A DNA stretch of 64,000 nt from Blasia pusilla (Eukaryota). The stretch's first letter is position 1. Every line of letters starts with the position of its first letter. The position numbers and the translations under genes are program-made. Below, piece after piece: positions 1 through 64,000 of the stretch. The DNA is taken from assembly GCA_050084515.1 (NCBI GenBank), contig CM114271.1, forward strand, positions 11,656,001 to 11,720,000. Reading direction: 5' to 3'. The notes beneath the pieces were generated by a model. The model was given only the letters and a program-made list of their open reading frames with translations. It ran no database searches and was not told the origin of the DNA.

Positions 1-711
1 ACACAAACACGTACGATCCCATGCTAACTCATGGCATCCAAACAATGAGACAAGAAGTACCAAAATATCTCCAATAAAATAAGGTCCAATCTCTCTCTCA
101 ACACCATAGTTCTCACATGTCTCTCTCAATGTCAAACCCAAACCACTCTCCTAATGAGAGGCTTGGGTTACACACACAAGGCAAGCAAGACCATAGCTCC
201 GCCGCCTCATGCCAAGAAGTTCAACAAAGAGAGAATGAGCTCTCAAACTCTCTCTCCTTGAGGTATACCCCTCTCCTCTCATCTCCCAAGCTCTCTCCAT
301 GAAAACATATGCTCCCAAGTCACCTCCTTGGCTCTTGACCTGATGTAGGAGGTCAAGGGCCACTTACCAAAAATAGAAATTCGATCATATACTCAAAACA
401 ATACTTGCCTAAAATAGTAAGTTCCTCAATATGGCTCCAAATGAGCTGAAACGAAGGGAAAACCTGCTCTCTCAAGTTTCCCGAGGCCTCAGTAGGTCAT
501 CCTCAACCTCTTGAGTCCGTCCTCCACTACTCACAAAGGCGCTCTACTAGATTTCACTGATCTATTCTAAAAGACGTGATAGTTATCATGCGCATATACA
601 TCGCTACACAACATACATAGCTGTCACCGAACACGCACACAAATACGCACGATCCCATGCTAACTCATGGCATCCAAAAAATGAGACAAGAAGTACCAAA
701 ATATCTCCAAT
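1..711. repeat. ~75-bp direct repeat (1-74 and 637-711) bracketing a dispersed repeat segment (about 100-580)
   Basis: CGATCCCATGCTAACTCATGGCATCCAAA...CAAAATATCTCCAAT occurs twice. The intervening sequence matches 13850-14205 plus 15487-15580. Confidence 0.8.
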
Positions 712-890
712 CGCCCCACTAGCTGGTGATTAGGTCCTTCTAACTCCAGATAACCATCTATCCCTACCTACCATGGCATACATCTCTCAGACGCTAAGAG
801 CAAGAAGGTCGGGTGCTCATGTGGCCCCATCGTTAGTCGCATTCTCGTAATCCATAACAAGTCAAAAGTCAAAATGTAGAACTACCTACT

Positions 891-1040
891 CTATGTACAT
901 GTGGGACACATCCATCATTCTTGAGGAACCCTAGTGAGAGGTGGCGTAAAGCATGCCATATGCCATCCTCTCGAACATCCATCACAGACTAGCACGGTGG
1001 TTGCACCACGGGAATAACCACATAACATACATCGCAAGCA
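891..1040 (-). pseudogene. PHD finger at the C-terminus of the gypsy integrase
   Basis: Manual translation CMLCGYSRGATTVLVCDGCSRGWHMACFTPPLTRVPQE*WMCPTCT gives a C4HC3 pattern, in frame after ORF 1056-1574. Confidence 0.9.
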
Positions 1041-1055
1041 TGTAGGAACTACTGC

Positions 1056-1820
1056 TTAGCTCGGATCAATTGTATCATCAATGTTTGGAAGGTGACACGG
1101 CGCATAATTACGCACATGGTCCTTCCAAACCATACAATCATGTCCCTCCAATAAGAGAATATCTGATGGAAAAACCTCACGCATTCTAAAAATGGTGCGC
1201 CCTGTAGTCATATCCAACGTTATGGGTGTCGTCTGTTGCAAGTAGACATAGTCTCCCTGATGAAACCTCCGGATAGTAGGTCCATAACCTCCCTCCCAAA
1301 TAGTCACATACCTCAATGTATCCCGGTGTTGCGCAATCGCCAAGTTCTCAAACGCCATGGGCATCACTCTCCAAAACAATTCAGCCCTCTGAGAATATGC
1401 TCGCATCCAAACATCAGGATCACCAAGGTTCAACACCTCACCAACATCTCGACAAATGGCCATAGGTAAATCAGGCTCTCGGCCATACAAAAGCAAGTAG
1501 GGTGAGAAAGACGCTAGGATGCCTGCCTGTTGAATCTGTATGCCATCACCAACCACGGCAACTGGAGGTCCCAATCTCCTATGTGACCTCTCTGCAAGCC
1601 ATACTTGCGTAGTCCTCTCTTCACCCTATGCACAACCCGCTCCGCTAGTCCATCCGCCTCAACATGATCTCGCAAAGTAGTGCGATGGTTGATCAGTGCC
1701 TGATCACATAAGGCTTGAAACTCCGGCGGAACTCTGTACCCTGGTCTATCAACACCTCAGCTGATGCGCCATAATGACTCAACACTCAATCTAGGAAGGC
1801 ATACGCTACTCCTAGATTTA
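1056..1820 (-). pseudogene. Gypsy integrase core and C-terminal region (N-terminus deleted)
   Basis: GVAYAFLD*VLSHYGASAEVLIDQGTEF followed by FSPYLLLYGREPDLP; joined directly to the end of RT near 1820. Confidence 0.85.
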
Positions 1821-1829
1821 TGCACCACG

Positions 1830-2700
1830 TGGAAGTCATACTCCCTCTACCTTCGTCTACTGCAAACCAAGGCCCCCTGGGTATATTGTATGACCTAGGT
1901 ACTCAATCTGGTTGTAGAAGAACTTGCCCTTGCTTGGATGTAGCTTCAGCCCATGTAACTACAATCGTCAAAATATCTCCTCTAGATGTCGCTCATGCTC
2001 CTAAACCGTGGCGCTAAAGACTATGATGTCATCAATATAACACCTAGCAAAATTCAGACGTGCCAATATCCTATCTATGATCCTCTAAAACTCAGCCGGG
2101 GCATTCTTTAACCCAAATGTTAAGAACCGTCACTGGTACAAGGAATCCTTCCCGTGGGGATAGATGCCCCAAAATGTTGTCTTCTGCCTATCCTCTAATC
2201 TGATAGGCAGTTGATAGTATCCAGCTCAAAGATCTAACCAATTGAAGACCTTCGCATGCCCAATAGCATCAAAGATCTCCTCCGGAGTGGGCATGGCATA
2301 CCTATCGGACTTCATCTGCCGATTGATAGGTCGGTAATCTCCACACATCTGCCTATCCGTCTAGTTGCCATGCACATCCTTCTTGGTGGGCATGACAATG
2401 GCAGATGCATACTCTCCATGCGACATATTCACTAGTCCTACGCCAACCAAGTCTTGGCTCCTACTCTGAATCATAGCCCTCTCCATGTCACTGTACCTGT
2501 AGGGTCGTCGGAAGATCGGCGTGTCACTCGACAACTAAATGTGGATCCCTGTACCCTTCAGCGTACCCAAATCATGCATACTAAATGAAAAACAACTCCT
2601 ATTACTCCTAAGGAACTGGTGTATCTGGCGCCGCTCTCCTCCTTTCAACTTAGGGCCCATATATGGATCCCAAGTCTCCATCATGACTACGATAGGACTA
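1830..2700 (-). pseudogene. Gypsy reverse transcriptase
   Basis: MCGDYRPIN, DRYAMP, KTTFWG, FGLKNAPAEF, CYIDDIIVF and IEYLGH motifs with in-frame stops. Confidence 0.9.
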
Positions 2701-2989
2701 TCTGGCGTGGGTATCGGTGGTTGCTATGGTGCAACCCCGTCTCAAACAATAGAACTCTCATCTCCATGTGCAGTATCCGGAACCACACTCGATGTTGTGG
2801 CTTTCATCTCCTGGCATACCTGCAAAACATCCCAAGAAGTCCAAGGGTGTCTCTCTCGATCACCCCTTGTGTGTAGATCTCCTCAAACTCGCCCCCAGCC
2901 ACTGCCTCAACTATCTCGGTAGGCATGGGGCTCACCAACACAACAGTTGTGATCTGTCGCATCCTCAAACGACGTTGCTCACCTACGCC

Positions 2990-3940
2990 TAAGCTGAAAA
3001 TCCATGTCAAGCAGTTTAGGTCCATCGCCTAACCCAAGCAATGATATCGTGATACCTCTGATAGTGACGGTACTACCGTCACTCCTGTGGGAAATCCCAT
3101 CGCTCGCTCTCGCTCATCGGCGTTGGGCTCCACCAATCTCTATACCTGGTCATCCCAAACCAAGCCAGGTCCGGCCTCCTTCAATGCATCGGAAGTGGGA
3201 AAACTCACAAATGTGGGAAAGGCTGCCCGTGGCATGCCAATCCTGTTGACCATAGTCAATAGCGGTCAATCATCATGCCTCACTGCGTGTGATCAACGAT
3301 CTGGATCTTGAATAGAATCCACCAACAAATCAGAGGGGCGCTCCACTCTAGCATACACCCTTTGCAAGACTTCATGTGGGACCAAGTTGGTCCACCACAG
3401 ATGCGGGCGATGTGCTCTAGACCCTACACTCGACGCATCCAAAAATACTGTTGGGTTGATCCATACGTGCACTTAATGTGCACTCGTCACCACGCGGGAT
3501 CTCAAATCGCCCAAAATTAGCACATTCTCCAGAATGTATGCTGGAGAACGAGACTGATGCTCCTGCAAGTGTCGCAAAATCCGCATCATCTCCCAAAACA
3601 ACCAAGACCAAAAGTCCGCTAATCCGCTACCCCATCCAACACTCGACTGGCCCTAACATGGCCAACGAGCAATGACCAAGTCTATGGTCCCTACCGGATC
3701 CAAGTCTTGCGCACCCACCAATGAAATGTCCCTCGATAGGGAACTCGGGTAACCCCGAATGGCGGACGCACACATCAAGTCGGGAAAATGGAGGCGTAAC
3801 TGCGCCACATGGTGAAGTGAAGCGCGCCTTGCAATATCATCAATCTCCACATATAGGTATTGTTGCACACGCACCCCAACCTGCAAAACAACAACTAACC
3901 CAATGTTGATCCCTCCAAAGAGATCCAACACCCGAATACC
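2990..3940 (-). pseudogene. DNMT3-like C5-cytosine DNA methyltransferase domain within gypsy pol
   Basis: Motif I RVLDLFGGI, II YLYVEID, IV DLVIARWPC(Q>stop)G, VI YILENV, VIII AHRPHLWWTNL, IX ERERAMGFP, X LG*AMD, all in canonical order. Confidence 0.9.
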
Positions 3941-4705
3941 CTTCTCTGGGATGCACCACACAATCGGGGTGGTGTCCAAAGGGATCATACCAGCACTCTT
4001 GCCTACCTGGGATTCCTCTGACCCGTCACACTCTAGTGCAAACATCTCGCTCCACACGGTCTGCACTCGTTCAGTGGCTAAGCGTCGAAGCTCCTTAGTC
4101 AAGCCCCAAGGCGCCACCTCTCCTCCACAGACTGATGCGGCTACCATTATACTCCTCTCCATAGAAATGTCAAGAACGTGAGTATCCTCTGCCTGGACAT
4201 GTCCCTCAATCAAATCACTAGGCCAAGTGATGGCATTGCTAAATGCTGCTAAGATCGCCATCTCTGTTGGCCGTCGCTCGATCACTACACTTGTGAATCG
4301 AACACGTACACAACTAAGGCGCCCATCACCTAATTGCCATCGTGGTCTGTAGGACACTTACTTGTCCCAGTAATCCAAGGAAAACCCCATCGGGTGTAAC
4401 ACTGCTCCACCAACCAAGACGTCGTAGGACTCTACATGAGTCACTATCGCCTTGGCTTGCACCACGGACTCATCTGTAGGATGTCCTAGACGAATCCTCA
4501 CCACAACCTCCTATCAGATGATATACTGTGTGGTACTCGCTCCACCCAAGGATGTCTATATCCAGAATGGACAACGTTCCACAAAGGCACTCGCCAAGCC
4601 CAATCCTCTGAATGATGCTTTCCCCAACATCATGGGTTGTGCTCGTGAATCCAACAAGACGCATTGCGGACTAAAAGCTCTATCTCCGGGACTCACCAAC
4701 TAGAA

Positions 4706-5235
4706 GGGGGATGGTATTCTGGCAGGAGAGAGGAATAGAGGAGAGTCTCTCTTAAAAAAAATGCACTAAAGGGAAAAAAACTGAAACTCTCTTCAAAAAA
4801 TATGAAGATTATGGATAATAAGCAAGTAATTTTTTTGGAGATTTCTTTTGAAGAGAGGAAACTTAGTGTAACCCGACGGGTTGCAATTTTTTGAATTTTA
4901 TTTTTTTTGGTTAAGGAAAATTTTTCATTTTTTTCCAAAACCAAAAAAAGAAAACATCAAAAAAAGTTGCAACTCGTTAGATTTTGACGGCGTGAAAAGG
5001 TTTAAAAATTGGAAAAAAAATCCTCTTTTTTTTCCACCACCAAATTTTTTTGGAAAAAATTTTCCTTTTTAACTTGTCGAAACTTTCCTCTCTCCAACAT
5101 GTAGGAAACTCACTTCAACCTGTCGGAAACTCTTTTCAACCTGTCTGAAACTCTCCTCAAACCAAAAGAGCCCTAGGTGTTGCCAATATCTTCCTCTCTC
5201 CTCTCTTCCTCTCTTCCTCTCCTCTTATCGCTCCT
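4706..5235. mobile_element. MITE / non-autonomous Mutator-like element inserted into the gypsy protease region
   Basis: Begins GGGGGATGGTATTCTGGCAGGAGAGAG and ends in the inverted CTCTTCCTCTCCTCTT..CTCCT motif (tip lost). Flanked by CCAACTAGAA (4696-4705) and CCAACTGGAA (5236-5245), which duplicate the gypsy F-Q-L codons, i.e. a 9-10 bp TSD. Confidence 0.8.
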
Positions 5236-8200
5236 CCAACTGGAAGACCTCTCCCGGGTTATCTAGCAACACAACACCAAGAGAAGCCATGGCATGCTCT
5301 ATCGTGGGTCTAGCGGGCATCTCCGCCAACCTAGCAGCCGCAGTCTACCTTGAATCTGACGTGGGCGGCTTGAGCATCCGCTCCAAGGGCTGGTCCATCA
5401 CCTCCTCTGCAATCACCTTGGAACGTGATGCAAGAACTCCAACTCCACACTCACATAACCTTGGCGGGCGTACCTCCCAACATCATAACATCGGAAGCAG
5501 AAAATAAAGGAGTGCGATACACAACGGTGGCCGCCCCCAACCGACACATGCCCCTCCTGAGCATCAGCAATAGGAGTCGTCGCACTTGTTTCTCCCATTC
5601 CCCTCCATGCCTGCACACCAATAACATCACCAACTCTCCGGGAACTCTGATCAGGACCCATCGATGGGGTCCTCATTGCCTCAGACAACGTGAAAGACTA
5701 AGGAAGCTTGGTCTGCTTCCTTGCTTCCCTTTGTTGTGGATCCAACTCTACGGCTGCTCCATGTGTCACAATTGCAGCGGCCTCCATCTGGGCAACCCTG
5801 CACATCCAACCAGGATCCTCCATATCTCTCGCTGCTCCATATGATGTCGATGCCACGGATCCGGCATCGGGTAACCTCAATGCCATAGCGGCAATCTGCT
5901 TCGGTAGCTGCTGTACCTGAGCAGCCATCCCAGCCTCACGCCCAATATATCCCTCAACGCTTCTAGGTGGTGGGACTCTACCTCCTCCATTGGCAACTCC
6001 ACCACCCTGTTGGGCAACTCCAACTCCTCGTCCCCCAACAGGACCACCAGGTGCATGATCTCTAGGCCAACCCGGACCGGCTACTTGCTCTGGTGCCCTC
6101 TCTGGCCCTTGGTCCGGACGTAACTCAGGGTGTAAACTAAAACACCTCGCGCGTGTGTAACCATACCTCTGACAATAATCACATTGATAACCTCATGGTG
6201 TAGCACCATCTCCTCCTCCATGCTGAGGCACACGTCCATGACCTTGACAAGTGCAATCATGTTGATGATGGACTCTACTACATGACGAACAAGTAATCGT
6301 TGGCGGTAGCTTTTGAGCCGTAGGTCTTTGTGGCTCGGCCTCCCGGTACCCTCCCTGAGCTTGTGGTGCCACAATCCACCTATCTCGGAGTCCACGTTGC
6401 TGCACTGGTGGTGCAGACAATCGTGATTGCTCTTGCCCAGAACCCATGGTGGCTACGCTCTCCTCTGCCATGTTGCACTCAATATTCTCGGCGGTCCTAA
6501 AAACATCTCTCAATGTAGGGGAGGTGTTCATAAGAAGCACCCCCCTCCCGCACGCGGGTCTGCAGGGTGTAGTCTAGCATCATGTACCATAACTGGATAG
6601 CTTGAGCCTCTATCACCCCCTGAGTGACGCTGATCAACCGGTGGAAGCGAGTGTAAGCCTCACGCAAACTCTCATCTGGGCACCTTTGGAAGTGGTGGAT
6701 ACTTTGCAACTTCTCCGTCCGTACCCCCTGGTAGCTCGCCCTCAACTCAGCGAAGAACTCAACCACAGGGTTGAACTTGGGACGAACTTGACTAGACGGT
6801 GCAACTGCTCTAGTGCGAGTGACCCCTCCTAAAGCCTCACTAGTGGAAGAGGAAGTAGCCTCTCTTGACTCTTCCTCCTCATCTGGGAACGGCTCCGTCC
6901 ATGACACATAGTGTGGGTCATAGTAGAGTTGCCATGCCTCAATCTCTTGGGCATATTTGTGGGAGAACTCATGATAACTGTCCATGGGCACCCCCCCTGT
7001 GAGTCACACCAACTCCTAAACTCTGCAATAAATTCATGTAGCTCTATAATGCCTACAGCACCCGCAAACCTATGCGGTCCTCTACCCCGGTCGTCCATCT
7101 CATATGCCCAACTGGTAGGACCACTCAATGTGTAAGGTGGATCACTAACACACTCCTCTACACGGTCCCCCTTGTCTGAAGACGAAATTGAAGGAGATCG
7201 AGGTGGTCACTCACGCGGAGACCCTCAAAACCTCGCACCACTCTGGGTAAACCCTCGAGAGCTACTCTCACGTCCACTACCTCATCCTCAAAATCCCGAA
7301 AGGACACCATGATGGCCCTTGTGCCCCTCTCACACGATCACTCTCAATCTTGCGAGTAATCCCTCAATCACTTAAACTAAACATGCGGCACTCAATCTAG
7401 ACTCTCTCACTAAGACGTGTGTTGTGCGGCAACAAGCAGCGTGGTGCATCAAATCAATTGATCTATCGTTTTATCGATAAACCATCCTCAACTCTAGACA
7501 TCTAACACAGGTCCATGTCCCCTAAACCCATACATCATCGATGCTCCTAGCATCAGCATGAAACCCAATATCCCAAATTACTTCCTAATACCCAGAAATC
7601 CCTCACACGTGTAGGGTAAGAGACCATAATGGGGAACCTGAAAATAATGTCGATGTTGCTCCTCGAAAATTGCAAATTTCGACCCCAACTCGGTCGTGGA
7701 GACAACTCCTCCAATCAGCAAGTCGTACTCCTCTTGTACGAACACTGTTCAAACCTCCTCGATGTGCGGCGCAGGTCCAGTGGTCCGGTGCAGCATTGGC
7801 GGCACAGAACGGCTACAAAGGGCACGACACTCGGGAATGGGATGCGGCACTCAGCGGCATACCCTCCTCAATCAGCAATTCACATGCTCTGCTCCTTAGT
7901 GAAGGAGCAGCTCTATGATCGAGATGGTGCGGTGGAGCCACGAGCGGCATGGCATGGCAATCAGCGACACGTTGCAGCTACGGGCGTCACGGCACGGTAC
8001 TCAATCGTTATCGAGCGGCTACCAATCACGACATAGCAACATGAAATGAAAACTCAAACACCATAACCCAAGGTCACATGCCATCATTGGTTGATGACAA
8101 ACCTGCGATGACGGTGGTGGCCAGACCAAAGTATGTGGTGGCGGTGCAAGTCAGAGAATAAATGGTGGTCGTGGAAGACCCTCCAGTCCGTAATGGCAAC

Positions 8201-9534
8201 CAAAGGGTGGAAAAAGGATGAACGCGGCTCTGAGCAACGCTAGGCGGCAGTAGCGGCCGATGGTGGAGGGGGCTGGTATTCTTGCAGGAGAGAGTAAGAG
8301 AGGAGAGGAAGAGAGGAAGAGATCGAGAGAGGAGAGTCTCTCTTAAAAAAAAAGGGCAGAATCTGCCTCCTCTCGTCAAAACTCTCCTACAAACATCCTT
8401 CCATCACTCTCTATGTGAGCCCAATTTTCTTCACATTGCCTGTCAAAGCCAACGCTACAATAAGCCAGACAGAGGGGTATTATTGTTGGAGGACCATCGG
8501 CAGATAATTTGACTCTTACTATGGTCTCAATAGACTCCTATGCCCTTCAAGGTTTAACTTCTCTGAAGATGTGCTTGACATTATGGATTGTTGACTCTTC
8601 TTGCAAAAGGCATTAAATATCCCATCCGATCAATACTCATCCATGAGGGGGTTTTCCACAACAGAACAAATCACTCATCACTGATGGTAGCTGAAGACTT
8701 TCATGACATCATTGGATGATGTTGGCTCATGAATGGGTGCATAAAGTATACCATGGACTGCTATGCGTTTGACAACTTGGTTTCACCATTCTCTCAGCCA
8801 CTAAGAAATGTATGCATCAAGAAGAAAATGTGATGAGATTGAGAAGACAATTGAACCAAAAGGTTGATAGTTGTTTGGAGTAAAGAGAACTGATGTACCC
8901 ATGTCCCTTCATTCAGACCCTAAATGTTGGAATCCGACAGGTTGCACCCCTTCCAACCCGTCGGAATACGATGGGTTGCACCCCTTGCAAGCAAGCACAC
9001 CACAACAAAAGAATGATCTTGATAAGTGATTTCATTCCGCCCTACACCCCATGAGAATCCGAAAGGTTGGGAATCCGACATGAGAATCCGACATGTAGTA
9101 GGAATCCAACACGTCTCTGAAATACCGTGTTAGAGAAGAATGGTGTGACGATAATGGGGGAACGAGGCAAAATTTTAAAATATTGTGACAAGTTGCAACC
9201 TGTCGAAATCTGACGAGTTGCAAAATAAACAGCCTCGAGTCAACACAATCAACACGAAAGAAAAACAATTCAGCAAAGGTTTACAAAAAGAGTGGGATCA
9301 CTCAAGCATCCAACCTGTCGGAATCCGACAGGTTTCCGGAAAGGGGTTAAAAATATTGTGACAAGTTGCAAGCCATCAAAATCCGACTAGCTGCAAAATA
9401 AACAGCCTCGAGTAGATAGATCAACACAATCGACAAGAACGAAAAACAATTCAGCAAAAGTTTACAAAAACCATCATGGTTCAAAAACTTGTCCTTTATT
9501 ACATCCGAGGGAAGCTCATAAATGTACATTTGAT

Positions 9535-12500
9535 CTAGTCTATGATTTCTTCAACCTCGTCATCTACAAATTTACTCTTAACTCTCCTAGGTTCGTGTAC
9601 AAAAGGAATATCTTGGGATACAAGTGGCTCCTCTGGCCGATTGTAGACGGGGATCGTAAATGTTGGGGAGTTCGAGAGCCTTATCCCTCCCCTTGGGTAC
9701 ACTATAACGGTCCCATGTAACATGATTTGAGTCCCAACACCTTCCTCGACAGTAAATCTTGTATCCTCTGCAAGGTGACACACATCCAGTATCAATATGT
9801 GCTCCGTCCTTGGAAAGCACTCAATCCCTACTCCAAAACGCTTCAGTGAAGTTGGGTCCAATAAATCTTTGAAATCACTTGTCATCCTCCGATAGCTCTT
9901 CTAGATTACTCTCGGCTTTGCCCTCCCGATTTTTGGACTAGTAGGCAGTGACGATGGTGTTACTATCAATGGTGGTTCTGGAACTGGAGCTGTTGGCTTT
10001 GGAGGAGAGTTGTATACTCCCACTAGCCTCTCGTAATTTGCCTTTGCCTATTTGCAAAGGTCAAAAAGTTCTAGCCTTCCCTCAAGGCAGAGAATGTTCC
10101 TACCATTATGCTAGGCGCCTCTGATACTCGCCCCTGATAGACCCACTAAGTCAAAGACCGAGTCACCTAGCCTTGAGCAGAGCTCGATGAGCATTTGCAT
10201 CAAGGCAGGTGACTTCTCCCTTCTTCCAAGTAAGGGGATCCCATCCTGCATGTAAATTCCCAGGGGGGAATTGTGAAGACTATCTAAGCTATACCTATCG
10301 GAGGATGGATCCACTGGATCCGGGATCTTGAACACCTGGAAGTTGTGATCGGGCCTTACAAAGCAGTAGACAAATAAATGGTCTATCTGTAAACAAGCAG
10401 GTGGAAAATAATGTCAGCAAAAAGAAAAAGCTAGTAGACCGGTGATCTACTCTTAATATAGTGACACAATGTGCAACCCGTCGGGATCCGACGGGTTGCT
10501 CATTTGGCTAGGCAAAGGCGCAACCTATCGGAGTCCGACAGGTTGCTTTTCAACCCGTCATACTAGTCCATAGTGATTACCAACCCGTCCAAACCCAAAT
10601 ACAAATCCAAATACCCGTCCAAGATGAGCAACCCGTCGGAAGCCCACAGGTTGCTATCGGAGTCCGATGGTTGGCTTACAACTGAATACGATTGTTTAGA
10701 TTTGAGAACTTCTAAATATGAGAGCAACCCGTTGCTTTCAGACGGGTTGCATCACTCCATAAACATGTGGAAAAGTAGTGCTACTTGCAACCCATCGGGT
10801 TCAGACGGGTTGCAGTCAATGGAGACTAGTTGGTGAATTTGCAACCCATCTCTTTTAGACGGATTGCAACACCGCAGACAGAAGCTATTGGGATCCGAAA
10901 GGTTACATGCAGAAATGCAACCCGTCACGTTGAATTTTTGTTCAAAATCAATTCGTTGAAAAAGAGGACTTACCTGGACTTGAGTCGTCGCCGATCTGAG
11001 TGGATACTCATTTTTAATGACCCATGATTGCGCCGTCCTCCACTTTAGCGACCTCTTCACGCACTGAAGGTTGAAGAGCTTGTCTTCTCTCCCTCCAGTG
11101 AGGACCAAGAAACAACCCCTGTCACTCAGATACGCGTTTGCAAAAGAAAACAACAACGCGATGTGGTCGTACGAAAGCGGGACATTATAGTCTGGGACAG
11201 TGGCAGACGGATTGTTGTCCCACAAGCAAAACCCAAAAGGAAAATCCGAAATGAGGAGGTCCACCACCATCTCCTTAAGAACCCCATGCACCGTCTAAGG
11301 GGCGTGGCCGTTTCGAAGGAATTTTCATCCCAGCACAGTCAATTTGTCGATGGCAGGTGTCGACTCCTCAGAACTGAAACTCTGCACTCATCGACAAGAT
11401 GAGCCAAGTGAGTAAGGATATTTGTCCTTGTGGTTGTTTCCCTATGCTTGCCCAAGTATGATGGAGTGTATTCCATATCCTTATCTCCTCCCTCAGACGA
11501 ACCAGGTGCCTCCCGCTTTTGCTTCTCCTGAGTCTATTGTCGGCTTGTTGGAGCATACTCATACTCCACAAGAGTTTTCTTGGACGAGGACATGGTCCGG
11601 ACGACCTTTGCCACCAACTCCAACCTTTGCCACCAACTCTATTGTCTCGAGGGCTTGCTCCTCCATATCTCAAATCATCAAGCTTCACGAAGTCGGAAAT
11701 GTCGTCCCTACCTACAACCACTGCATCATTCACCACGCATAGATTTTTTTCTATAATGTCCTCTGGGTCGTTGAAGTCCAACCAGATTGGAGAATTGATA
11801 ACCTCCCAGTCAAACATGCCATGTCCCATCTCCATGTCGTACATGGAGAATCCCTCTCCATCAGGCGGAGAAGCCCATAATTTGCAGGCTGCCGGTAATT
11901 TTTGCCAGGAACCTGCATTCATACAATTGATGAGGTACGTGTACACCATCCGCTAGGCAGCTCTTTGTCGAGATGACTCGGCCGCCTTGTCCTAAAGATC
12001 CAGCTTCTTCTTTGCAAAATCTCATTTTCTGGTGTCTATTTCCTCATCCAGGTATGCCTAAGGGAGGATGTGATTCTTGAACATCATCATGAATCCTGGG
12101 TTTTTCGTGAGCTAATCTCTAATGTCATCAAGCCATAGTTCAAAATCTTCTGCAGCCTCTAGGTTTGCTTCCTCTGGAACTGGCTCAATCTTCTTCAGCT
12201 CCGCTTGTAGACCCACAATCATGGAGTTCTTTAGAAGGCGCAACGCGTCCCAAAATGACCATTCCCGTAGCCTATGGGAGATGACTGGATCTGAAACTCC
12301 CAGAGGGTAGTGTGCCACTCGCTTTTGGGCCTCTGTGACCTCGAGACTAATTTTCATCAATCGGATTTGCCTAAAATCGGATATCCTAGATAGCGCAAAC
12401 ATGTGCACGCCGTTCAGAGACACTTTCTCTCCGATCCGACCTTGTGGATCTTCGTCTCTCTTCCGCTGGCGCTTGATTATTGCCTTGAGCTCCTTGTAAA

Positions 12501-12830
12501 ACTCCGGGCCAAGTTCGGGGTTGAGAATCGCAATGTAACGCGGCATCTTGCTTGTAGTGTACTTTGTAGCTGCACATACGGCAGCCTGAATAAACTTTGC
12601 ACGCTCTGACGCTGACACGTTCTCCCTTCGCTCCAGTTCCAACGAAGCACTCTTCTTAGCGACCTGGATCTTGGACCAATATAGGATTGTGACGGCTGCA
12701 TTTTGGGAAATGAAGGTATTTGCCTAGGTCTTCTTTTTTATTTGAGCTCGCTTCGCCAGCATCTCATTTACCAGATCGTCGCCCAAGAATCCCTTATACT
12801 CTGTCGGGTGCGTCGTAAGCACCTTCTTCA
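9535..12830 (-). pseudogene. Large multidomain gene with a beta-class N4C/N6A (N6_N4_Mtase-like) DNA methyltransferase domain; one intron at 10387-10973
   Basis: Motif IV VDLLISDFPFG, then AYLSDRGCFLV and SWVIKN; after a phase-0 GT-AG intron, EKSPALMQMLIELCSRLGDSVFDLVGLSGASIRGA*HNGRNILCLE (motifs X-I-II). ORFs 12112-12642 and 11368-11949 share one frame, and 10111-10335 and 9535-9885 share one frame. Confidence 0.75.
10470..10930. repeat. Cluster of TGCAACCCGTCGGANTCCGACGGGTTGCA-type palindromes inside the MTase intron
   Basis: For example TGCAACCCGTCGGGATCCGACGGGTTGC near 10472 and GCAACCTATCGGAGTCCGACAGGTTGC near 10520; further copies at 8925-9400. Confidence 0.9.
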
Positions 12831-13799
12831 TCCTATCGCAACCATTTCGGATTCCCAACTTGTTGGATTTTCGTGGGTGCAGGGTCGAAGGAAATCACTT
12901 CTCAAAATCTTTCCTTTCTTATGGTGAGCTTGCTTGCAAGGGATGCAAGCCATCTGATTTCGATGGGTTGCAAGAGTTGCAACCTGTAAAGTTCCAACGA
13001 GTTGGGAGGGGTGCAGCTTCTCGGTTTCTCTGATTTAGGATCTGAATGAAGGGACATCAGTTCCTCTTTACTCCACACAACTAACAATATTTTGGTTCAA
13101 TTATCGTCTCATGTGTTCACATTTCACAAAGTTGGTCTTGAGCAGACACCACTCATAACCAACAGAAAGTTGTTTATGAGGCAATTCAGGGGAGGCCATG
13201 ATGCAGGCAACAATCCTTGCAAAAAGAGAGGTTGGCATCGTACCGATGCGCTTCCGGGTGGTCCTCCAACAAAAATACCCATGGGCACTGCTTATTGTAG
13301 ACCAAGACATGCAATGTTAAGAAACTTAGGCTCACATGGAGAGTGATGGAAAAATGTTTGTAGTGGTCTTATGATGTCTACTTTTTTTTCGCCCCTTGGA
13401 AAAAGGAGGTTTCTTTAGGCCCGAATGTGGACCACTACCTACTCTCTTTTAAAGATTTCATGAATTTGAAAGCAAACAGAAATTTCAAATATGTCAAAAA
13501 GTTTTGAAGAGAAGAGGCGGATTTGGCCCTTTTTTTTCTAAGAGAGACTCTCCTCTCTTCCTCTCTTCCTCTCCTCTCTTACTCTCTCCTGCCAGAATAC
13601 CAGCCCCCCGCTTCCGCACGCCATTCTCCTGTACAAAAAATCAACAATGAAAAACAACAAACTGAGCGGCCCTTGCTTCCGTGAGTACTCCCATGACCCG
13701 CTGAACGGGGAACATGGTCCCCAACTTGCACCAACAGCAAGCTCTTCCATTGAAGCTCTCTCACTCCATCATTCTCTCTATGTAAATCAACCAAATCAC

Positions 13800-16000
13800 T
13801 CCATCACGATAACAAGGTCTCACACCAAGCTCTCCATGGTGTGCACTCTCTCTCATGTCAAACCAAACCCACTCTCCTAATGAGAGGCTTGGGTTGCACA
13901 TACAAGGCAAGGAGGACCATAGCTCCGCTGCTTCATGCCTAGAGGTTCAACAAAGAGAGAATGAGCTCTCAAGCTCTCTCTCTTGGGGGTATATCCCCTT
14001 CCCTCTCCCAAACCCTATCCACGGTAACCTATGCTCGCAGGTCACCTCCTTGGCTCTTGACGTATTGAAGCAGTTCAAAGGACACTTCCCAAAGTGGAAA
14101 GTCCACTATACAAAAAATTTACCCAAAATAGTAGGTTTCTCAATATGGCTCCAAATAAGCCAAAAAAAAAGGGAAATCTATTCTCATAAGTTATCCGTGG
14201 CCTTATGAACCCTACCCACAATTTTGAACTTTTGAAGAAATACATCTTTTTTTTCAATGAATATTTATATATACATTATGATTTTGATTATTATATATTA
14301 TTATGGGAAGGAATGAGTAAGATTAAAGTGAATCACGAAGCTCCAAGAACAAGACAGAGAGATAGAAAATCAAGGATTTGCCTAAGAGGAGAGGAGAATA
14401 AAATAACGAAGTCTAAGGACCCAGCAAGAAGCTTTGGAAGGACAACGAAGCTCTGTTAAGCTCTGTCTATGAAGTGCTTCGCGCTATAACGAAGCATAAC
14501 GAAGCGTAAGAGAAAGAAGTACTTCGCTCTTGAACGAAGCTCGAAGAACGAAGCATGTGAAACAAGAACAAAGAATAGAGCGCTTCGTCTTCAGATCAGG
14601 AGAAAGAGCTTCGTCCTCAAGCGAAGCAAAAGAGGTCCGGACTTAGCAGCGAAGCGAATCTAAGATTGACAATGATTTCAAGCGACACATAGTTAGAACA
14701 ATTAGAATAGGAAAAGACACAACCCTTTGTATCAGATTGGTAGTTATGACAATTTTATTCTACGGATTCATAGGGATCTTAGGAAAAGAAAAGAGCACCA
14801 TAGATCTAGGTAGTTACAAATGTTGAAGAGACACCAACTTCATAAAAAACGTTTCGAATCTTTGGATCACTCCTCCTTCAGAGAGCATTTAAGAAGCATA
14901 GAAGTAACTATCATCATCATTCTCTTACAAAGTCCTTATGTTGTAGGAATGGTCCGAGCAAGGGGAGTAGTACCCTCTTGAGCTTGTATACCCTTTTGAA
15001 GCTTTCTCATTCTTGATGGAGTAGTAAAGCAATCATTCATTCATTCTGATGTGTGATGCTTATGTTTGAGTATTCTTTTTGGGTCTGCAGAGTGAAGAGT
15101 GAATCAGGCAAACCTTTCTCATCACTGGAATAATCAACATAAAGTTGTGGGAAATCTGTTTGACAAAGAGTAGCATGCCGAGACGGATTGAGTTCCGAAA
15201 GTAGGAGAAGCCAGCTTTCATGTTGAGGTCTCTGTGAGGTTTCTTGATATCGAGAGGAAATCTACCCAAACATGTTGTCAACTCCATTAGAGAGAATTGA
15301 GAAAAGAAACTTTGGTACTAGGAAAGATCCGAAGATATTGATAAGACATTGAATATAAATCATACACATTTAAATACAACTATTACAACAGAATTGTAAT
15401 TTCGAACTGTCTTTTCATCAAACGATGATCCTCTTGGGGATCGAACTTAGTAAACGACTGTAAAATAGAAACTCTTGTACATTACACCTTAGTAAATCAT
15501 CCTCAACCTCTTGAGGCTGTCCTCCAGTATCTTCGAAGATGCTTTACTAGATCTCATCGATCTATCCTCATAGATGTGACATCGTCGATATGCACCCAAA
15601 CACACTCACGTTAGTGTGATCTGGGTCAATCGGCACTAACCCACCAAGTTCTCGACTCCGAAACTCATCAAACTCAACCTTCCCTCATTCCTAGGTTCCC
15701 AACACGGGCAAGTCTCAGAAGACTTGGGACATACTTTCTGGTTAGTCTAGGCACCTGAAATGACGTTTGCGTGCCTAGCGGTCCCAACTGTCTGATGGAC
15801 CTCGCATGAGCTACCCACCAAAACTCAATGATATGAGTCACAGGTTAGAATCCAATAGGGACCTCCAAAATCCACTCTATTGGACTTGGTTTGGGTTTCG
15901 AATCCCAACGCCAAAACTCTGGATCCATTCCGTGCCCTTGAGTCGCCTCGCGGTGCCCAAAGTGGGATTCGAGTCCCAAGCATCCTTGGAGATCTTCCCC
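13800..16000. repeat. Dispersed repeat family, interrupted by the solo LTR
   Basis: 13850-14205 and 15487-15580 match about 115-580; 15660-15810 matches 46020-46170 in inverted orientation. Confidence 0.75.
14206..15486 (+). mobile_element. Solo LTR related to the LTRs of the 17.1-25.1 kb gypsy element
   Basis: TG...CA termini, perfect CCTTA TSD (14201-14205 and 15487-15491), colinear with 17151-18378. Confidence 0.92.
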
Positions 16001-16844
16001 CTTACTAGTACTTATGGGGATATCTGCCCTCCCCCTACCTTTCGGGGAAGAGGCATCCGAACCCCTCTTATTGGCCCTCAATCCGACTCCTCGTACAATC
16101 ATTTTTGGCAAATATCTCAGCCTCTGCTTGAGCATTTGCCAAGATCTTTGTTGTGTTAGAATCTGCTCCACATAAGCTTTTTGATGCTACCTTATTTATC
16201 CCAATCAAATCTTGGGGCTAAAAGTGATGGTCAAAAATACAGTAAAAAACTCCAAACACTAGCCACGTCCCAAGTATGGTTCTCACCCCTTGGCTACGTC
16301 TCGTCCCAGACTCGACTCCTCTCAAGTCTGGGTTCGCATTTGGTTTCGGTTTTCTAGTCGCAACCATAGACGCATGAAACACTCGAAACGCTAGCCTCGC
16401 TCGCATCTCACACTTGTGTTTCCTAACTTGTCTCTTCTTGAGACTTCTTCAAAGCGCAAAACCATCATAGCGTGAGCTCGCTAGAGTTCGGATGTTCCCT
16501 TTGGTGCTCGTTTGGTTATGAGGGTCGTGATATACGAGATAAACGTCTTTGAGTGGAAAAAGGAAATGAAGCAACCGTGGCACAACAAAGCAAAGACTCA
16601 GATTACTCGGGAAACCAGATTACAACGGAGGAGCCAATCACATTATTTGATCCACGAGGAAGCCAGGTGCGAAATGCCAAAGTTGAGAGGAGAGATGAGC
16701 CAAAGACCGAAAAGAAATGTTTTTGCAGTGAAAAAAAAGTGAAATAAGGTGAATGACAAAGCTGATGGTGTGTGGTGGATAGTCGGTTGTAGCTGCAAAC
16801 TCCGAACTCCTCATCGCACGCATGAGCTCGACAACTCCTGCCAA

Positions 16845-16938
16845 GATTCGCATGAGCGCGATAAATCTTGCCAGGCTTGATGGAGGATCGATTCGCATGA
16901 GCGCGATAAATCTTGCCAGGCTTGATGGAGGATCGATT
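16845..16938. repeat. 45-bp tandem duplication
   Basis: GATTCGCATGAGCGCGATAAATCTTGCCAGGCTTGATGGAGGATC occurs twice in tandem. Confidence 0.9.
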
Positions 16939-17150
16939 GAGCATGAGAGGTAAGGCATAAACGACCGTGGCAATACCAAGGAGTAGCGATGGAGGTGCAA
17001 GCGAAGCTGCTGCACTCGCGCGAGGAATTCAAATGATGGCTGCCTCTAATTGCCGTCTTCTCGAGGAATTCAGGTTGGGACAAATTGATCATTAAGCGCG
17101 ACGGTCCAAGTAGCATCCTCCTCCCTAGGAGACTGACTTATGAGCATATG

Positions 17151-18388
17151 TGTGATATCCACAAGTTTGTACTTTTGAAAAAATATATCTTTTTATTCAA
17201 CGAAGATTCTTGTGCATCATGGTTTTGATTATTATTTATTATTATGAGGAAGAATAAGTAAGATTAAAGTGAATTACGAAGCTCCAAGGACAAGGCAGAG
17301 AGATAAAAAATCAAGGATTTGCCTTAGAGGAGAGGGGAATAAAATAACGACGTTTCAAGACCCTAAATCAGCAAGAAGCTTCGGAACGATAACGAAGCTC
17401 TGTCTACGAAGTGCTTGGCTCTATAACGAAGCATAACCAAGCAGGAAGAAAAAAAGAAAGAAGTACTTCGTTCTTATGTGCAAGCACAAGCACCTTAAAC
17501 AAGAACGAAGAATGGAGCGCGTCCTCAAGAAGTCCAATGGCGTTTAAGCTAAGAATGACAATGATTTCAACCGACACACCGTTGTAACATTTAGACTAGG
17601 AAAGGGCGCGACCCTTTGTATCAGATAGATAGTTAGGACAGTTTTGTTGTGCGGATTCACAGGGATTGTAGGAAAAGCTAAGATAACCATAGATCTAGGT
17701 AGTTACAAATGCTGAAGAGACACCACCTTCATCAAGGACGCTTCGAATCTTTGGATCACTCCTACTCCAAATGAGTATTTAAGAAGCAAGACGAAGCCAT
17801 AATCATCATTCTCTTACGAAATCCTTATGCTGTAGGAATGGTTCGACCAAGGGAGTAGTACCCTCTCGAGCTTGTATACACTTTGAAGCTTTCTCATTCT
17901 TGATGGAGTAGTAAAGCAATCATTCATTCATTCATTCTGATATGCGATGCTTATGTTTGAGTATTCTTTTTGGGTCTGCAGAGTGAAGAGTGAATCAGGC
18001 AAACCTTTCTCATCAATGGAATAATCAACATAAAGATTGTAGGAAATCTGTTTGACAAAGAGTAGCCTGCCGAGACGGATTGAGTTCCAAAAGTAGGAGA
18101 AGCCAGCTTTCTTGTTGAGGTCTCTGTGAGGTTTCTTGATATCGAGAGGAAATCTACCTGAGCATGTTGTTAATTCCACTAGAGAGAATTGAGAAAAGAT
18201 CCCTTGGTACTAAGAAAGATCCGAAGATATTGATAAGATATTGAATATAACTCATACACATTTAAATACAACTATTACAACAGAATTGTAATTTCGAACT
18301 GTCTTTTCATCAAACAATGATCCTCTTGGGGATTGAACTTATTAAACGACTGTAAAATAGAAATTGTTATACATTACATATAGCAAAA
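17151..18388 (+). repeat. LTR in inverted orientation relative to the adjacent element
   Basis: TGTGATATCCACAA...CATTACATATAGCAAAA, a near-identical reverse complement of 23834-25073. Confidence 0.92.
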
Positions 18389-21300
18389 TGATCAACCCAT
18401 TGGCTTTAGGGTTGTAGGGCGTGGTCTTCCGATGCTTAATGAGAAAGTGGGAAGTTAGAGACTCAATAGTCTTGTTCAAGAAGTGGGTGCCACGATCACT
18501 TACTAATTCCAATGGGTAGCCATACCGAGTGATAATCATTTCGTATAAAAATTTGGCTACTGCCTCACTGTCATCTTTTCGCGTGGCCACCGCCTCGACC
18601 ATCTTGGTACAATAGTCGGTGGAAATAAGGATATAGCCGCCGTATTTGGCGAGTAGCGGGGGGATAGGGCCCACAAAGTCAATACCCCATTTTTCTAAAG
18701 GAGCTAGGGGCATGATGGGTACCAAAGGCCACCGCGAGGTAGCCGTTGGTCGACCTGCTCTTTGACAGGCATCACAACTTTTGATAAAGTTACCTACATC
18801 TTTGAACATAGTTGGCCACCAATAATGTGCGGCCAAGATTTTCTTAACGGTATTTTTTACAGCGTTGTGTCCACCAGAATCAACCCACATGCATGGCTCT
18901 GATGACGTGGGGGATTTCTTCTGCTTCCAAAAATCGCCGATACTCTTCATCTGCACCTAATTTGAATAGTATCCCCTGACATATCTCATATGGTCCTATC
19001 TTATGCAAAAAGACTACTTGTTCCTCCGCTGTCATAGGGGCGGGAAGTCGCAGAGTAATTAAAAAGCGCAAAATATCTTCATAAAAAGATTGGCACAACC
19101 GATCCTCCGTGATCTGGAACAGGTCTTCATCGGGAAAGGTGTCATCCACGGATTCTATGAGGTCCGCGTTCGTCATCCTCAACCGGGAAAGAAAATCCGC
19201 ATTGGTATGAATCTTGCCGGCACGGGTAACGACATCAAATGTGAATTCTTGGAGCAACAGGATCCATCGCGCAATGCGACCTGACAGGTCCGCCTTTACC
19301 ATTAATGGTCTGAGCGCGAAATGATCTACATGGAAGACAAATTCGTACCCTAATAAATAGTGTCGGAACTTTTTACACGAGAAGACCATGCCTAGCGCCT
19401 CTCATTCGGTAGTTGTATATTTCTGCTCCGCTGAATATAGTTGCCGGCTTGCGTAGTAAACCAGGAAGTCATGTTTATTTTCATCAAGTTGGCTGAGCAC
19501 CACTCCAATGGCAAACGAGGATGTGTCCACATATACGTGGAAGGGTTTGGTCCAATCGAGGGACCGAAGTATAGGAGCCTTTTGCAATGCTCCCTTTAAG
19601 GCGTCAAATGCCGCTTGGCAGGATGGGGTCCACTCTCATTCGGTAGCTTTTTTAAGTAATGCGGTAAGAGCTCCTGCTTTCACTGTATAATCTCTAATAG
19701 ATCGTCGATAATATTCGACGTGTCCCAAGAATCCTCTCAATTCTCGGAGATTGGTGGGTGGTTCCAATGCGACAATAATATCCACCTTGGCCTTGTCGAC
19801 TTCAATTCCTTGAGCTGACACTCTGTGCCCCAACAAAATCCCTTGTTTCATGGCAATATACAATTTTTCCAGATGGAGGGACAAATGCACTTCGCGACAA
19901 CGAGCGAGGTTTAATTCTAATTTTTTGAAGTGTTCGGCCTCTGTACTGAAGATACAAAAATTGTCCAGGAAAATTTCAACAAACTTCCGCAGATACTCTT
20001 GGAAGATGGAGATCATCATTCGTTGGAAGGTAGCTGGCACATTGCATAACCCAAAGGGCATCACACGATACGCGAAAGTTCCCCAGTCCGTGGTGAAAGT
20101 TGTGAGGGGCCGATCTTTTTCTCGTATGGATACCTGGTTATAACCCGAGTATCCATCCAAAAAGGTATAACGCTCGTGGCCAACAACTTTGTCCAAAATA
20201 CTATCAGTGAAAGGTAGGGGATGATGGTCTTTTAAGGTGGCCGAATTTGATTTCCGATAATCCTGGCACACTCTGATTTTTCCCGTTTGTTTTTGGGTAC
20301 AATCACAATGGGAGACACTCACTCGCTACTTAACATACGATAAATTATTCCTGCCCAAAGACGATGGTCGATTTCACCCTTGACTAACAACGAGTACTTC
20401 GGGTTGAGGCGATACTGCCTCATCCGTACCGGGACCGCACCTTCTTTAGGTCAATTCGATGTTCACCATACCATGCTAGAATGCCTGTCATTTCATCCTT
20501 GGAGTATGCAAACACATCTTAATACTCGAACAACAACGTTTTATACTTAATGAGTTTGGTTGGAGACAAATCCGCCGAGAGGAGTAGAGACTTCTGACCT
20601 GTAATTAAGACTTGTACGTAGTCCTTTTCTTGAACCATGTTTTCTGTGAACTGGAATATGCTATTACCCAGCTTCTCTTCCTCTCGCGTCGACTTCTGTT
20701 TGCTAGGTACCGACTCCTCGTCTATTTCATAACATTCTAAATAATACACATTGGACAAGGACTCAGTAGCTGTAGTTTGCTCTTGATCTGACCTATAGCC
20801 TTCATCGGTCGGTGGCGTTTCTCCTTGGGGTGGTCGTGATTTCCACGACACCTTGATGAGCCACTTTGAGACATGGTCCGGAGCCTAGAACGTGAATCGT
20901 CTCCTTTTCTAGTCCGTAGTCACTCTCGCACCGTACAACCATGGTCTTCCAATAAGCAAAGGATAGCCAGTGGCTGTTAGGGGTTGCAATACTAAGTAGT
21001 CCAACAGAAATAGCATCCCGCCAAGCATGGTCGAGATCTGAGTGAGCTGTACGAGGGGTCGCTTCCGGGACTGATCCGCGAACCGCAGATACTTGTCGGT
21101 GGGCTCGTACTCCGTGTATCCTAGTGCCCGGGCCGTCTATTCCGTCATAATGTTAATTCCGCTTCCTGAGTCAATGGGGACCTTCTTAATGGTGTGTCCC
21201 TCAATCTCCACTTCTACCTCTGGTGCTCCCAAATCTTCCACTTCGATACGTAACAGATCCACTACTGGTAGATTCTTTGCAGACTTCTTGGGTTTTCTAC

Positions 21301-23809
21301 GGCTTATCTTCCACTGCTGCAAAATTTTGCCGTACATAGGGTTATCCATTAATAATTGCAGCAGGGTTATATTGGCCGGGGTTGACACCAAGTCCCTGAG
21401 TAAGTCGTAGGCTTCTAAGACCAAAGGTGACGTCACGATGGCTTGCACTGCCCGAGTCGTTCCGATTCTCGTCTTCTCTATGGTCTACCTCCCTTCTGGC
21501 CCCTAGTCGTGACGCACTTGAGCCCGAACCTGGTCCTCGATATCCTGATGGAAGTACTTAGGGTGACTTCGATCGAAGGCCGGGTCAACATCGCCTTTTA
21601 GGATGGCCTTCCCGACACGGAAGGCATCGACACTTTTCATCTTGGGGTCTTTAGCTTCGCGCAAAGACGAAGCATCTTTCCTTGCCTTGGGGGTCCCAGC
21701 GGTCTGATTCTTGGACCTCGTGGTGACAACAAGAACGGTGTCTTGGAGCTCCTTGGGCCAGTCCGATGATTCTTTGGCCGCCGTTCTGTCCGAGTCCTCC
21801 TCCCTGATAGTGACTCGCCTTGGCCTGGGGGACCCTAACTCTTCCACTCAGACGAGTTGCACATTTACGTCATTCTTGGACTCTGGTTGGGCTGTTGGGG
21901 TGTTGACATACTTTACCAACAACCGCGGGACCTTGGGCTTCGGGCATTCCACTTCAGTGTGCCCGCCCTTCTTGCAATTTCCGCATAATGGATTGAGTCC
22001 TATTGGCCGCTTTGGATTTGGGCAATTATTAGCCCAGTGGTCAACTGCCCCGCAATTATAACAACAATTCCTTTTTATGGGTGGCGTGAAGGCTGCCGCG
22101 CCCATAATCTGTCTTAGGGGTCTTTTTTCCCCGTATTCTGGAGGCATATATTGGGTGATCCAACTTCGTCCGGGATTGGGTGGTGGCACAGCTTGGATTG
22201 CATAGCACCCTTCCCACTGTTCGGGTTCATACCACCCTTCTTCTATAGTTGGATCTTCCTAGATCCAACGTAAATCCCTCTGAGTATGACATTCCTGAGC
22301 AGTATGCCCTTGGGTCCGTAGGTACTGCACCAAATGTTGGGCCTCATCCGACCTGGTCATCTTCTCGGATCCTTCGGTGCTTGGGAGAGTGGTGGCGCGT
22401 GCTTTTTCTTTTCCGCTTAGATTTTAAATCTTTTTCGGAGTCCGAGGACTCCGAAGTGTCCCCCATAGAGGATTCCGTGTCTGTGGAAGACGCTTCGTCC
22501 TCCGACAAAGCACTAGTTTGCGAAGAACCTCGTCGTTGGTGACGCCATCTTCGTGTTTTACGGGACTTCTCTGAGGCCTCGTACGCCTCTGCGGAGGCTA
22601 TGACTGCTTCCAAGGAAACTTGTTAGCCTCGCCGGCAGTACCGGTCCATTTCTTTGGACAGTCCTGATACAAACCAATCTACCAATTGTGGGGTAGTAGT
22701 GTGTTCAAGTTTATTCACCAAGCTTCAAAACCTTTGGGTGTATTCCCTGAGAGTTTCCTTCTTTTTACGTTTCAAGTCGCGAAGCTTTGTAAGAAGCCTG
22801 TCCTCGAACTCTAGGTCGCGGAACTCATGAAGAAAGGCCTCCAATTGCCTTTTCTAGGTTTCCGTGACGTCCGCTCCGAGACCCTCATACCATTGGCTTG
22901 CTCTCTTCTTAAGCAGGCTAGGAAATACTCGCAACAAATCCTCCTGTGAGCCTTCCCCATTAGCCTTGGCTACATGGGTAAATTCAAGCACAAAGTTGTC
23001 AACATCATCTCGCCGTCCCCCTGCAAACGTGGGGTATCTTAGTAGCGTCTTCATAGTGTTGGCCATTGGGAATGGTCTGCTGCTGGGTCCCGGGCTTGAT
23101 GCTCGGGAGGGAGGAGGCAGCGGTTCCGATCTAGTTGATTTGGTCGGCTCCAAGTCCCCAAGTCCCCAAAGGGGTTCCAGGTTGACTCTTCGTCCGACTG
23201 TGAACTGGCAGGAGACGTGGTGGGGAGCGTATTCTTATCCCTCTTCTTGCTCTTGGGCTTCGTGCGAAGACAAAGACTGGGAGACACCCCAGGCGGTCTC
23301 TAAGACGGGTGATCTTCTTGTTGCTTACTGCGTCGATCAGCTTGCTGATCTCGCGAAGAGGGCCGAGAGACTTCCATGAGTCCCTTCTGGGATTCGGGAG
23401 CTTACTTCCGCACCCACGGTCACCACAAGGTAGGGGTCCATGGAGGGAAATTAAATCTTCCTAATTCCTAAGCCTGCACGAGTGTGCATGTGCTCTTAAT
23501 CTTCCTGCCAGGTTTTCCTCCCATAAACAGAAGTTCCGGGTCATCATCAAGTACAACTGACGATCATGGGCGAGGCACCGTTCGGTGACTGTTTTTTTTT
23601 ACAATACTAATTAATTGTTCTATCTTTTCTAGCATCGATGCAGCAAACCGGTTGTTATCTTCTTTCATCTATTGTCTGAGGGGGATAGCTAGAGATAGCA
23701 GATGGTCTTCAGTAAGAACTAGCTGGTTGGGTCTTCTAGGAGACGAGGCTTCTTTCCCCGCTCTTGGATTCCCCATTTGTCTCTCTCCCTCTTCAGCAAA
23801 GCTTATGAT

Positions 23810-23826
23810 CCTCGGTAGCCACGCCA
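23810..23826 (-). promoter_or_regulatory. Primer binding site (PBS) of the gypsy element
   Basis: TGGCGTGGCTACCGAGG a few bases after the 5' LTR end ...AGCAACA, resembling Athila-type TGGCG... sites. Confidence 0.65.
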
Positions 23827-23833
23827 AAAAGTT

Positions 23834-25073
23834 TGTTGCTATATGTAATGTATAAGAGTTCTTATTTTACAGTCGTTTAATAAGTTCAATCCCCAAGAGG
23901 ATCATTGTTTGATGAAAAGACAGTTCGAAATTACAATTCTGTTGTAATAGTTGTATTTAAATGTGTATGAGTTATATTCAATATCTTATCAATATCTTCG
24001 GATCTTTCTTAGTACCAAGGGATCTTTTCTCAATTCTCTCTAGTGGAATTAACAACATGCTCAGGTAGATTTCCTCTCGATATCAAGAAACCTCACAGAG
24101 ACCTCAACAAGAAAGCTGGCTTCTCCTACTTTTGGAACTCAATCCGTCTCGGCAGGCTACTCTTTGTCAAACAGATTTCCTACAATCTTTATGTTGATTA
24201 TTCCATTGATGAGAAAGGTTCGCCTGATTCACTCTTCACTCTGCAGACCCAAAAAGAATACTCAAACATAAGCATCGCATATCAGAATGAATGAATGAAT
24301 GATTGCTTTACTACTCCATCAAGAATGAGAAAGCTTCAAAGTGTATACAAGCTCGAGAGGGTACTACTCCCTTGGTCGGACCATTCCTACAGCATAAGGA
24401 TTTCGTAAGAGAATGATGATTATGGCTTCTGTCTTGCTTCTTAAATACTCGCTGGAGTAGGAGTGATCCAAAGATTCGAAGCGTCCTTGATGAAGGTGGT
24501 GTCTCTTCAGCATTTGTAACTACCTAGATCTATGGTTATCTTAGCTTTTCCTACGATCCTTGTGAATCTGCACAACAAAACTGTCCTAACTATCTATCTG
24601 ATACAAAGGGTCGCACCCTTTCCTAGTCTAAATGTTACAACGGTGTGTCGGTTGAAATCATTGTCATTCTTAGCTTCGCTTCGCTGGACTTCTTGAGGAC
24701 GAAGCGCTCCATTCTTCGTTCTTGTTTAAGGTGCTTCGTGCTTCGTACAAGAACGAAGTATTTTTTTTTTTTTTTCTTCCTGCTTGGTTATGCTTCGTTA
24801 TAGAGCCAAGCACTTCGTAGACAGAGCTTCGTTATCGTTCCGAAGCTTCTTGCTGATTTAGGGTCTTGAAATGTCGTTATTTTATTCCCCTCTCCTCTAA
24901 GGCAAATCCTTGATTTTTTATCTCTCTGCCTTGTTCTTGGAGCTTCGTAATTCACTTTAATCTTACTTATTCTTCCTCATAATAATAAATAATAATCAAA
25001 ATCATGATGCACAAGAATCTTCGTTGAATAAAAAGATATATTTTTTCAAAAGTACAAAATTGTGGGTATCACA
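23834..25073 (-). repeat. 5' LTR of the gypsy element
   Basis: Minus strand reads TGTGATACCC...TAGCAACA, followed by the PBS and gag. Confidence 0.92.
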
Positions 25074-26069
25074 ATATGCCACGTAGATTCACAAATTAGC
25101 TTAAGGCCCTGCCCATCAAGAATGAAAATCTGCCCCTAGCAAGTATTCATAAGGAGAAGTATATGTAGAGGCCGTAAGGAAATCAAAGAACAAGAACTAA
25201 GGTAGGTTTGCCTCATATCGTTTGACTTGCACCGACACATCTATCCCGTGTGTTCGGGAACGGAAGGAAGGGGTAAAAATAGGTGAAAAGTGATGAGTTG
25301 GTCCATTAAGCATAAAGAGAACTGCGGTGGCTGTCAAGGCGGTTAGAAGCGGAAGGAGAGGGCGAACGGACGGTAAACAAAGGCCAAAAAGAGATGCTCT
25401 GAAGTACAATCTGAACCGATGACCTCTCGGATGATGGGACAGAGATGTTGGAATAGAAATCTGGGCCGTTGACCTTACGTACAGACTGAGTCACTGAGCC
25501 TGGTAAAAAGTTAATGGAAGAGGACCCCGAAAGACGACGGAGGCCTTGCAACGTACCAGCGTTTCCATCTAGTCCGTCACTTTCGCTCGGTTCGGTGGAT
25601 GGACAGAGGACTTATTTCATCCTTTTGTAAGGTCAAGCTGGTGCTTTAGGTCTTGTCCTGTCGAGTCGATTGAAGATATAAATACGCAGAGGAATTAGTA
25701 ATCGTTATCTTTGCAGGCGATCTCCATTAAGTACCTATGCGTGGGATTGGAGTGCTGATGTACGGGAAGGAGGAGTAGCAAGTTCCTACAGGCTCGCTTT
25801 AAAAGCGAAGTATGGATGAGAACGCACATGACAGGGGGTAGAAGTCGACGAGAAGTGGTGCGGAATTTGAATGTCCTGGGGCTGACTCCCGGACGAGATG
25901 ATAGGAATTCGAAGCGTACGGGAGGGGCTTGAGAAGTTGGAAATGTGGTTCAGGGAACAGAAGGACGGGAAAGGTTGAGGGATAGGATTGTCGCTCGAAG
26001 GACGGGGTTGGAGAGGAAGCGCCGAGGGTCTTGATACGTAGGGAAGGTAAGGTATCGATTCTAGCACAG

Positions 26070-29000
26070 ATGGATCCAGAACAAACATTTCTGAGGGTGC
26101 ACGCCCGTTTATCAGGGGTGCTTTCAAGGCTTTTAACTCCGAGATTCAGAGCAGTATTGGAATACTTGTGCCTTTTCAACGCAATCATGCTGTTGGCACT
26201 GCTTGTAGTCATGCACGTCAACTTTGTGGCTCAGGTATACCCGTTTCCTCTCTTCCACTTATGATTATGTTGTGGTGCTATGTTTCAAGTTTCTGTTTTT
26301 CTTCGTCGTTTGGTTTGAAGGACTGTAGAAAATTTCTCAGTGGATTGGAGCTTGCCGAAATTTTGCAGTAGTCTTGCATCATCAATGTTGCTTGGACGCT
26401 TCTAGTGACTGGCGTAGGTGCAGAACGCGGAAGAAGCGAAGCAAATAAGATATGAGATTTCTCTCAAATAGTCAGTTAGAGCGAGTGCGAGCGTCAGTAG
26501 TGAGCTTCGTATTGTCATCCAGGAAGTTCTGGACAATTCTATGGACCTTGCTTATGCTGGAATCCTGAGAAAATGCTACTACCAGTGCAGCAGTTGTAGG
26601 TTCTGAACCTTGGCCAGTGGGGTCGGGAAACAGCTCTGTTGATATGAAATCAATAACGTTGATCTTTCTGTTGAATTTCTCTTCCACATGGCCAGGTAGT
26701 TTATTCCCATCTCCATTCCCACGATCGGCACGGTTCAAACGTGTTTCTTGTCGTACTCTGTTTGTGGTTTAGGGGTGTTCTCCATTTACTGAACTCGGAC
26801 TTCAATGGGGTTTCCCCAAAGGATTGTCTGAAGGTAGTTCGTGAAGTCTGCTGATTCAGATTACACAGTGAATAGAGACTGGGTTTTTTGTTTTTTTTTC
26901 TGCCGATGCGCTTAGAAAATTCTTCTACTTCTGTGGGTACCGCTGTCCCAAGTCCTCTGCACCAACAATTTGGTCCTTCACGAAGTTGTGATGCTCTAAG
27001 AAATTTTCATCCATGATTTTGCCTGGCTTATGGGCTTCCCTGAGTTCTGATGTTCTCCTTCATAACTTTACGGTGGCCATGGGAAACTGTTTCCTAGAGT
27101 TTCCTTTGTCAATTCAACTTGACTATGTCTGTTCTGTTTGAGTTTGGAGTGGATCTGTTCTGATCCACTCCAAACTCAAATCCCACACCACGCCTATTCC
27201 TTTTGTCTGGTAATAGCATCCTAGACTGCATTGCTATAGGCAATGGAGTGAAGCTTTCATAGTATTGAAGAGAACTCAGGACTTCACTTCAGATGTGATG
27301 GTACAGCAGTGGAAATTGTTTTCAGACCAGACATTCACTTTCATATATTCTTTCGCAGTAGCCTTTTTGATGTGAGCATCCCACATGCAGTCTTCAAAGA
27401 GTTCTACTCCAACGTAGGGGTGAGTGAACATGAGGTTTGCCTGCTCTTCTGATTACCAGTGTTAGTTGTGGTCCTCCTTGCAATGGGAGATAATTATACC
27501 ACTTTCCATGACATTGGCTGTCATGCCCTAGATGTGGCCAGACTCCGATGATAGATCTCATCTCTTGGAAGTTATCCCCATTCTTTTCAAAGACACTATA
27601 CTTGCAAAGCAGGGCTTGCAATAATTTTGTTGACAAGGTCAGGGTGCTGTGGTTACATGAAGCAAAATCAAAGAGTGGTTTGTAACAGTGTGCTGGGAGA
27701 ATGGAAATTGTTATTTTAGATGAAAGTTTCTCCATTGATTGAGCAATTATGAAGATGAAATTGCACAAACGGGAAGAGTCACATCAGTTTTCTTCTGCAT
27801 CATTTTGCCATTTATCCTTTTCAATCATTAGTGCAGAATGTGATGGATCTATCGGAGTAGGTGTAGCCTGAGGGAGTTCATAACCTTTCATTGTGATGGA
27901 CAGCCTGGTTGCTCGGCTGAATTCGCAGCAAGTGAGGTAGCAGAGGCACAGTTGGTTCAGATTAAGGTTTTCTCCTCTGAACTCTGATTCCGTCTGTACA
28001 TAGGATTGCTTGTGTTTCTCGTTTAATCTACATCATTTACAATTATCCAGCTGATAGTGATCATGAATCTATTTCTTAGAAACCATTGTAAAGTGATACA
28101 TCTACCTTTCACGCGTGGATTTCTATAAAAATGGCTTAGCATCCACCGCAGAGCTTACTTTCATAAGATGGACTCAGACTCGCGTTCCCATAATATCTTA
28201 AGGAACTTTTGTAAATGCTGCTACAGATTACTGGTAGTTGGAACCAGATTGCTGAAGACTCTCTCATCAGTCAAACGAGTTTTGATGAGAAGAACAAAGA
28301 TTGTCAAGGGGAAGGCATGTTAGCCCATGGTGAAACAGAACGTTCTCAAAGCTTACTTTCTCCCCAAGTTCCAGATGTTGGTGGGGAAGGCTGGAACATT
28401 TTGGCTGCTAAGTTTTGGCTGAATCTAATTGGTACCAATGCTCGAAGAAGCCAGGCGGCCAAAAGAAACTTTAAGGTTGAAAGAGAAGTAGACACGAGTA
28501 ATCATATTAATGTACCTGAAGTATCCAGCAGCAACCCGGTGAGTCGAGAGAGCAGCTCTAAAGAGAGTGTAACCGCAGAAGTCACTCCTCGACCTCTTGC
28601 TGGGCCAGGGAGAGGCCCACTTGGAACAGCTTTGTTGCACTACATGGCCCGATGGAGTAGCTATGTTGCCGTCTGTGCCAAGAGAGCAGAGCAAAGTTTA
28701 AGGAGCTTTTGGCAAATTTGGGTGAGTCACCCCTGTTGGTAAACCCTCGGTTTTCCTCTTGGGGTTCTGTATACCCTCATGATTCTTGTTTGTAAGTGGG
28801 ATTGATCTGTGTTGACTATTCTAACCTTTCTCTCTTCTCTACAGGAATATCCTCCTTCATGTTTGGTTTTGTCTTTTTTGTTGAAGTGTCTTATTAGGCC
28901 TATGGGCCATGAACAAGGATGGGGAAGAAGGAGAGCTATCTAAGTGTTTCATTCAAATTTATTATTATAAAAGTTGTTAGGACGATCGTTTTATTAGTGG

Positions 29001-32000
29001 CACTATATTTATTCCTTTTAGTCGGAAATTACACTCTTGCCCAAGCTTTGTCTGAGATTGTTTCTGCCACATTAACCTTATGGCAAACAGAGAATTACAG
29101 GCTGGGAACCCTTCACAGCATCTCCAAAGGGTGATCGTCGCAGTGTAGCATGGAACAAGCTAGATACAGTTCTCGGTGAGTTGTCTTCTGATTTGCTCCA
29201 TTGTTGGAAAAAGGTTTTTTTTTTGCTTCACAAGTTGGTGATGCGTGATGTCCTGCTTTCCTGCTTAAGGTCAAGGGGGGCTCTGAGCAGAGAACTTGAA
29301 TTTTGAAGACAAAGACCTACAGCAGATGTCATATACTTGCCTTGTCCAATGGTAGATCTACGCTTTTCCCAGCCTCTTTTGCTTCTCGCTGAAAATCTGA
29401 CTAGTTTGATCCCATTCTTTACTTCCATCACTGGCACCCTTTTCTCCCAACCTTTCTTCATCTCGAAAAAGTTTCTCTCGAAAGCCCGTGTGCCCAAGAA
29501 CTGCTAGTTTTTAATTGTACTGGAAGCCAGCAAGTGTTGTGTCCTTGACTCCTAACATCTATGTTTTAACTTCAGTGGATCTTTCAGAGAAGAGAAGAAA
29601 GGTTCTTGATCCTACATATCTGTACAGTGTAGAAAAGGTGAGATCACAGACACAATCTCTTTTTCTTATAATGTGTACATATTCACCACAGTGATATCTC
29701 TGCTTGTACTTGTCGGGCTGATGTCCAAGGATGCGTTTTGGAATGTAAAAGTATTGTGATTAGGGGCAACCTAGTCTATGAGATCCCTCTTGTTAGTAGG
29801 CTTTCATTGCAGTCAAGTTCTAGCCATGTACAGAATTCAGGTTGGGCTTATGCAACTGGCTCTGTCTATCCGTAGGGTTACCTGATACTCTCTGAAGGAG
29901 CCAAGTTTCAGCACAACATAAAAACTGTTAATGTTTCTATCTCAGCACAAAATGCCTGCTTTGGTAACAGGTAAGAGGCCTTTTTGTTTCTTTGTCCAGA
30001 AAGTTATGGCAAAGCTTTATCTATAATGATGTTAAAGTCAACATCTCTTATAAATCTTCTCGTAGCTGAAGCCAGCTGGTGTGAATATGGAGAAAACTGC
30101 CAGGAACTACTATTCTCTCTGATTTCCTCAACCTCTCTAGATGTTAGTTCTCTCGCGAGTTAGACACCACAGTGACCTCTCATCACACAGGTGGACTCCG
30201 CTTGGGAATGAGCCTGGACACAGGATCTAGAGAGAAGATTCCTCACATCTCACTCGCACTCTCATTAACACCTCAGCAGAATTTGTAGTGAAGAATGTAT
30301 CCAATGAGGAACAGTGCGCCTCATCACCATTACTTATGAAAATTGCAGAGACACATCCACCAGCCCATGGTAACAGGCTGGATGCAAGTTCAGCTCGTGA
30401 ACCTAACTCTAGTGAACGAAGTCCTCTGTGAGACAGTTGAACTCTAAATTACTCAGCTCTACCTGAGACCAAGTTAAGTCAATCATCTGTACGAGCTACA
30501 CGCATTGTATCTGCCCTGAGATGGAACTAGTCCTAACAGTCTGGGGAAAGAGGAACCCTCCGGTTTATGCCTGATGGATTTGGAGGTTCTGGAAATTTAA
30601 CTTCGAAGTTCATGGATTATTAGACTCAATTGTCTTGATTTTCATTCACGTTTGCGAGAGAGTAGTCAGGATTGCTTAATTTAGTTCATGCTGTAGCTCA
30701 TGATGTAGTACATTGTGCTTTGTACAGCCAGGCAGTGGGTATCACTGATTGTTGCTGTTGTGTAGAAGTTTTTCATTTTCAGAGAAAAAAAACTGGATTC
30801 AGCTTCTCCAGGAAAAATGGCAAGTCAAAGAATAATTATCTACATTTTGTGGTGAATAGATGGCAGCAGCTTTTGATTGACAACTTTGTGGGATACGACA
30901 CAATTCTCATGAACAGTTTGTTAAATGCTCGAGAAAAAGGTATGTGAAGAATATGGTTGTTGGTTTGCTTGTCACATTCTAGTAGATTACTCACATTTGG
31001 CACTAGATCAGTCTAAGGTTAAGTGAAGTCTTTGATAAGGATGAAATATTCTCGTTGTTTCTTGCAGGATATCTCTACAACTTTCAAACAAAGGAGCTTT
31101 ATAATCTCAACTACCTTCAAGAGTTCAGTGGAATCCCATATGGCTTTGAAGGCCAGTTTCATGTCTCGTCACATTCCTTGTTTGCATTTCTTAGGAGTGT
31201 TGGTTCCTTGTCTAGCACTGGGTTGTCAGGAACCATAGTGCCAAGCAAATAGCTATTATTACAGATTTAATTTTGATTGGGAAATTGAGACTTAGTCTGT
31301 GGCATTCAAATGTTGTAGGAATTGCAATTGATCCCAAGTTCAAGACTTTATTTTGATCAACAATCTGTGGTCTAATGCAGATTATATAGTCTTCAAGTGT
31401 GGAGTTCTCATTACTTCTCTCTTCGTCTTCTTCACGACAACAATGTCTGTCTCATTCACATTGCGAGAGACACAGGCTCGCATGCTGAAGTTCACTGGTA
31501 AGTATGTGGCGTGGAATAAATTGTGCCTGTGTCATCAATGGTCAAGTCAGTTATTGTAGGATGTGGTACATGTTTCGTTTGCACTAACCTCAAAAGTGGA
31601 CCATTTGGACTTTAGTCTGCCCATGCATATAGCCGAAGAAGCTCATGGGTATTATCTTGGAAGAAACTCTCTAAGCAGAACCAGTACAACTGATACAGTC
31701 AGTGTCTAGGCATTGGAGAATTCAAAGTTTTAGTTACTAAAAGGTTTCAACTTACAGTGCAACTGCAGCATCATGCTCGCCATCGGTTACCAACGTACCG
31801 GCTCATATTTGTGCATGTCATCGAATCCCTTGTATTCGTACCTGTAAGTACAATCACCGTTTCTTTATAGAAGTGGCAATGAGTGTGCCTGAGGTATTTC
31901 AGGTGATTCATATTAAGTAAATTCATGGCTGACCTTGTAAGAGGTTTCAAAACTTGAAATAATGAAGATGTGAAAATCTGGCTTTTCATGGGTTCTCTTG

Positions 32001-33788
32001 ATGTATTGATATTTTGCTTGTGGATACTTCATGATGAGGTTTTAAGCTAGGTATACTTCCTTCCTTGCCTTCATTGAATTTAGCAGTATTTACAAGCAGG
32101 TGAATGTGGTTTACGTCCATGCAGATTATGGTGGGGATTCTGCTATTTACCAAGAGACTGATGTCTCGCTCCTGTTTGCAGATTATGATAGGGATTCTGT
32201 TTTTCTTGTTCGAATTCTTTGACGATCAGCTTCTAGCCTTCATGGTTCTCACTCTTGTTTGGCTTTGTGAACTCTACACCATGATAAGGTACTGCAGTGT
32301 TTCCAGCACCTTTATTCCTTTCTCAAATTTGTAACCTGTGGGTCGAAAGTGGCAGGATGAGTGTGGTGATCCATATTGAAGTCAACATGAGCAAAATTGT
32401 CTACTTGGGAAACAGTTTTTAGGATTGTCCACTAAATCGCATATTAATCCTAGATTCCTTGTTTGCAGTGTAAGGACACCTCTATCGATGCAATATTTTC
32501 CTCGTTTCTTCTTCTTGTACTTCATGGTATTCCACATCTACTTCTTTTCTTACACATACGGTAAGATTCCTAATATCTCTTATTGTTGAATTCTCTGTGA
32601 AGATGGGTCATTCATTTTCTTTGATTTTTTAATGGTGGTTCTTGATTGAACTCTTGCTTATCAATCTTTTATGAGCAAAGTTCTTTATAGGACTTGTTAC
32701 ACCAGTCCAGTTAAACTCATCAGTGTCACCTTTTTACTCTGGATTTACAGGATTTTCTTACTTGGCATTTTCTGCCACTGGTGCTTTCATGCAGCATTTA
32801 GTGCTTTACTTTTGGAATCGCTTTGAGGTGCTACCTTCAACTTTTTCATTTTCTGCAAGCCACTGCCTTTCCATCTGTTGAAACACAAAAGAGCAATTCT
32901 GTTGTATGGGGGAGGTTACAAGTTATGGTTTATGGAAAAAATGTTTATAACTCTCTGATATGACAGGTTCCTGCTCTCCAGCACTTTCTAAGGAGGAGGG
33001 CTCTTTTACAACAGCAGGGTCTGCACATCACTTCCTCAGCCATACTCACTTCTGCCGTGCAAGTTGCTCGGCTGACCAGCAGCTCTGGCATGGGTGATGT
33101 CGGCAATGTTTCGTTGAATGGAAATAATCAGACGGCTGGCTTTTCTGTGACTGAGACAAGGAGCCAAGGCGTGGACAGCCAGACACCTGATGGCTCTGCT
33201 CGGTTGACGTTGGACAGACGTGTAGCTAGGGACCAGAGAGGTTCTCAAACAACCCCTGAAGGTTATTCTTTGTCAAGTAGGAGTTCTGGTGTATCTGTGG
33301 ATGTTAGCACACGTTTCTTTCATGACAGCAACAGGAATTTTAACACTGGACTTGGTATTTTGATTCCAAGTGTTCCCAGTGTACCAAGTGACGAAGTGGA
33401 TAGGGTCTCCAATCTGAGCACAAGAAATGGTTTAGACAGGCAGAGTGGAGACGGTGAGGGTGATGATGGTAATGGCAGAGATAGAAGTAGGAGCACCGTA
33501 TTGAATGATCAACAAGGATCTGGTCGAGTAGTGCAGGTATCACCAGGCGAAGCTACACATTCTGGGCCTTTCAGTTCGCTTGGATCTGTATTGCCATGGC
33601 TGTTGGGAAGCAGTAGTGGAAATTTGGTTTCTTTCTTCCCAATCTTTCGGGACTTCCAAGATAACCAGGAGTTTGGTACTGCAGTCACTACTGAGCAAGG
33701 AGAGGATGGGATCTTCCACAGGCCTGTGCAAAGAGGAGTGAATGGCGAGACAAGATTACGACGACGGGCTTTACACACTTCAACTTAA
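26070..33788 (+). CDS. Membralin (TMEM259)-like protein, 14 coding exons: 26070-26234, 27904-27966, 28227-28721, 29091-29175, 29576-29637, 29876-29970, 30860-30939, 31068-31151, 31381-31497, 31758-31843, 32182-32288, 32469-32560, 32751-32827, 32967-33788
   Basis: MDPEQTFLRVHARLSG...MHVNFVAQ, RWQQLLIDNFVGYDTILMNSL, FFTTTMSVSFTLRETQARMLKFT and GILFFLFEFFDDQLLAF are plant membralin motifs. Splice phases were checked by hand. Confidence 0.92.
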
Positions 33789-35220
33789 GTATGAGTTTAT
33801 GCAGTTTGTTTGGGCTACCTAAATGGTGTTTTTCACATGAAGTGTCTGGACATACATGCTTTTCCCCTACCGAAGGAAACTTAACTGGAGATTTAAGTGT
33901 GGCTAGGAGGTTAGCTGGATGGATATCCAGGACTTGACTCCTCTGAAGAAGAAATAATTTTCCTTCGCTCTATTCAATTTTTTCCAATCAAAGCCCTCTT
34001 GATATTCCACTTGGCCTGGTCAGTCTATGAACCAACTCTGAACTGACTTAGGCTCCTGTAAAAAGACAGACTCTTCAGTTTAGTCTTATTCTATCCTTGG
34101 GGAGGATTTACTCTGTAGATGTGAAGGCCGGCACAGTTGAGATGATGTACAGGGAGGAAGGATGGCTGTGAATTATGGCCGAATAGAATCATTGCTCTCG
34201 AAATTGTACCATATAATATTTTTCTAGATAAGAGAAATCTAGATTCCGTAGTGCACTCTGAAAGGGTTTTCTCTGCAGCTGTTGTAGTTAAGCCTTACCA
34301 CTTGGGATTCACATATCCAAGGTGGACAAGGCTTGGGCGCAGTCATATGTGATTGTGATACCACAATTCGCTCATCGCAGCATCCAGCTTACCGAAAGGA
34401 GCAAAATACAGTGAATGTTACATGTGGTGTGCTGCATGCAGGATTCTCTCAGACGCATCACAGCTCCCTTTGGAAATGACAAATGTGGATAGTGGGATGC
34501 GTTAGTGCCAAGCTATTCTTTCCAATGGAAAGACACATGTGAACCTTGTAGTCCACATTTTTGGATAGAGGTGACTTTAATTCACCTAATTGTTCTGTTT
34601 ACTAGGAGAGCAAAATTATTTGAGGTGAAAATCTTACCTTGAAGAGGGAGTGCAGACTAATGACAAGGAGTAGGGATCCTCTTTCACAGTTGGGCCTTTC
34701 CTTAGAGATGTTTGCCAAATTCTTGATGTAATTGCACACAAGACAGATTGTATACCAATTGTCCCCATAAGAGCCCATGTCTTGAATCGATAGTTTCTTA
34801 TGGCCTGTTTTAAAGCCAATGTTATAGGCAGTTCTAAAAAACAAGGATTTTACCCTACTTCTAGTCTAAGAGGTTTTTCCTTGGTTGGAAATCCATGGTT
34901 GGAGATTTGTCACATGGATCACATGTAAGACAACAAGACATCAGCTTGGAGAGGACACGTAAATGTCCTAGAATGTCTAAATATCGGTTTGGTAATCGAT
35001 GTCCATAGGTTACAAATCATCATTTCTCAATCATTGTATCTAGTCTTGTATGCTCATGCATTGATTCTGTCTTTTGATTGATGTTCTTAGTTGGGAATAT
35101 ACCTTGATAATTGTAAAGGGTTAGTGACATGAGAGATTGTAATTCCTCCTGAGGAGGCAACTCTAGAGGTACCTCCTCCTCTTATTAGAGATACCTCCTC
35201 CTGAGGAGGTACCTCTAGTA

Positions 35221-36811
35221 CATCTTTAGCTTTCACCTCATAGACAAAAATGGTTTAGAGACTCTTTTCCACATAGTTGCGAATGCATGCAAACATGATC
35301 GCCCATCCATTCAACATCCTAGAGCAAAAATCAAAGCTAATCCAACTTGCAAATAGACATTCTCCCTCCTTCATTCTTTCGACAAGATCCAGGCCATTAG
35401 ATGATTTTGTAGTAGACATTTTGTAGACATAAATTCTGAATCCTTCGTCTCCTTGGCCGATGAACTTTCACCTCTGAATGAATGGAAACCTCGAGTTAGC
35501 TTTGATCTTGGCGTTGGCATCCATCTTGGCGGTCTTTCCATTAATTATTTATGTTTGACACAGTAAGTTCATGACGCATTCAGGATCAGCCAGGAATGCA
35601 AAAATTTTCCCATAGTTGTTCCTCCTCAAATGCAGTGATTTCCCCTTGACCAGGGATTCCCAGGAATTGTTCACAAATTTGTGATGTTATTGTCAATTTG
35701 ATCATTTCGGGTTTTCATCTCGGAGAGTTTTTATATACCTTCGTCACTTTCTTTGTCACATCCTCCTTGATGTGTGTGTGAATTACATCGATAACATGAT
35801 GAGTGTGAAACCCAACACGAATTGCCAGTCTAGTATACTCGGACATACAACTATAGTCGTGTACTATGAAAAAAACATAAGCCGGACACGCTCTAACACA
35901 GAAAGGGGAGGCTTGACAATGAAAACATCGATGGCCACCCAGCGGTATGGTCTTACCAACCGCATAAGGAGTTTTTGTATTTTTGGGGGGAATTTTGAGG
36001 TATTCACTACCCCCTTCCGCTCGAGGAAAGGGCATCCAAGAATTCTATACTCTAAGGCTCCAAGGCATTGGCGACAAGACACAATCCAAGGACTACCTGG
36101 GATTGAAGCGCTCGTCCGTTGCAGTCTGCACCATGGGTGACAGTTCAATTTTTGGTCCATACCCTTCAAGCGTCCTCCATCTTTCCTTTTAGCAGGATCG
36201 ATAAGTGGAGGCAGCTTGAAAATACAGTTTCCATCATACGTGGCTGACAGCTCATCCACAAGAATGTGCTTCAACAATTTCAAGGGAAGAGACGAAAGCA
36301 AAGAATTCCCTAAAACTCGAAGCAAGAATGAGTAAGCATATGTCGGGTCTCATATGTTTCCAACAGATCCCGTGAGATCGACGACATCCGGAATGTCTCT
36401 AGCTTGAACCACATTGTTAGGAACTTGTGAGTTTGGAGTCGATGTTGGATTGACAAAAGCAGCGGTACCAAACGTGGAGCTCGGAGCACTAAAGATTTCC
36501 AACCGTGAACATGAGTCAGAGTGGGCCTCAAAAGTAGACCATAACTCTGAATTTTCCATTGGAGTAAGGTAAGAGATTCCACACTTTGGAGGCTCCAATC
36601 TCTGGCTGGATTGTTTCACTTGCGACGTCATCCGTTCCATCAATCTTGACATTCTTGGAAACAAAGATGGTTCCAAACTGGAGCAGCAATCGGAATGAAA
36701 GGAAATGTTCTTCAACAGTACATGAGAGTCACCAGGTTGGGCTTGAATTATCTCCGACTGAGGAAGGGCCGCTAGATGACTGCCATATGTGAGCTTCACA
36801 TAATTTTCCAT
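35221..36811 (-). pseudogene. MULE-type transposase fragment with a Cys/His-rich (GCM/WRKY-like) N-terminal domain; 3' truncated
   Basis: YDGNCIFKLPP...MDQKLNCHPW...CLGALE...CPFL...CFHC...CPA...GFHTH, then VYKMS...GLDLVERMKEG...WISFD...GW...TIFVYEVKAKD from manual translation of 35221-35460. Confidence 0.65.
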
Positions 36812-37069
36812 TTGAGTGTGACAGAGATATGATTCGCCCAGAAAGAATGCGAATGAGAATGAGAATGTTGAATTTATAGTTGATGGTATCCGTTAAGACT
36901 CTGACAATGGTTGGTAGTTAGGTTGAACCATCGTCAGCTGCTTGGACCAGCCAGAAAGGAATATTCGTATATCCTTACACTTGGTATACAAGCCTTTATA
37001 GGGGATATTGTTAGTGAACCCATAGAATTCCTCTAGGACATATGGGGAAAGAGTCCCCACGGGGTCCTT

Positions 37070-38170
37070 CAACCCGTCGGAATCCGACGGGTTGAATAGA
37101 CATAGTGAAATGGCCTATGGGACCCTTTGAGTCTCCAAAGTGCAACCCGTAGGGTTCCGTTCGATTGCACTGTATCGAGAGATGGGTTGGAAGAAGATCA
37201 TGAAGTTTCTCCCAGTGCAACCTGTTGGACTCCGTTGGGTTGCATAACGACACTAGATGGGCAGGGACAATGTCATGGTGCAACTTGTCGGACTCCGACG
37301 GGTTGTAGTTTGACATGAGACGGGCTGCGAGGTCACAAAATTTGTCTCAACGCAACTCGTCGGATTCCGTCGGGTCGTAAGAAGACACTAGATGGATAGG
37401 AAGAATGTCATGGTGCAACCCGTCGAAGTCCGACAGGTTGTAGTGTGACACAAGATGGGTTGGAAGAAGGTCAAGAATTTTTTCCGAGTGCAACTTGTTA
37501 GATTCCGCCGGGTTGCATAAAGACACTCGATGGGCAGGGAGAATGTCATTGTGCAACCCGTCCGACTCCAACGGGTTGTAGTTTGACACGAGATGGGCTG
37601 GGAGGTCATGAAGTTCGTCTGAACGCAACTTGTCAAATTCTGTCGGGTCGCCAAAAGACACTAGATGGGCAGGAAGAATGTCACGGTGCAACCCGTTGGA
37701 GCCCGATGGGTTGTAGTGTGACACGAGATGGGCTGGGAGAAGGTCAAGAATTTCGTGAGAGTGCAACTCGTTGGATTCCGTTGGGTGGCATAAAGACACT
37801 CGATGGGTAGGGAGAATGTCATTGTGCAACGCGTCGCACTCCGACGAGTTGTAGTTTGACACAAGATGGGCTGGGAGGTCATGAAGTTAGTCTGAGCGCA
37901 ACTCGTGGAATTTTGTCGAGTCGTAAAAAGACGCTAGATGCGCATGAAGAATGTCATGGTGCAACCCGTCGGAGTTCGACGAGTTGTAGTGTGACACAAG
38001 ATGGGTTGGAAGAAGGTCATGAATTTTGTCCAAGTGCAACTCAGACACTTGATGGGCAAGGAGTGTCATGATGCAACCCGTCAGAGTTTGAAAGGGTTGC
38101 ACGCATCCCACGCGGAATACGGGGCGTAACGGCCTATCGTTGCTGTTGCAACCCGTGGCATTCTGACAAG
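37070..38170. repeat. Tandem array of ~29-bp palindromes with a 273-bp higher-order unit
   Basis: Palindromes start at 37141, 37216, 37279, 37351, 37414, 37489, 37552, 37624, 37687, 37762, 37825, 37897, 37960 and 38035. Confidence 0.93.
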
Positions 38171-39344
38171 TTGCGGCCAAACCCACGCAAAGCACGCACC
38201 GTAACGGTTGTCAATCCAATGGTCAACGGTCCCTGTCTCCCCAACGGTCTACCTTCGCACAACGGTCAAGTTCCAACGGCTCTGAAAGTACATAAGGACC
38301 AGCTTCAAGGCATTTCACTTTTCCTTTGTGCAATTTCATTTTCAGCGCTTCCTCCTGTGAAGTCCCCTGTTCACGATTTCTCCCAAACTTCCTTTCCATT
38401 TCCTCAGTCATTTTGACGGTTGGTGGTGAATCTCTTCACATACACCCCAAAACGGTTGGTGACCACCCCTCTAGAAGGTGACGACGGTTGGGTTTGATGT
38501 GATTTTGCTGAAAGGTAACAAAAATTCAAGACTCTACTGCACTCATCCATCGTTCGATCTAATCTTCTTGTCATCTCTCTTGGTTTGTGGACATTGATCA
38601 CTTTGAGGATGACTCAGAAAAAAATCCCAAGCCAACAAGGTTGGGAGCTTTTCTCCCAGGCCCTCCGGAACTCCTTCATCCGCTTCAGTTGGCCGACGCT
38701 CGGCCGCAGACGTAAGGCTAGAGGAGATCGAGGAGCGCGAGGGGAAAACCAAAATGCGGAAGCAAGAGTTGGTGGTAAAGCTTGCTCTTGAGAAGATCGC
38801 AAAGCAAGAAGCAAGGCAAGAAGCGAAAATGCTCGCGGAGTCGGAGAAGGCGGAGAAGAGACGGATGGCGGATGCAATGAAGCAAAAGAAGCAGGAGGAA
38901 GCCGCCTACAGGAAAGCAAAATTGGCCAAAGCCAAGGAGGAAAAGGTTGTGGCCGTGGAAGTGGAAACCCCCCAGCGCCCCATCAAGAGTGTTGAAATGG
39001 AGGAAATGTCCTCCATGAGGTCGAGCGGAACAATGAACGAGACCAATACCGACGACCTTCCAGAGAGCAACAAGGAGGCGAATAGAACCCGGAGTGTTGA
39101 GATAATGGAGATCTATGAAGGAGAAGAGTCTTCTTCTTGGCTAAACCCCGTGGAAGAAATCTACCTCTTTTTAACATGGAAGAGTTTCCAATGCAGTTAC
39201 ATGCTGTTGCTGTAGAGTAGCTTTCTGGCCTCCACACCGACTCAATTTTCCAGAGGGTAAGAAATATTCGATAGTTGTTTCTGCGAACTCAATGGCTTTC
39301 ATTGAAGGAAACAACTGTAATTGATATTTTTGACATTTGCGTAG

Positions 39345-41953
39345 GTTGTGCAGCAAATGAAGCAAACGCTTTGCTCTCTCTACTGTTTATCTAACTCTAG
39401 TGCTCAACAATATCTATATATAGATTTTCCTTCATATTATTGTTGGAGTAAGAAGACAGGGATTCCTAGGATACAAAATATAAATGGTTGTGGTCATCCC
39501 ATTAGCCGCTTATACCTTACTCATCCAGGTAAATACTAGAAAATCCTTTATAAATAATTTTCTTTTATATACCGACCTCAACAAATAGTGTATTTATATC
39601 GGGATGAGTTAATTATTCTACTTCTTCATAGGTGAAGGAGAACATCATTGGTTGAGATTACTCTTCCATCATGTTCGAGGAGCAACTACATATGAATGCT
39701 TAAAAACTGTTCATGGGGTAAAATGTTCAACTTTTAAGGAGGCTCCTATCCAACTGGGACTTCTTGAGGATGATAGAGAAGTCTTCTCTTACTTTGAAGA
39801 AGCTTCTTTGATCCGTACAAGTTCTTCACATTGCCGTCTTTTTGCATTTATTCTAGTGTACAACACACTTGCTGAACCTGCAAGACTACGGAGTCAATGC
39901 TTGGTTCCATTGGTAGAAGATCTCTTATATGAGAAATGTCATATAAGAATTCATTATATCATTCATTTTCCTCCTAATAGTATCCTCTATTAAGTATTCA
40001 ACATTCCTAATTGTATCTTCTATCATTCAACCTACTAACCATGATTTGGGACATTTTTGGAACTCTCCAATTGTAGAAAACAAGACTTTCTAATCCTCCC
40101 GTTGATGATGCCATAGTTATTATTGCATTTTTGGAAGTTCATTGTTATTTACAAGATCAAGGAAATAGACTGTCTGAATTTCCACACATGCCCCAAGCTA
40201 ATTTCCAGAGCATTCATTCACATTCATATTTGGAGGAACAAGAGCTATTATATGATACGAAAGAATTATTTGAGCAAGTGCAATTGGGAGAAGCGTATCT
40301 TAATGAAGGACAACGTATTATTTGGGACGCTATACATGATGAGCTTGATCAAATATGTGCGAATGCTCTATCATCTCCGAAAGTATTTTTCAATGACAGT
40401 CCAAGTGGAACGGGAAAAACCTTTTTATATAATTTTCTCCTTGCAAGTATAAGGAGTGCAAGAGGTATAGCTTTGGCCATAGCGTCATCTGAAATACATG
40501 CTCTATTGTTAGTCGGAGGATGTATTACTCATTCATGCTTCAAGATCCCCATCAATCTTCATGAGAGCCCTACTTGTAAGTAAGTGCCATTAGTCATTCT
40601 AACTAGCTTGAATTATGTTCATACAGAAATTTGAATTACTCCAAGTATTACAACTTCCAATATACTTCCATTTTTTGTTTGTAGTTTATCAGTGGATAGT
40701 GATGGAGCGCGCTTAATACATGTTGTAATACTCATTATATGGGATGAAGCACCTATGGCTCATCGTCATGCATTTGAAGCCGTAAAATCAAACTCTACGA
40801 GATATGATGGGAGTTGTTTCAGATGATCTACGTCAAATACCATTTGGTGGAAAACTTATGGTATTTGGTGGTGATTTTTGTCAAGTGTTGCATATTGTTA
40901 GTCATGGGGATCGGCCTCAAATCATCCAAGCCACCATAAAGAGGTCATCTCTTTGGTCTAATGTGAAGGTCATGAAGTTGACAACAAGCATGCGAGTTCA
41001 AAGATTGGAAAGTCATTTGCTCAATGAACAACAAGCGTTTGCTGATTGCTTATTGGAAGTGGGAGAGGGTCGTATACCTTTGCATCCTCATTTGGGAGAA
41101 GACTTTATACGATTACCATCGGAAATTGTTACTGAAAGTAACAAGATATGCGATCTTATTGATATGATCTATGGCAATTTTCCTAACCGATTCCATGACA
41201 TTGATTTCTTGAGAGATACAACTATTTTGACTTTGAGAGAAATAAATATGTTGACGACATAAATACAGACGCTATGTCTCGGTTTCCTAGAGAGGTATAT
41301 ATTCTTAACATATATTTGTTTTCTTATGGGAATTTTATTTTTGGGAAGTTTGTATATTAAAAATATTTTTTCTCACAAATTCATTGAATATTGTGTAAAT
41401 GAGCATATTTACCTCAACGTCGACTCTATTCCGAATGAGGGGATGAATCATATCTATCCAACTGAATTTTTGAACACATGCTTGCCATTTTGACTTCCTC
41501 TCGATCATTTGTGTTTGAAGATTGGTGCACCAATCATGCTGTTATGAAATATGAACACATGGACAAGCAAACGGAATAAGATTGGCGATTCATGGATCTA
41601 TGCAACATTGCATTGATGCTGAGATTATCATCGGGAAGAATATTTGCGATCGAGTCTTTATTCCATGTATCCCATTGATTGCACCAGATTTAGGTTTGCC
41701 ATTTGATTTAAGGAGGTTTTAGTTCCCTATTCGACCAGCTTTTGCTATGACTATTAATAAGTCTCAATGTCAAACTTTGCAAAAGGTTGGCATTTACTTG
41801 CCTACTCCAGTATTTTCTCATGATCAATTATATGTAGCGTTATCTAGGGTAGGGAAGAGAACTTCGATCCACATTACCATTGGAAGCGATGAACATTCAA
41901 ATATGGAAGGTGACTACACATGAAATATAGTGTATAAAGAGATACTTGAATGA
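39345..41953 (+). pseudogene. Helitron-type PIF1 helicase (3' part of RepHel), decayed, with introns
   Basis: LRLLFHHVRGATTY, LGLLEDD, Walker [56 protein letters not shown] and NIVYKEIL. No Rep motifs seen. Confidence 0.9.
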
Positions 41954-42277
41954 AATAAATTTTGATGAGGCACCTGATATTTAGTAGCATGAGCAATGAG
42001 ATCCTCATGATCTTCTCTTTTCGGTCATATGGATGACAGCGATTGCATGGAGATTCCCTCACGATAGTGCAATCTACCCTTCCACGTAAAGATCACGACA
42101 CTCGCTTCACTTCTTATAACTTTATTTTTTGAATATTTTTCTTTTCTTGTATTTATTAAACCCATATTTCCATAAAAATGTAGAAATGTAGTCATACGGA
42201 AAACGGCCGGCAGTTTTTAAGCGTGACGGCTGTTTTCCCGTCGAGAGAAGGTAATCGGCGGTCGTTAGGTTAGCTGA

Positions 42278-42286
42278 TTAGGGTTT
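42278..42286 (-). promoter_or_regulatory. Telo-box (AAACCCTAA) in the RPS3 promoter
   Basis: TTAGGGTTT about 135 bp upstream of the ATG and a pyrimidine-rich leader; typical of plant ribosomal protein genes. Confidence 0.7.
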
Positions 42287-42418
42287 TATTGAAAAGGCCT
42301 GCGCCGCAGAAACTCCCTCCTTTCCGTGCTGTTGTCCTGTTTTCACTCCCCCTTACTCTCCCCTCTCCCACGCTACTCGGACGGAGCGATTTTGCTCGGT
42401 TCCAGCCATTCGGCAAAC

Positions 42419-44292
<1,874 letters not shown>

Positions 44293-47039
44293 GGAGGTTA
44301 CTTCAAACTTGGGATGCCTCACTTTTTGACTCACTCTATTGTTCCGAAGAGTATGCTGAAGGCATGACCTACACTCCTACATTGATCGGTTTTGTAATCG
44401 TGGTTGGCAATTGTTGGACTTTTTCTCAACAACTCTTCATGAACTTGCAGTTTTCTCTTGCTTAGAATATTTTATGATTTTTATTACCTTACCGTGCAGT
44501 TTCTCACACATGGTTTGTAAGGCAGCTTGGATTACTCTCTGGTGAACTGACGTTTATCAATTTCTAGCCGTTGAATTTAAACCTTGTGATTCTATGTTGC
44601 ATTCTGAGTTGCTTGCCCAATGATCATGATATGCGACCATAATGTGATACAATAGCAGGAGACATGACAATTACGTGAGTGGAATCCATCTGAATGTGAG
44701 AACTATATCCGAAAATTTCATGTGGAATACGTCACTCTAGTCCCTAATACAAAATCCCGAACATGCATAGTACAATATGTTGTGAAGTAGATTGAACTCT
44801 GGTAATTAGAGTGGAGGGAAAATAGTTATACGGGGAAGTAGCCAAGTAGCCCCAGTTACCTAGCATGATGTAGGGTGGATCACACCCATTTCTCCTGTAA
44901 CGTGGTATTGTAAAATGGGTATCATGTGTAAAATTGCGTCCCACTATATGTGATAATATCAAGACATTTCTGCGCTATAGATTCTCTTGATATGTAACGG
45001 AGGTAACTCACTCGAATGGTTCATTCTTGTTTTCGTTATTCCAAAATTCGCAAAATGGGTGATTTGCGAATTTTGCAGAGGACGGTCTTGATTGAAGCAA
45101 AGTACCTTTACCCATAGATGAAAAAGACAAGCAATAATGACCAAACTGAAGCAAAGGTATCAATTCAAAGGTATGTGAGATGGAGAAAATGAAGAATGGC
45201 CAACTGAAAGAAGGAAACTGGCTCATGATGGAAAACTTTTTCATCAATGAAAGATAAAAGCCTTAAGTTAGGGGAATGGTTGGCACTAAACAAGCCGAAT
45301 GTGTCAAAATTCCACTTTGAACAAAAAAAATATGAATACTTTTCCTTGTATAGAAGATTGATGTAAAGTTTCTCATAAACAGATGCATCTATCCTACTAA
45401 ATGTATTTCAATCCTACTAAAATAGCATATGAAATCTGGCGCGTCCGCGAAATATAGCGAAGGAAAAATAAAAAATATGAGTAAGGTGGAATGTTTCCAG
45501 TATTATGACGATTAGCGGAGGTTAGTACCGAAGGCAAATCAGAAATTGAGAAGAATTGAGTTTAGAAGATTCAGTTGTTAAAGAGGATGGAATCGGGGAT
45601 GGAATTAGCATTTGATACTCCATTGTCTCAGGTTATAAGCTTTGATCCTGAAATACATTTAGGACAAATAAGTTAGCATTGGAAAACTTATGCAAAATCG
45701 ATTCCAACACATCAAACTATTTGACAAACACATAGTCAGAGATAAAATCCAGAAATTGACGGCTAGAAAGAATGGCCTGAAAGTACTTTCCCAAAGGTAG
45801 GGGGAGGTAAGAGAATCCCATAAGTATATATAAGGGGGAGAGTCTCAAAGAGTGTTTAGGATCTGAATTCCACTTTGGAGACTCACGAGGCGAACCAAGG
45901 GTACAAAATGGATTGGGAGGTTGACGTTGGAGTGCGAACACCAAGCCAAGTCCAAGTGAATGAATTTCGGAGGTCACCTTTGGATTCCAACCCGTGATTC
46001 AATTCTTGGTCTCCATTAGGGACTCAAGGGAGGTCCATCGGACAATTGGGACCGCTACAGGTTTCAGCGTTGTTTTCGGTGCTTAAACTATCCAGGAAGT
46101 CCCAAGTCTAAGAAGACTTGCCCATATTGGGAAGTGAGGAGTTAGGACTTGTTGAGTTTGATGAATGGCCTGAGTTAAGAACTCAGGGAGTTGGAAGGCT
46201 TGTTGACTTAAATCGAGACTAATGAGAATGAGTTTGGGTAGAAATCAACAAAGTGAACATGATCTACTAAACGAACGCTTATGCAACATTGAAGATTAAT
46301 GTTCAAGAGAAGTAGGTGCACGATAGATAATTCAAAAGGTCTTCAAAATAGTCACCATAGATGCTATTTGTTTCTTTCCAAGCTGACTTAGGAGCATTGT
46401 ATATTCCATTTTGGTAGGACATTTGCATTGACGTATTGGGTTGTCTCAAATGTTGTGCAATCATGAGACAAGCTACTCGCATTCAATTAAAGAAAGTTTT
46501 CCACAATTTTTGATGAGTTTGATGTTGCGCTCGACTATTAGTGCTCACTCAACTCCGGAGCGAAGCACTGTGCATGTGTAGCAAAGACACACTTGGTGGC
46601 TAAATTATGTGAGAAGACTCAACAAGTGGAAAAATTCAATTTTGAGACTTAAGTGGCCGTGAAATTATTAAAGACAACTCACCAAGTGCCAAAATGTTTT
46701 GGGGAGACACAGTTGGCGGCTAAATTCCGTGATAAAACTCAACAAGTGTCAAAATTCATTGATGAGATGTAGGTGGCAGGTAAATTCTTTGGGAAAATGG
46801 TGGAGACCAAGTTGGTAGCTACATTTGGTGAAAAGTTGGTAGGTTTCGAACCCATTTTTCTCTCGATTGATTTGATTGAAGAGACCCACAAAGTTGCTAA
46901 TCTTTGGCATTCCTAATCGGCAGTTAAATTCATCGAGAAGACCTAGGTGGTGGCTAGAATCAGTGTGAGTGTTCCAGTAGAAGACTCTTTGGGGGCTAAA
47001 CACAATCCTTGTCTTCTAGCGCCTAAACTCTCTAATAAC

Positions 47040-47230
47040 AAAGAGAGGGAGAAGAGTTTCCGAAGGGTTGTTGGGTCGGATTCATGCCATTCTAAGAACA
47101 AGAAATAAACCATGCAGATTTTATTGCCTCTATTTTGGATGGAAATGCCAACACCATCATATTGGCATATGGCATTTTTCCTCACAAGCATAATGAGGAT
47201 TGGGAGTGGTTTTTTTGGCATGCCAGGAAA
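47040..47230 (+). pseudogene. MuDR-type transposase core fragment
   Basis: VVGSDSCHSKNK...(frameshift)...FIASILDGNANTIILAYGIF...NEDWEWFF resembles the MULE core DG-H-K...D-N...PLA...W-WF pattern. Confidence 0.65.
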
Positions 47231-47269
47231 GCAATTCCATCACTTGGTGATCTTCATTAAATCCCTCCT

Positions 47270-47745
47270 CATCTTCAACCATTCAGATTGGCCAGTTAGC
47301 TCTCCATGCTCAAACCAAAAATGGAAGACCGATTTTAGGGTTTACGATTTTTAATTCCATGTGTGAGTGGTCATTTGAAGTTTTTTCTTTTTCGTTCTGT
47401 TTTTGGGTTAGAAGTGCCATCCTCAAAAAAGTTTCATGATTTTTGGGTCCCATGTGGAGGGTACGGGGTACAAAAAGACACACCAAGAAGGAGGAAGAGG
47501 GCATTGAGGAGGATTCTTTCGAGTCCTTGTGGCATTTTCATGTTATGAGGGAGTTAACTTTTGGTTGCACCATTGGATGGTGATGAAACATGGCACACAC
47601 CAAGGCCTTAAGTCCCTCCACATGTTCAATGATTCAGATTGGCCAGTTAGCTCTCTATGCTCAGACCAAAAATGAAAGACCAAATTTAGGGTTTACGATT
47701 TTTAGTTCTATGTGTGAGTGATCATTTGAAGTTTTTTCTTTTTTG
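47270..47745. repeat. ~115-bp direct repeat (about 47280-47392 and 47632-47744)
   Basis: ATTCAGATTGGCCAGTTAGCTCT...TGTGTGAGTG.TCATTTGAAGTTTTTTCTTTTT occurs twice. Confidence 0.85.
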
Positions 47746-48113
47746 GGGGCAAAGGTTGTTAAAAAACTTTCCATGTCACGAATGTTGATGTGGCATAGAA
47801 GAGAATGATGATGTGGCATGGAATATTTAGGGTCCCACTAGTTGTTTCGTCCCGAAGTGTGTGTGTGGCGGGAGAGAGTGAGCAGAGAGTGCAGGGGAGT
47901 CTGCAACGTTAGAAACGTTCGGAGTTCTCCAGGCGGGAGTGGAGAGTTTGGAGGTTGGGAGTGGGAAGTTTGAAGATCAGGGGAGTGGGGTGGTCGAACT
48001 GGAGAGGTCGAGATCAAGTGGGAAGTTCGAGTCCTTTCACGATAAGTGTGCAAATTTTGAACGGCGTTTTGCAAACGAGAGTTACAAAGTGCAACTTTCT
48101 TGGCCGCGGTTAG

Positions 48114-48230
<117 letters not shown>

Positions 48231-48860
48231 GGCAGGTGCGTGGATCAAATTGTTACGTGACCCTAAGATAAGAACGACCTAGGTGCTGACGGCAGTCATG
48301 TGAGTTTGAGCAGATCGCATTTGAGACGGCAAGGAAGACCTTGGTAAGGAGCAAGTAGATTCCTCAATGTGTGTTTCAGCATATCGCAATTAGACGACAA
48401 GGAAGATCTTGGTAAGGAGTAAGTAGATTCCTCAATGTGGCTGACTTACATTTCGGGAACTTCTACATCCTCTTCTATCGTAGTGTATGTCATTAATTAT
48501 GCACTTTATTGTACTTTTTTCCCTGACATAGCACTTCCTTGCTTGCCACACAATATAACTCTTTCTTCGTCAAAAGGCTGCTACAGTTATGTTTTCTTTG
48601 CGATATGGAGGGTATCTATTTTTAGTAGAGTTTTCGAATGAATAATGGGCCCTAGAAAAAATTTAGTGCTGAAGTAATGGGATTTCTTTAAATACTCTCT
48701 TAGGCAACTAAAAAGATTGCTTGTAGTACCAGGGAATGCTAAAGCACCAATTGATCCAGAGTGCAATAAGGGAGTGCAGTAGTAATACGTATTGCATGAG
48801 GTATGCTTTACGTTGTCACATCTAAATAAAATAGATGAAGTAAAGTCACGCTATGGAACT

Positions 48861-49016
48861 TAGGCTATCGAGCTGGCTTCAGAGATCCTCTCGAACGTTT
48901 CCAAGACATGGATAAGTATGTATTCTAAATTGATGACACGCTAAAGGCGTTGGAAATGGGAGCAGTGTAGACGTTGATCGTGCGGGAAAGTTTAGAGGTG
49001 AACCGATACCTGTTCA
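48861..49016 (+). pseudogene. Fragment of eukaryotic release factor 1 (eRF1)
   Basis: *AIELASEILSNV [deletion] QDMDKYVF*IDDTLKALEMGAV*TLIVRESLEVNRYL matches the start of eRF1 domain 3. Confidence 0.85.
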
Positions 49017-49069
49017 GAGGATAATTCTCAAGGAGTAACTGCTTCTGAGGGCATCATGCCTTATATATA

Positions 49070-52000
49070 TGTTGGATTCTCAACATCCACTTCTCTGAGC
49101 ACAATTAATCAGATTAGCCCCCTTATATGAAGAGAAGCCTAGATTGATGGTTTCGATTTAGATGTCGAAGGAGTCATAGTAATATGACGTAGGTGGTTTC
49201 AGGAGTAGCGTTACTAGGATTATCTAACCCTATATTGCATCAGGGTGCGGGGCACCGCACCCTGATGCAAAAATTTTCTATTTATAGAAATAAAGAAAAA
49301 TAGGTTAAAACCCTAGTTTCCCGAGTAGTAAAATAGTCGGGAGCCGCGGCGGTAGTGCATTCTCGTATGTCAAGTTATCTCCATGTTCAGGTTCCATCGA
49401 AGCTCTTTTGTGAGCGCACGGGCGGACTAGGCCACTTTGTATCTCTAAGTTATATAAAGATTTCAGTATTTCGTCACTTTTTTTTTCTCACATGGTATCA
49501 GGGCAATAGGTTTTCTAGTATTTTGTATTTGGCAATCTAGTGTGTTTGCACAAAATATTGAGAGATGGCTACTTCTTCGTCAGTTCGTGCTCGCCCTTCT
49601 CTGCAGGGTGAAGGGAAGTTAGATTGGTCTAACTATACATTGTGGAAGTTCAAAATGAGAACTGTCCTCGAGTCGTTTCAAGAAAACTGGAGCAGTCATT
49701 GAGGATGCCAATGGGAAATTAGTGGGTGAAGGTATACGACGTGGAAATATCTACAAGTTGTATGCTTTCACGACAAGTGTAGGTACAGATCTTAGGAGCA
49801 GTAAGTTATGGTATAAAAGATTTGGTCACCTAAGCTTTCCCTTACTAAGTCAGATGCAGAAATCTGGCATGGTTGTTGATTTACCAATAATTTCTGGAGT
49901 GTCGGATACATGTGAAGCTTGTATAATGGGCAAGCAGCACTGAAAACCATTTCCACAAGAGTATAGCAATAGAGCAAAGGCTCCTCTAGAGATGATTCAT
50001 GTTGATCTCTGTGGTAAAATGAGAAGAGTGGCATTAGGTGGTTCTTCCTACTTCTTTTTAGTTGTCGACGATTATAGTAGGAAGATGTGGGTTTATTTCC
50101 TTCGTGAGAAGGCAAGTGCTTTTGGAAAATTTAAAGTATGGCAGAAGTTGGTTGAGAATGAGACAGGAAAAAAGGTACAAAAGCTTCGCACTGATTGAGG
50201 AGGAGAATTCTTATCAACAGAATTCAACAAATATTTGGGGGAGCATGGAATCAAGGGATAATTAACCACGGCACATACATCACAACAAAATGGAGTTGTT
50301 GAGCGTCAAAACCGTACAGTGGTGGAGGTGGCAAGATGTATGATGAAAGCAAAAGGTTTGACAAAAGGATTTTGGGCTCAAGCTGTTAATACTGCCATTT
50401 ACATTCTAAATAGAAGTGCTACCAAGTCAGTGCAAAGCATGACTCCTCGTCAATCATACTCAAGTAAGATACCATCAGTCCAGCATTTCAGGACTTTTGG
50501 TAGTGAGTGCTTGTACATATATTTGAAGCATCCAGGACCAAGCTGAAGTCCAAGAGCAAGAAGTGCATCTTTATGGGATACAATGATGAGTCTAAAGCTT
50601 ATTGCCTATGGTGTCTTGAGGCAAAGGAGATGCTTGTAATTTGTGATGTGGTGTTCCACGAACAGCCTCGTCAAATGGCGGATATCAGTGGTCCATCCAC
50701 ATTATCATCAAACAAAGAGATAACCCATCAGAGCACACCACCTATGTTTACACCAGATCATCAAGAAGAAGAATTTGGTGATGATTACAAAGAGCAACCT
50801 GCTCTTCCACTAACCTAAGTAGATAAAGCAACTCTTGGATGCTAAGGATCCACCAGCAACTGATGAAGTTGTTACACATCGAAGGAGATCCAAGAGACTA
50901 GAGGAGCAAAATAGAGTTTCCGCACATCTCGTCAACATGGCCTTGATGACAGAGCTCTTGAAGGTGGAAGAGCCATCATGCTTGGATGAGGCCCTTGCTC
51001 ATCCTTAATGGGAAGAGGCCATGCAGATGGAGATGGACGCTATTCAGAGAAATGAAACTTGGACTTTGGTTGAGAAGCCAAAGGACAGGAAGATAATACA
51101 CACCAAGTGGGTGTACAAGACCAAGTACAAGTCGGATGGTACATTGGATAAATTCAAAGCGAGGTTGGTTGCACAAGGATGCTCACAAATCAAAAGTTTT
51201 GACTACTATGAGACTTTTTCTCCTACTGCAAGGATGACAACCATTCGAATTGTTCTAGTGGTTGTAGGAACAAGACGTTGGCCTATATACCAATACGATG
51301 TGAAGTCTGCCTTTCTAAACAAGAGTCTCAAGAAGGAGTTGTATGTATCTCAACCACCAGGTTTTGAGACACTCGGATCCGAAGAAAAATTATGTTTACT
51401 TCATCGAGCATTGTATGGGTTGAAGCAAGCCCCAAGGGTATGGTATCAACGAATAGATACATTCTTCCGGGAGAAGGGTCTCATCAATAGTCCGAAAGAA
51501 GCAAATTTGTATGTGTTTTGCGAAGATGGGATGTATATGTTGATGTGGTGTATGTGGATGATCTTATCATCACAAGAGACCACAGTAAGAAAATAGAGGA
51601 AATGAAGGGAGTGTTGAAATCTGAGTTTGAAATGTCAGATTTAGGTCTGTTGCATTACTTTATACGGTTGGAGATTTGGCAACAGTCAAATTCTATTTTT
51701 CTCTCTCAGCAAAAGTATGTTAGAGAAATCTTGAAGGCATTCGGGATGACCGAGTGTAAGGAAGTGGTCTTGCCAATGGAGGTAGAGTTGAAACTCTCGA
51801 TGGAGGATATTTCACCATTGGTAGAAGAAAAGTTGTACAAAAAGCTTATAGGCAGTTTCATATTTTTGTGTAACACTAGACCAGACATTAGCTTCACTGT
51901 GGGAGTGTTGAGTAGGTTCTCAACTAAGCCTCCGGAGAACCATTGGAAGGGAGGGATGCGTGTGCTGAAGTACATCAAAGGCACTATCGAGTACGACATC

Positions 52001-52913
52001 ACCTATGGAGCAGGGATGGAAATGACACCTTTTTGTGACTCGGATTGGACAAGAGATTCAGATTCTCGAAGATCAGTTTTGGGTTATTTCTTCTTGGTAG
52101 GATCAGGTGTGGTGTCATGGGTAAGCAAGAAGCAACCTACAGTGGCTCTTTCTTCTACCGAGGCAGAGTACAAGGCGGCTTGTTATGCGTCTTGTGAAGC
52201 AGTATGGTTGAGATGGATATTGGAGGACATAGGAGAAGTACGAGAAAGTGCTACTGTAATGTAGTGTGACAATCAGAGTTGCATTGCCATAGCACATAAT
52301 CTTGTGTTTCATGCTCTTACAAAGCACATAGAGATCCAGTATCATTTTGTTCGTGAATTGATCGAGTGAGAGGTTTTGAAGTTAGTCTATTGTCCAACAG
52401 AGGATAACCGTGCAGGATAACTTCACGAAAGCTTTGAGCGGAGATCAGCTTCACCGACATCTAAAGGGTCTTGGCATAGGTCCAAGAGAGTAGTCCACAT
52501 GAGAGTGGATATTGAGGGGGGGGGTGTTGGATTCTCAACATCCACTTGTATGAGGAGAAGCCTAGATTGATGGTTTTGACTTAGACGTCGGAGGAGTCAT
52601 AGTAATATGACGTAGGTGGTTACATGAGTAGCGTTACTAGGATTATCTAACCCTATATTGCATCAAGATGCACGGTATCCCGATGGAAAATTTTTCTATG
52701 AATAGAAACGAAGAAAAATAGGTAGAAACCCTAGTTTTCCCGAGTAGTGAAATAGTCAAGAGCCGCAGCAGTAGTGCATTCTCGTATGTCGAGTTATCTC
52801 CATGTTTAGGTTCCATTGAAGCTCTTCTGTGAGCGCACAGACGGACTAGGCCACTTTGTATCTCTAAGTTTTGTAAAGATTTCAGTGATTTTCTCACTTT
52901 CTATTTTTTCACA
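49070..52913 (+). mobile_element. Ty1/copia retrotransposon, family A; LTRs 49070-49492 and 52525-52913; gag/PR largely deleted
   Basis: TG...CA LTRs, PBS TGGTATCAGGGC, G-rich PPT, IHVDLCG, KARLVAQG, YVDD, ALSSTEAEY. Flanks ATATA and AAATA. Confidence 0.93.
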
Positions 52914-53041
52914 AAATATATCCAACCATGGAATTGGTTGAATTCGGCTCAAGTGGTGTTGTGTATCAGGTACAGGAGCAAAGGAAGACTCAAATATCGC
53001 GGAGGGGACCAAGATATTCACTCCTTCACCTACCAAGTATT

Positions 53042-56000
53042 TATTGAAGATTGAGTTACAGTCAAGCTCATGAGACACTTGAATTGCTACATTTGGTGCT
53101 CATACAAAGTAGGGAAGCTTGATCTTGGTTAGTCAGTTAAGCGCGATTATCTTAACAAGGGTTAGTTAATCACAATTAGTCTAACTCGAGATTATGGTTA
53201 AGGTTAGTATTAGGTTTGCTTGTACATATCCTATATAATTGAGAAGGGGACCAGCCTCCTTTCATTCTCTCATTGCAAATTTTTTTTCTCCATGGTGGTA
53301 TGTGTGTGTGAGTCGCTTCCCACTAGTTATGCTTCTTTAGCAGTTTTCCACATGGTACCAGAGCGATAGGAGAACATTACTTGAAATTCTTGCTATTTAA
53401 GGAGAGAAGAGAAGGCACAATTTCACTTTGGGAGAAGGAAATTTGTTTAGAGCTTAGTGGGTGCAAATTTCAGGTGGAGCTTTTACGGTGATAAAATTGT
53501 AGAAGCATTTTTTAAGGCTTTTCCGATTGATTTAGCCATGAGGATCCGCAATGACTAGTCCAGAGCCAAAGGTTGGTTCTAGTCGTGTTGTAGAGCTTGT
53601 TGAGAGCTTTACAATGCATCTAAAATTGCTCGATTCTGACATTCTGAGCTTCTATAGTAGCAATTTTAATGTAGGAAAGTGCAATTAGTGAAGAAATGTT
53701 GTGCAGTTTGCTCTTTAAAGACCAATTTCAATTAGTTCTTTCATACAGTTGATCAATTTTGGAAAATTTCAGGTCGATTTCTTGTAGGAGTGGTGTATGA
53801 TTCAATTAGAGCAGTAGAGAGCATGAAATTATGTTTTTTTTGTGAGTGAAATCGTTCGTCACGGAGTATTCCTCAGTAGTAATCACAAGCGAGAAGCTAG
53901 ATAAGCAGAATTACAATGTTTGGAAGTTTTGCATAAAAAAATTTCTCATGCGTCAAGAATTATGGAAGCTTGTCAAAGGTGATGAGGCCAAACCTGAAGG
54001 TGACTCAACAGACTTGAATGTTCGCGCCTAGAATAAACGTGCAAGGCAAGTAATCCACTACATTTCAATAACGATCAATTCGCCAATGATAGGTCACATT
54101 CAAGATGTTGATATTCCAAAGGAGATCTGGGATGCATTGGAAAAGTTATTCCAAACATCTACAAAGGCCAGAAAGCTTCAATTGAAACAACAATTGAACG
54201 AATTGAGGAAAGGATTATATGATTATATGTGTAAAGGATATATCAATGATTATATTTTGAGTGTTAGACATATTGTTGATCAGTTGAATAGCATTGGAGT
54301 GATAGTAGAATATGATGATCTGATCTTGTTCACTCTTCAAGGCCTTCCCAAGGATTACAAGTCCTTTGAGATCTCTATCTTTGTTAGAGAGAAGTATCCA
54401 ACCTTTCAAGAGTTAGTCCCATTGTTAATCAGTGAAGAGATGCCCCTAGTAGGCAAGGGTAGCTCGTCTAGTCTGCAAGAGAGTGCGCTATTTGCAGGTT
54501 ATGGATCAAACAGAGGTAGGGGTCGTGGCAGAAGCTTCTATGGTCTTGGTGGATATCAAGCATATGGAGGAAGAGGCACTCAATATAATGTCACTCAATC
54601 AACTACGAACCAGTACCAAACATAATTACAAGGTGGTGATGATGGAAACCGTTGGGGTCGAGGTTAGCAGTAGAGGATCCTTGGATATTGCAGTTACTGT
54701 GGCATAAAGGATCACTATGCAAAGTTTTGGAAATGTTCTCTATGTTTCTACCATTGCAAGAAACCTGATCTCTGTAGGATAGATAGTAGAACAAGGTTAT
54801 CAAGTGAAGTTTAATGCAGATGGTTGTTTTATTGAAACAATGGATGACCACACTACGATACCCAAAGGAACCAGATCTGGAAGAATGTTCAAATTAGATG
54901 TTTCTATGCCAGAGATTCAAACAACAATGTATGGTCAAACTCGCCAACAAGTCACAGATCTAAATGTATGGCATAAAAGAATTGGACCTATGAATCTTCA
55001 ATGATTACAAAGTCTTTCATCATCTAATATAGTAATAAGACTCCCTAAATTAGCGAGTCTTGCTACGTTAGAGGTATGTCCTGCTTGCCAATTTGGAAAA
55101 CAAGCTAGATTTCTTTTTCCAAAGCAAGGTAGAAGAACATCCAAGATATTGGAGTTGATCCACAGTGATGTGTGGACAACATCACATTATAGCCTTAGTG
55201 GTTGCGAATACTTTGTTTCATTTATTGATGACTTTTCTAGGTATACATGGGTATACTTTCTGAAAGCCAAGTCACATGTATTCTTAGTGTTCCAAACATT
55301 CAGAGTTCTAGTAGAGAAGCAAACTCAACAACACATTCTAAAATTGCATTGTGATGGAGGAGGAGAGTATCTTTCAACACAGTTTGATGATTATTTACGT
55401 CAGAATGGCATCCAACGTTAAGTAACTTGTCGTTACACTCCACAACAAAATAGAGTGGCTGAGAGGAAGAATCGACATATTGTTGAAGCGGCGAGAGCTA
55501 TGCTGAATGAGAAGAACATACCTAAGGTGTATTGGGTAGAGGCTGTAGCATGTGCAGTCTTCTTAATCAACCAAACTCCAATAACAGGAGTTCATGATAA
55601 AACTCCATTCGAAGTCTTCACAGGAAGTAAACCTCATTTCTCCTTCTTGAAAGTATTGGGCTATATTTGTTATGCTTATGTTCCTTCTGAGCGACGATAG
55701 AAATTAGACCCCAAGTTTGAAAGATGTATCTTCATTGGGTATGCTGATAGAACTAAGGGATATAGTGCTATATTCCATCCTCTAGGTAGCTTATTATTAG
55801 TCACGATGTTGTCTTTGATGAGCTAAAGTCATGGTATGCTCCATCTGAGCCTATTCCACCTCTAAACTTTTCTATTGAGGGGGAGAATGTGATTGTAAAC
55901 CAACAGACATTGTCTTTTACTTCCCCAAGTACAAGTGTAGGACTAGGAGAGGTCATAGATTCATCACTTAAATCTGTGAGTCCATGGACGTGAAGAGTAT

Positions 56001-57718
56001 GTATTCAGTCTGCTGACACTAGTCAGAGCTTGAGTCAGGTGTTAGAGGCATCTACTTCTGAACAACAACTTTGTAGATCAAGTCGAGTTACACATCCAGT
56101 TCATAGATTTATAAATGAAGGTTTCCTTGCGACACATCATGCATATATGATGACTACCCTTCAAAAACAGGAGCCGAGTTATTTTGAAGAAGTTGCAAGT
56201 AAAGTGGAATGGATTGAAGTTGTGGAGGAAGAGCTTGCTACATTAAGACATCAACAAACATGAGAGCTGGTTGATATACCTTCCGATAAGGAAGCTATTG
56301 GTTTCAAATGGGTTTCCTAAATCAAGGGTAATCAAGATGGTACAATTAATAAATACAAAGCGAGATTGGTGGCTAAGGGCTATGCACAATAATATGGTAT
56401 CGATTATGAGGAAACATTTGGCCTTGTTGCAAAGATGGCGACTACGAGAACATTGGTTACAGCTGCAGTAAGTAAGAAGTGGAGATTACATCACATAGAC
56501 ATCAAGAATGTCTTCTTGAATGGAGGTCTATATGAGGAGGTATATATGACTCAACCACCTAGATACGAGCCTTCCAAGTTTCCATTTCGCGTATGTAGGT
56601 TAAAGAAAGCTCTATACGGGCTCAAACAAGTTCCAAGAGCTTGGTATGGCAAGATTACATACGTCCTACAAGAGTTGGGTTTTAGGGTATGTGATTCTGA
56701 CTCCTCGTTATATGTCTTGAGAGGACAAGATCATACGGTTCTCTTTATATTGTATGTTGACGATCTCGTGATTACTTGGAGTACTGAAGAAATGGTATAA
56801 TAAGTGAAGCTTAAGTTACAAGCAGCATTTGATATGAAGGACTTGGGAGAACTTAAGTACTTCCTTGGTATTGAGTTTATCAAGGTTGGAGAGAGCATGT
56901 GGTTACTACAATGAAAATATGCTCTTCATATGCTTTTAAAATATGGTATGACAGCTTGTAAACCAATCTCTACACCGTTGGACGAGAGTGTGAAGCTAAG
57001 AGTGGATGAAGGAGAGTTGCTTGTTCTTCAGTAGCACATTAGTTGCTTTATCTTCAACAGAGGCTGAGTACATAGGAGCAACCAATGCAACATGTGAGGC
57101 GGTGTGGCTTCATCGATTACTTGTTGAGATTGGTGTTAGTAACTTAGGATCTAGTGTAATATATGCAGACAATATTAGTAGCATCAAGCTTGCTAATAAC
57201 TATATGTTTCATGCTCGTATAAAGCATGTTGAGGTGCACTATCATTTTATTAGAGAGAAAGTGCTTGCAGAAGAAATTGATCTTGTGTATATAGGTATAG
57301 ATCACCAAATTGCTGACATCTTTACAAAGGCATTGTCGAGAGATAAGTTTGAGATGTTTAGAAATGATTTAGGCGTTAGAGATATCGATATGAGCTTGAG
57401 GAGGAGTATTGAAGGTTGAGTTACAGTCAAGCTCATGAGACACCTGAATTGCTATATTTAGTACTCACACAAAGTAGAGAAGCTTAATCTTGGTTAATCG
57501 GTTAAACGTGATTATCTCAACTAGGGTTAGTTAATCATAATTAGTCTAACTTGAGACTATGGTTAAAGTTAGGGTTAGGGTTTCTTTTACATACCGTATA
57601 TAATTGAGAAGAGGACCAACCTCCACTCATTCTCTCATTGCAAATTTCGTTCTCCATGGTGGTGTGTGTGAGAGAGAGTCGTTTCCAACCAATTATGCTT
57701 CATTAGCAATTTTCCATA
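53042..57718 (+). mobile_element. Ty1/copia retrotransposon, family B; LTRs 53042-53352 and 57407-57718; internally deleted
   Basis: PBS TGGTACCAGAGC, PPT TTGAGGAGGAG, gag, IHSDVW, LYVDD, ALSSTEAEY. Flanks GTATT and GTAAT. Confidence 0.93.
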
Positions 57719-58226
57719 GTAATTACTTGTACGTCACTCTTCTCCTTGTTCTTCTTGCGCTTTCACGTGGGTTAGTCACTTGCTTGAGTGTTTAATTTGA
57801 TGTGAGTGTAAGGTGAAGTACTATGGTCACTCACAAAAAATTAGCTTTATAGTTTTCTTGTCTTGATCTTCGGTGGAAACATTTATAAGACCAGGGCCAT
57901 GATGAAGTGTACATATCAAAGGATTGAGTCATTATCTAAAGTCTGGTGTGTTACATTTGCCATTCAGGAATGTCCTTGGAAGCGTTGGACCACATCGGTG
58001 AAGATAGTTAGTGACGATTTAAATCTCCATCGAGATAAGTCCCAAGTCAGGTATATGTGCCTTATCATACTTGTCTTGACTCCACGTGGGTATGCATTAA
58101 TCTAAGATGACAACATCTCTACTGTGGTTTATGAAATTCGTTATTGAGGCAATATGTCATGGTTTTGGATGTATTTGGAATGTTTCAGTTCAAAGTTTGG
58201 GAGAATCCACTTCCAATCCCCTTTGA

Positions 58227-61200
58227 ATGGATTTGAACCACCCAATTAGGATAAAGGCACACGATTCCAAGTTGTGGCAGCGGGAAAGCACACGAGCTAG
58301 TGTACAGGGCCGTAAAAGATTTTGGTGTCTGTGCAATGACTGTAAGGATGGGTCTACATTATCCATCAGCAAGGTGAAAGCACATTTGAGAAAAAATGGA
58401 CTCTTGGCACTGTGTCGAGCGCCTAAATCGATGGGTGGGACTCTTCAGATGAGGAGTGGCTTATGCATGATCTTGCTGAAAAAAGAAGCCAAGAGGATAA
58501 GACAATGGAGTCAGGCCCCACCTTCCATGTGGATGGAAGGGAGAGATCTTCCATGGCAGATATAGACGAGCACATTGGTGTTCATAAAATGCTCAATGAT
58601 ATTTTCCAGAAATACGACCATATACACGAGGATGAAACTGAAGAGATGTCTCTCCTATCTGATGAATTACTAGAACGGGGAATGTCAAACATAGAACCAC
58701 TATTCAATCATGGAGATGAATATGAGGAGCTTGCTGAAGCTTGCAAACCCTTGTTCCCTACAACAAAAATATATGTTTTGGCGTTTGTCATGTTACTATT
58801 CAGCATTCAAACCACCCATGGCGTCCCAAATGTTGCTATTGAAGAATTTTTGAAACTCCTTTGTAAGTTGGTCCTACCAACGGGAACTTGGTGCCACCAA
58901 GTTATTATGTAGCAAAAAACTCATTGGTAAAGTGGGCTTAGGTTACAACAGTATCCATGCGTGTCCAGCTGGATGTGTTTTATTCCAGGGTGATTTGGCT
59001 GAAGCTGAGATCTGTCCATTATGTGGGAATCCAAGCTTCCGGAAAGTGGGTAGAACCATGGTACCATGTAAGGTATTGAGGCATTTTCGTAGCACACCTC
59101 GGATGAGATGTATGTTTAGATGCGAGACGTTGTCTGAATTGTTAACATGGGCCCCCTTGAACCACAGCAAGGATGGCTTAGTAAGGCATACAATTGATTG
59201 CAAGGCATGGGGCCACACGGACAACTTAAATCCAAAATTTTCCGAGGAGAAGAAGAATGGCAAAGTCTGGATATAAGTTTGGACGGAGTGAATCCATTTT
59301 CAAAAAAGTCCAATTCGTGGTCAACATGGCCCATGCTTCTTGTTAATTATAACTTGCCTCCCTCGCTCCAAATTTTTTTTTCTTTGTGATGCTCTCTTTG
59401 ATCATACGAGGAAAGGAGAGTGTAAATGGGAAAAAAATAGACACATACTTGCTTCCTCTAGTAGAAGAGTTCCAAGAAATGTGGAAAGGGGTTAAATTTC
59501 ATGACGTCCGGAAGGTAGGCGGAAGTTGGAACTTCATGTTGAGGGCTAGCTTACTATGGACCATACATGATTATCCGGCACATGGAACTGTAGCTAGGCA
59601 GAGCCACGGGCCTCTAGGATGTACTATATGTAGGCCTCGAGTGGATTCTGATTTTTCAAAGTCTTGCGGCAAGCCCATATACGGTTGTCATCGTCGATAT
59701 CTCCCATTGAGCCATCCATGGAGGACCCGTAGGTATGGATCTAATTTCTACGGGAGGGCAGAACTTAGACCACACGTGCCTAGACTACTTTCTGAAGAGA
59801 TTATTGGATGGGCAAATGAAAAACATACATATGATCAGAGTGGGGGTTGAGAAGATGGCCCTACTGATCCCTACAAGAGAACTGGGGTGAAAAGGCTGAG
59901 TATACTATATTCGTTGCCTTACTGGCCAATATCTTGCTTCCTCTCCATTTTATCCATTCTTTATGTTATGAAATAGTGGCTATAGATGAGGATAGCTTTT
60001 GTTTGATTTGATTGTGGATGTTAGCTATTATGTTCAAGTCGTGAGTTATCCATGCTTCTTTGACCATATAATCAGAATTTACTTATACGTCATATGTTAG
60101 ATGTAATGCACGTTGAGAAGAATATTGGTGAGAATCTAGTGAAGACCTTATTTGGAGTGAAAAGATACTGTGAAAGTCAAGAGAGATTTGGAGGCCCGTG
60201 GGATTCGATCCCATTTGTGGTTGCAACCCTATTCTAGTAGACCCCAAGTTTTTCTTAAACCAATTTCCGATTATTGCCTATTTCCCCATGACTTGAACAC
60301 TTTCCTTTCGAGGATTCAGAACTTGAAGGTGCCATCTGGATATTGTGGAGAACTCTCCAAGCATGTGGTTAATCGAAAATTGGGCACTATGAAACGAGGC
60401 ATTAGGGTTTGTGATAGAGTATATGAGAAGGTTTGAAGACGTGCAGACGCGAGTGTGGGATGATGGGGAGGAAGAGGGGGTCGTTGGTGAGGAGGTAGAA
60501 GGTGCGGGCTTTCCATTTTGACTTTCACGAGAAATGATCAACTTAGCACATCACTATGTGTTGCATAATATAGAGGCCATGGTTGATTGGAAAATGTAAA
60601 ACTCTCCAATATATGCTTTTCAAGGTTGTAGTTATGCTAATTACGGTTCAGAATGTCAAAGTGTATATTCTTTTGGTATTGACACATTAAATATAAAAGA
60701 ATGTACTAATACCATTAACATTGTTATTGAACATAATATATCAATCATGTTAGAGAGAGATTCCTTTTGAAAAGTGGATTCTCCCTGCCATTACACATGA
60801 TGCAATTGACAACTCAAAAGATGCTGATGCCCACCTACTATCGTTAGCTATACCTCCTAATAGTAGGGCATTGTCATTCAAGAGTATGAAAGCTTGCGGA
60901 AACCAGTACATGGTAGAAGGGCTAGGTGATGCAACACCCTTTTCCACTTACGACAATGGAATAGGTGCAATCTTTTTTGCTGAAAAAAATTCCAACCAAA
61001 ATTGTTTATAATCGTATGTTGGGGTGTTGGTTGATATTCTCTTACTTGATTATGAGATTGTAGAACAACCCATAATACTAATGCGAGGGCGGTGGGTTAA
61101 AGCAGATTGGGATTCGAGAGTAGGGTCCATGAAATTAGATAAGGAGGGTTTTCTGTTGGCCAACTTGAGGTCATGCGAGCCATTAGATCACCAACCATTT

Positions 61201-61524
61201 GTTTTCCCACCACAAGTGCAACAAGTGTTTTATGGAGATGCTGATGAGGATGGAGGATGGAAAGTGGGAATGAGGAAGGAAGCTAGAGCTCGGAGAGTTT
61301 ATTTTGATGAGTCACTAGATGGAGCTTGTAATGCTCTGCCCACCTTCTATGCCACATGCATGGAACCACAGAATCTACCAGATGCAAGCACCTTAGGAGC
61401 TAGAGTCCTAAGTGATGCAGAAATGGAAGCAACTAGAAAGGATGTGCAGCATGTGCAAATAATCCATGTATGCGATATGGTAGAAGATATTCATTCAGAC
61501 TCTAATAACTCAGAATTAGATTAG
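58227..61524 (+). pseudogene. CACTA/En-Spm (TnpD/TNP2-like) transposase, decayed
   Basis: IHACPAGCVLF, CPLCG, DGVNPF...STWP...NYNLPP, LWTIHDYPA, HMLDVMHVEKNI, KVPSGY and the C-terminal PFVFPPQVQQVFY...W. Element termini not identified. Confidence 0.9.
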
Positions 61525-61546
61525 ATTAATTCATAGTTGTATCTTT

Positions 61547-63936
61547 TATTGAAGATTGAGTTACAGTCAAGCTCATGAGACACGCGAACTGCTACATTTG
61601 GCACTCACACGAAGTAGGGAAGCTTAATCTTGGTTAGTCAGTTAAGTGTGATTATCTTAACAAGGGTTAGTTAATCATTGTTAGTCTAACTCGAGACTAT
61701 GGTTAAGGGTAGGGTTAGGTTTGCTTGTACATATCCTATACAATTGAGAAGAGGACCAGCCTCCACTCATTCTCTCATTGCAAATTTCTTTCTCCATGGT
61801 GGTGTGTGTGTGAGAGCCGTTTTCCATCAGTTATGCGTGTTTAACAATTTTCCACATGGTATCAGAGCGGGAGGAGAACATCACTTGAAATTCTTGGTGT
61901 TTGAAGAGAGAAGAGAGGCAAGAGAAGGCACAATTTCAGTTTGGGAGAAGAAAATTTTATTCAGAGCTTAGTGGGTGCAGATTTCAGGTGGAGCTTTGAC
62001 GGTGATAAAACTTTGGAGGCATTTTTTAGGGCTTTCCCGGGTGATTCAACCGTCTGGTTCCACGTCGATTAGAATGATGCCCAAGGCTTATTCCAACCGC
62101 CATTTAAAGCTTGTCGAGAGCTTTCCAACGCATCCAAAATCGCTTGATTCTGACACTCTGAGCTCATGCAATAGCTATTTCAATATAGGAAAGTGCAATT
62201 AGTGAAGAAAAGTTGTGTAGTTTGCTCTCTACAGGCCAATTTGGACTTATTCTTTCATACACTTGATCAATTTTGGCAAATTTCAGGTCAATTTTTGTGT
62301 AGGAGTGGTCTATGCTTTAATTGGAATAGTAGAAAGCATGAAATTATGTTTTTATGAGTGAAATAGTTTATCATGGAGTATTCCTCAACAGCAATCACAA
62401 GCGAGAAGCTAGACAAACAAAATTACAATGTCTGGAAGGTTCGTATGAAAAAATTTCTCATGGGTCAAGAACTATGAGAGCTTGTCACAGGTGATGAGGC
62501 CAAGCATGAAAGTGACTCATCAGACTTGAATGTTTGCGCTTGGAACAAACGCGCAAGGCAAGTAATCCACTATATTTTAATAACGATCAGTTCGCCAATG
62601 ATAGGTCGGATCCAAGATGTTGATACTCCAAAAGAGGCCTGGGATGCATTGGAAAAGTTGTTCCAAACATCTAAAAAGGCTAGAAAGCTTCAATTGAAAC
62701 AACAATTGAACGTAGTGAGCAAAGGATCGCAGAGCATCAATTATTATATTATGAATATTAGACATATTGTTGATCAGTTGAATAGCATTGGAGTAACAGT
62801 AGAAGATGATGACCTGATTTTATTCACTTTTCAAGGCCTTCCAAAGGAATACAAGTCCTTTGAGACCTCTATCTGTGTGAGAGAGAAGTATCCAACCTTT
62901 CAACAGTCAGTTCCTCTGTTGATCAGTAAAGAGATGCGCCTAGATGGCAGCGGTAGCTTGTCTAGTCTGCAAGAGAGTGCCCTATTTGCAGGTTATGGAT
63001 CAAACAGAGGTAGGGGTCGTGGATGAAACTTTCATGGTCGTGGTGGATATCAAGCATATGGAGGAAGAGGCACTCAATATAACGTCACTCAATCAACTAG
63101 GAACCAGTATCAGACACAATCACATGGTGGTGATGGTGGAAACCGTTGGGGTCGAGGTCATTTGTAGAGGGTCCCTGGATCTTGCAATTACTATGGGATA
63201 AAGGGTCACTATACAAAGTTTTGCTTCAAGAAGAAGGCATATATGAGAACATGAGCCTTACAACAACAAAACTATATGGAGCAACAATACCAAGAGCAGT
63301 ACCAAGAATAACAACATTCACAAACAGAGCATCTCTTGGTCATGACTCATCATATGGGAGCAATGGTCAAGAAAGACTCGACAGCAGATCGGTACATGGA
63401 CTCTGGTGCATCAAATCATATGACCTCACAAGAAAAATGGTTCAGTAGTTTGAAGCCGGTGAAAGATCGTGCAATTGTGCTCACAGGAGATGACACTCAA
63501 CATTATATCACGCATACCGGTAAAGTTCCAATAGCATGAGATGATCTTTGTGCTCTTGGAAATGTTCTCTATGTTCCTCCCATTACAAGAAATTTGATCT
63601 CTATAGGACAGATAGTAGAACAAGGTTATCAAGTGAAGTTTAACGCAGATGGTTGTTTCATTGAAACAATGGATGACCAGACTACGATAGCCAAAGGAAC
63701 AAGATCTGGCAGAATGTTCAAATTAGATATTTCTATGCCAGAGATTCAAACAATAATGTATGGTCAATCCAGCCAACAAGTCATAGATCTAGATGTATGG
63801 CATAAAAAAATTGGACATATGAATCTTCAAAGATTACAAAGTCTTTCATCATCTAATATAGTAACAGGATTCCCTAAATTAGCGAGTCTTGCTATGTTAG
63901 AGATTAGTCATGCTTGCCAATTTGGAAAACAAGCTA
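61547..63936 (+). mobile_element. Second copy of copia family B: 5' LTR 61547-61856, PBS, gag, PR; interrupted at about 63937
   Basis: LTR matches 53042-53352, PBS TGGTATCAGAGC, protease MDSGASNHM. Similarity to copy 1 stops after CAAGCTA, where new sequence begins with TG. Confidence 0.92.
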
Positions 63937-64000
63937 TGCCCTTGGCCTAGTGAGCCAGTTTATCCAAGCATCTCGAAAACTTCACCTTAATGTTGTGAGG

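What the first reader, a model, noticed from the sequence alone, without database searches (positions are those of the whole stretch)
2990..3940. Ty3/gypsy pol polyprotein with an embedded DNMT3-like cytosine methyltransferase
Seen: C5-MTase motifs I, II, IV (PC, catalytic Cys kept), VI (ENV), VIII (AHRPHLWWTNL), IX (ERERAMGFP) and X lie between protease and RT, on the same strand and without introns. Established: motifs VIII/IX resemble DNMT3 (AHRARYFWGNL, ERxFGFP), and the order is not permuted as in DRM. From memory, DNMT-bearing retrotransposons were reported in dinoflagellates and the charophyte Klebsormidium (de Mendoza et al. 2018), so the concept is known. Inference: a similar lineage exists in this land plant and may have methylated its own cDNA before integration.
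Basis: partly seen in the sequence, partly recalled or inferred. Interest (0 to 1): 0.8.

Follow-up and report, generated by a model that had tools for sequence, protein, structure and literature searches.

The report
Dead gypsy retrotransposon carrying a DNMT3-like methyltransferase
A decayed jumping gene in this plant genome carries its own DNA-methylating enzyme, and its relatives in liverworts, peat mosses and green algae keep that enzyme intact.

Summary
Observation confirmed. On the minus strand, 3982-2981 encodes a non-permuted C5 cytosine methyltransferase (PF00145 above its cutoff). Its closest solved structures are DNMT3A/3C/3B. It lies in one frame between protease and reverse transcriptase of a Ty3/gypsy element.

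This copy is dead:
- six in-frame stops inside the domain
- a ~530-bp insertion in the protease
- loss of RNase H and half the integrase
- a frameshift before RT

It is not a one-off capture:
- Named relatives with the same order come from Marchantia, Calypogeia, Riccia, Sphagnum, Closterium and Klebsormidium.
- Continuous frames exist elsewhere (P0151, 2240 aa: PR-DNMT-RT-RH-IN).
- DNMT Ka/Ks is 0.10-0.14 in three intact relatives.

Two refinements:
- In intact relatives the DNMT ends ORF1 (gag-PR-DNMT). A conserved in-frame UAG with the leaky context CAR-YYA separates it from ORF2 (RT-RH-IN-PHD). The window keeps TAG CAA CCA at 2726-2718.
- A sister clade, which includes a Scenedesmus pol, has the order RT-RH-DNMT-IN-PHD.

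The kind is known from Klebsormidium (de Mendoza 2018). I found no paper reporting it in land plants. Self-methylation of cDNA remains untested. Verdict: new member of a known kind, moderate interest.

The parts
5653..7083 (-). gag region. Includes a CCHC-like knuckle at about 6183-6142 (CDYCQRYGYTRARC, Tyr where His is expected). Broken over several frames.
   Evidence: tblastn with Marchantia P0116 aa 9-490; frame listing
5237..5449 (-). N-terminal part of the aspartic protease region
   Evidence: tblastn P0116 aa 553-622, P0001 aa 65-137
4706..5236 (.). About 530 bp of low-complexity DNA inserted in the protease. Relatives' residues 620-622 flank it on both sides.
   Evidence: A 40-nt end matches the arms of the 8268-13608 inverted repeat.
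4361..4705 (-). C-terminal part of the protease (…VLVGGAVLHPMGFSLDYW)
3983..4357 (-). PR-DNMT linker of about 125 aa, conserved in relatives, no Pfam family
   Evidence: 100% query coverage by P0001, P0116 and P0115
2981..3982 (-). DNMT3-like C5 cytosine methyltransferase catalytic domain, motifs I-IV-VI-VIII-IX-X in normal order. Six in-frame stops, with first bases at 3655, 3475, 3295, 3268, 3142 and 3031.
2727..2980 (-). Tail of ORF1. It carries at least one frameshifting indel, because the DNMT frame and the RT frame differ here.
2718..2726 (-). TAG CAA CCA: the conserved in-frame stop between ORF1 and ORF2, with a type I (UAG-CARYYA) leaky context
   Evidence: homologous stops in 37 of 53 loci; motif definition in PMC5382211
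1839..2723 (-). Start of ORF2 and reverse transcriptase, with several stops
   Evidence: PF00078 E 5e-23; tblastn L038 ORF2 aa 22-301, 56% identity
1806..1839 (-). Deletion junction. The equivalents of L038 ORF2 aa 301-732 (RNase H, integrase zinc finger, first half of the integrase core) are missing.
1059..1806 (-). Remaining integrase core and C-terminal region
894..1055 (-). PHD finger at the integrase C-terminus and the end of ORF2, with one internal stop
   Evidence: PF00628 E 6.6e-6
63..579 (-). Candidate 3' LTR remnant, cut by the window edge. 77-80% identical to 13793-14203 and 15487-15579. Tentative.
13793..15579 (-). Candidate 5' LTR remnant, with about 1.3 kb of extra DNA inside. 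It is separated from gag by the 8268-13608 insertion. Tentative.

Best explanation
This is an old, inactivated copy of a Ty3/gypsy LTR retrotransposon lineage whose members carry a DNMT3-like cytosine-5 methyltransferase as a regular, selected gene module. The lineage includes the published KnitGypsy-Dnmt3 kind from Klebsormidium.

In intact relatives the layout is as follows:
- ORF1 is gag(CCHC)-protease-DNMT.
- An in-frame UAG follows, then CAR-YYA.
- ORF2 is RT-RNaseH-integrase-PHD finger.

Inferred mechanism. Most ribosomes stop at the UAG, so the DNMT is made in Gag-like amounts as Gag-PR-DNMT. A minority read through and make the full polyprotein with RT and integrase. Because it is tied to Gag, the DNMT would be built into the particle. 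It could then methylate newly made cDNA, or the new insertion and its surroundings. The PHD finger on the integrase would read histone tails to choose integration sites.

Shown here: the domain, its DNMT3 affinity, its order, the lineage, purifying selection, the conserved stop and the decay of this copy. Inferred only: read-through itself, packaging, the substrate and the PHD role. The confidence given is for the identity and architecture. The read-through step alone I put at about 0.65, and cDNA self-methylation at about 0.4.
For: Domain and order:
- One frame runs PR-DNMT with all motifs.
- PF00145, RVT_1 and PHD are found by Pfam.

DNMT3 affinity:
- The window sequence scores best against DNMT3A at 2.9e-11; DRM2 reaches only 0.006-0.02.
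- The family profile gives DNMT3A 4e-23, 3C 8e-22, 3B 9e-21, tobacco DRM 1.7e-15, M.HhaI 6e-8 and DNMT1 0.04.
- A model of relative P0004 (pLDDT 82) matches DNMT3A/B/C methyltransferase domains at E about 1e-18, TM 0.78-0.84.

Lineage:
- 114 near-length and 29 longer homologs were found. Named ones come from Marchantia, Calypogeia, Riccia, Sphagnum and Klebsormidium, and from Closterium.
- 238 of 345 candidate metagenome stretches encode relatives.
- 552 representative proteins score E<=1e-30.
- The window falls in a 100%-supported clade of 30 rows with the liverwort and Sphagnum sequences.

Intact frames:
- P0151 is a 2240-aa ORF with PR-DNMT-RT-RH-IN.
- L038 has ORF1 of 1369 aa and ORF2 of 1047 aa.

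Selection: DNMT Ka/Ks is 0.10-0.14 among L038, L037 and L041. ORF2 Ka/Ks is 0.059 for L038 against L037, at Ks above 1.

Stop codon:
- L038 and L041 have TAG CAG TTA, and L037 has TAG CAA TCA, at the same junction.
- In 37 of 53 loci the first in-frame stop upstream of RT is TAG/TAA followed by CAR-YYN.
- The window has TAG CAA CCA.
- CARYYA is the type I read-through motif (PMC5382211, passages).

Decay.
Against: - Only one copy, a dead one, was seen from this genome, so activity of the lineage in this host is not shown.
- The commonest junction variant, CAACCC (31 of 53 loci), misses the final A of CARYYA. 12 of those have TAA rather than TAG.
- 5 of 53 loci, and proteins P0151 and P0186, have no stop there. 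Read-through is therefore not universal.
- No experiment shows read-through, packaging or activity. The 2018 paper reports its yeast assay of the Klebsormidium DNMT as inconclusive (PMC5890265, passages).
- No tree with host DNMT3 or DRM sequences could be built, so 'DNMT3-derived' rests on score ranking and fold.
- The LTR assignment in the window is tentative.
Confidence: 0.85

Rival explanations
1. One-off capture. A fragment of a host DNMT3 gene or its mRNA was picked up by this single gypsy copy, or a host DNMT3 pseudogene happens to lie between retrotransposon pieces.
For: The copy is heavily rearranged, with insertions at 4706-5236 and 8268-13608 and a deletion at about 1806-1839. Chance juxtaposition is therefore conceivable in principle.
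Against: - The same PR-DNMT-RT order and the same linker are found in dozens of elements from other species.
- The DNMT tree separates by element architecture with a single change.
- The DNMT is under purifying selection inside elements.
- No intron is present, and no PWWP or ADD domain accompanies it.
Confidence: 0.02
2. The stop after the DNMT is not a programmed leaky stop. ORF2 is made some other way (splicing, reinitiation, a subgenomic transcript). Alternatively, the stop-bearing forms are non-autonomous and rely on continuous-frame relatives.
For: - Most junctions read CAACCC, which is not an exact CARYYA. TAA occurs in 14 of the 37.
- Continuous frames exist (P0151, P0186; 5 of 53 loci).
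- No experimental data.
Against: - L038 and L037 diverged to Ks above 1, yet both ORFs stayed open and constrained and the stop stayed at the same codon with a CAR-YYA context.
- ORF2 is in frame with ORF1 and has no start context of its own in these elements.
- The TAA forms occur in copies that are otherwise decayed.
Confidence: 0.25
3. The element's DNMT does not act on its own cDNA. It acts in trans on host chromatin, rival transposons or RNA. Examples would be marking target regions, mimicking gene-body CG methylation to escape silencing, or dampening its own expression after integration.
For: - DNMT3-type enzymes act on chromatin, and the same element carries a histone-reading PHD finger.
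- ORF1 placement predicts abundant protein, more than a particle-bound role would need (inference).
Against: Nothing here separates these substrates. Fusion to Gag-PR argues for particle incorporation (inference only).
Confidence: 0.4

Closest known systems
KnitGypsy-Dnmt3 of Klebsormidium nitens (de Mendoza et al. 2018, PMC5890265; passages read)
   Same: - It is a gypsy LTR retrotransposon with an intronless, non-permuted Dnmt3-type domain under purifying selection. The paper reports Ka/Ks below 0.2; I measured 0.10-0.14 in relatives.
- K. nitens proteins P0108 and P0282 lie in the same DNMT clade, and P0108 shows DNMT followed by the start of RT.
   Different: - The host is different: the window groups with liverwort and Sphagnum sequences, on a long branch.
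- The paper calls it an acquisition 'in the K. nitens lineage' and describes DIRS-like repeats. A relative here (L004) has a plain LTR pair, 94.5% identical.
- The passages I read do not mention an ORF1/ORF2 stop or a PHD finger. The term PHD occurs 0 times.
Animal DNMT3A/3B/3C catalytic domains
   Same: They are the best sequence and fold matches, with the same motif order and fold.
   Different: - Identity is only 19-24% across the listed fold matches.
- No PWWP or ADD domains are present.
- The domain is encoded inside a transposon polyprotein.
Plant DRM2 (domains-rearranged methyltransferase)
   Same: It is the second-best group in profile searches, at 1.7e-15 to 3e-11.
   Different: DRM has a permuted motif order. 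Here the order is normal.
Chlorophyte-type RT-RH-DNMT-IN-PHD gypsy elements (e.g. 'pol' of Scenedesmus sp. PABB004, P0236)
   Same: They have a related DNMT domain and the same PHD-tailed integrase backbone.
   Different: The DNMT sits between RNase H and integrase. They form the other side of a 99%-supported split in the DNMT tree.
Chromoviruses (gypsy elements with an integrase chromodomain); recalled knowledge
   Same: A chromatin-reader module sits at the integrase C-terminus.
Type I stop-codon read-through of tobamoviruses (UAG-CARYYA; PMC5382211, passages) and gag-UAG-pol read-through of gammaretroviruses (recalled)
   Same: An in-frame UAG separates an abundant upstream product from the polymerase. 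The hexamer context matches.
   Different: - The stop lies after PR and DNMT, not between gag and pro-pol.
- Read-through is untested in these elements.
SymbioDIRS-Dnmt3 of Symbiodinium (PMC5890265)
   Same: It is a Dnmt3-type domain inside a retrotransposon polyprotein. The paper reports de novo CG methylation activity in yeast.
   Different: The backbone is DIRS, with a tyrosine recombinase, in a different host group. The paper treats it as an independent acquisition.

Membership tests
C5 cytosine DNA methyltransferase (PF00145) | Profile score above the curated cutoff | tested here: met
   26 bits against a cutoff of 22, E 7.4e-6, on the X-read-through translation. Relatives score 35-54 bits.
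C5 cytosine DNA methyltransferase (PF00145) | Motifs I, IV (PC with catalytic Cys), VI (ENV), VIII, IX and X present | tested here: met
   The codons right after the PC of motif IV and inside motif X are stops in this copy.
DNMT3 group | Closer to DNMT3 than to DRM, DNMT1, DNMT2 or bacterial enzymes | tested here: met
   Score ranking against solved structures; fold search
DNMT3 group | Non-permuted motif order (unlike DRM) | tested here: met
DNMT3 group | Placement inside the DNMT3 clade in a tree with host DNMT3, DRM, CMT and MET1 | not tested
   No host plant DNMT3 sequences could be retrieved. The best 150 representatives were all at E<1e-74; the 155 proteins I classified (143 new representatives plus 12 earlier hits) showed transposon architectures or the DNMT domain alone.
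DNMT3 group | Companion PWWP or ADD reader domains of host DNMT3 enzymes | tested here: not met
   None found by Pfam in the window or in relatives. A PHD finger sits on the integrase instead.
Ty3/gypsy LTR retrotransposon | gag with CCHC, PR, RT, RNase H, then integrase, in that order | tested here: met
   Complete in relatives L038 and P0151. In the window, RNase H and half the integrase are deleted.
Ty3/gypsy LTR retrotransposon | Flanking LTRs, primer-binding site, target-site duplication | tested here: inconclusive
   - Candidate LTR remnants are 77-80% identical and cut by the window edge.
- No tRNA-Met primer-site match lies near the element.
- Relative L004 has a 94.5% LTR pair.
Gypsy-Dnmt3 lineage (KnitGypsy-Dnmt3 kind) | DNMT domain in the same clade as the K. 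nitens element DNMTs, with the same domain order | tested here: met
   The architecture-A clade has 80 rows, includes WIN, P0108 and P0282, and contains no architecture-B row. P0108 shows DNMT then RT.
Gypsy-Dnmt3 lineage (KnitGypsy-Dnmt3 kind) | DNMT under purifying selection within elements | tested here: met
   Ka/Ks 0.10-0.14 in three relatives. Not testable on the window copy itself.
Active (autonomous) element | Open reading frames and complete enzymatic domains | tested here: not met
   8 stops in the PR-DNMT frame, a frameshift, a deletion of about 430 codons and a 530-bp insertion

The most novel reading that the evidence does not exclude
The window copy is a fossil of an ancient, green-lineage-wide family of PHD-finger gypsy retrotransposons that have carried a DNMT3-like enzyme as a core gene.

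- One form (gag-PR-DNMT | UAG | RT-RH-IN-PHD) persists from Klebsormidium and Closterium into liverworts and mosses.
- A sister form (RT-RH-DNMT-IN-PHD) occurs in chlorophytes.
- In the streptophyte form the DNMT is produced at Gag level, upstream of a programmed leaky stop.

If so, transposon-made DNMT3 could be a sizeable, overlooked source of de novo methyltransferase activity in bryophyte genomes.
Probability: 0.5. Interest if true: 0.7.

Novelty: new member of a known kind. Interest (0 to 1): 0.55.

Why it matters
DNA methylation is the host's main weapon against transposons, so a transposon that carries its own methyltransferase inverts the usual picture.

- **Range.** The only description I found is for one charophyte alga. 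The 2025 survey I read sampled only Arabidopsis and Physcomitrella among land plants. Finding the same lineage with named members in Marchantia, Riccia, Calypogeia, Sphagnum and Closterium, and a sister form in Scenedesmus, suggests a long-lived strategy rather than a curiosity.
- **Testability.** It places the system in organisms such as Marchantia that have genetics and methylomes, where the function can be tested.
- **Mechanism.** The conserved UAG after the DNMT gives a concrete, testable prediction about how much enzyme is made.
- **Annotation.** More than twenty Marchantia gene models with a DNMT domain appear to be transposon ORFs. They should not be counted as host methyltransferases.

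Tried and rejected
- **Whole genome of the window:** none is held. Copy number and sibling copies in this organism could not be checked.
- **Sequencing runs:** the organism is coded. 5 DNA holders share 0.20-0.23 of the sampled words. No RNA holder is listed.
- **Host DNMT3 or DRM sequences for a joint tree:** not obtainable. Word-index searches returned only family members. The best 150 of the exhaustive search were all at E<1e-74 and included no recognisable host DNMT3.
- **Protein atlas:** uninformative. It returned one streptophyte cluster and phage methylases by language-model features.
- **Primer-binding site for tRNA-Met:** 4 matches against 5.2 expected, none near the element.
- **CpG depletion as a sign of past methylation:** observed/expected is 0.62 in the element and 0.61 in the whole window, so it does not discriminate.
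- **LTRs in the intact relative L038:** none found within its contig.
- **Most metagenome copies are also decayed:** of the 37 longer loci I chose from the 80, only 2 have an ORF over 500 aa across the DNMT.
- **ORF2 Ka/Ks values involving L041:** these rest on a short partial alignment, so I do not rely on them.
- **One literature search:** timed out.
- **Supplements:** supplementary PDFs of PMC12344493 could not be read. I did not open the supplementary figures of PMC5890265 (Supplementary Fig. 13-14). Either may bear on element structure and host range.

Full report
**Observation**

The finding is on the minus strand. Read from 4510 down to 2800, a single frame gives the following, in order:
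- the end of an aspartic protease (…VLVGGAVLHPMGFSLDYW)
- a linker of about 125 residues
- a methyltransferase with motif I (LDLFGGINIGL), IV (ARWPC), VI (YILENV), VIII (GSRAHRPHLWWTNL), IX (ERERAMGFPTGVT) and X (LG*AMD)

With X at the stops, Pfam gives PF00145 at E 7.4e-6 (26 bits, cutoff 22). The downstream stretch gives RVT_1 at 5e-23 and a PHD finger at 6.6e-6. Aligned with 39 relatives, the motifs fall in the family's conserved columns.

The frame carries 8 stops between 4510 and 2800. Six are inside the catalytic domain 3982-2981.

**Anatomy of the copy**

I mapped the window with a Marchantia gag-PR-DNMT protein (P0116) and with the two ORFs of an intact relative (L038). The result:

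| Window coordinates | Content |
|---|---|
| 7083-5653 | gag, with a CCHC-like knuckle near 6183-6142 |
| 5449-5237 and 4705-4361 | protease, split by about 530 bp of foreign DNA |
| to 2981 | linker and DNMT |
| 2678-1839 | RT |
| 1806-1517 | rest of the integrase core |
| to 894 | integrase C-terminal region with the PHD finger |

The equivalents of L038 ORF2 residues 301-732 are missing. These cover RNase H, the integrase zinc finger and the first half of the core.

The DNMT and RT frames differ in this copy but agree in intact relatives. At least one indel therefore lies between about 2876 and 2726.

Candidate LTR remnants are 63-579 against 13793-14203 and 15487-15579, at 77-80% identity. 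They would make this a very old insertion. Its leader would be interrupted by a 5.3-kb unit bounded by inverted repeats at 8268-13608. I regard that assignment as tentative.

There is only one DNMT copy in the window. The other gypsy element, at 18393-20274, has no DNMT.

**It is a lineage, not a one-off**

- The word-index search found 114 homologs of similar length and 29 longer ones. The best are 51-64% identical.
- Named hits come from Marchantia polymorpha (over twenty gene models), Calypogeia fissa, Riccia sorocarpa, several Sphagnum species and Klebsormidium nitens.
- Long members show CCHC, protease, DNMT and, where the ORF continues, RT and RNase H.
- P0151 is a 2240-aa uninterrupted ORF with PR-DNMT-RT-RH-IN.
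- In JGI metagenome contigs, 238 of 345 candidate stretches encode relatives, and 80 loci were kept.
- Most of those copies are decayed too. Of the 37 longer loci I examined, only L038 and L037 have ORFs over 500 aa across the DNMT.
- The exhaustive search of 1.84 billion representatives gives 552 proteins at E<=1e-30. All of the best 150 are below 1e-74.
- DNMT-domain Ka/Ks among L038, L037 and L041 is 0.10-0.14. ORF2 of L038 against L037 gives 0.059 at Ks above 1.

**ORF structure and the conserved stop**

L038 (9317 bp) has two ORFs:
- ORF1 at 976-5082, 1369 aa: gag-PR-DNMT
- ORF2 at 5086-8226, 1047 aa: RT, RNase H, integrase zinc finger, integrase core, PHD

They are in the same frame and separated by one TAG. 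L041 and L037 have a stop at exactly the same codon. The contexts are TAG CAG TTA, TAG CAG TTA and TAG CAA TCA.

Across the 53 of 80 loci that have an RT-start match, I looked at the first in-frame stop upstream of RT:

| Stop and context | Loci |
|---|---|
| TAG CAACCC | 19 |
| TAA CAACCC | 12 |
| TAG CAGTTA | 2 |
| TAG CAATCA | 1 |
| TAG CAACCA | 1 |
| TAA CAACCA | 1 |
| TAA CAACTC | 1 |
| **TAG/TAA + CAR-YYN, total** | **37** |
| No stop within 45 codons | 5 |
| Other first stops | 11 |

Among the 48 loci that have any upstream stop, 34 have it at one fixed offset.

The window itself reads GCA CCA TAG CAA CCA CCG, with the TAG at 2726-2724 at the matching offset.

UAG followed by CARYYA is the type I read-through signal of tobamoviruses and others (PMC5382211, passages).

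The annotated Marchantia ORF1 proteins also end 79 residues after the DNMT. That fits the same stop.

So the DNMT is the C-terminal module of the abundant upstream product, rather than a domain in the middle of one pol frame. Read-through itself is an inference. The commonest hexamer, CAACCC, is one base off the consensus, and some lineages are continuous.

**DNMT3 affinity**

| Target (solved structures) | Window sequence | Family profile |
|---|---|---|
| DNMT3A | 2.9e-11 | 4e-23 |
| DNMT3C | 2.8e-9 | 8e-22 |
| DNMT3B | 4e-8 | 9e-21 |
| tobacco DRM | 0.0059 | 1.7e-15 |
| Arabidopsis DRM2 | 0.02 | 3e-11 |
| M.HhaI | not listed | 6e-8 |
| DNMT2 | not listed | 4e-7 |
| DNMT1 | not listed | 0.04 |

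An AlphaFold model of relative P0004 (61% identical to the window domain; pLDDT 82.3, pTM 0.84) matches DNMT3A/3B/3C catalytic domains at E about 1e-18 and target TM 0.78-0.84. The motif order is not permuted. No PWWP or ADD domain is present.

I could not obtain host plant DNMT3 sequences. Clade membership in a proper tree remains untested.

**Distribution and two architectures**

In a tree of 88 DNMT domains, the window sits in a 100%-supported clade of 30 rows with the Calypogeia, Marchantia and Sphagnum sequences. It lies outside their 95% subclade, on a long branch of 0.42. This fits a land-plant host but does not name it.

Domain order was mapped on 155 proteins (143 new representatives plus 12 earlier hits):
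- 94 have RH-DNMT or DNMT-integrase adjacency (architecture B: RT-RH-DNMT-IN-PHD).
- 16 have PR-DNMT or DNMT-RT adjacency (architecture A, as in the window).
- 45 show the DNMT alone.

In a 206-row tree the two architectures are separated by one branch with 99% support. That is a single change, against a mean of 34.7 in shuffles. The A clade has 80 rows and contains no B row.

Named A members also include four Closterium strains and a second K. nitens protein. A named B member is 'pol' of Scenedesmus sp. PABB004. K. nitens P0108 shows DNMT followed by the start of RT, the same order as the window.

**Mechanism (inferred)**

The DNMT is made as Gag-PR-DNMT. It would therefore be abundant, and it would be carried into the virus-like particle by Gag. 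There, or in the nucleus after protease cleavage, it could methylate new cDNA or the insertion. This is the idea proposed in 2018.

The PHD finger on the integrase occupies the place of the chromodomain in chromoviruses (recalled knowledge). It probably steers integration by reading histone H3 tails.

None of this is tested here. The paper reports its yeast assay of the Klebsormidium enzyme as inconclusive.

**Literature**

- de Mendoza et al. 2018 (PMC5890265, passages read) describes KnitGypsy-Dnmt3 in K. nitens as an acquisition in that lineage. It mentions no Marchantia or Sphagnum.
- A 2025 survey (PMC12344493, passages and Supplementary Table 1) cites retrotransposon DNMT3 'in streptophytes'. 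Among embryophytes it sampled only Arabidopsis and Physcomitrella.
- A 2026 preprint (10.64898/2026.05.21.726589, passages) again cites 'streptophytes (Gypsy-DNMT3)' as prior work.
- Searches found no paper reporting such elements in land plants or in Scenedesmus. Subscription journals and unread supplements may hold one.

**Verdict**

The thing in the window is a long-dead member of a known kind. The added value lies in three points that none of my literature searches turned up:
- the breadth of the lineage, from bryophytes to zygnematophytes and chlorophytes
- the two architectures
- the conserved stop after the DNMT

Noticed in passing
window 8268-13608: A unit of about 5.3 kb bounded by long inverted arms (8268-9082 against 13608-12843, 71-87% identical). 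It holds ORFs at 10752-12723 on the minus strand. It looks like a DNA transposon inserted upstream of the element's gag.
   Followed up: partly
window 4706-5236: About 530 bp of low-complexity DNA inserted in the protease. One end shares about 40 nt (90-92% identical) with the arms of the 8268-13608 unit, so it may be a short derivative of the same transposon.
   Followed up: no
window 18393-22258 (-): A second gypsy element with RT, RNase H, integrase and CCHC gag but no DNMT. It is only about 31% identical to the DNMT lineage in RT-IN.
   Followed up: partly
window 40077-41262; 51009-52264; 54032-57419; 62478-63950; 58427-61524: The rest of the window is transposon-rich. It holds a Helitron-like helicase ORF pair, three copia-like stretches and a large transposase-like ORF series.
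   Followed up: no
window 42949-43100 (+): A short ORF piece resembling ribosomal protein S3 (…[23 protein letters not shown]…). It is possibly an exon or a pseudogene fragment. The name is recalled, not tested.
   Followed up: no
window 1-75 and 637-711: A 75-nt direct repeat, 96% identical, 636 bp apart, inside the candidate 3' LTR remnant.
   Followed up: no
protein P0140 (ENA contig), residues about 1880-2234: This architecture-B element has about 350 extra residues after the PHD finger, with a DPFSG-type motif reminiscent of a second SAM-dependent methyltransferase. Compare the dual-methyltransferase elements in the 2026 preprint. Pfam gave no hit at E<=0.001.
   Followed up: no
L038 5083-5091, L041 2081-2089, L037 4661-4669: The ORF1/ORF2 stop contexts differ at synonymous-like positions (CAG TTA against CAA TCA) but keep the CAR-YYA pattern. 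This is what selection on the signal would predict.
   Followed up: partly
Marchantia gene models P0116-P0126, P0131, P0132, P0134: Public Marchantia annotations list these transposon ORFs as ordinary hypothetical or 'DNA (cytosine-5)-methyltransferase' proteins. That could inflate host DNMT counts.
   Followed up: partly

Follow-up and report, generated by a model that had tools for sequence, protein, structure and literature searches.

Can a plant DNA transposon hold a DNA methyltransferase gene of its own? This question is raised by positions 8268 to 13608 of the 64,000-nucleotide stretch of Blasia pusilla DNA analyzed here (the window), where long inverted arms enclose a gene whose translation resembles a prokaryote-type enzyme. 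Transposons are known to borrow cytosine-5 DNA methyltransferases. Dam-type enzymes have likewise been borrowed, in retrotransposons, according to a recent study (Fernandez-Moreno et al. 2026, bioRxiv 10.64898/2026.05.21.726589). Full-text literature searches turned up no permuted PF01555-type enzyme in any terminal inverted repeat (TIR)-bounded DNA transposon or in any transposon of land plants.

One gene enclosed by long inverted arms

The predicted architecture, imperfect inverted arms of about 800 bp around one minus-strand gene, is borne out by the sequence. Sixteen inverted pairs were detected between 6000 and 16000, and nine of these (I1–I9) join the left arm (8268–9082, plus strand) to the right arm (12843–13608, minus strand). 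The 55-nt arm tips (8268–8322 and 13554–13608) are 98% complementary, and the best-kept part of the left arm is its terminal repeat at 8268–8383. Self-BLAST of the arms put their similarity at 87% over the terminal 117 nt, at 71% over an inner stretch of 292 nt and at 78% over one of 110 nt, and the mid-arm portions aligned poorly to each other. Palindromic GCAACCC..GGGTTGC units are present in the left arm (8936–8979), and one such unit is present in the right arm (12945–12971), which probably also holds the promoter of the gene. The 27-nt tip occurs three times in the window when up to 3 mismatches are permitted, versus 0.00 occurrences expected. Its third occurrence marks a solitary copy of the terminal repeat (4706–4761, plus strand; 40 nt, matching the right tip at 92.5%) that is accompanied by a palindromic unit at 4875.

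Mutator-like elements (MULEs) with accessory genes and Pack-MULEs have long TIRs, an internal non-transposase gene and non-autonomous copies, and all of these features recur here. However, the 9- to 11-bp target-site duplication and MURA-type transposase of MULEs were not found in the window. When the element flanks (GATGGTGGA and CGCTTCCGC) were compared for direct repeats, no target-site duplication, of 9 bp or any other length, was evident at either candidate boundary, nor was one present at the 4706 tip. A MULE, SWIM or other DNA-transposase domain was found in none of the 31 window ORFs scanned, and the 64-kb window contains neither an empty insertion site nor a second complete copy of the element. 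The label "Mutator-like" in the original prediction is based on arm length, and membership in this group is putative.

The internal gene, now a pseudogene, occupies 9535–12699 on the minus strand. It starts near 12699, about 140 nt to the inside of the right arm, and ends with a stop codon at 9537–9535. One long minus-strand gene had been foreseen correctly, and the peptides quoted for it are exact translations of that strand. Its length is about 859 codons after splicing. From its 5′ end, the gene comprises an N-terminal region (11764–12573) that belongs to no Pfam family, an exon encoding the catalytic half of the methyltransferase domain, from motif IV (DFPF) through a W.I.N..P.R block (10974–11294), a phase-0 GT-AG intron (10387–10973), and a last exon. 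The first part of the last exon (9952–10386) carries the end of the catalytic half, the variable region and motif X (EKSPALMQMLIE), then motif I (GDSVFDLVGLSGAS) and a GRN..CLE block. It is followed by a C-terminal tail (9535–9951) that overlaps the peak of DNA read depth at 9576–9772. An AATAAA hexamer on the same strand (9495–9500) adjoins the end of RNA coverage at 9494.

The predicted intron position holds up: the intron, 587 nt in length, begins with GTAAGT and closes with TTTACAG, and both a profile alignment and homology to a Riccia protein run through its junction. It is packed with the palindromic units of the arms, with 14 motif matches between 10473 and 10926. This motif has 45 matches overall, which are clustered, versus 4.9 expected.

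This copy is decayed, as had been recognized. It has 9 to 11 premature stops, among them in-frame stops at 12114, 12060, 12024, 11994, 11955, (11327), 11297, 10113, 10050 and 9903, the first five of which lie in the N-terminal region. The expected ATG start codon reads AAT. There are two frame breaks. The frame changes somewhere from 11368 to 11310, and one nucleotide is missing after 9904 when this copy is compared with 83 of 106 RNA reads and 51 of 116 DNA reads. Judged by the reads at 10112 and 10169, the damage is peculiar to the present copy. With the change at 10112, the TAG of the stop at 10113–10111 reads TGG in 713 of 826 DNA reads and in 78 of 80 RNA reads, and at 10169, 647 of 733 DNA reads encode proline in the "PGD" context of canonical enzymes.

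Homology to beta-class amino-methyltransferases

The gene holds a very diverged, permuted domain of the beta-class PF01555 type, judging from alignments that sensitive methods alone could detect. The exon-2 ORF by itself scores 11.2 bits (E 0.36) against Pfam PF01555, below the gathering cut-off of 26.7 bits, and neither exon 1 nor either of the two Riccia relatives described below matches any Pfam family at E up to 1. In contrast to this Pfam result, more sensitive profile comparisons were significant. Against a profile of 43 natural beta-class methyltransferases, the spliced product attains 21.6 bits (E 7e-9 as a single test), whereas the best of 300 sequence shuffles reaches 0.8 bits; the Riccia proteins, at 9.0 and 3.3 bits, also beat all 300. 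The alignment is collinear, with profile positions 44–167 matched to residues 6–129 across the splice junction and positions 222–272 matched to residues 168–218.

Profile-profile alignment with hhalign gave 96.8% and E 2.6e-10, collinear over 214 columns with residues 27–272 of Escherichia coli YhdJ, and the alignment score of 71.3 compares with 23.7 for the best of 100 column shuffles. Aligned singly, the two halves match YhdJ 27–126 (E 7.2e-6) and YhdJ 162–272 (E 9.3e-6); the unspliced pieces give weaker values (E 7.1e-5 and 0.0024). In three of four libraries searched, a DNA methyltransferase was the sole match of the exon-2 ORF (Pfam PF01555, E 0.36; PHROG 3008, E 0.14; PADLOC MTase_III, E 0.083), and NCBIfam returned no match. 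In a blind profile scan of all 810 window ORFs, the exon ORFs ranked first and fourth, each non-significant singly (E 0.43 and 2.2). Sequence searches of the PDB yielded nothing significant, the best methyltransferase match having E 0.16, and the Atlas model of the Riccia sorocarpa protein has a pLDDT of 0.33.

As predicted, the order of motifs is that of bacterial and phage beta-class PF01555 enzymes such as YhdJ and Helicobacter pylori "DpnA" (5hfj/5hek), in which motifs IV through VIII and the variable region precede motifs X and I; the catalytic motif IV region is N-terminal and the AdoMet-binding half is C-terminal. Identity to these enzymes is about 15%, and the gene differs from them in having an extra N-terminal region of about 370 residues, a C-terminal tail, an intron and a eukaryotic transposon setting. 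Fusion to additional domains had been proposed, and here the N-terminal region is indeed conserved in Riccia, whereas the C-terminal tail matches no recognized family.

Motif IV reads DFPF in the window copy and DLPT and DLPK in the relatives from R. sorocarpa and Riccia fluitans, with D and the last P invariant across all three. Its second residue is also a non-proline in 12 of the 43 natural references (DLPY in 7, DAPY in 3 and DIPY in 2). At the fourth position, at least 90% of the references have Y, and therefore F is compatible there but T and K are not. Motif I of the decayed copy, DLVGLSGAS, lacks the first glycine of the DPFxGSGTT found in references, and the P and L of the preceding "PGDL" are restored in most reads. 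With the Pfam threshold unreached, F, T or K at the fourth position of motif IV and VGLSG in motif I, the claim that the element carries its own 4mC/6mA writer is unproven.

Genomic copies, transcripts and Riccia relatives

The family is multi-copy, as predicted, and old. A sample of about 1% of one run yielded 26,917 genomic reads that align to 5.9 kb at 85% identity or more, of which just 447 align at 99% or more. Read depth is comparable in the right arm (500–880) and along segments of the gene (about 80–930), values that have no single-copy baseline and so leave copy number uncalibrated.

RNA reads give good coverage of 9494–10388 only. Their depth falls from 13–24 over 10167–10363 to 0–1.5 over 10561–10954, in agreement with the intron, although the exon 1–exon 2 junction itself was not seen in these reads. 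The RNA derives from one or a few expressed related loci. A T-to-C variant at 9684 is carried by 82 of 87 RNA reads versus 14 of 533 DNA reads, and the RNA-read sequence beyond 10388 has no clear match to exon 1 of this copy (about 41% identity by eye).

A phmmer search of 1.84 billion protein representatives with exon 1 found relatives only in the liverwort genus Riccia, as two hypothetical proteins with one annotated per species (P0002 from R. sorocarpa and P0003 from R. fluitans), and returned no canonical methyltransferase. In both, the homology covers the N-terminal region and the first half of the methyltransferase domain. The N-terminal region is 27% identical to P0002 residues 23–273 (E 9e-17), and the catalytic-half exon is 34% identical to P0002 residues 387–482. 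Homology to P0003 runs on across the splice junction, whereas P0002 ends 4 residues past it.

Origin and possible role of the gene

On balance, we favor the reading that 8268–13608 is a dead, non-autonomous copy of a long-TIR transposon family that has its own methyltransferase-derived accessory gene. The gene would be one belonging to the family rather than a captured fragment because the inter-arm interval is taken up by a complete coding sequence that extends from its start to a poly(A) signal and because the palindromic motif of the arms also fills the intron. These same features count against a Pack-MULE-like capture, in which a diverged methyltransferase-like host gene was taken whole by a long-TIR element and amplified, so that the locus seen in RNA would be the parent gene of the host and the TIR-bounded copies inert passengers. 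We consider this history, the main rival, less likely, though it accommodates several observations: the element has no transposase, one annotated homologue exists per Riccia species among the 1.84 billion representatives, read depth along the gene is uneven (83 to 930), and the RNA-read sequence past 10388 diverges from exon 1. An RNA source in one or a few loci, with variants rare among DNA copies, is compatible with capture and not diagnostic of it. Pack-MULEs usually carry fragments and stay low-copy. Moreover, the count in R. sorocarpa may understate transposon-borne copies if genes were called on masked sequence; the available part of that genome's description reports a repeat scan by EDTA and RepeatMasker.

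That the methyltransferase likeness is a chance motif match within a decayed ORF of unrelated origin is very improbable. The thresholds of curated libraries were not reached and the ORFs were singly non-significant in the window-wide scan, but each half aligns to its proper counterpart in the enzyme and the two are properly ordered, with a joint score far beyond the sequence and column shuffles, and both the Riccia proteins and the sole matches of exon 2 in three of four libraries point the same way. We give still less credence to the idea that the protein of about 860 residues is the mobilizing enzyme of a novel type of element, its N- or C-terminal regions supplying DNA cleavage. One gene between long arms in a multi-copy family does resemble a simple autonomous transposon. 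Nevertheless, library searches placed no part of the protein in a nuclease or transposase family, no target-site duplication was found, and we know of no transposase with a methyltransferase fold.

If the locus is a transposon with its own accessory gene, that gene would be distinct from the transposase gene and is presumably transcribed from the arm. In the middle of its product lies the methyltransferase domain, and the regions on either side of it belong to no recognized family. Mobilization would then depend on an autonomous relative, not seen here, that provides a transposase in trans. Intact relatives probably contact DNA by way of the methyltransferase fold. They may do so as a binder of DNA or chromatin that has no catalytic role and affects host marking of the element, which we think the likelier role, or, with lower probability, as a methyltransferase of adenine-N6 or cytosine-N4. 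A more far-reaching proposal strikes us as improbable: that intact members encode an active N6-adenine or N4-cytosine methyltransferase used on their own or host DNA, for example to escape or imitate host marking, and that liverwort genomes acquired prokaryote-type amino-methyltransferases, the ancestors of DN4MT1 among them, through such elements.

A methyltransferase is an uncommon transposon cargo, and enzyme activity is unproven here. The family is a candidate system in which a transposon could direct DNA marking or counter silencing, and even a catalytically dead domain would be a case of a mobile element putting a methyltransferase fold to new use.

Known systems resemble this one in part. 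DAM-carrying DIRS and LTR retrotransposons are likewise amplified transposable elements bearing a prokaryote-type DNA amino-methyltransferase domain; they are present in many copies, and activity in E. coli has not been seen so far (Fernandez-Moreno et al. 2026). They differ in having a Dam-type domain with an Asn-Pro-Pro motif and a reverse transcriptase or tyrosine recombinase. Membership in that group was rejected, given that 8268–13608 contains no reverse transcriptase or recombinase and that its domain matches PF01555-type references rather than Dam. The available portion of that text does not mention land plants, bryophytes, Mutator or PF01555, and refers to DNA transposons solely in general terms.

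Liverworts are the only plants in which a 4mC system based on a prokaryote-type enzyme has been proven. In Marchantia, MpDN4MT1a/b form a tandem pair of host genes that have a canonical TSPPY motif and a shown 4mC function (Walker et al. 2021, bioRxiv 10.1101/2021.02.12.428880). The present gene is also a prokaryote-type amino-methyltransferase gene in a liverwort-lineage genome, but it has DFPF, is multi-copy and is TIR-bounded. A multi-copy, partly expressed relative in this lineage offers a testable route for the entry and spread of such genes in plant genomes. The bdelloid N4CMT has a permuted PF01555 domain with gained introns and extra eukaryotic domains, as here; it is encoded by a single host gene pair, has a chromodomain, is active in E. 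coli and silences transposons (Rodriguez et al. 2022, PMC8885841), whereas the gene described here rides inside one.

Structure and decay of the gene, and expression of related loci

The minus strand between the arms of the element (positions 8268 to 13608) holds open reading frame pieces of 203, 194, 180, 100, and 121 residues. These lie within a gene of ~859 codons that extends from ~12699 to a stop codon at 9537 to 9535, close to the single minus-strand gene of roughly 900 codons originally predicted, and an AATAAA sequence is present at its 3′ end (9500–9495). The phase-0 GT-AG intron proposed for positions 10973 to 10387 is also upheld. This intron of 587 nt starts with GTAAGT and ends with TTTACAG; once it is spliced out, ...SATTQVQ is followed in phase 0 by IDHLFVYCF..., and the methyltransferase profile alignment described below crosses the resulting junction.

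The warning that this copy carries stops and a frameshift proved correct. The expected start ATG reads AAT, in-frame stops are located at 12114, 12060, 12024, 11994, 11955, (11327), 11297, 10113, 10050, and 9903, and the frame changes between 11368 and 11310. The stop at 10113 to 10111 is private to the window copy: TGG stands in place of TAG in most DNA reads (713 of 826) and in nearly all RNA reads (78 of 80). Likewise, the L of codon 73 (10169) is P in 647 of 733 DNA reads and the S of codon 76 is L in 780 of 791, and these majority residues yield PGDL just upstream of motif I, which is nearer to the canonical pGD.VLDPF. Among the in-frame variants listed for 10348 to 9938, a biased subset (drawn from 40 of 1,455 variants), four are synonymous, 11 change a residue (in one codon via two adjacent changes), and one removes the stop, as expected for neutral decay. 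TAG accounts for eight of the 11 premature stops, and transitions dominate the differences between the window copy and the reads; decay by deamination of methylated cytosines would fit this pattern.

Three stranded RNA runs cover 9576 to 10363 at a depth of 13 to 41, and the first mate is almost always on the plus strand, indicating that the RNA derives from the minus strand. Depth falls to between 0 and 1.5 over 10561 to 10954 and is ~1 over exon 1, and coverage stops at 9494. Two of the three runs contain reads (10 and 15) that diverge precisely at 10388, beyond which they share one uniform sequence. This sequence is only ~41% identical by eye to the end of exon 1 in the window copy, and its reading as spliced exon 1 was rejected. 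The break marks an exon boundary, but the junction between exons 1 and 2 was not seen in these runs. At 9684, a T-to-C change is carried by 82 of 87 RNA reads and by 14 of 533 DNA reads. As the RNA carries variants that are rare in the DNA, one or a few loci are expressed, and the window copy is not among them.

Relationship to permuted beta-class methyltransferases

The gene had been predicted to encode a prokaryote-type beta-class N4C/N6A DNA methyltransferase. General family searches do not reach significance. Pfam PF01555 matches exon 2 only, at 11.2 bits (E 0.36) against a cut-off of 26.7. The sole matches of exon 2 in PHROGs and PADLOC are a DNA methyltransferase family (E 0.14) and MTase_III (E 0.083), respectively, and the NCBIfam search returned no family. 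A phmmer search of the PDB with both exons gave nothing relevant, and a PDB profile search gave no significant match; across these PDB searches, the best methyltransferase was 5hfj/5hek (E 0.16).

A more specific profile was built from 43 beta-class enzymes, namely E. coli YhdJ and 42 of 74 IMG/VR loci related to yhdJ (24–61% identity), leaving out 25 near-identical loci (L002–L026) and seven partial matches. With stops written as X, the spliced window product scores 21.6 bits against this profile (E 7e-9 as a single test), whereas the best of 300 shuffles scores 0.8. The alignment is collinear through the splice junction, with profile positions 44 to 167 corresponding to residues 6 to 129 and positions 222 to 272 to residues 168 to 218.

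Two relatives of the protein were identified when the 180-residue reading frame was compared by phmmer with 1,835,955,588 representative proteins, of which three matched at E ≤0.001. The best match (P0001), a mucin-like protein from a skate, was rejected as an artefact because it aligns only with the translated palindromes of the intron. The others are hypothetical proteins from the liverworts Riccia sorocarpa (P0002; 488 aa, E 1.5e-8) and Riccia fluitans (P0003; 305 aa, E 3.1e-8). The R. sorocarpa protein matches window positions 12573 to 11764 (27% identity, E 9e-17) as well as 11309 to 10968 (32%, E 1e-14), and thus the first half of the putative enzyme and the N-terminal region belong to one conserved architecture. 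It terminates four residues past the window exon boundary; the R. fluitans protein runs across this boundary with homologous residues. Both exceed all 300 shuffles against the 43-reference profile, at 9.0 and 3.3 bits, respectively.

Neither Riccia protein matches a Pfam, NCBIfam, or PADLOC family at E ≤1, and their PHROGs matches are sub-threshold (E 0.12–0.26) to families of unknown function. Word-indexed protein searches gave no match with exon 1 or the N-terminal reading frame, and with the R. sorocarpa protein recovered only itself. Atlas feature matches of the latter at 0.85 are to SAM-dependent methyltransferases (TRM11/UPF0020, some with PF01555) and serve as leads only; its Atlas structure model is unreliable.

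Profile–profile comparison of the three-member family with the references gave 96.8% (E 2.6e-10) over 214 columns equivalent to YhdJ 27 to 272. The score of 71.3 compares with a maximum of 23.7 (4.5%) among 100 column shuffles and 14.6 for the reversed sequence. Moreover, each half alone finds the correct half of YhdJ (27–126, E 7.2e-6; 162–272, E 9.3e-6), and so the predicted beta-class order, with the catalytic half first, is borne out. Three results count against this reading: the unspliced pieces reach just 62.9% (E 7.1e-5) and 12.3% (E 0.0024) by hhalign; in a blind profile scan of 810 window reading frames of at least 40 residues, the exon frames rank 1st and 4th but at E 0.43 and 2.2; and the PDB searches described above lack significance. 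Overall, these comparisons make it highly probable that the element protein is homologous to the permuted beta-class amino-methyltransferases. It is not especially close to those references that read D-x-P-Y, with 62.9% versus 95.3% for the DPPY group.

Arms, palindromes, and copies of the element

Imperfect inverted arms of ~800 bp had been described, and indeed nine of the 16 inverted pairs found within 6000 to 16000 (I1–I9) join 8268 to 9082 with 12843 to 13608. The 55-nt tips (8268–8322 and 13554–13608) are 98% complementary. Self-BLAST identity is 87% over the terminal 117 nt and 71% and 78% over inner stretches of 292 and 110 nt, and mid-arm sequence aligns poorly. The Mutator-like classification is thus putative: the long inverted arms fit it, but there is no target-site duplication of any length at the flanks (GATGGTGGA left, CGCTTCCGC right), and a DNA transposase was not found among 31 window reading frames scanned. 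No empty site occurs within the 64-kb window, no Rfam family within 8000 to 14000, and metagenome scans with the N-terminal reading frame and the arm tip as queries gave no match.

Three copies of the 27-nt arm tip are present in the window when ≤3 mismatches are allowed (0.00 expected). The solitary third tip (4706–4761) has the orientation of the left arm, matches the right tip over 40 nt at 92.5%, and has no matching partner; it is separated from 8268 by a gag fragment (6497–7003). This tip may represent what is left of a second element, or else an outer left end.

A palindrome of ~27 nt, GCAACCCGTC...GACGGGTTGC, has 45 half-site matches in the window at ≤1 mismatch (4.9 expected), and these cluster in the left arm (8936–8979), the right arm (12945–12971), the intron (10473–10926; 14 matches), beside the solitary tip (4875–4884), and in a separate array (37069–38157; 18 matches). 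Folding energies of single units range from −8 to −16 kcal/mol (z-scores −4 to −7.6). Because the palindrome is found in the arms as well as in the intron, it links the gene with the element.

When ~1% of a single genomic run was mapped, 26,917 reads fell on 8000 to 13900 at ≥85% identity, with 447 at 99% or above, 3,646 at 95 to 99%, 9,611 at 90 to 95%, and 13,213 below 90%. Summed depth is uneven: 49 over 8197 to 8393, ~95 to 225 over the left arm (8394–9181), 500 to 880 over the right arm, 619 over exon 1, 550 to 680 over exon 2, 83 over 11546 to 11742, and a maximum of 927 over 9576 to 9772. The family is multi-copy and old, with a copy number that is uncalibrated because both flanks are repeats and thus offer no single-copy baseline. 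For example, the right flank (13847–14200) is 80% identical to the window start (120–486) and has a read depth of ~1,600.

In many copies, ~9809 to 9816 is joined through 12 to 29 other letters back to ~9085 to 9095. These joints have 39 to 88 read starts each, and involve regions 9483 to 9816, where depth is highest (~930), and 9085 to 9116. It is possible that a separate or rearranged high-copy repeat extends into the 3′ tail of the gene.

Possible activity and origin of the gene

The original prediction noted that DFPF and DLVGLSG depart from consensus, as the references confirm. Motif IV reads DFPF in the window, DLPT in R. sorocarpa, and DLPK in R. fluitans, wherein the D and final P are invariant. 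Among the 43 references it reads DPPY in 27, DLPY in seven, DAPY in three, and SPPY, DPPF, and DIPY in two each, and hence the second position is not fixed. At least 90% of 26 aligned references have Y as the fourth residue, which suggests that F would be compatible with catalysis and that T and K would not. Motif I in the decayed window copy reads DLVGLSGAS. We lean toward a non-catalytic or atypical role for the element protein.

The observations fit a non-autonomous element whose accessory gene belongs to the family better than they fit a captured fragment, because the gene is whole from start to poly(A) signal, is flanked by arms, carries the arm motif in its intron, and has a read depth comparable to that of the arms. 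Capture of a host gene by the element is nonetheless a serious rival, and is favored by the missing transposase, by the single annotated homologue in each Riccia species, and by expression from one or few loci. The homologue count is open to another explanation, however: the R. sorocarpa genome is described as scanned with EDTA and RepeatMasker, and transposon-borne copies may be hidden if gene calling was done after masking.

The gene differs from its closest known counterparts. MpDN4MT1a/b, tandem genes with a proven 4mC role (10.1101/2021.02.12.428880), carry TSPPY rather than DFPF. Both these and N4CMT, which has a chromodomain (PMC8885841), are host genes, whereas the Blasia gene lies between transposon arms. 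DIRS and LTR retrotransposons carry Dam-type domains, which have so far shown no activity in E. coli (10.64898/2026.05.21.726589); the gene described here is of PF01555 type and lies in a long-TIR element. Full-text literature searches revealed no gene of PF01555 type in any DNA transposon or in a transposon from land plants, although the supplements of these methyltransferase papers may name additional eukaryotic PF01555 genes or links to transposons.

The window as a whole is repeat-rich plant DNA, with domains of Gypsy-type and Copia-type retroelements, a gag fragment, DUF4216, and a PIF1 helicase. Retroelement debris is located at 18342 to 20325 (minus strand) and at 51009 to 52264, 54032 to 54625, 61012 to 61524, and 62478 to 63026 (plus strand). 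Its domains include integrase, RNase H, and RVT_1 (Gypsy-type), RVT_2, copia-type gag (twice), and a weak DUF4216 match (E 0.0019). The reading frame with the PIF1-like helicase domain (40077–40583; E 2.7e-19) lies ~2 kb from the palindrome array at 37 to 38 kb and is possibly Helitron-derived.
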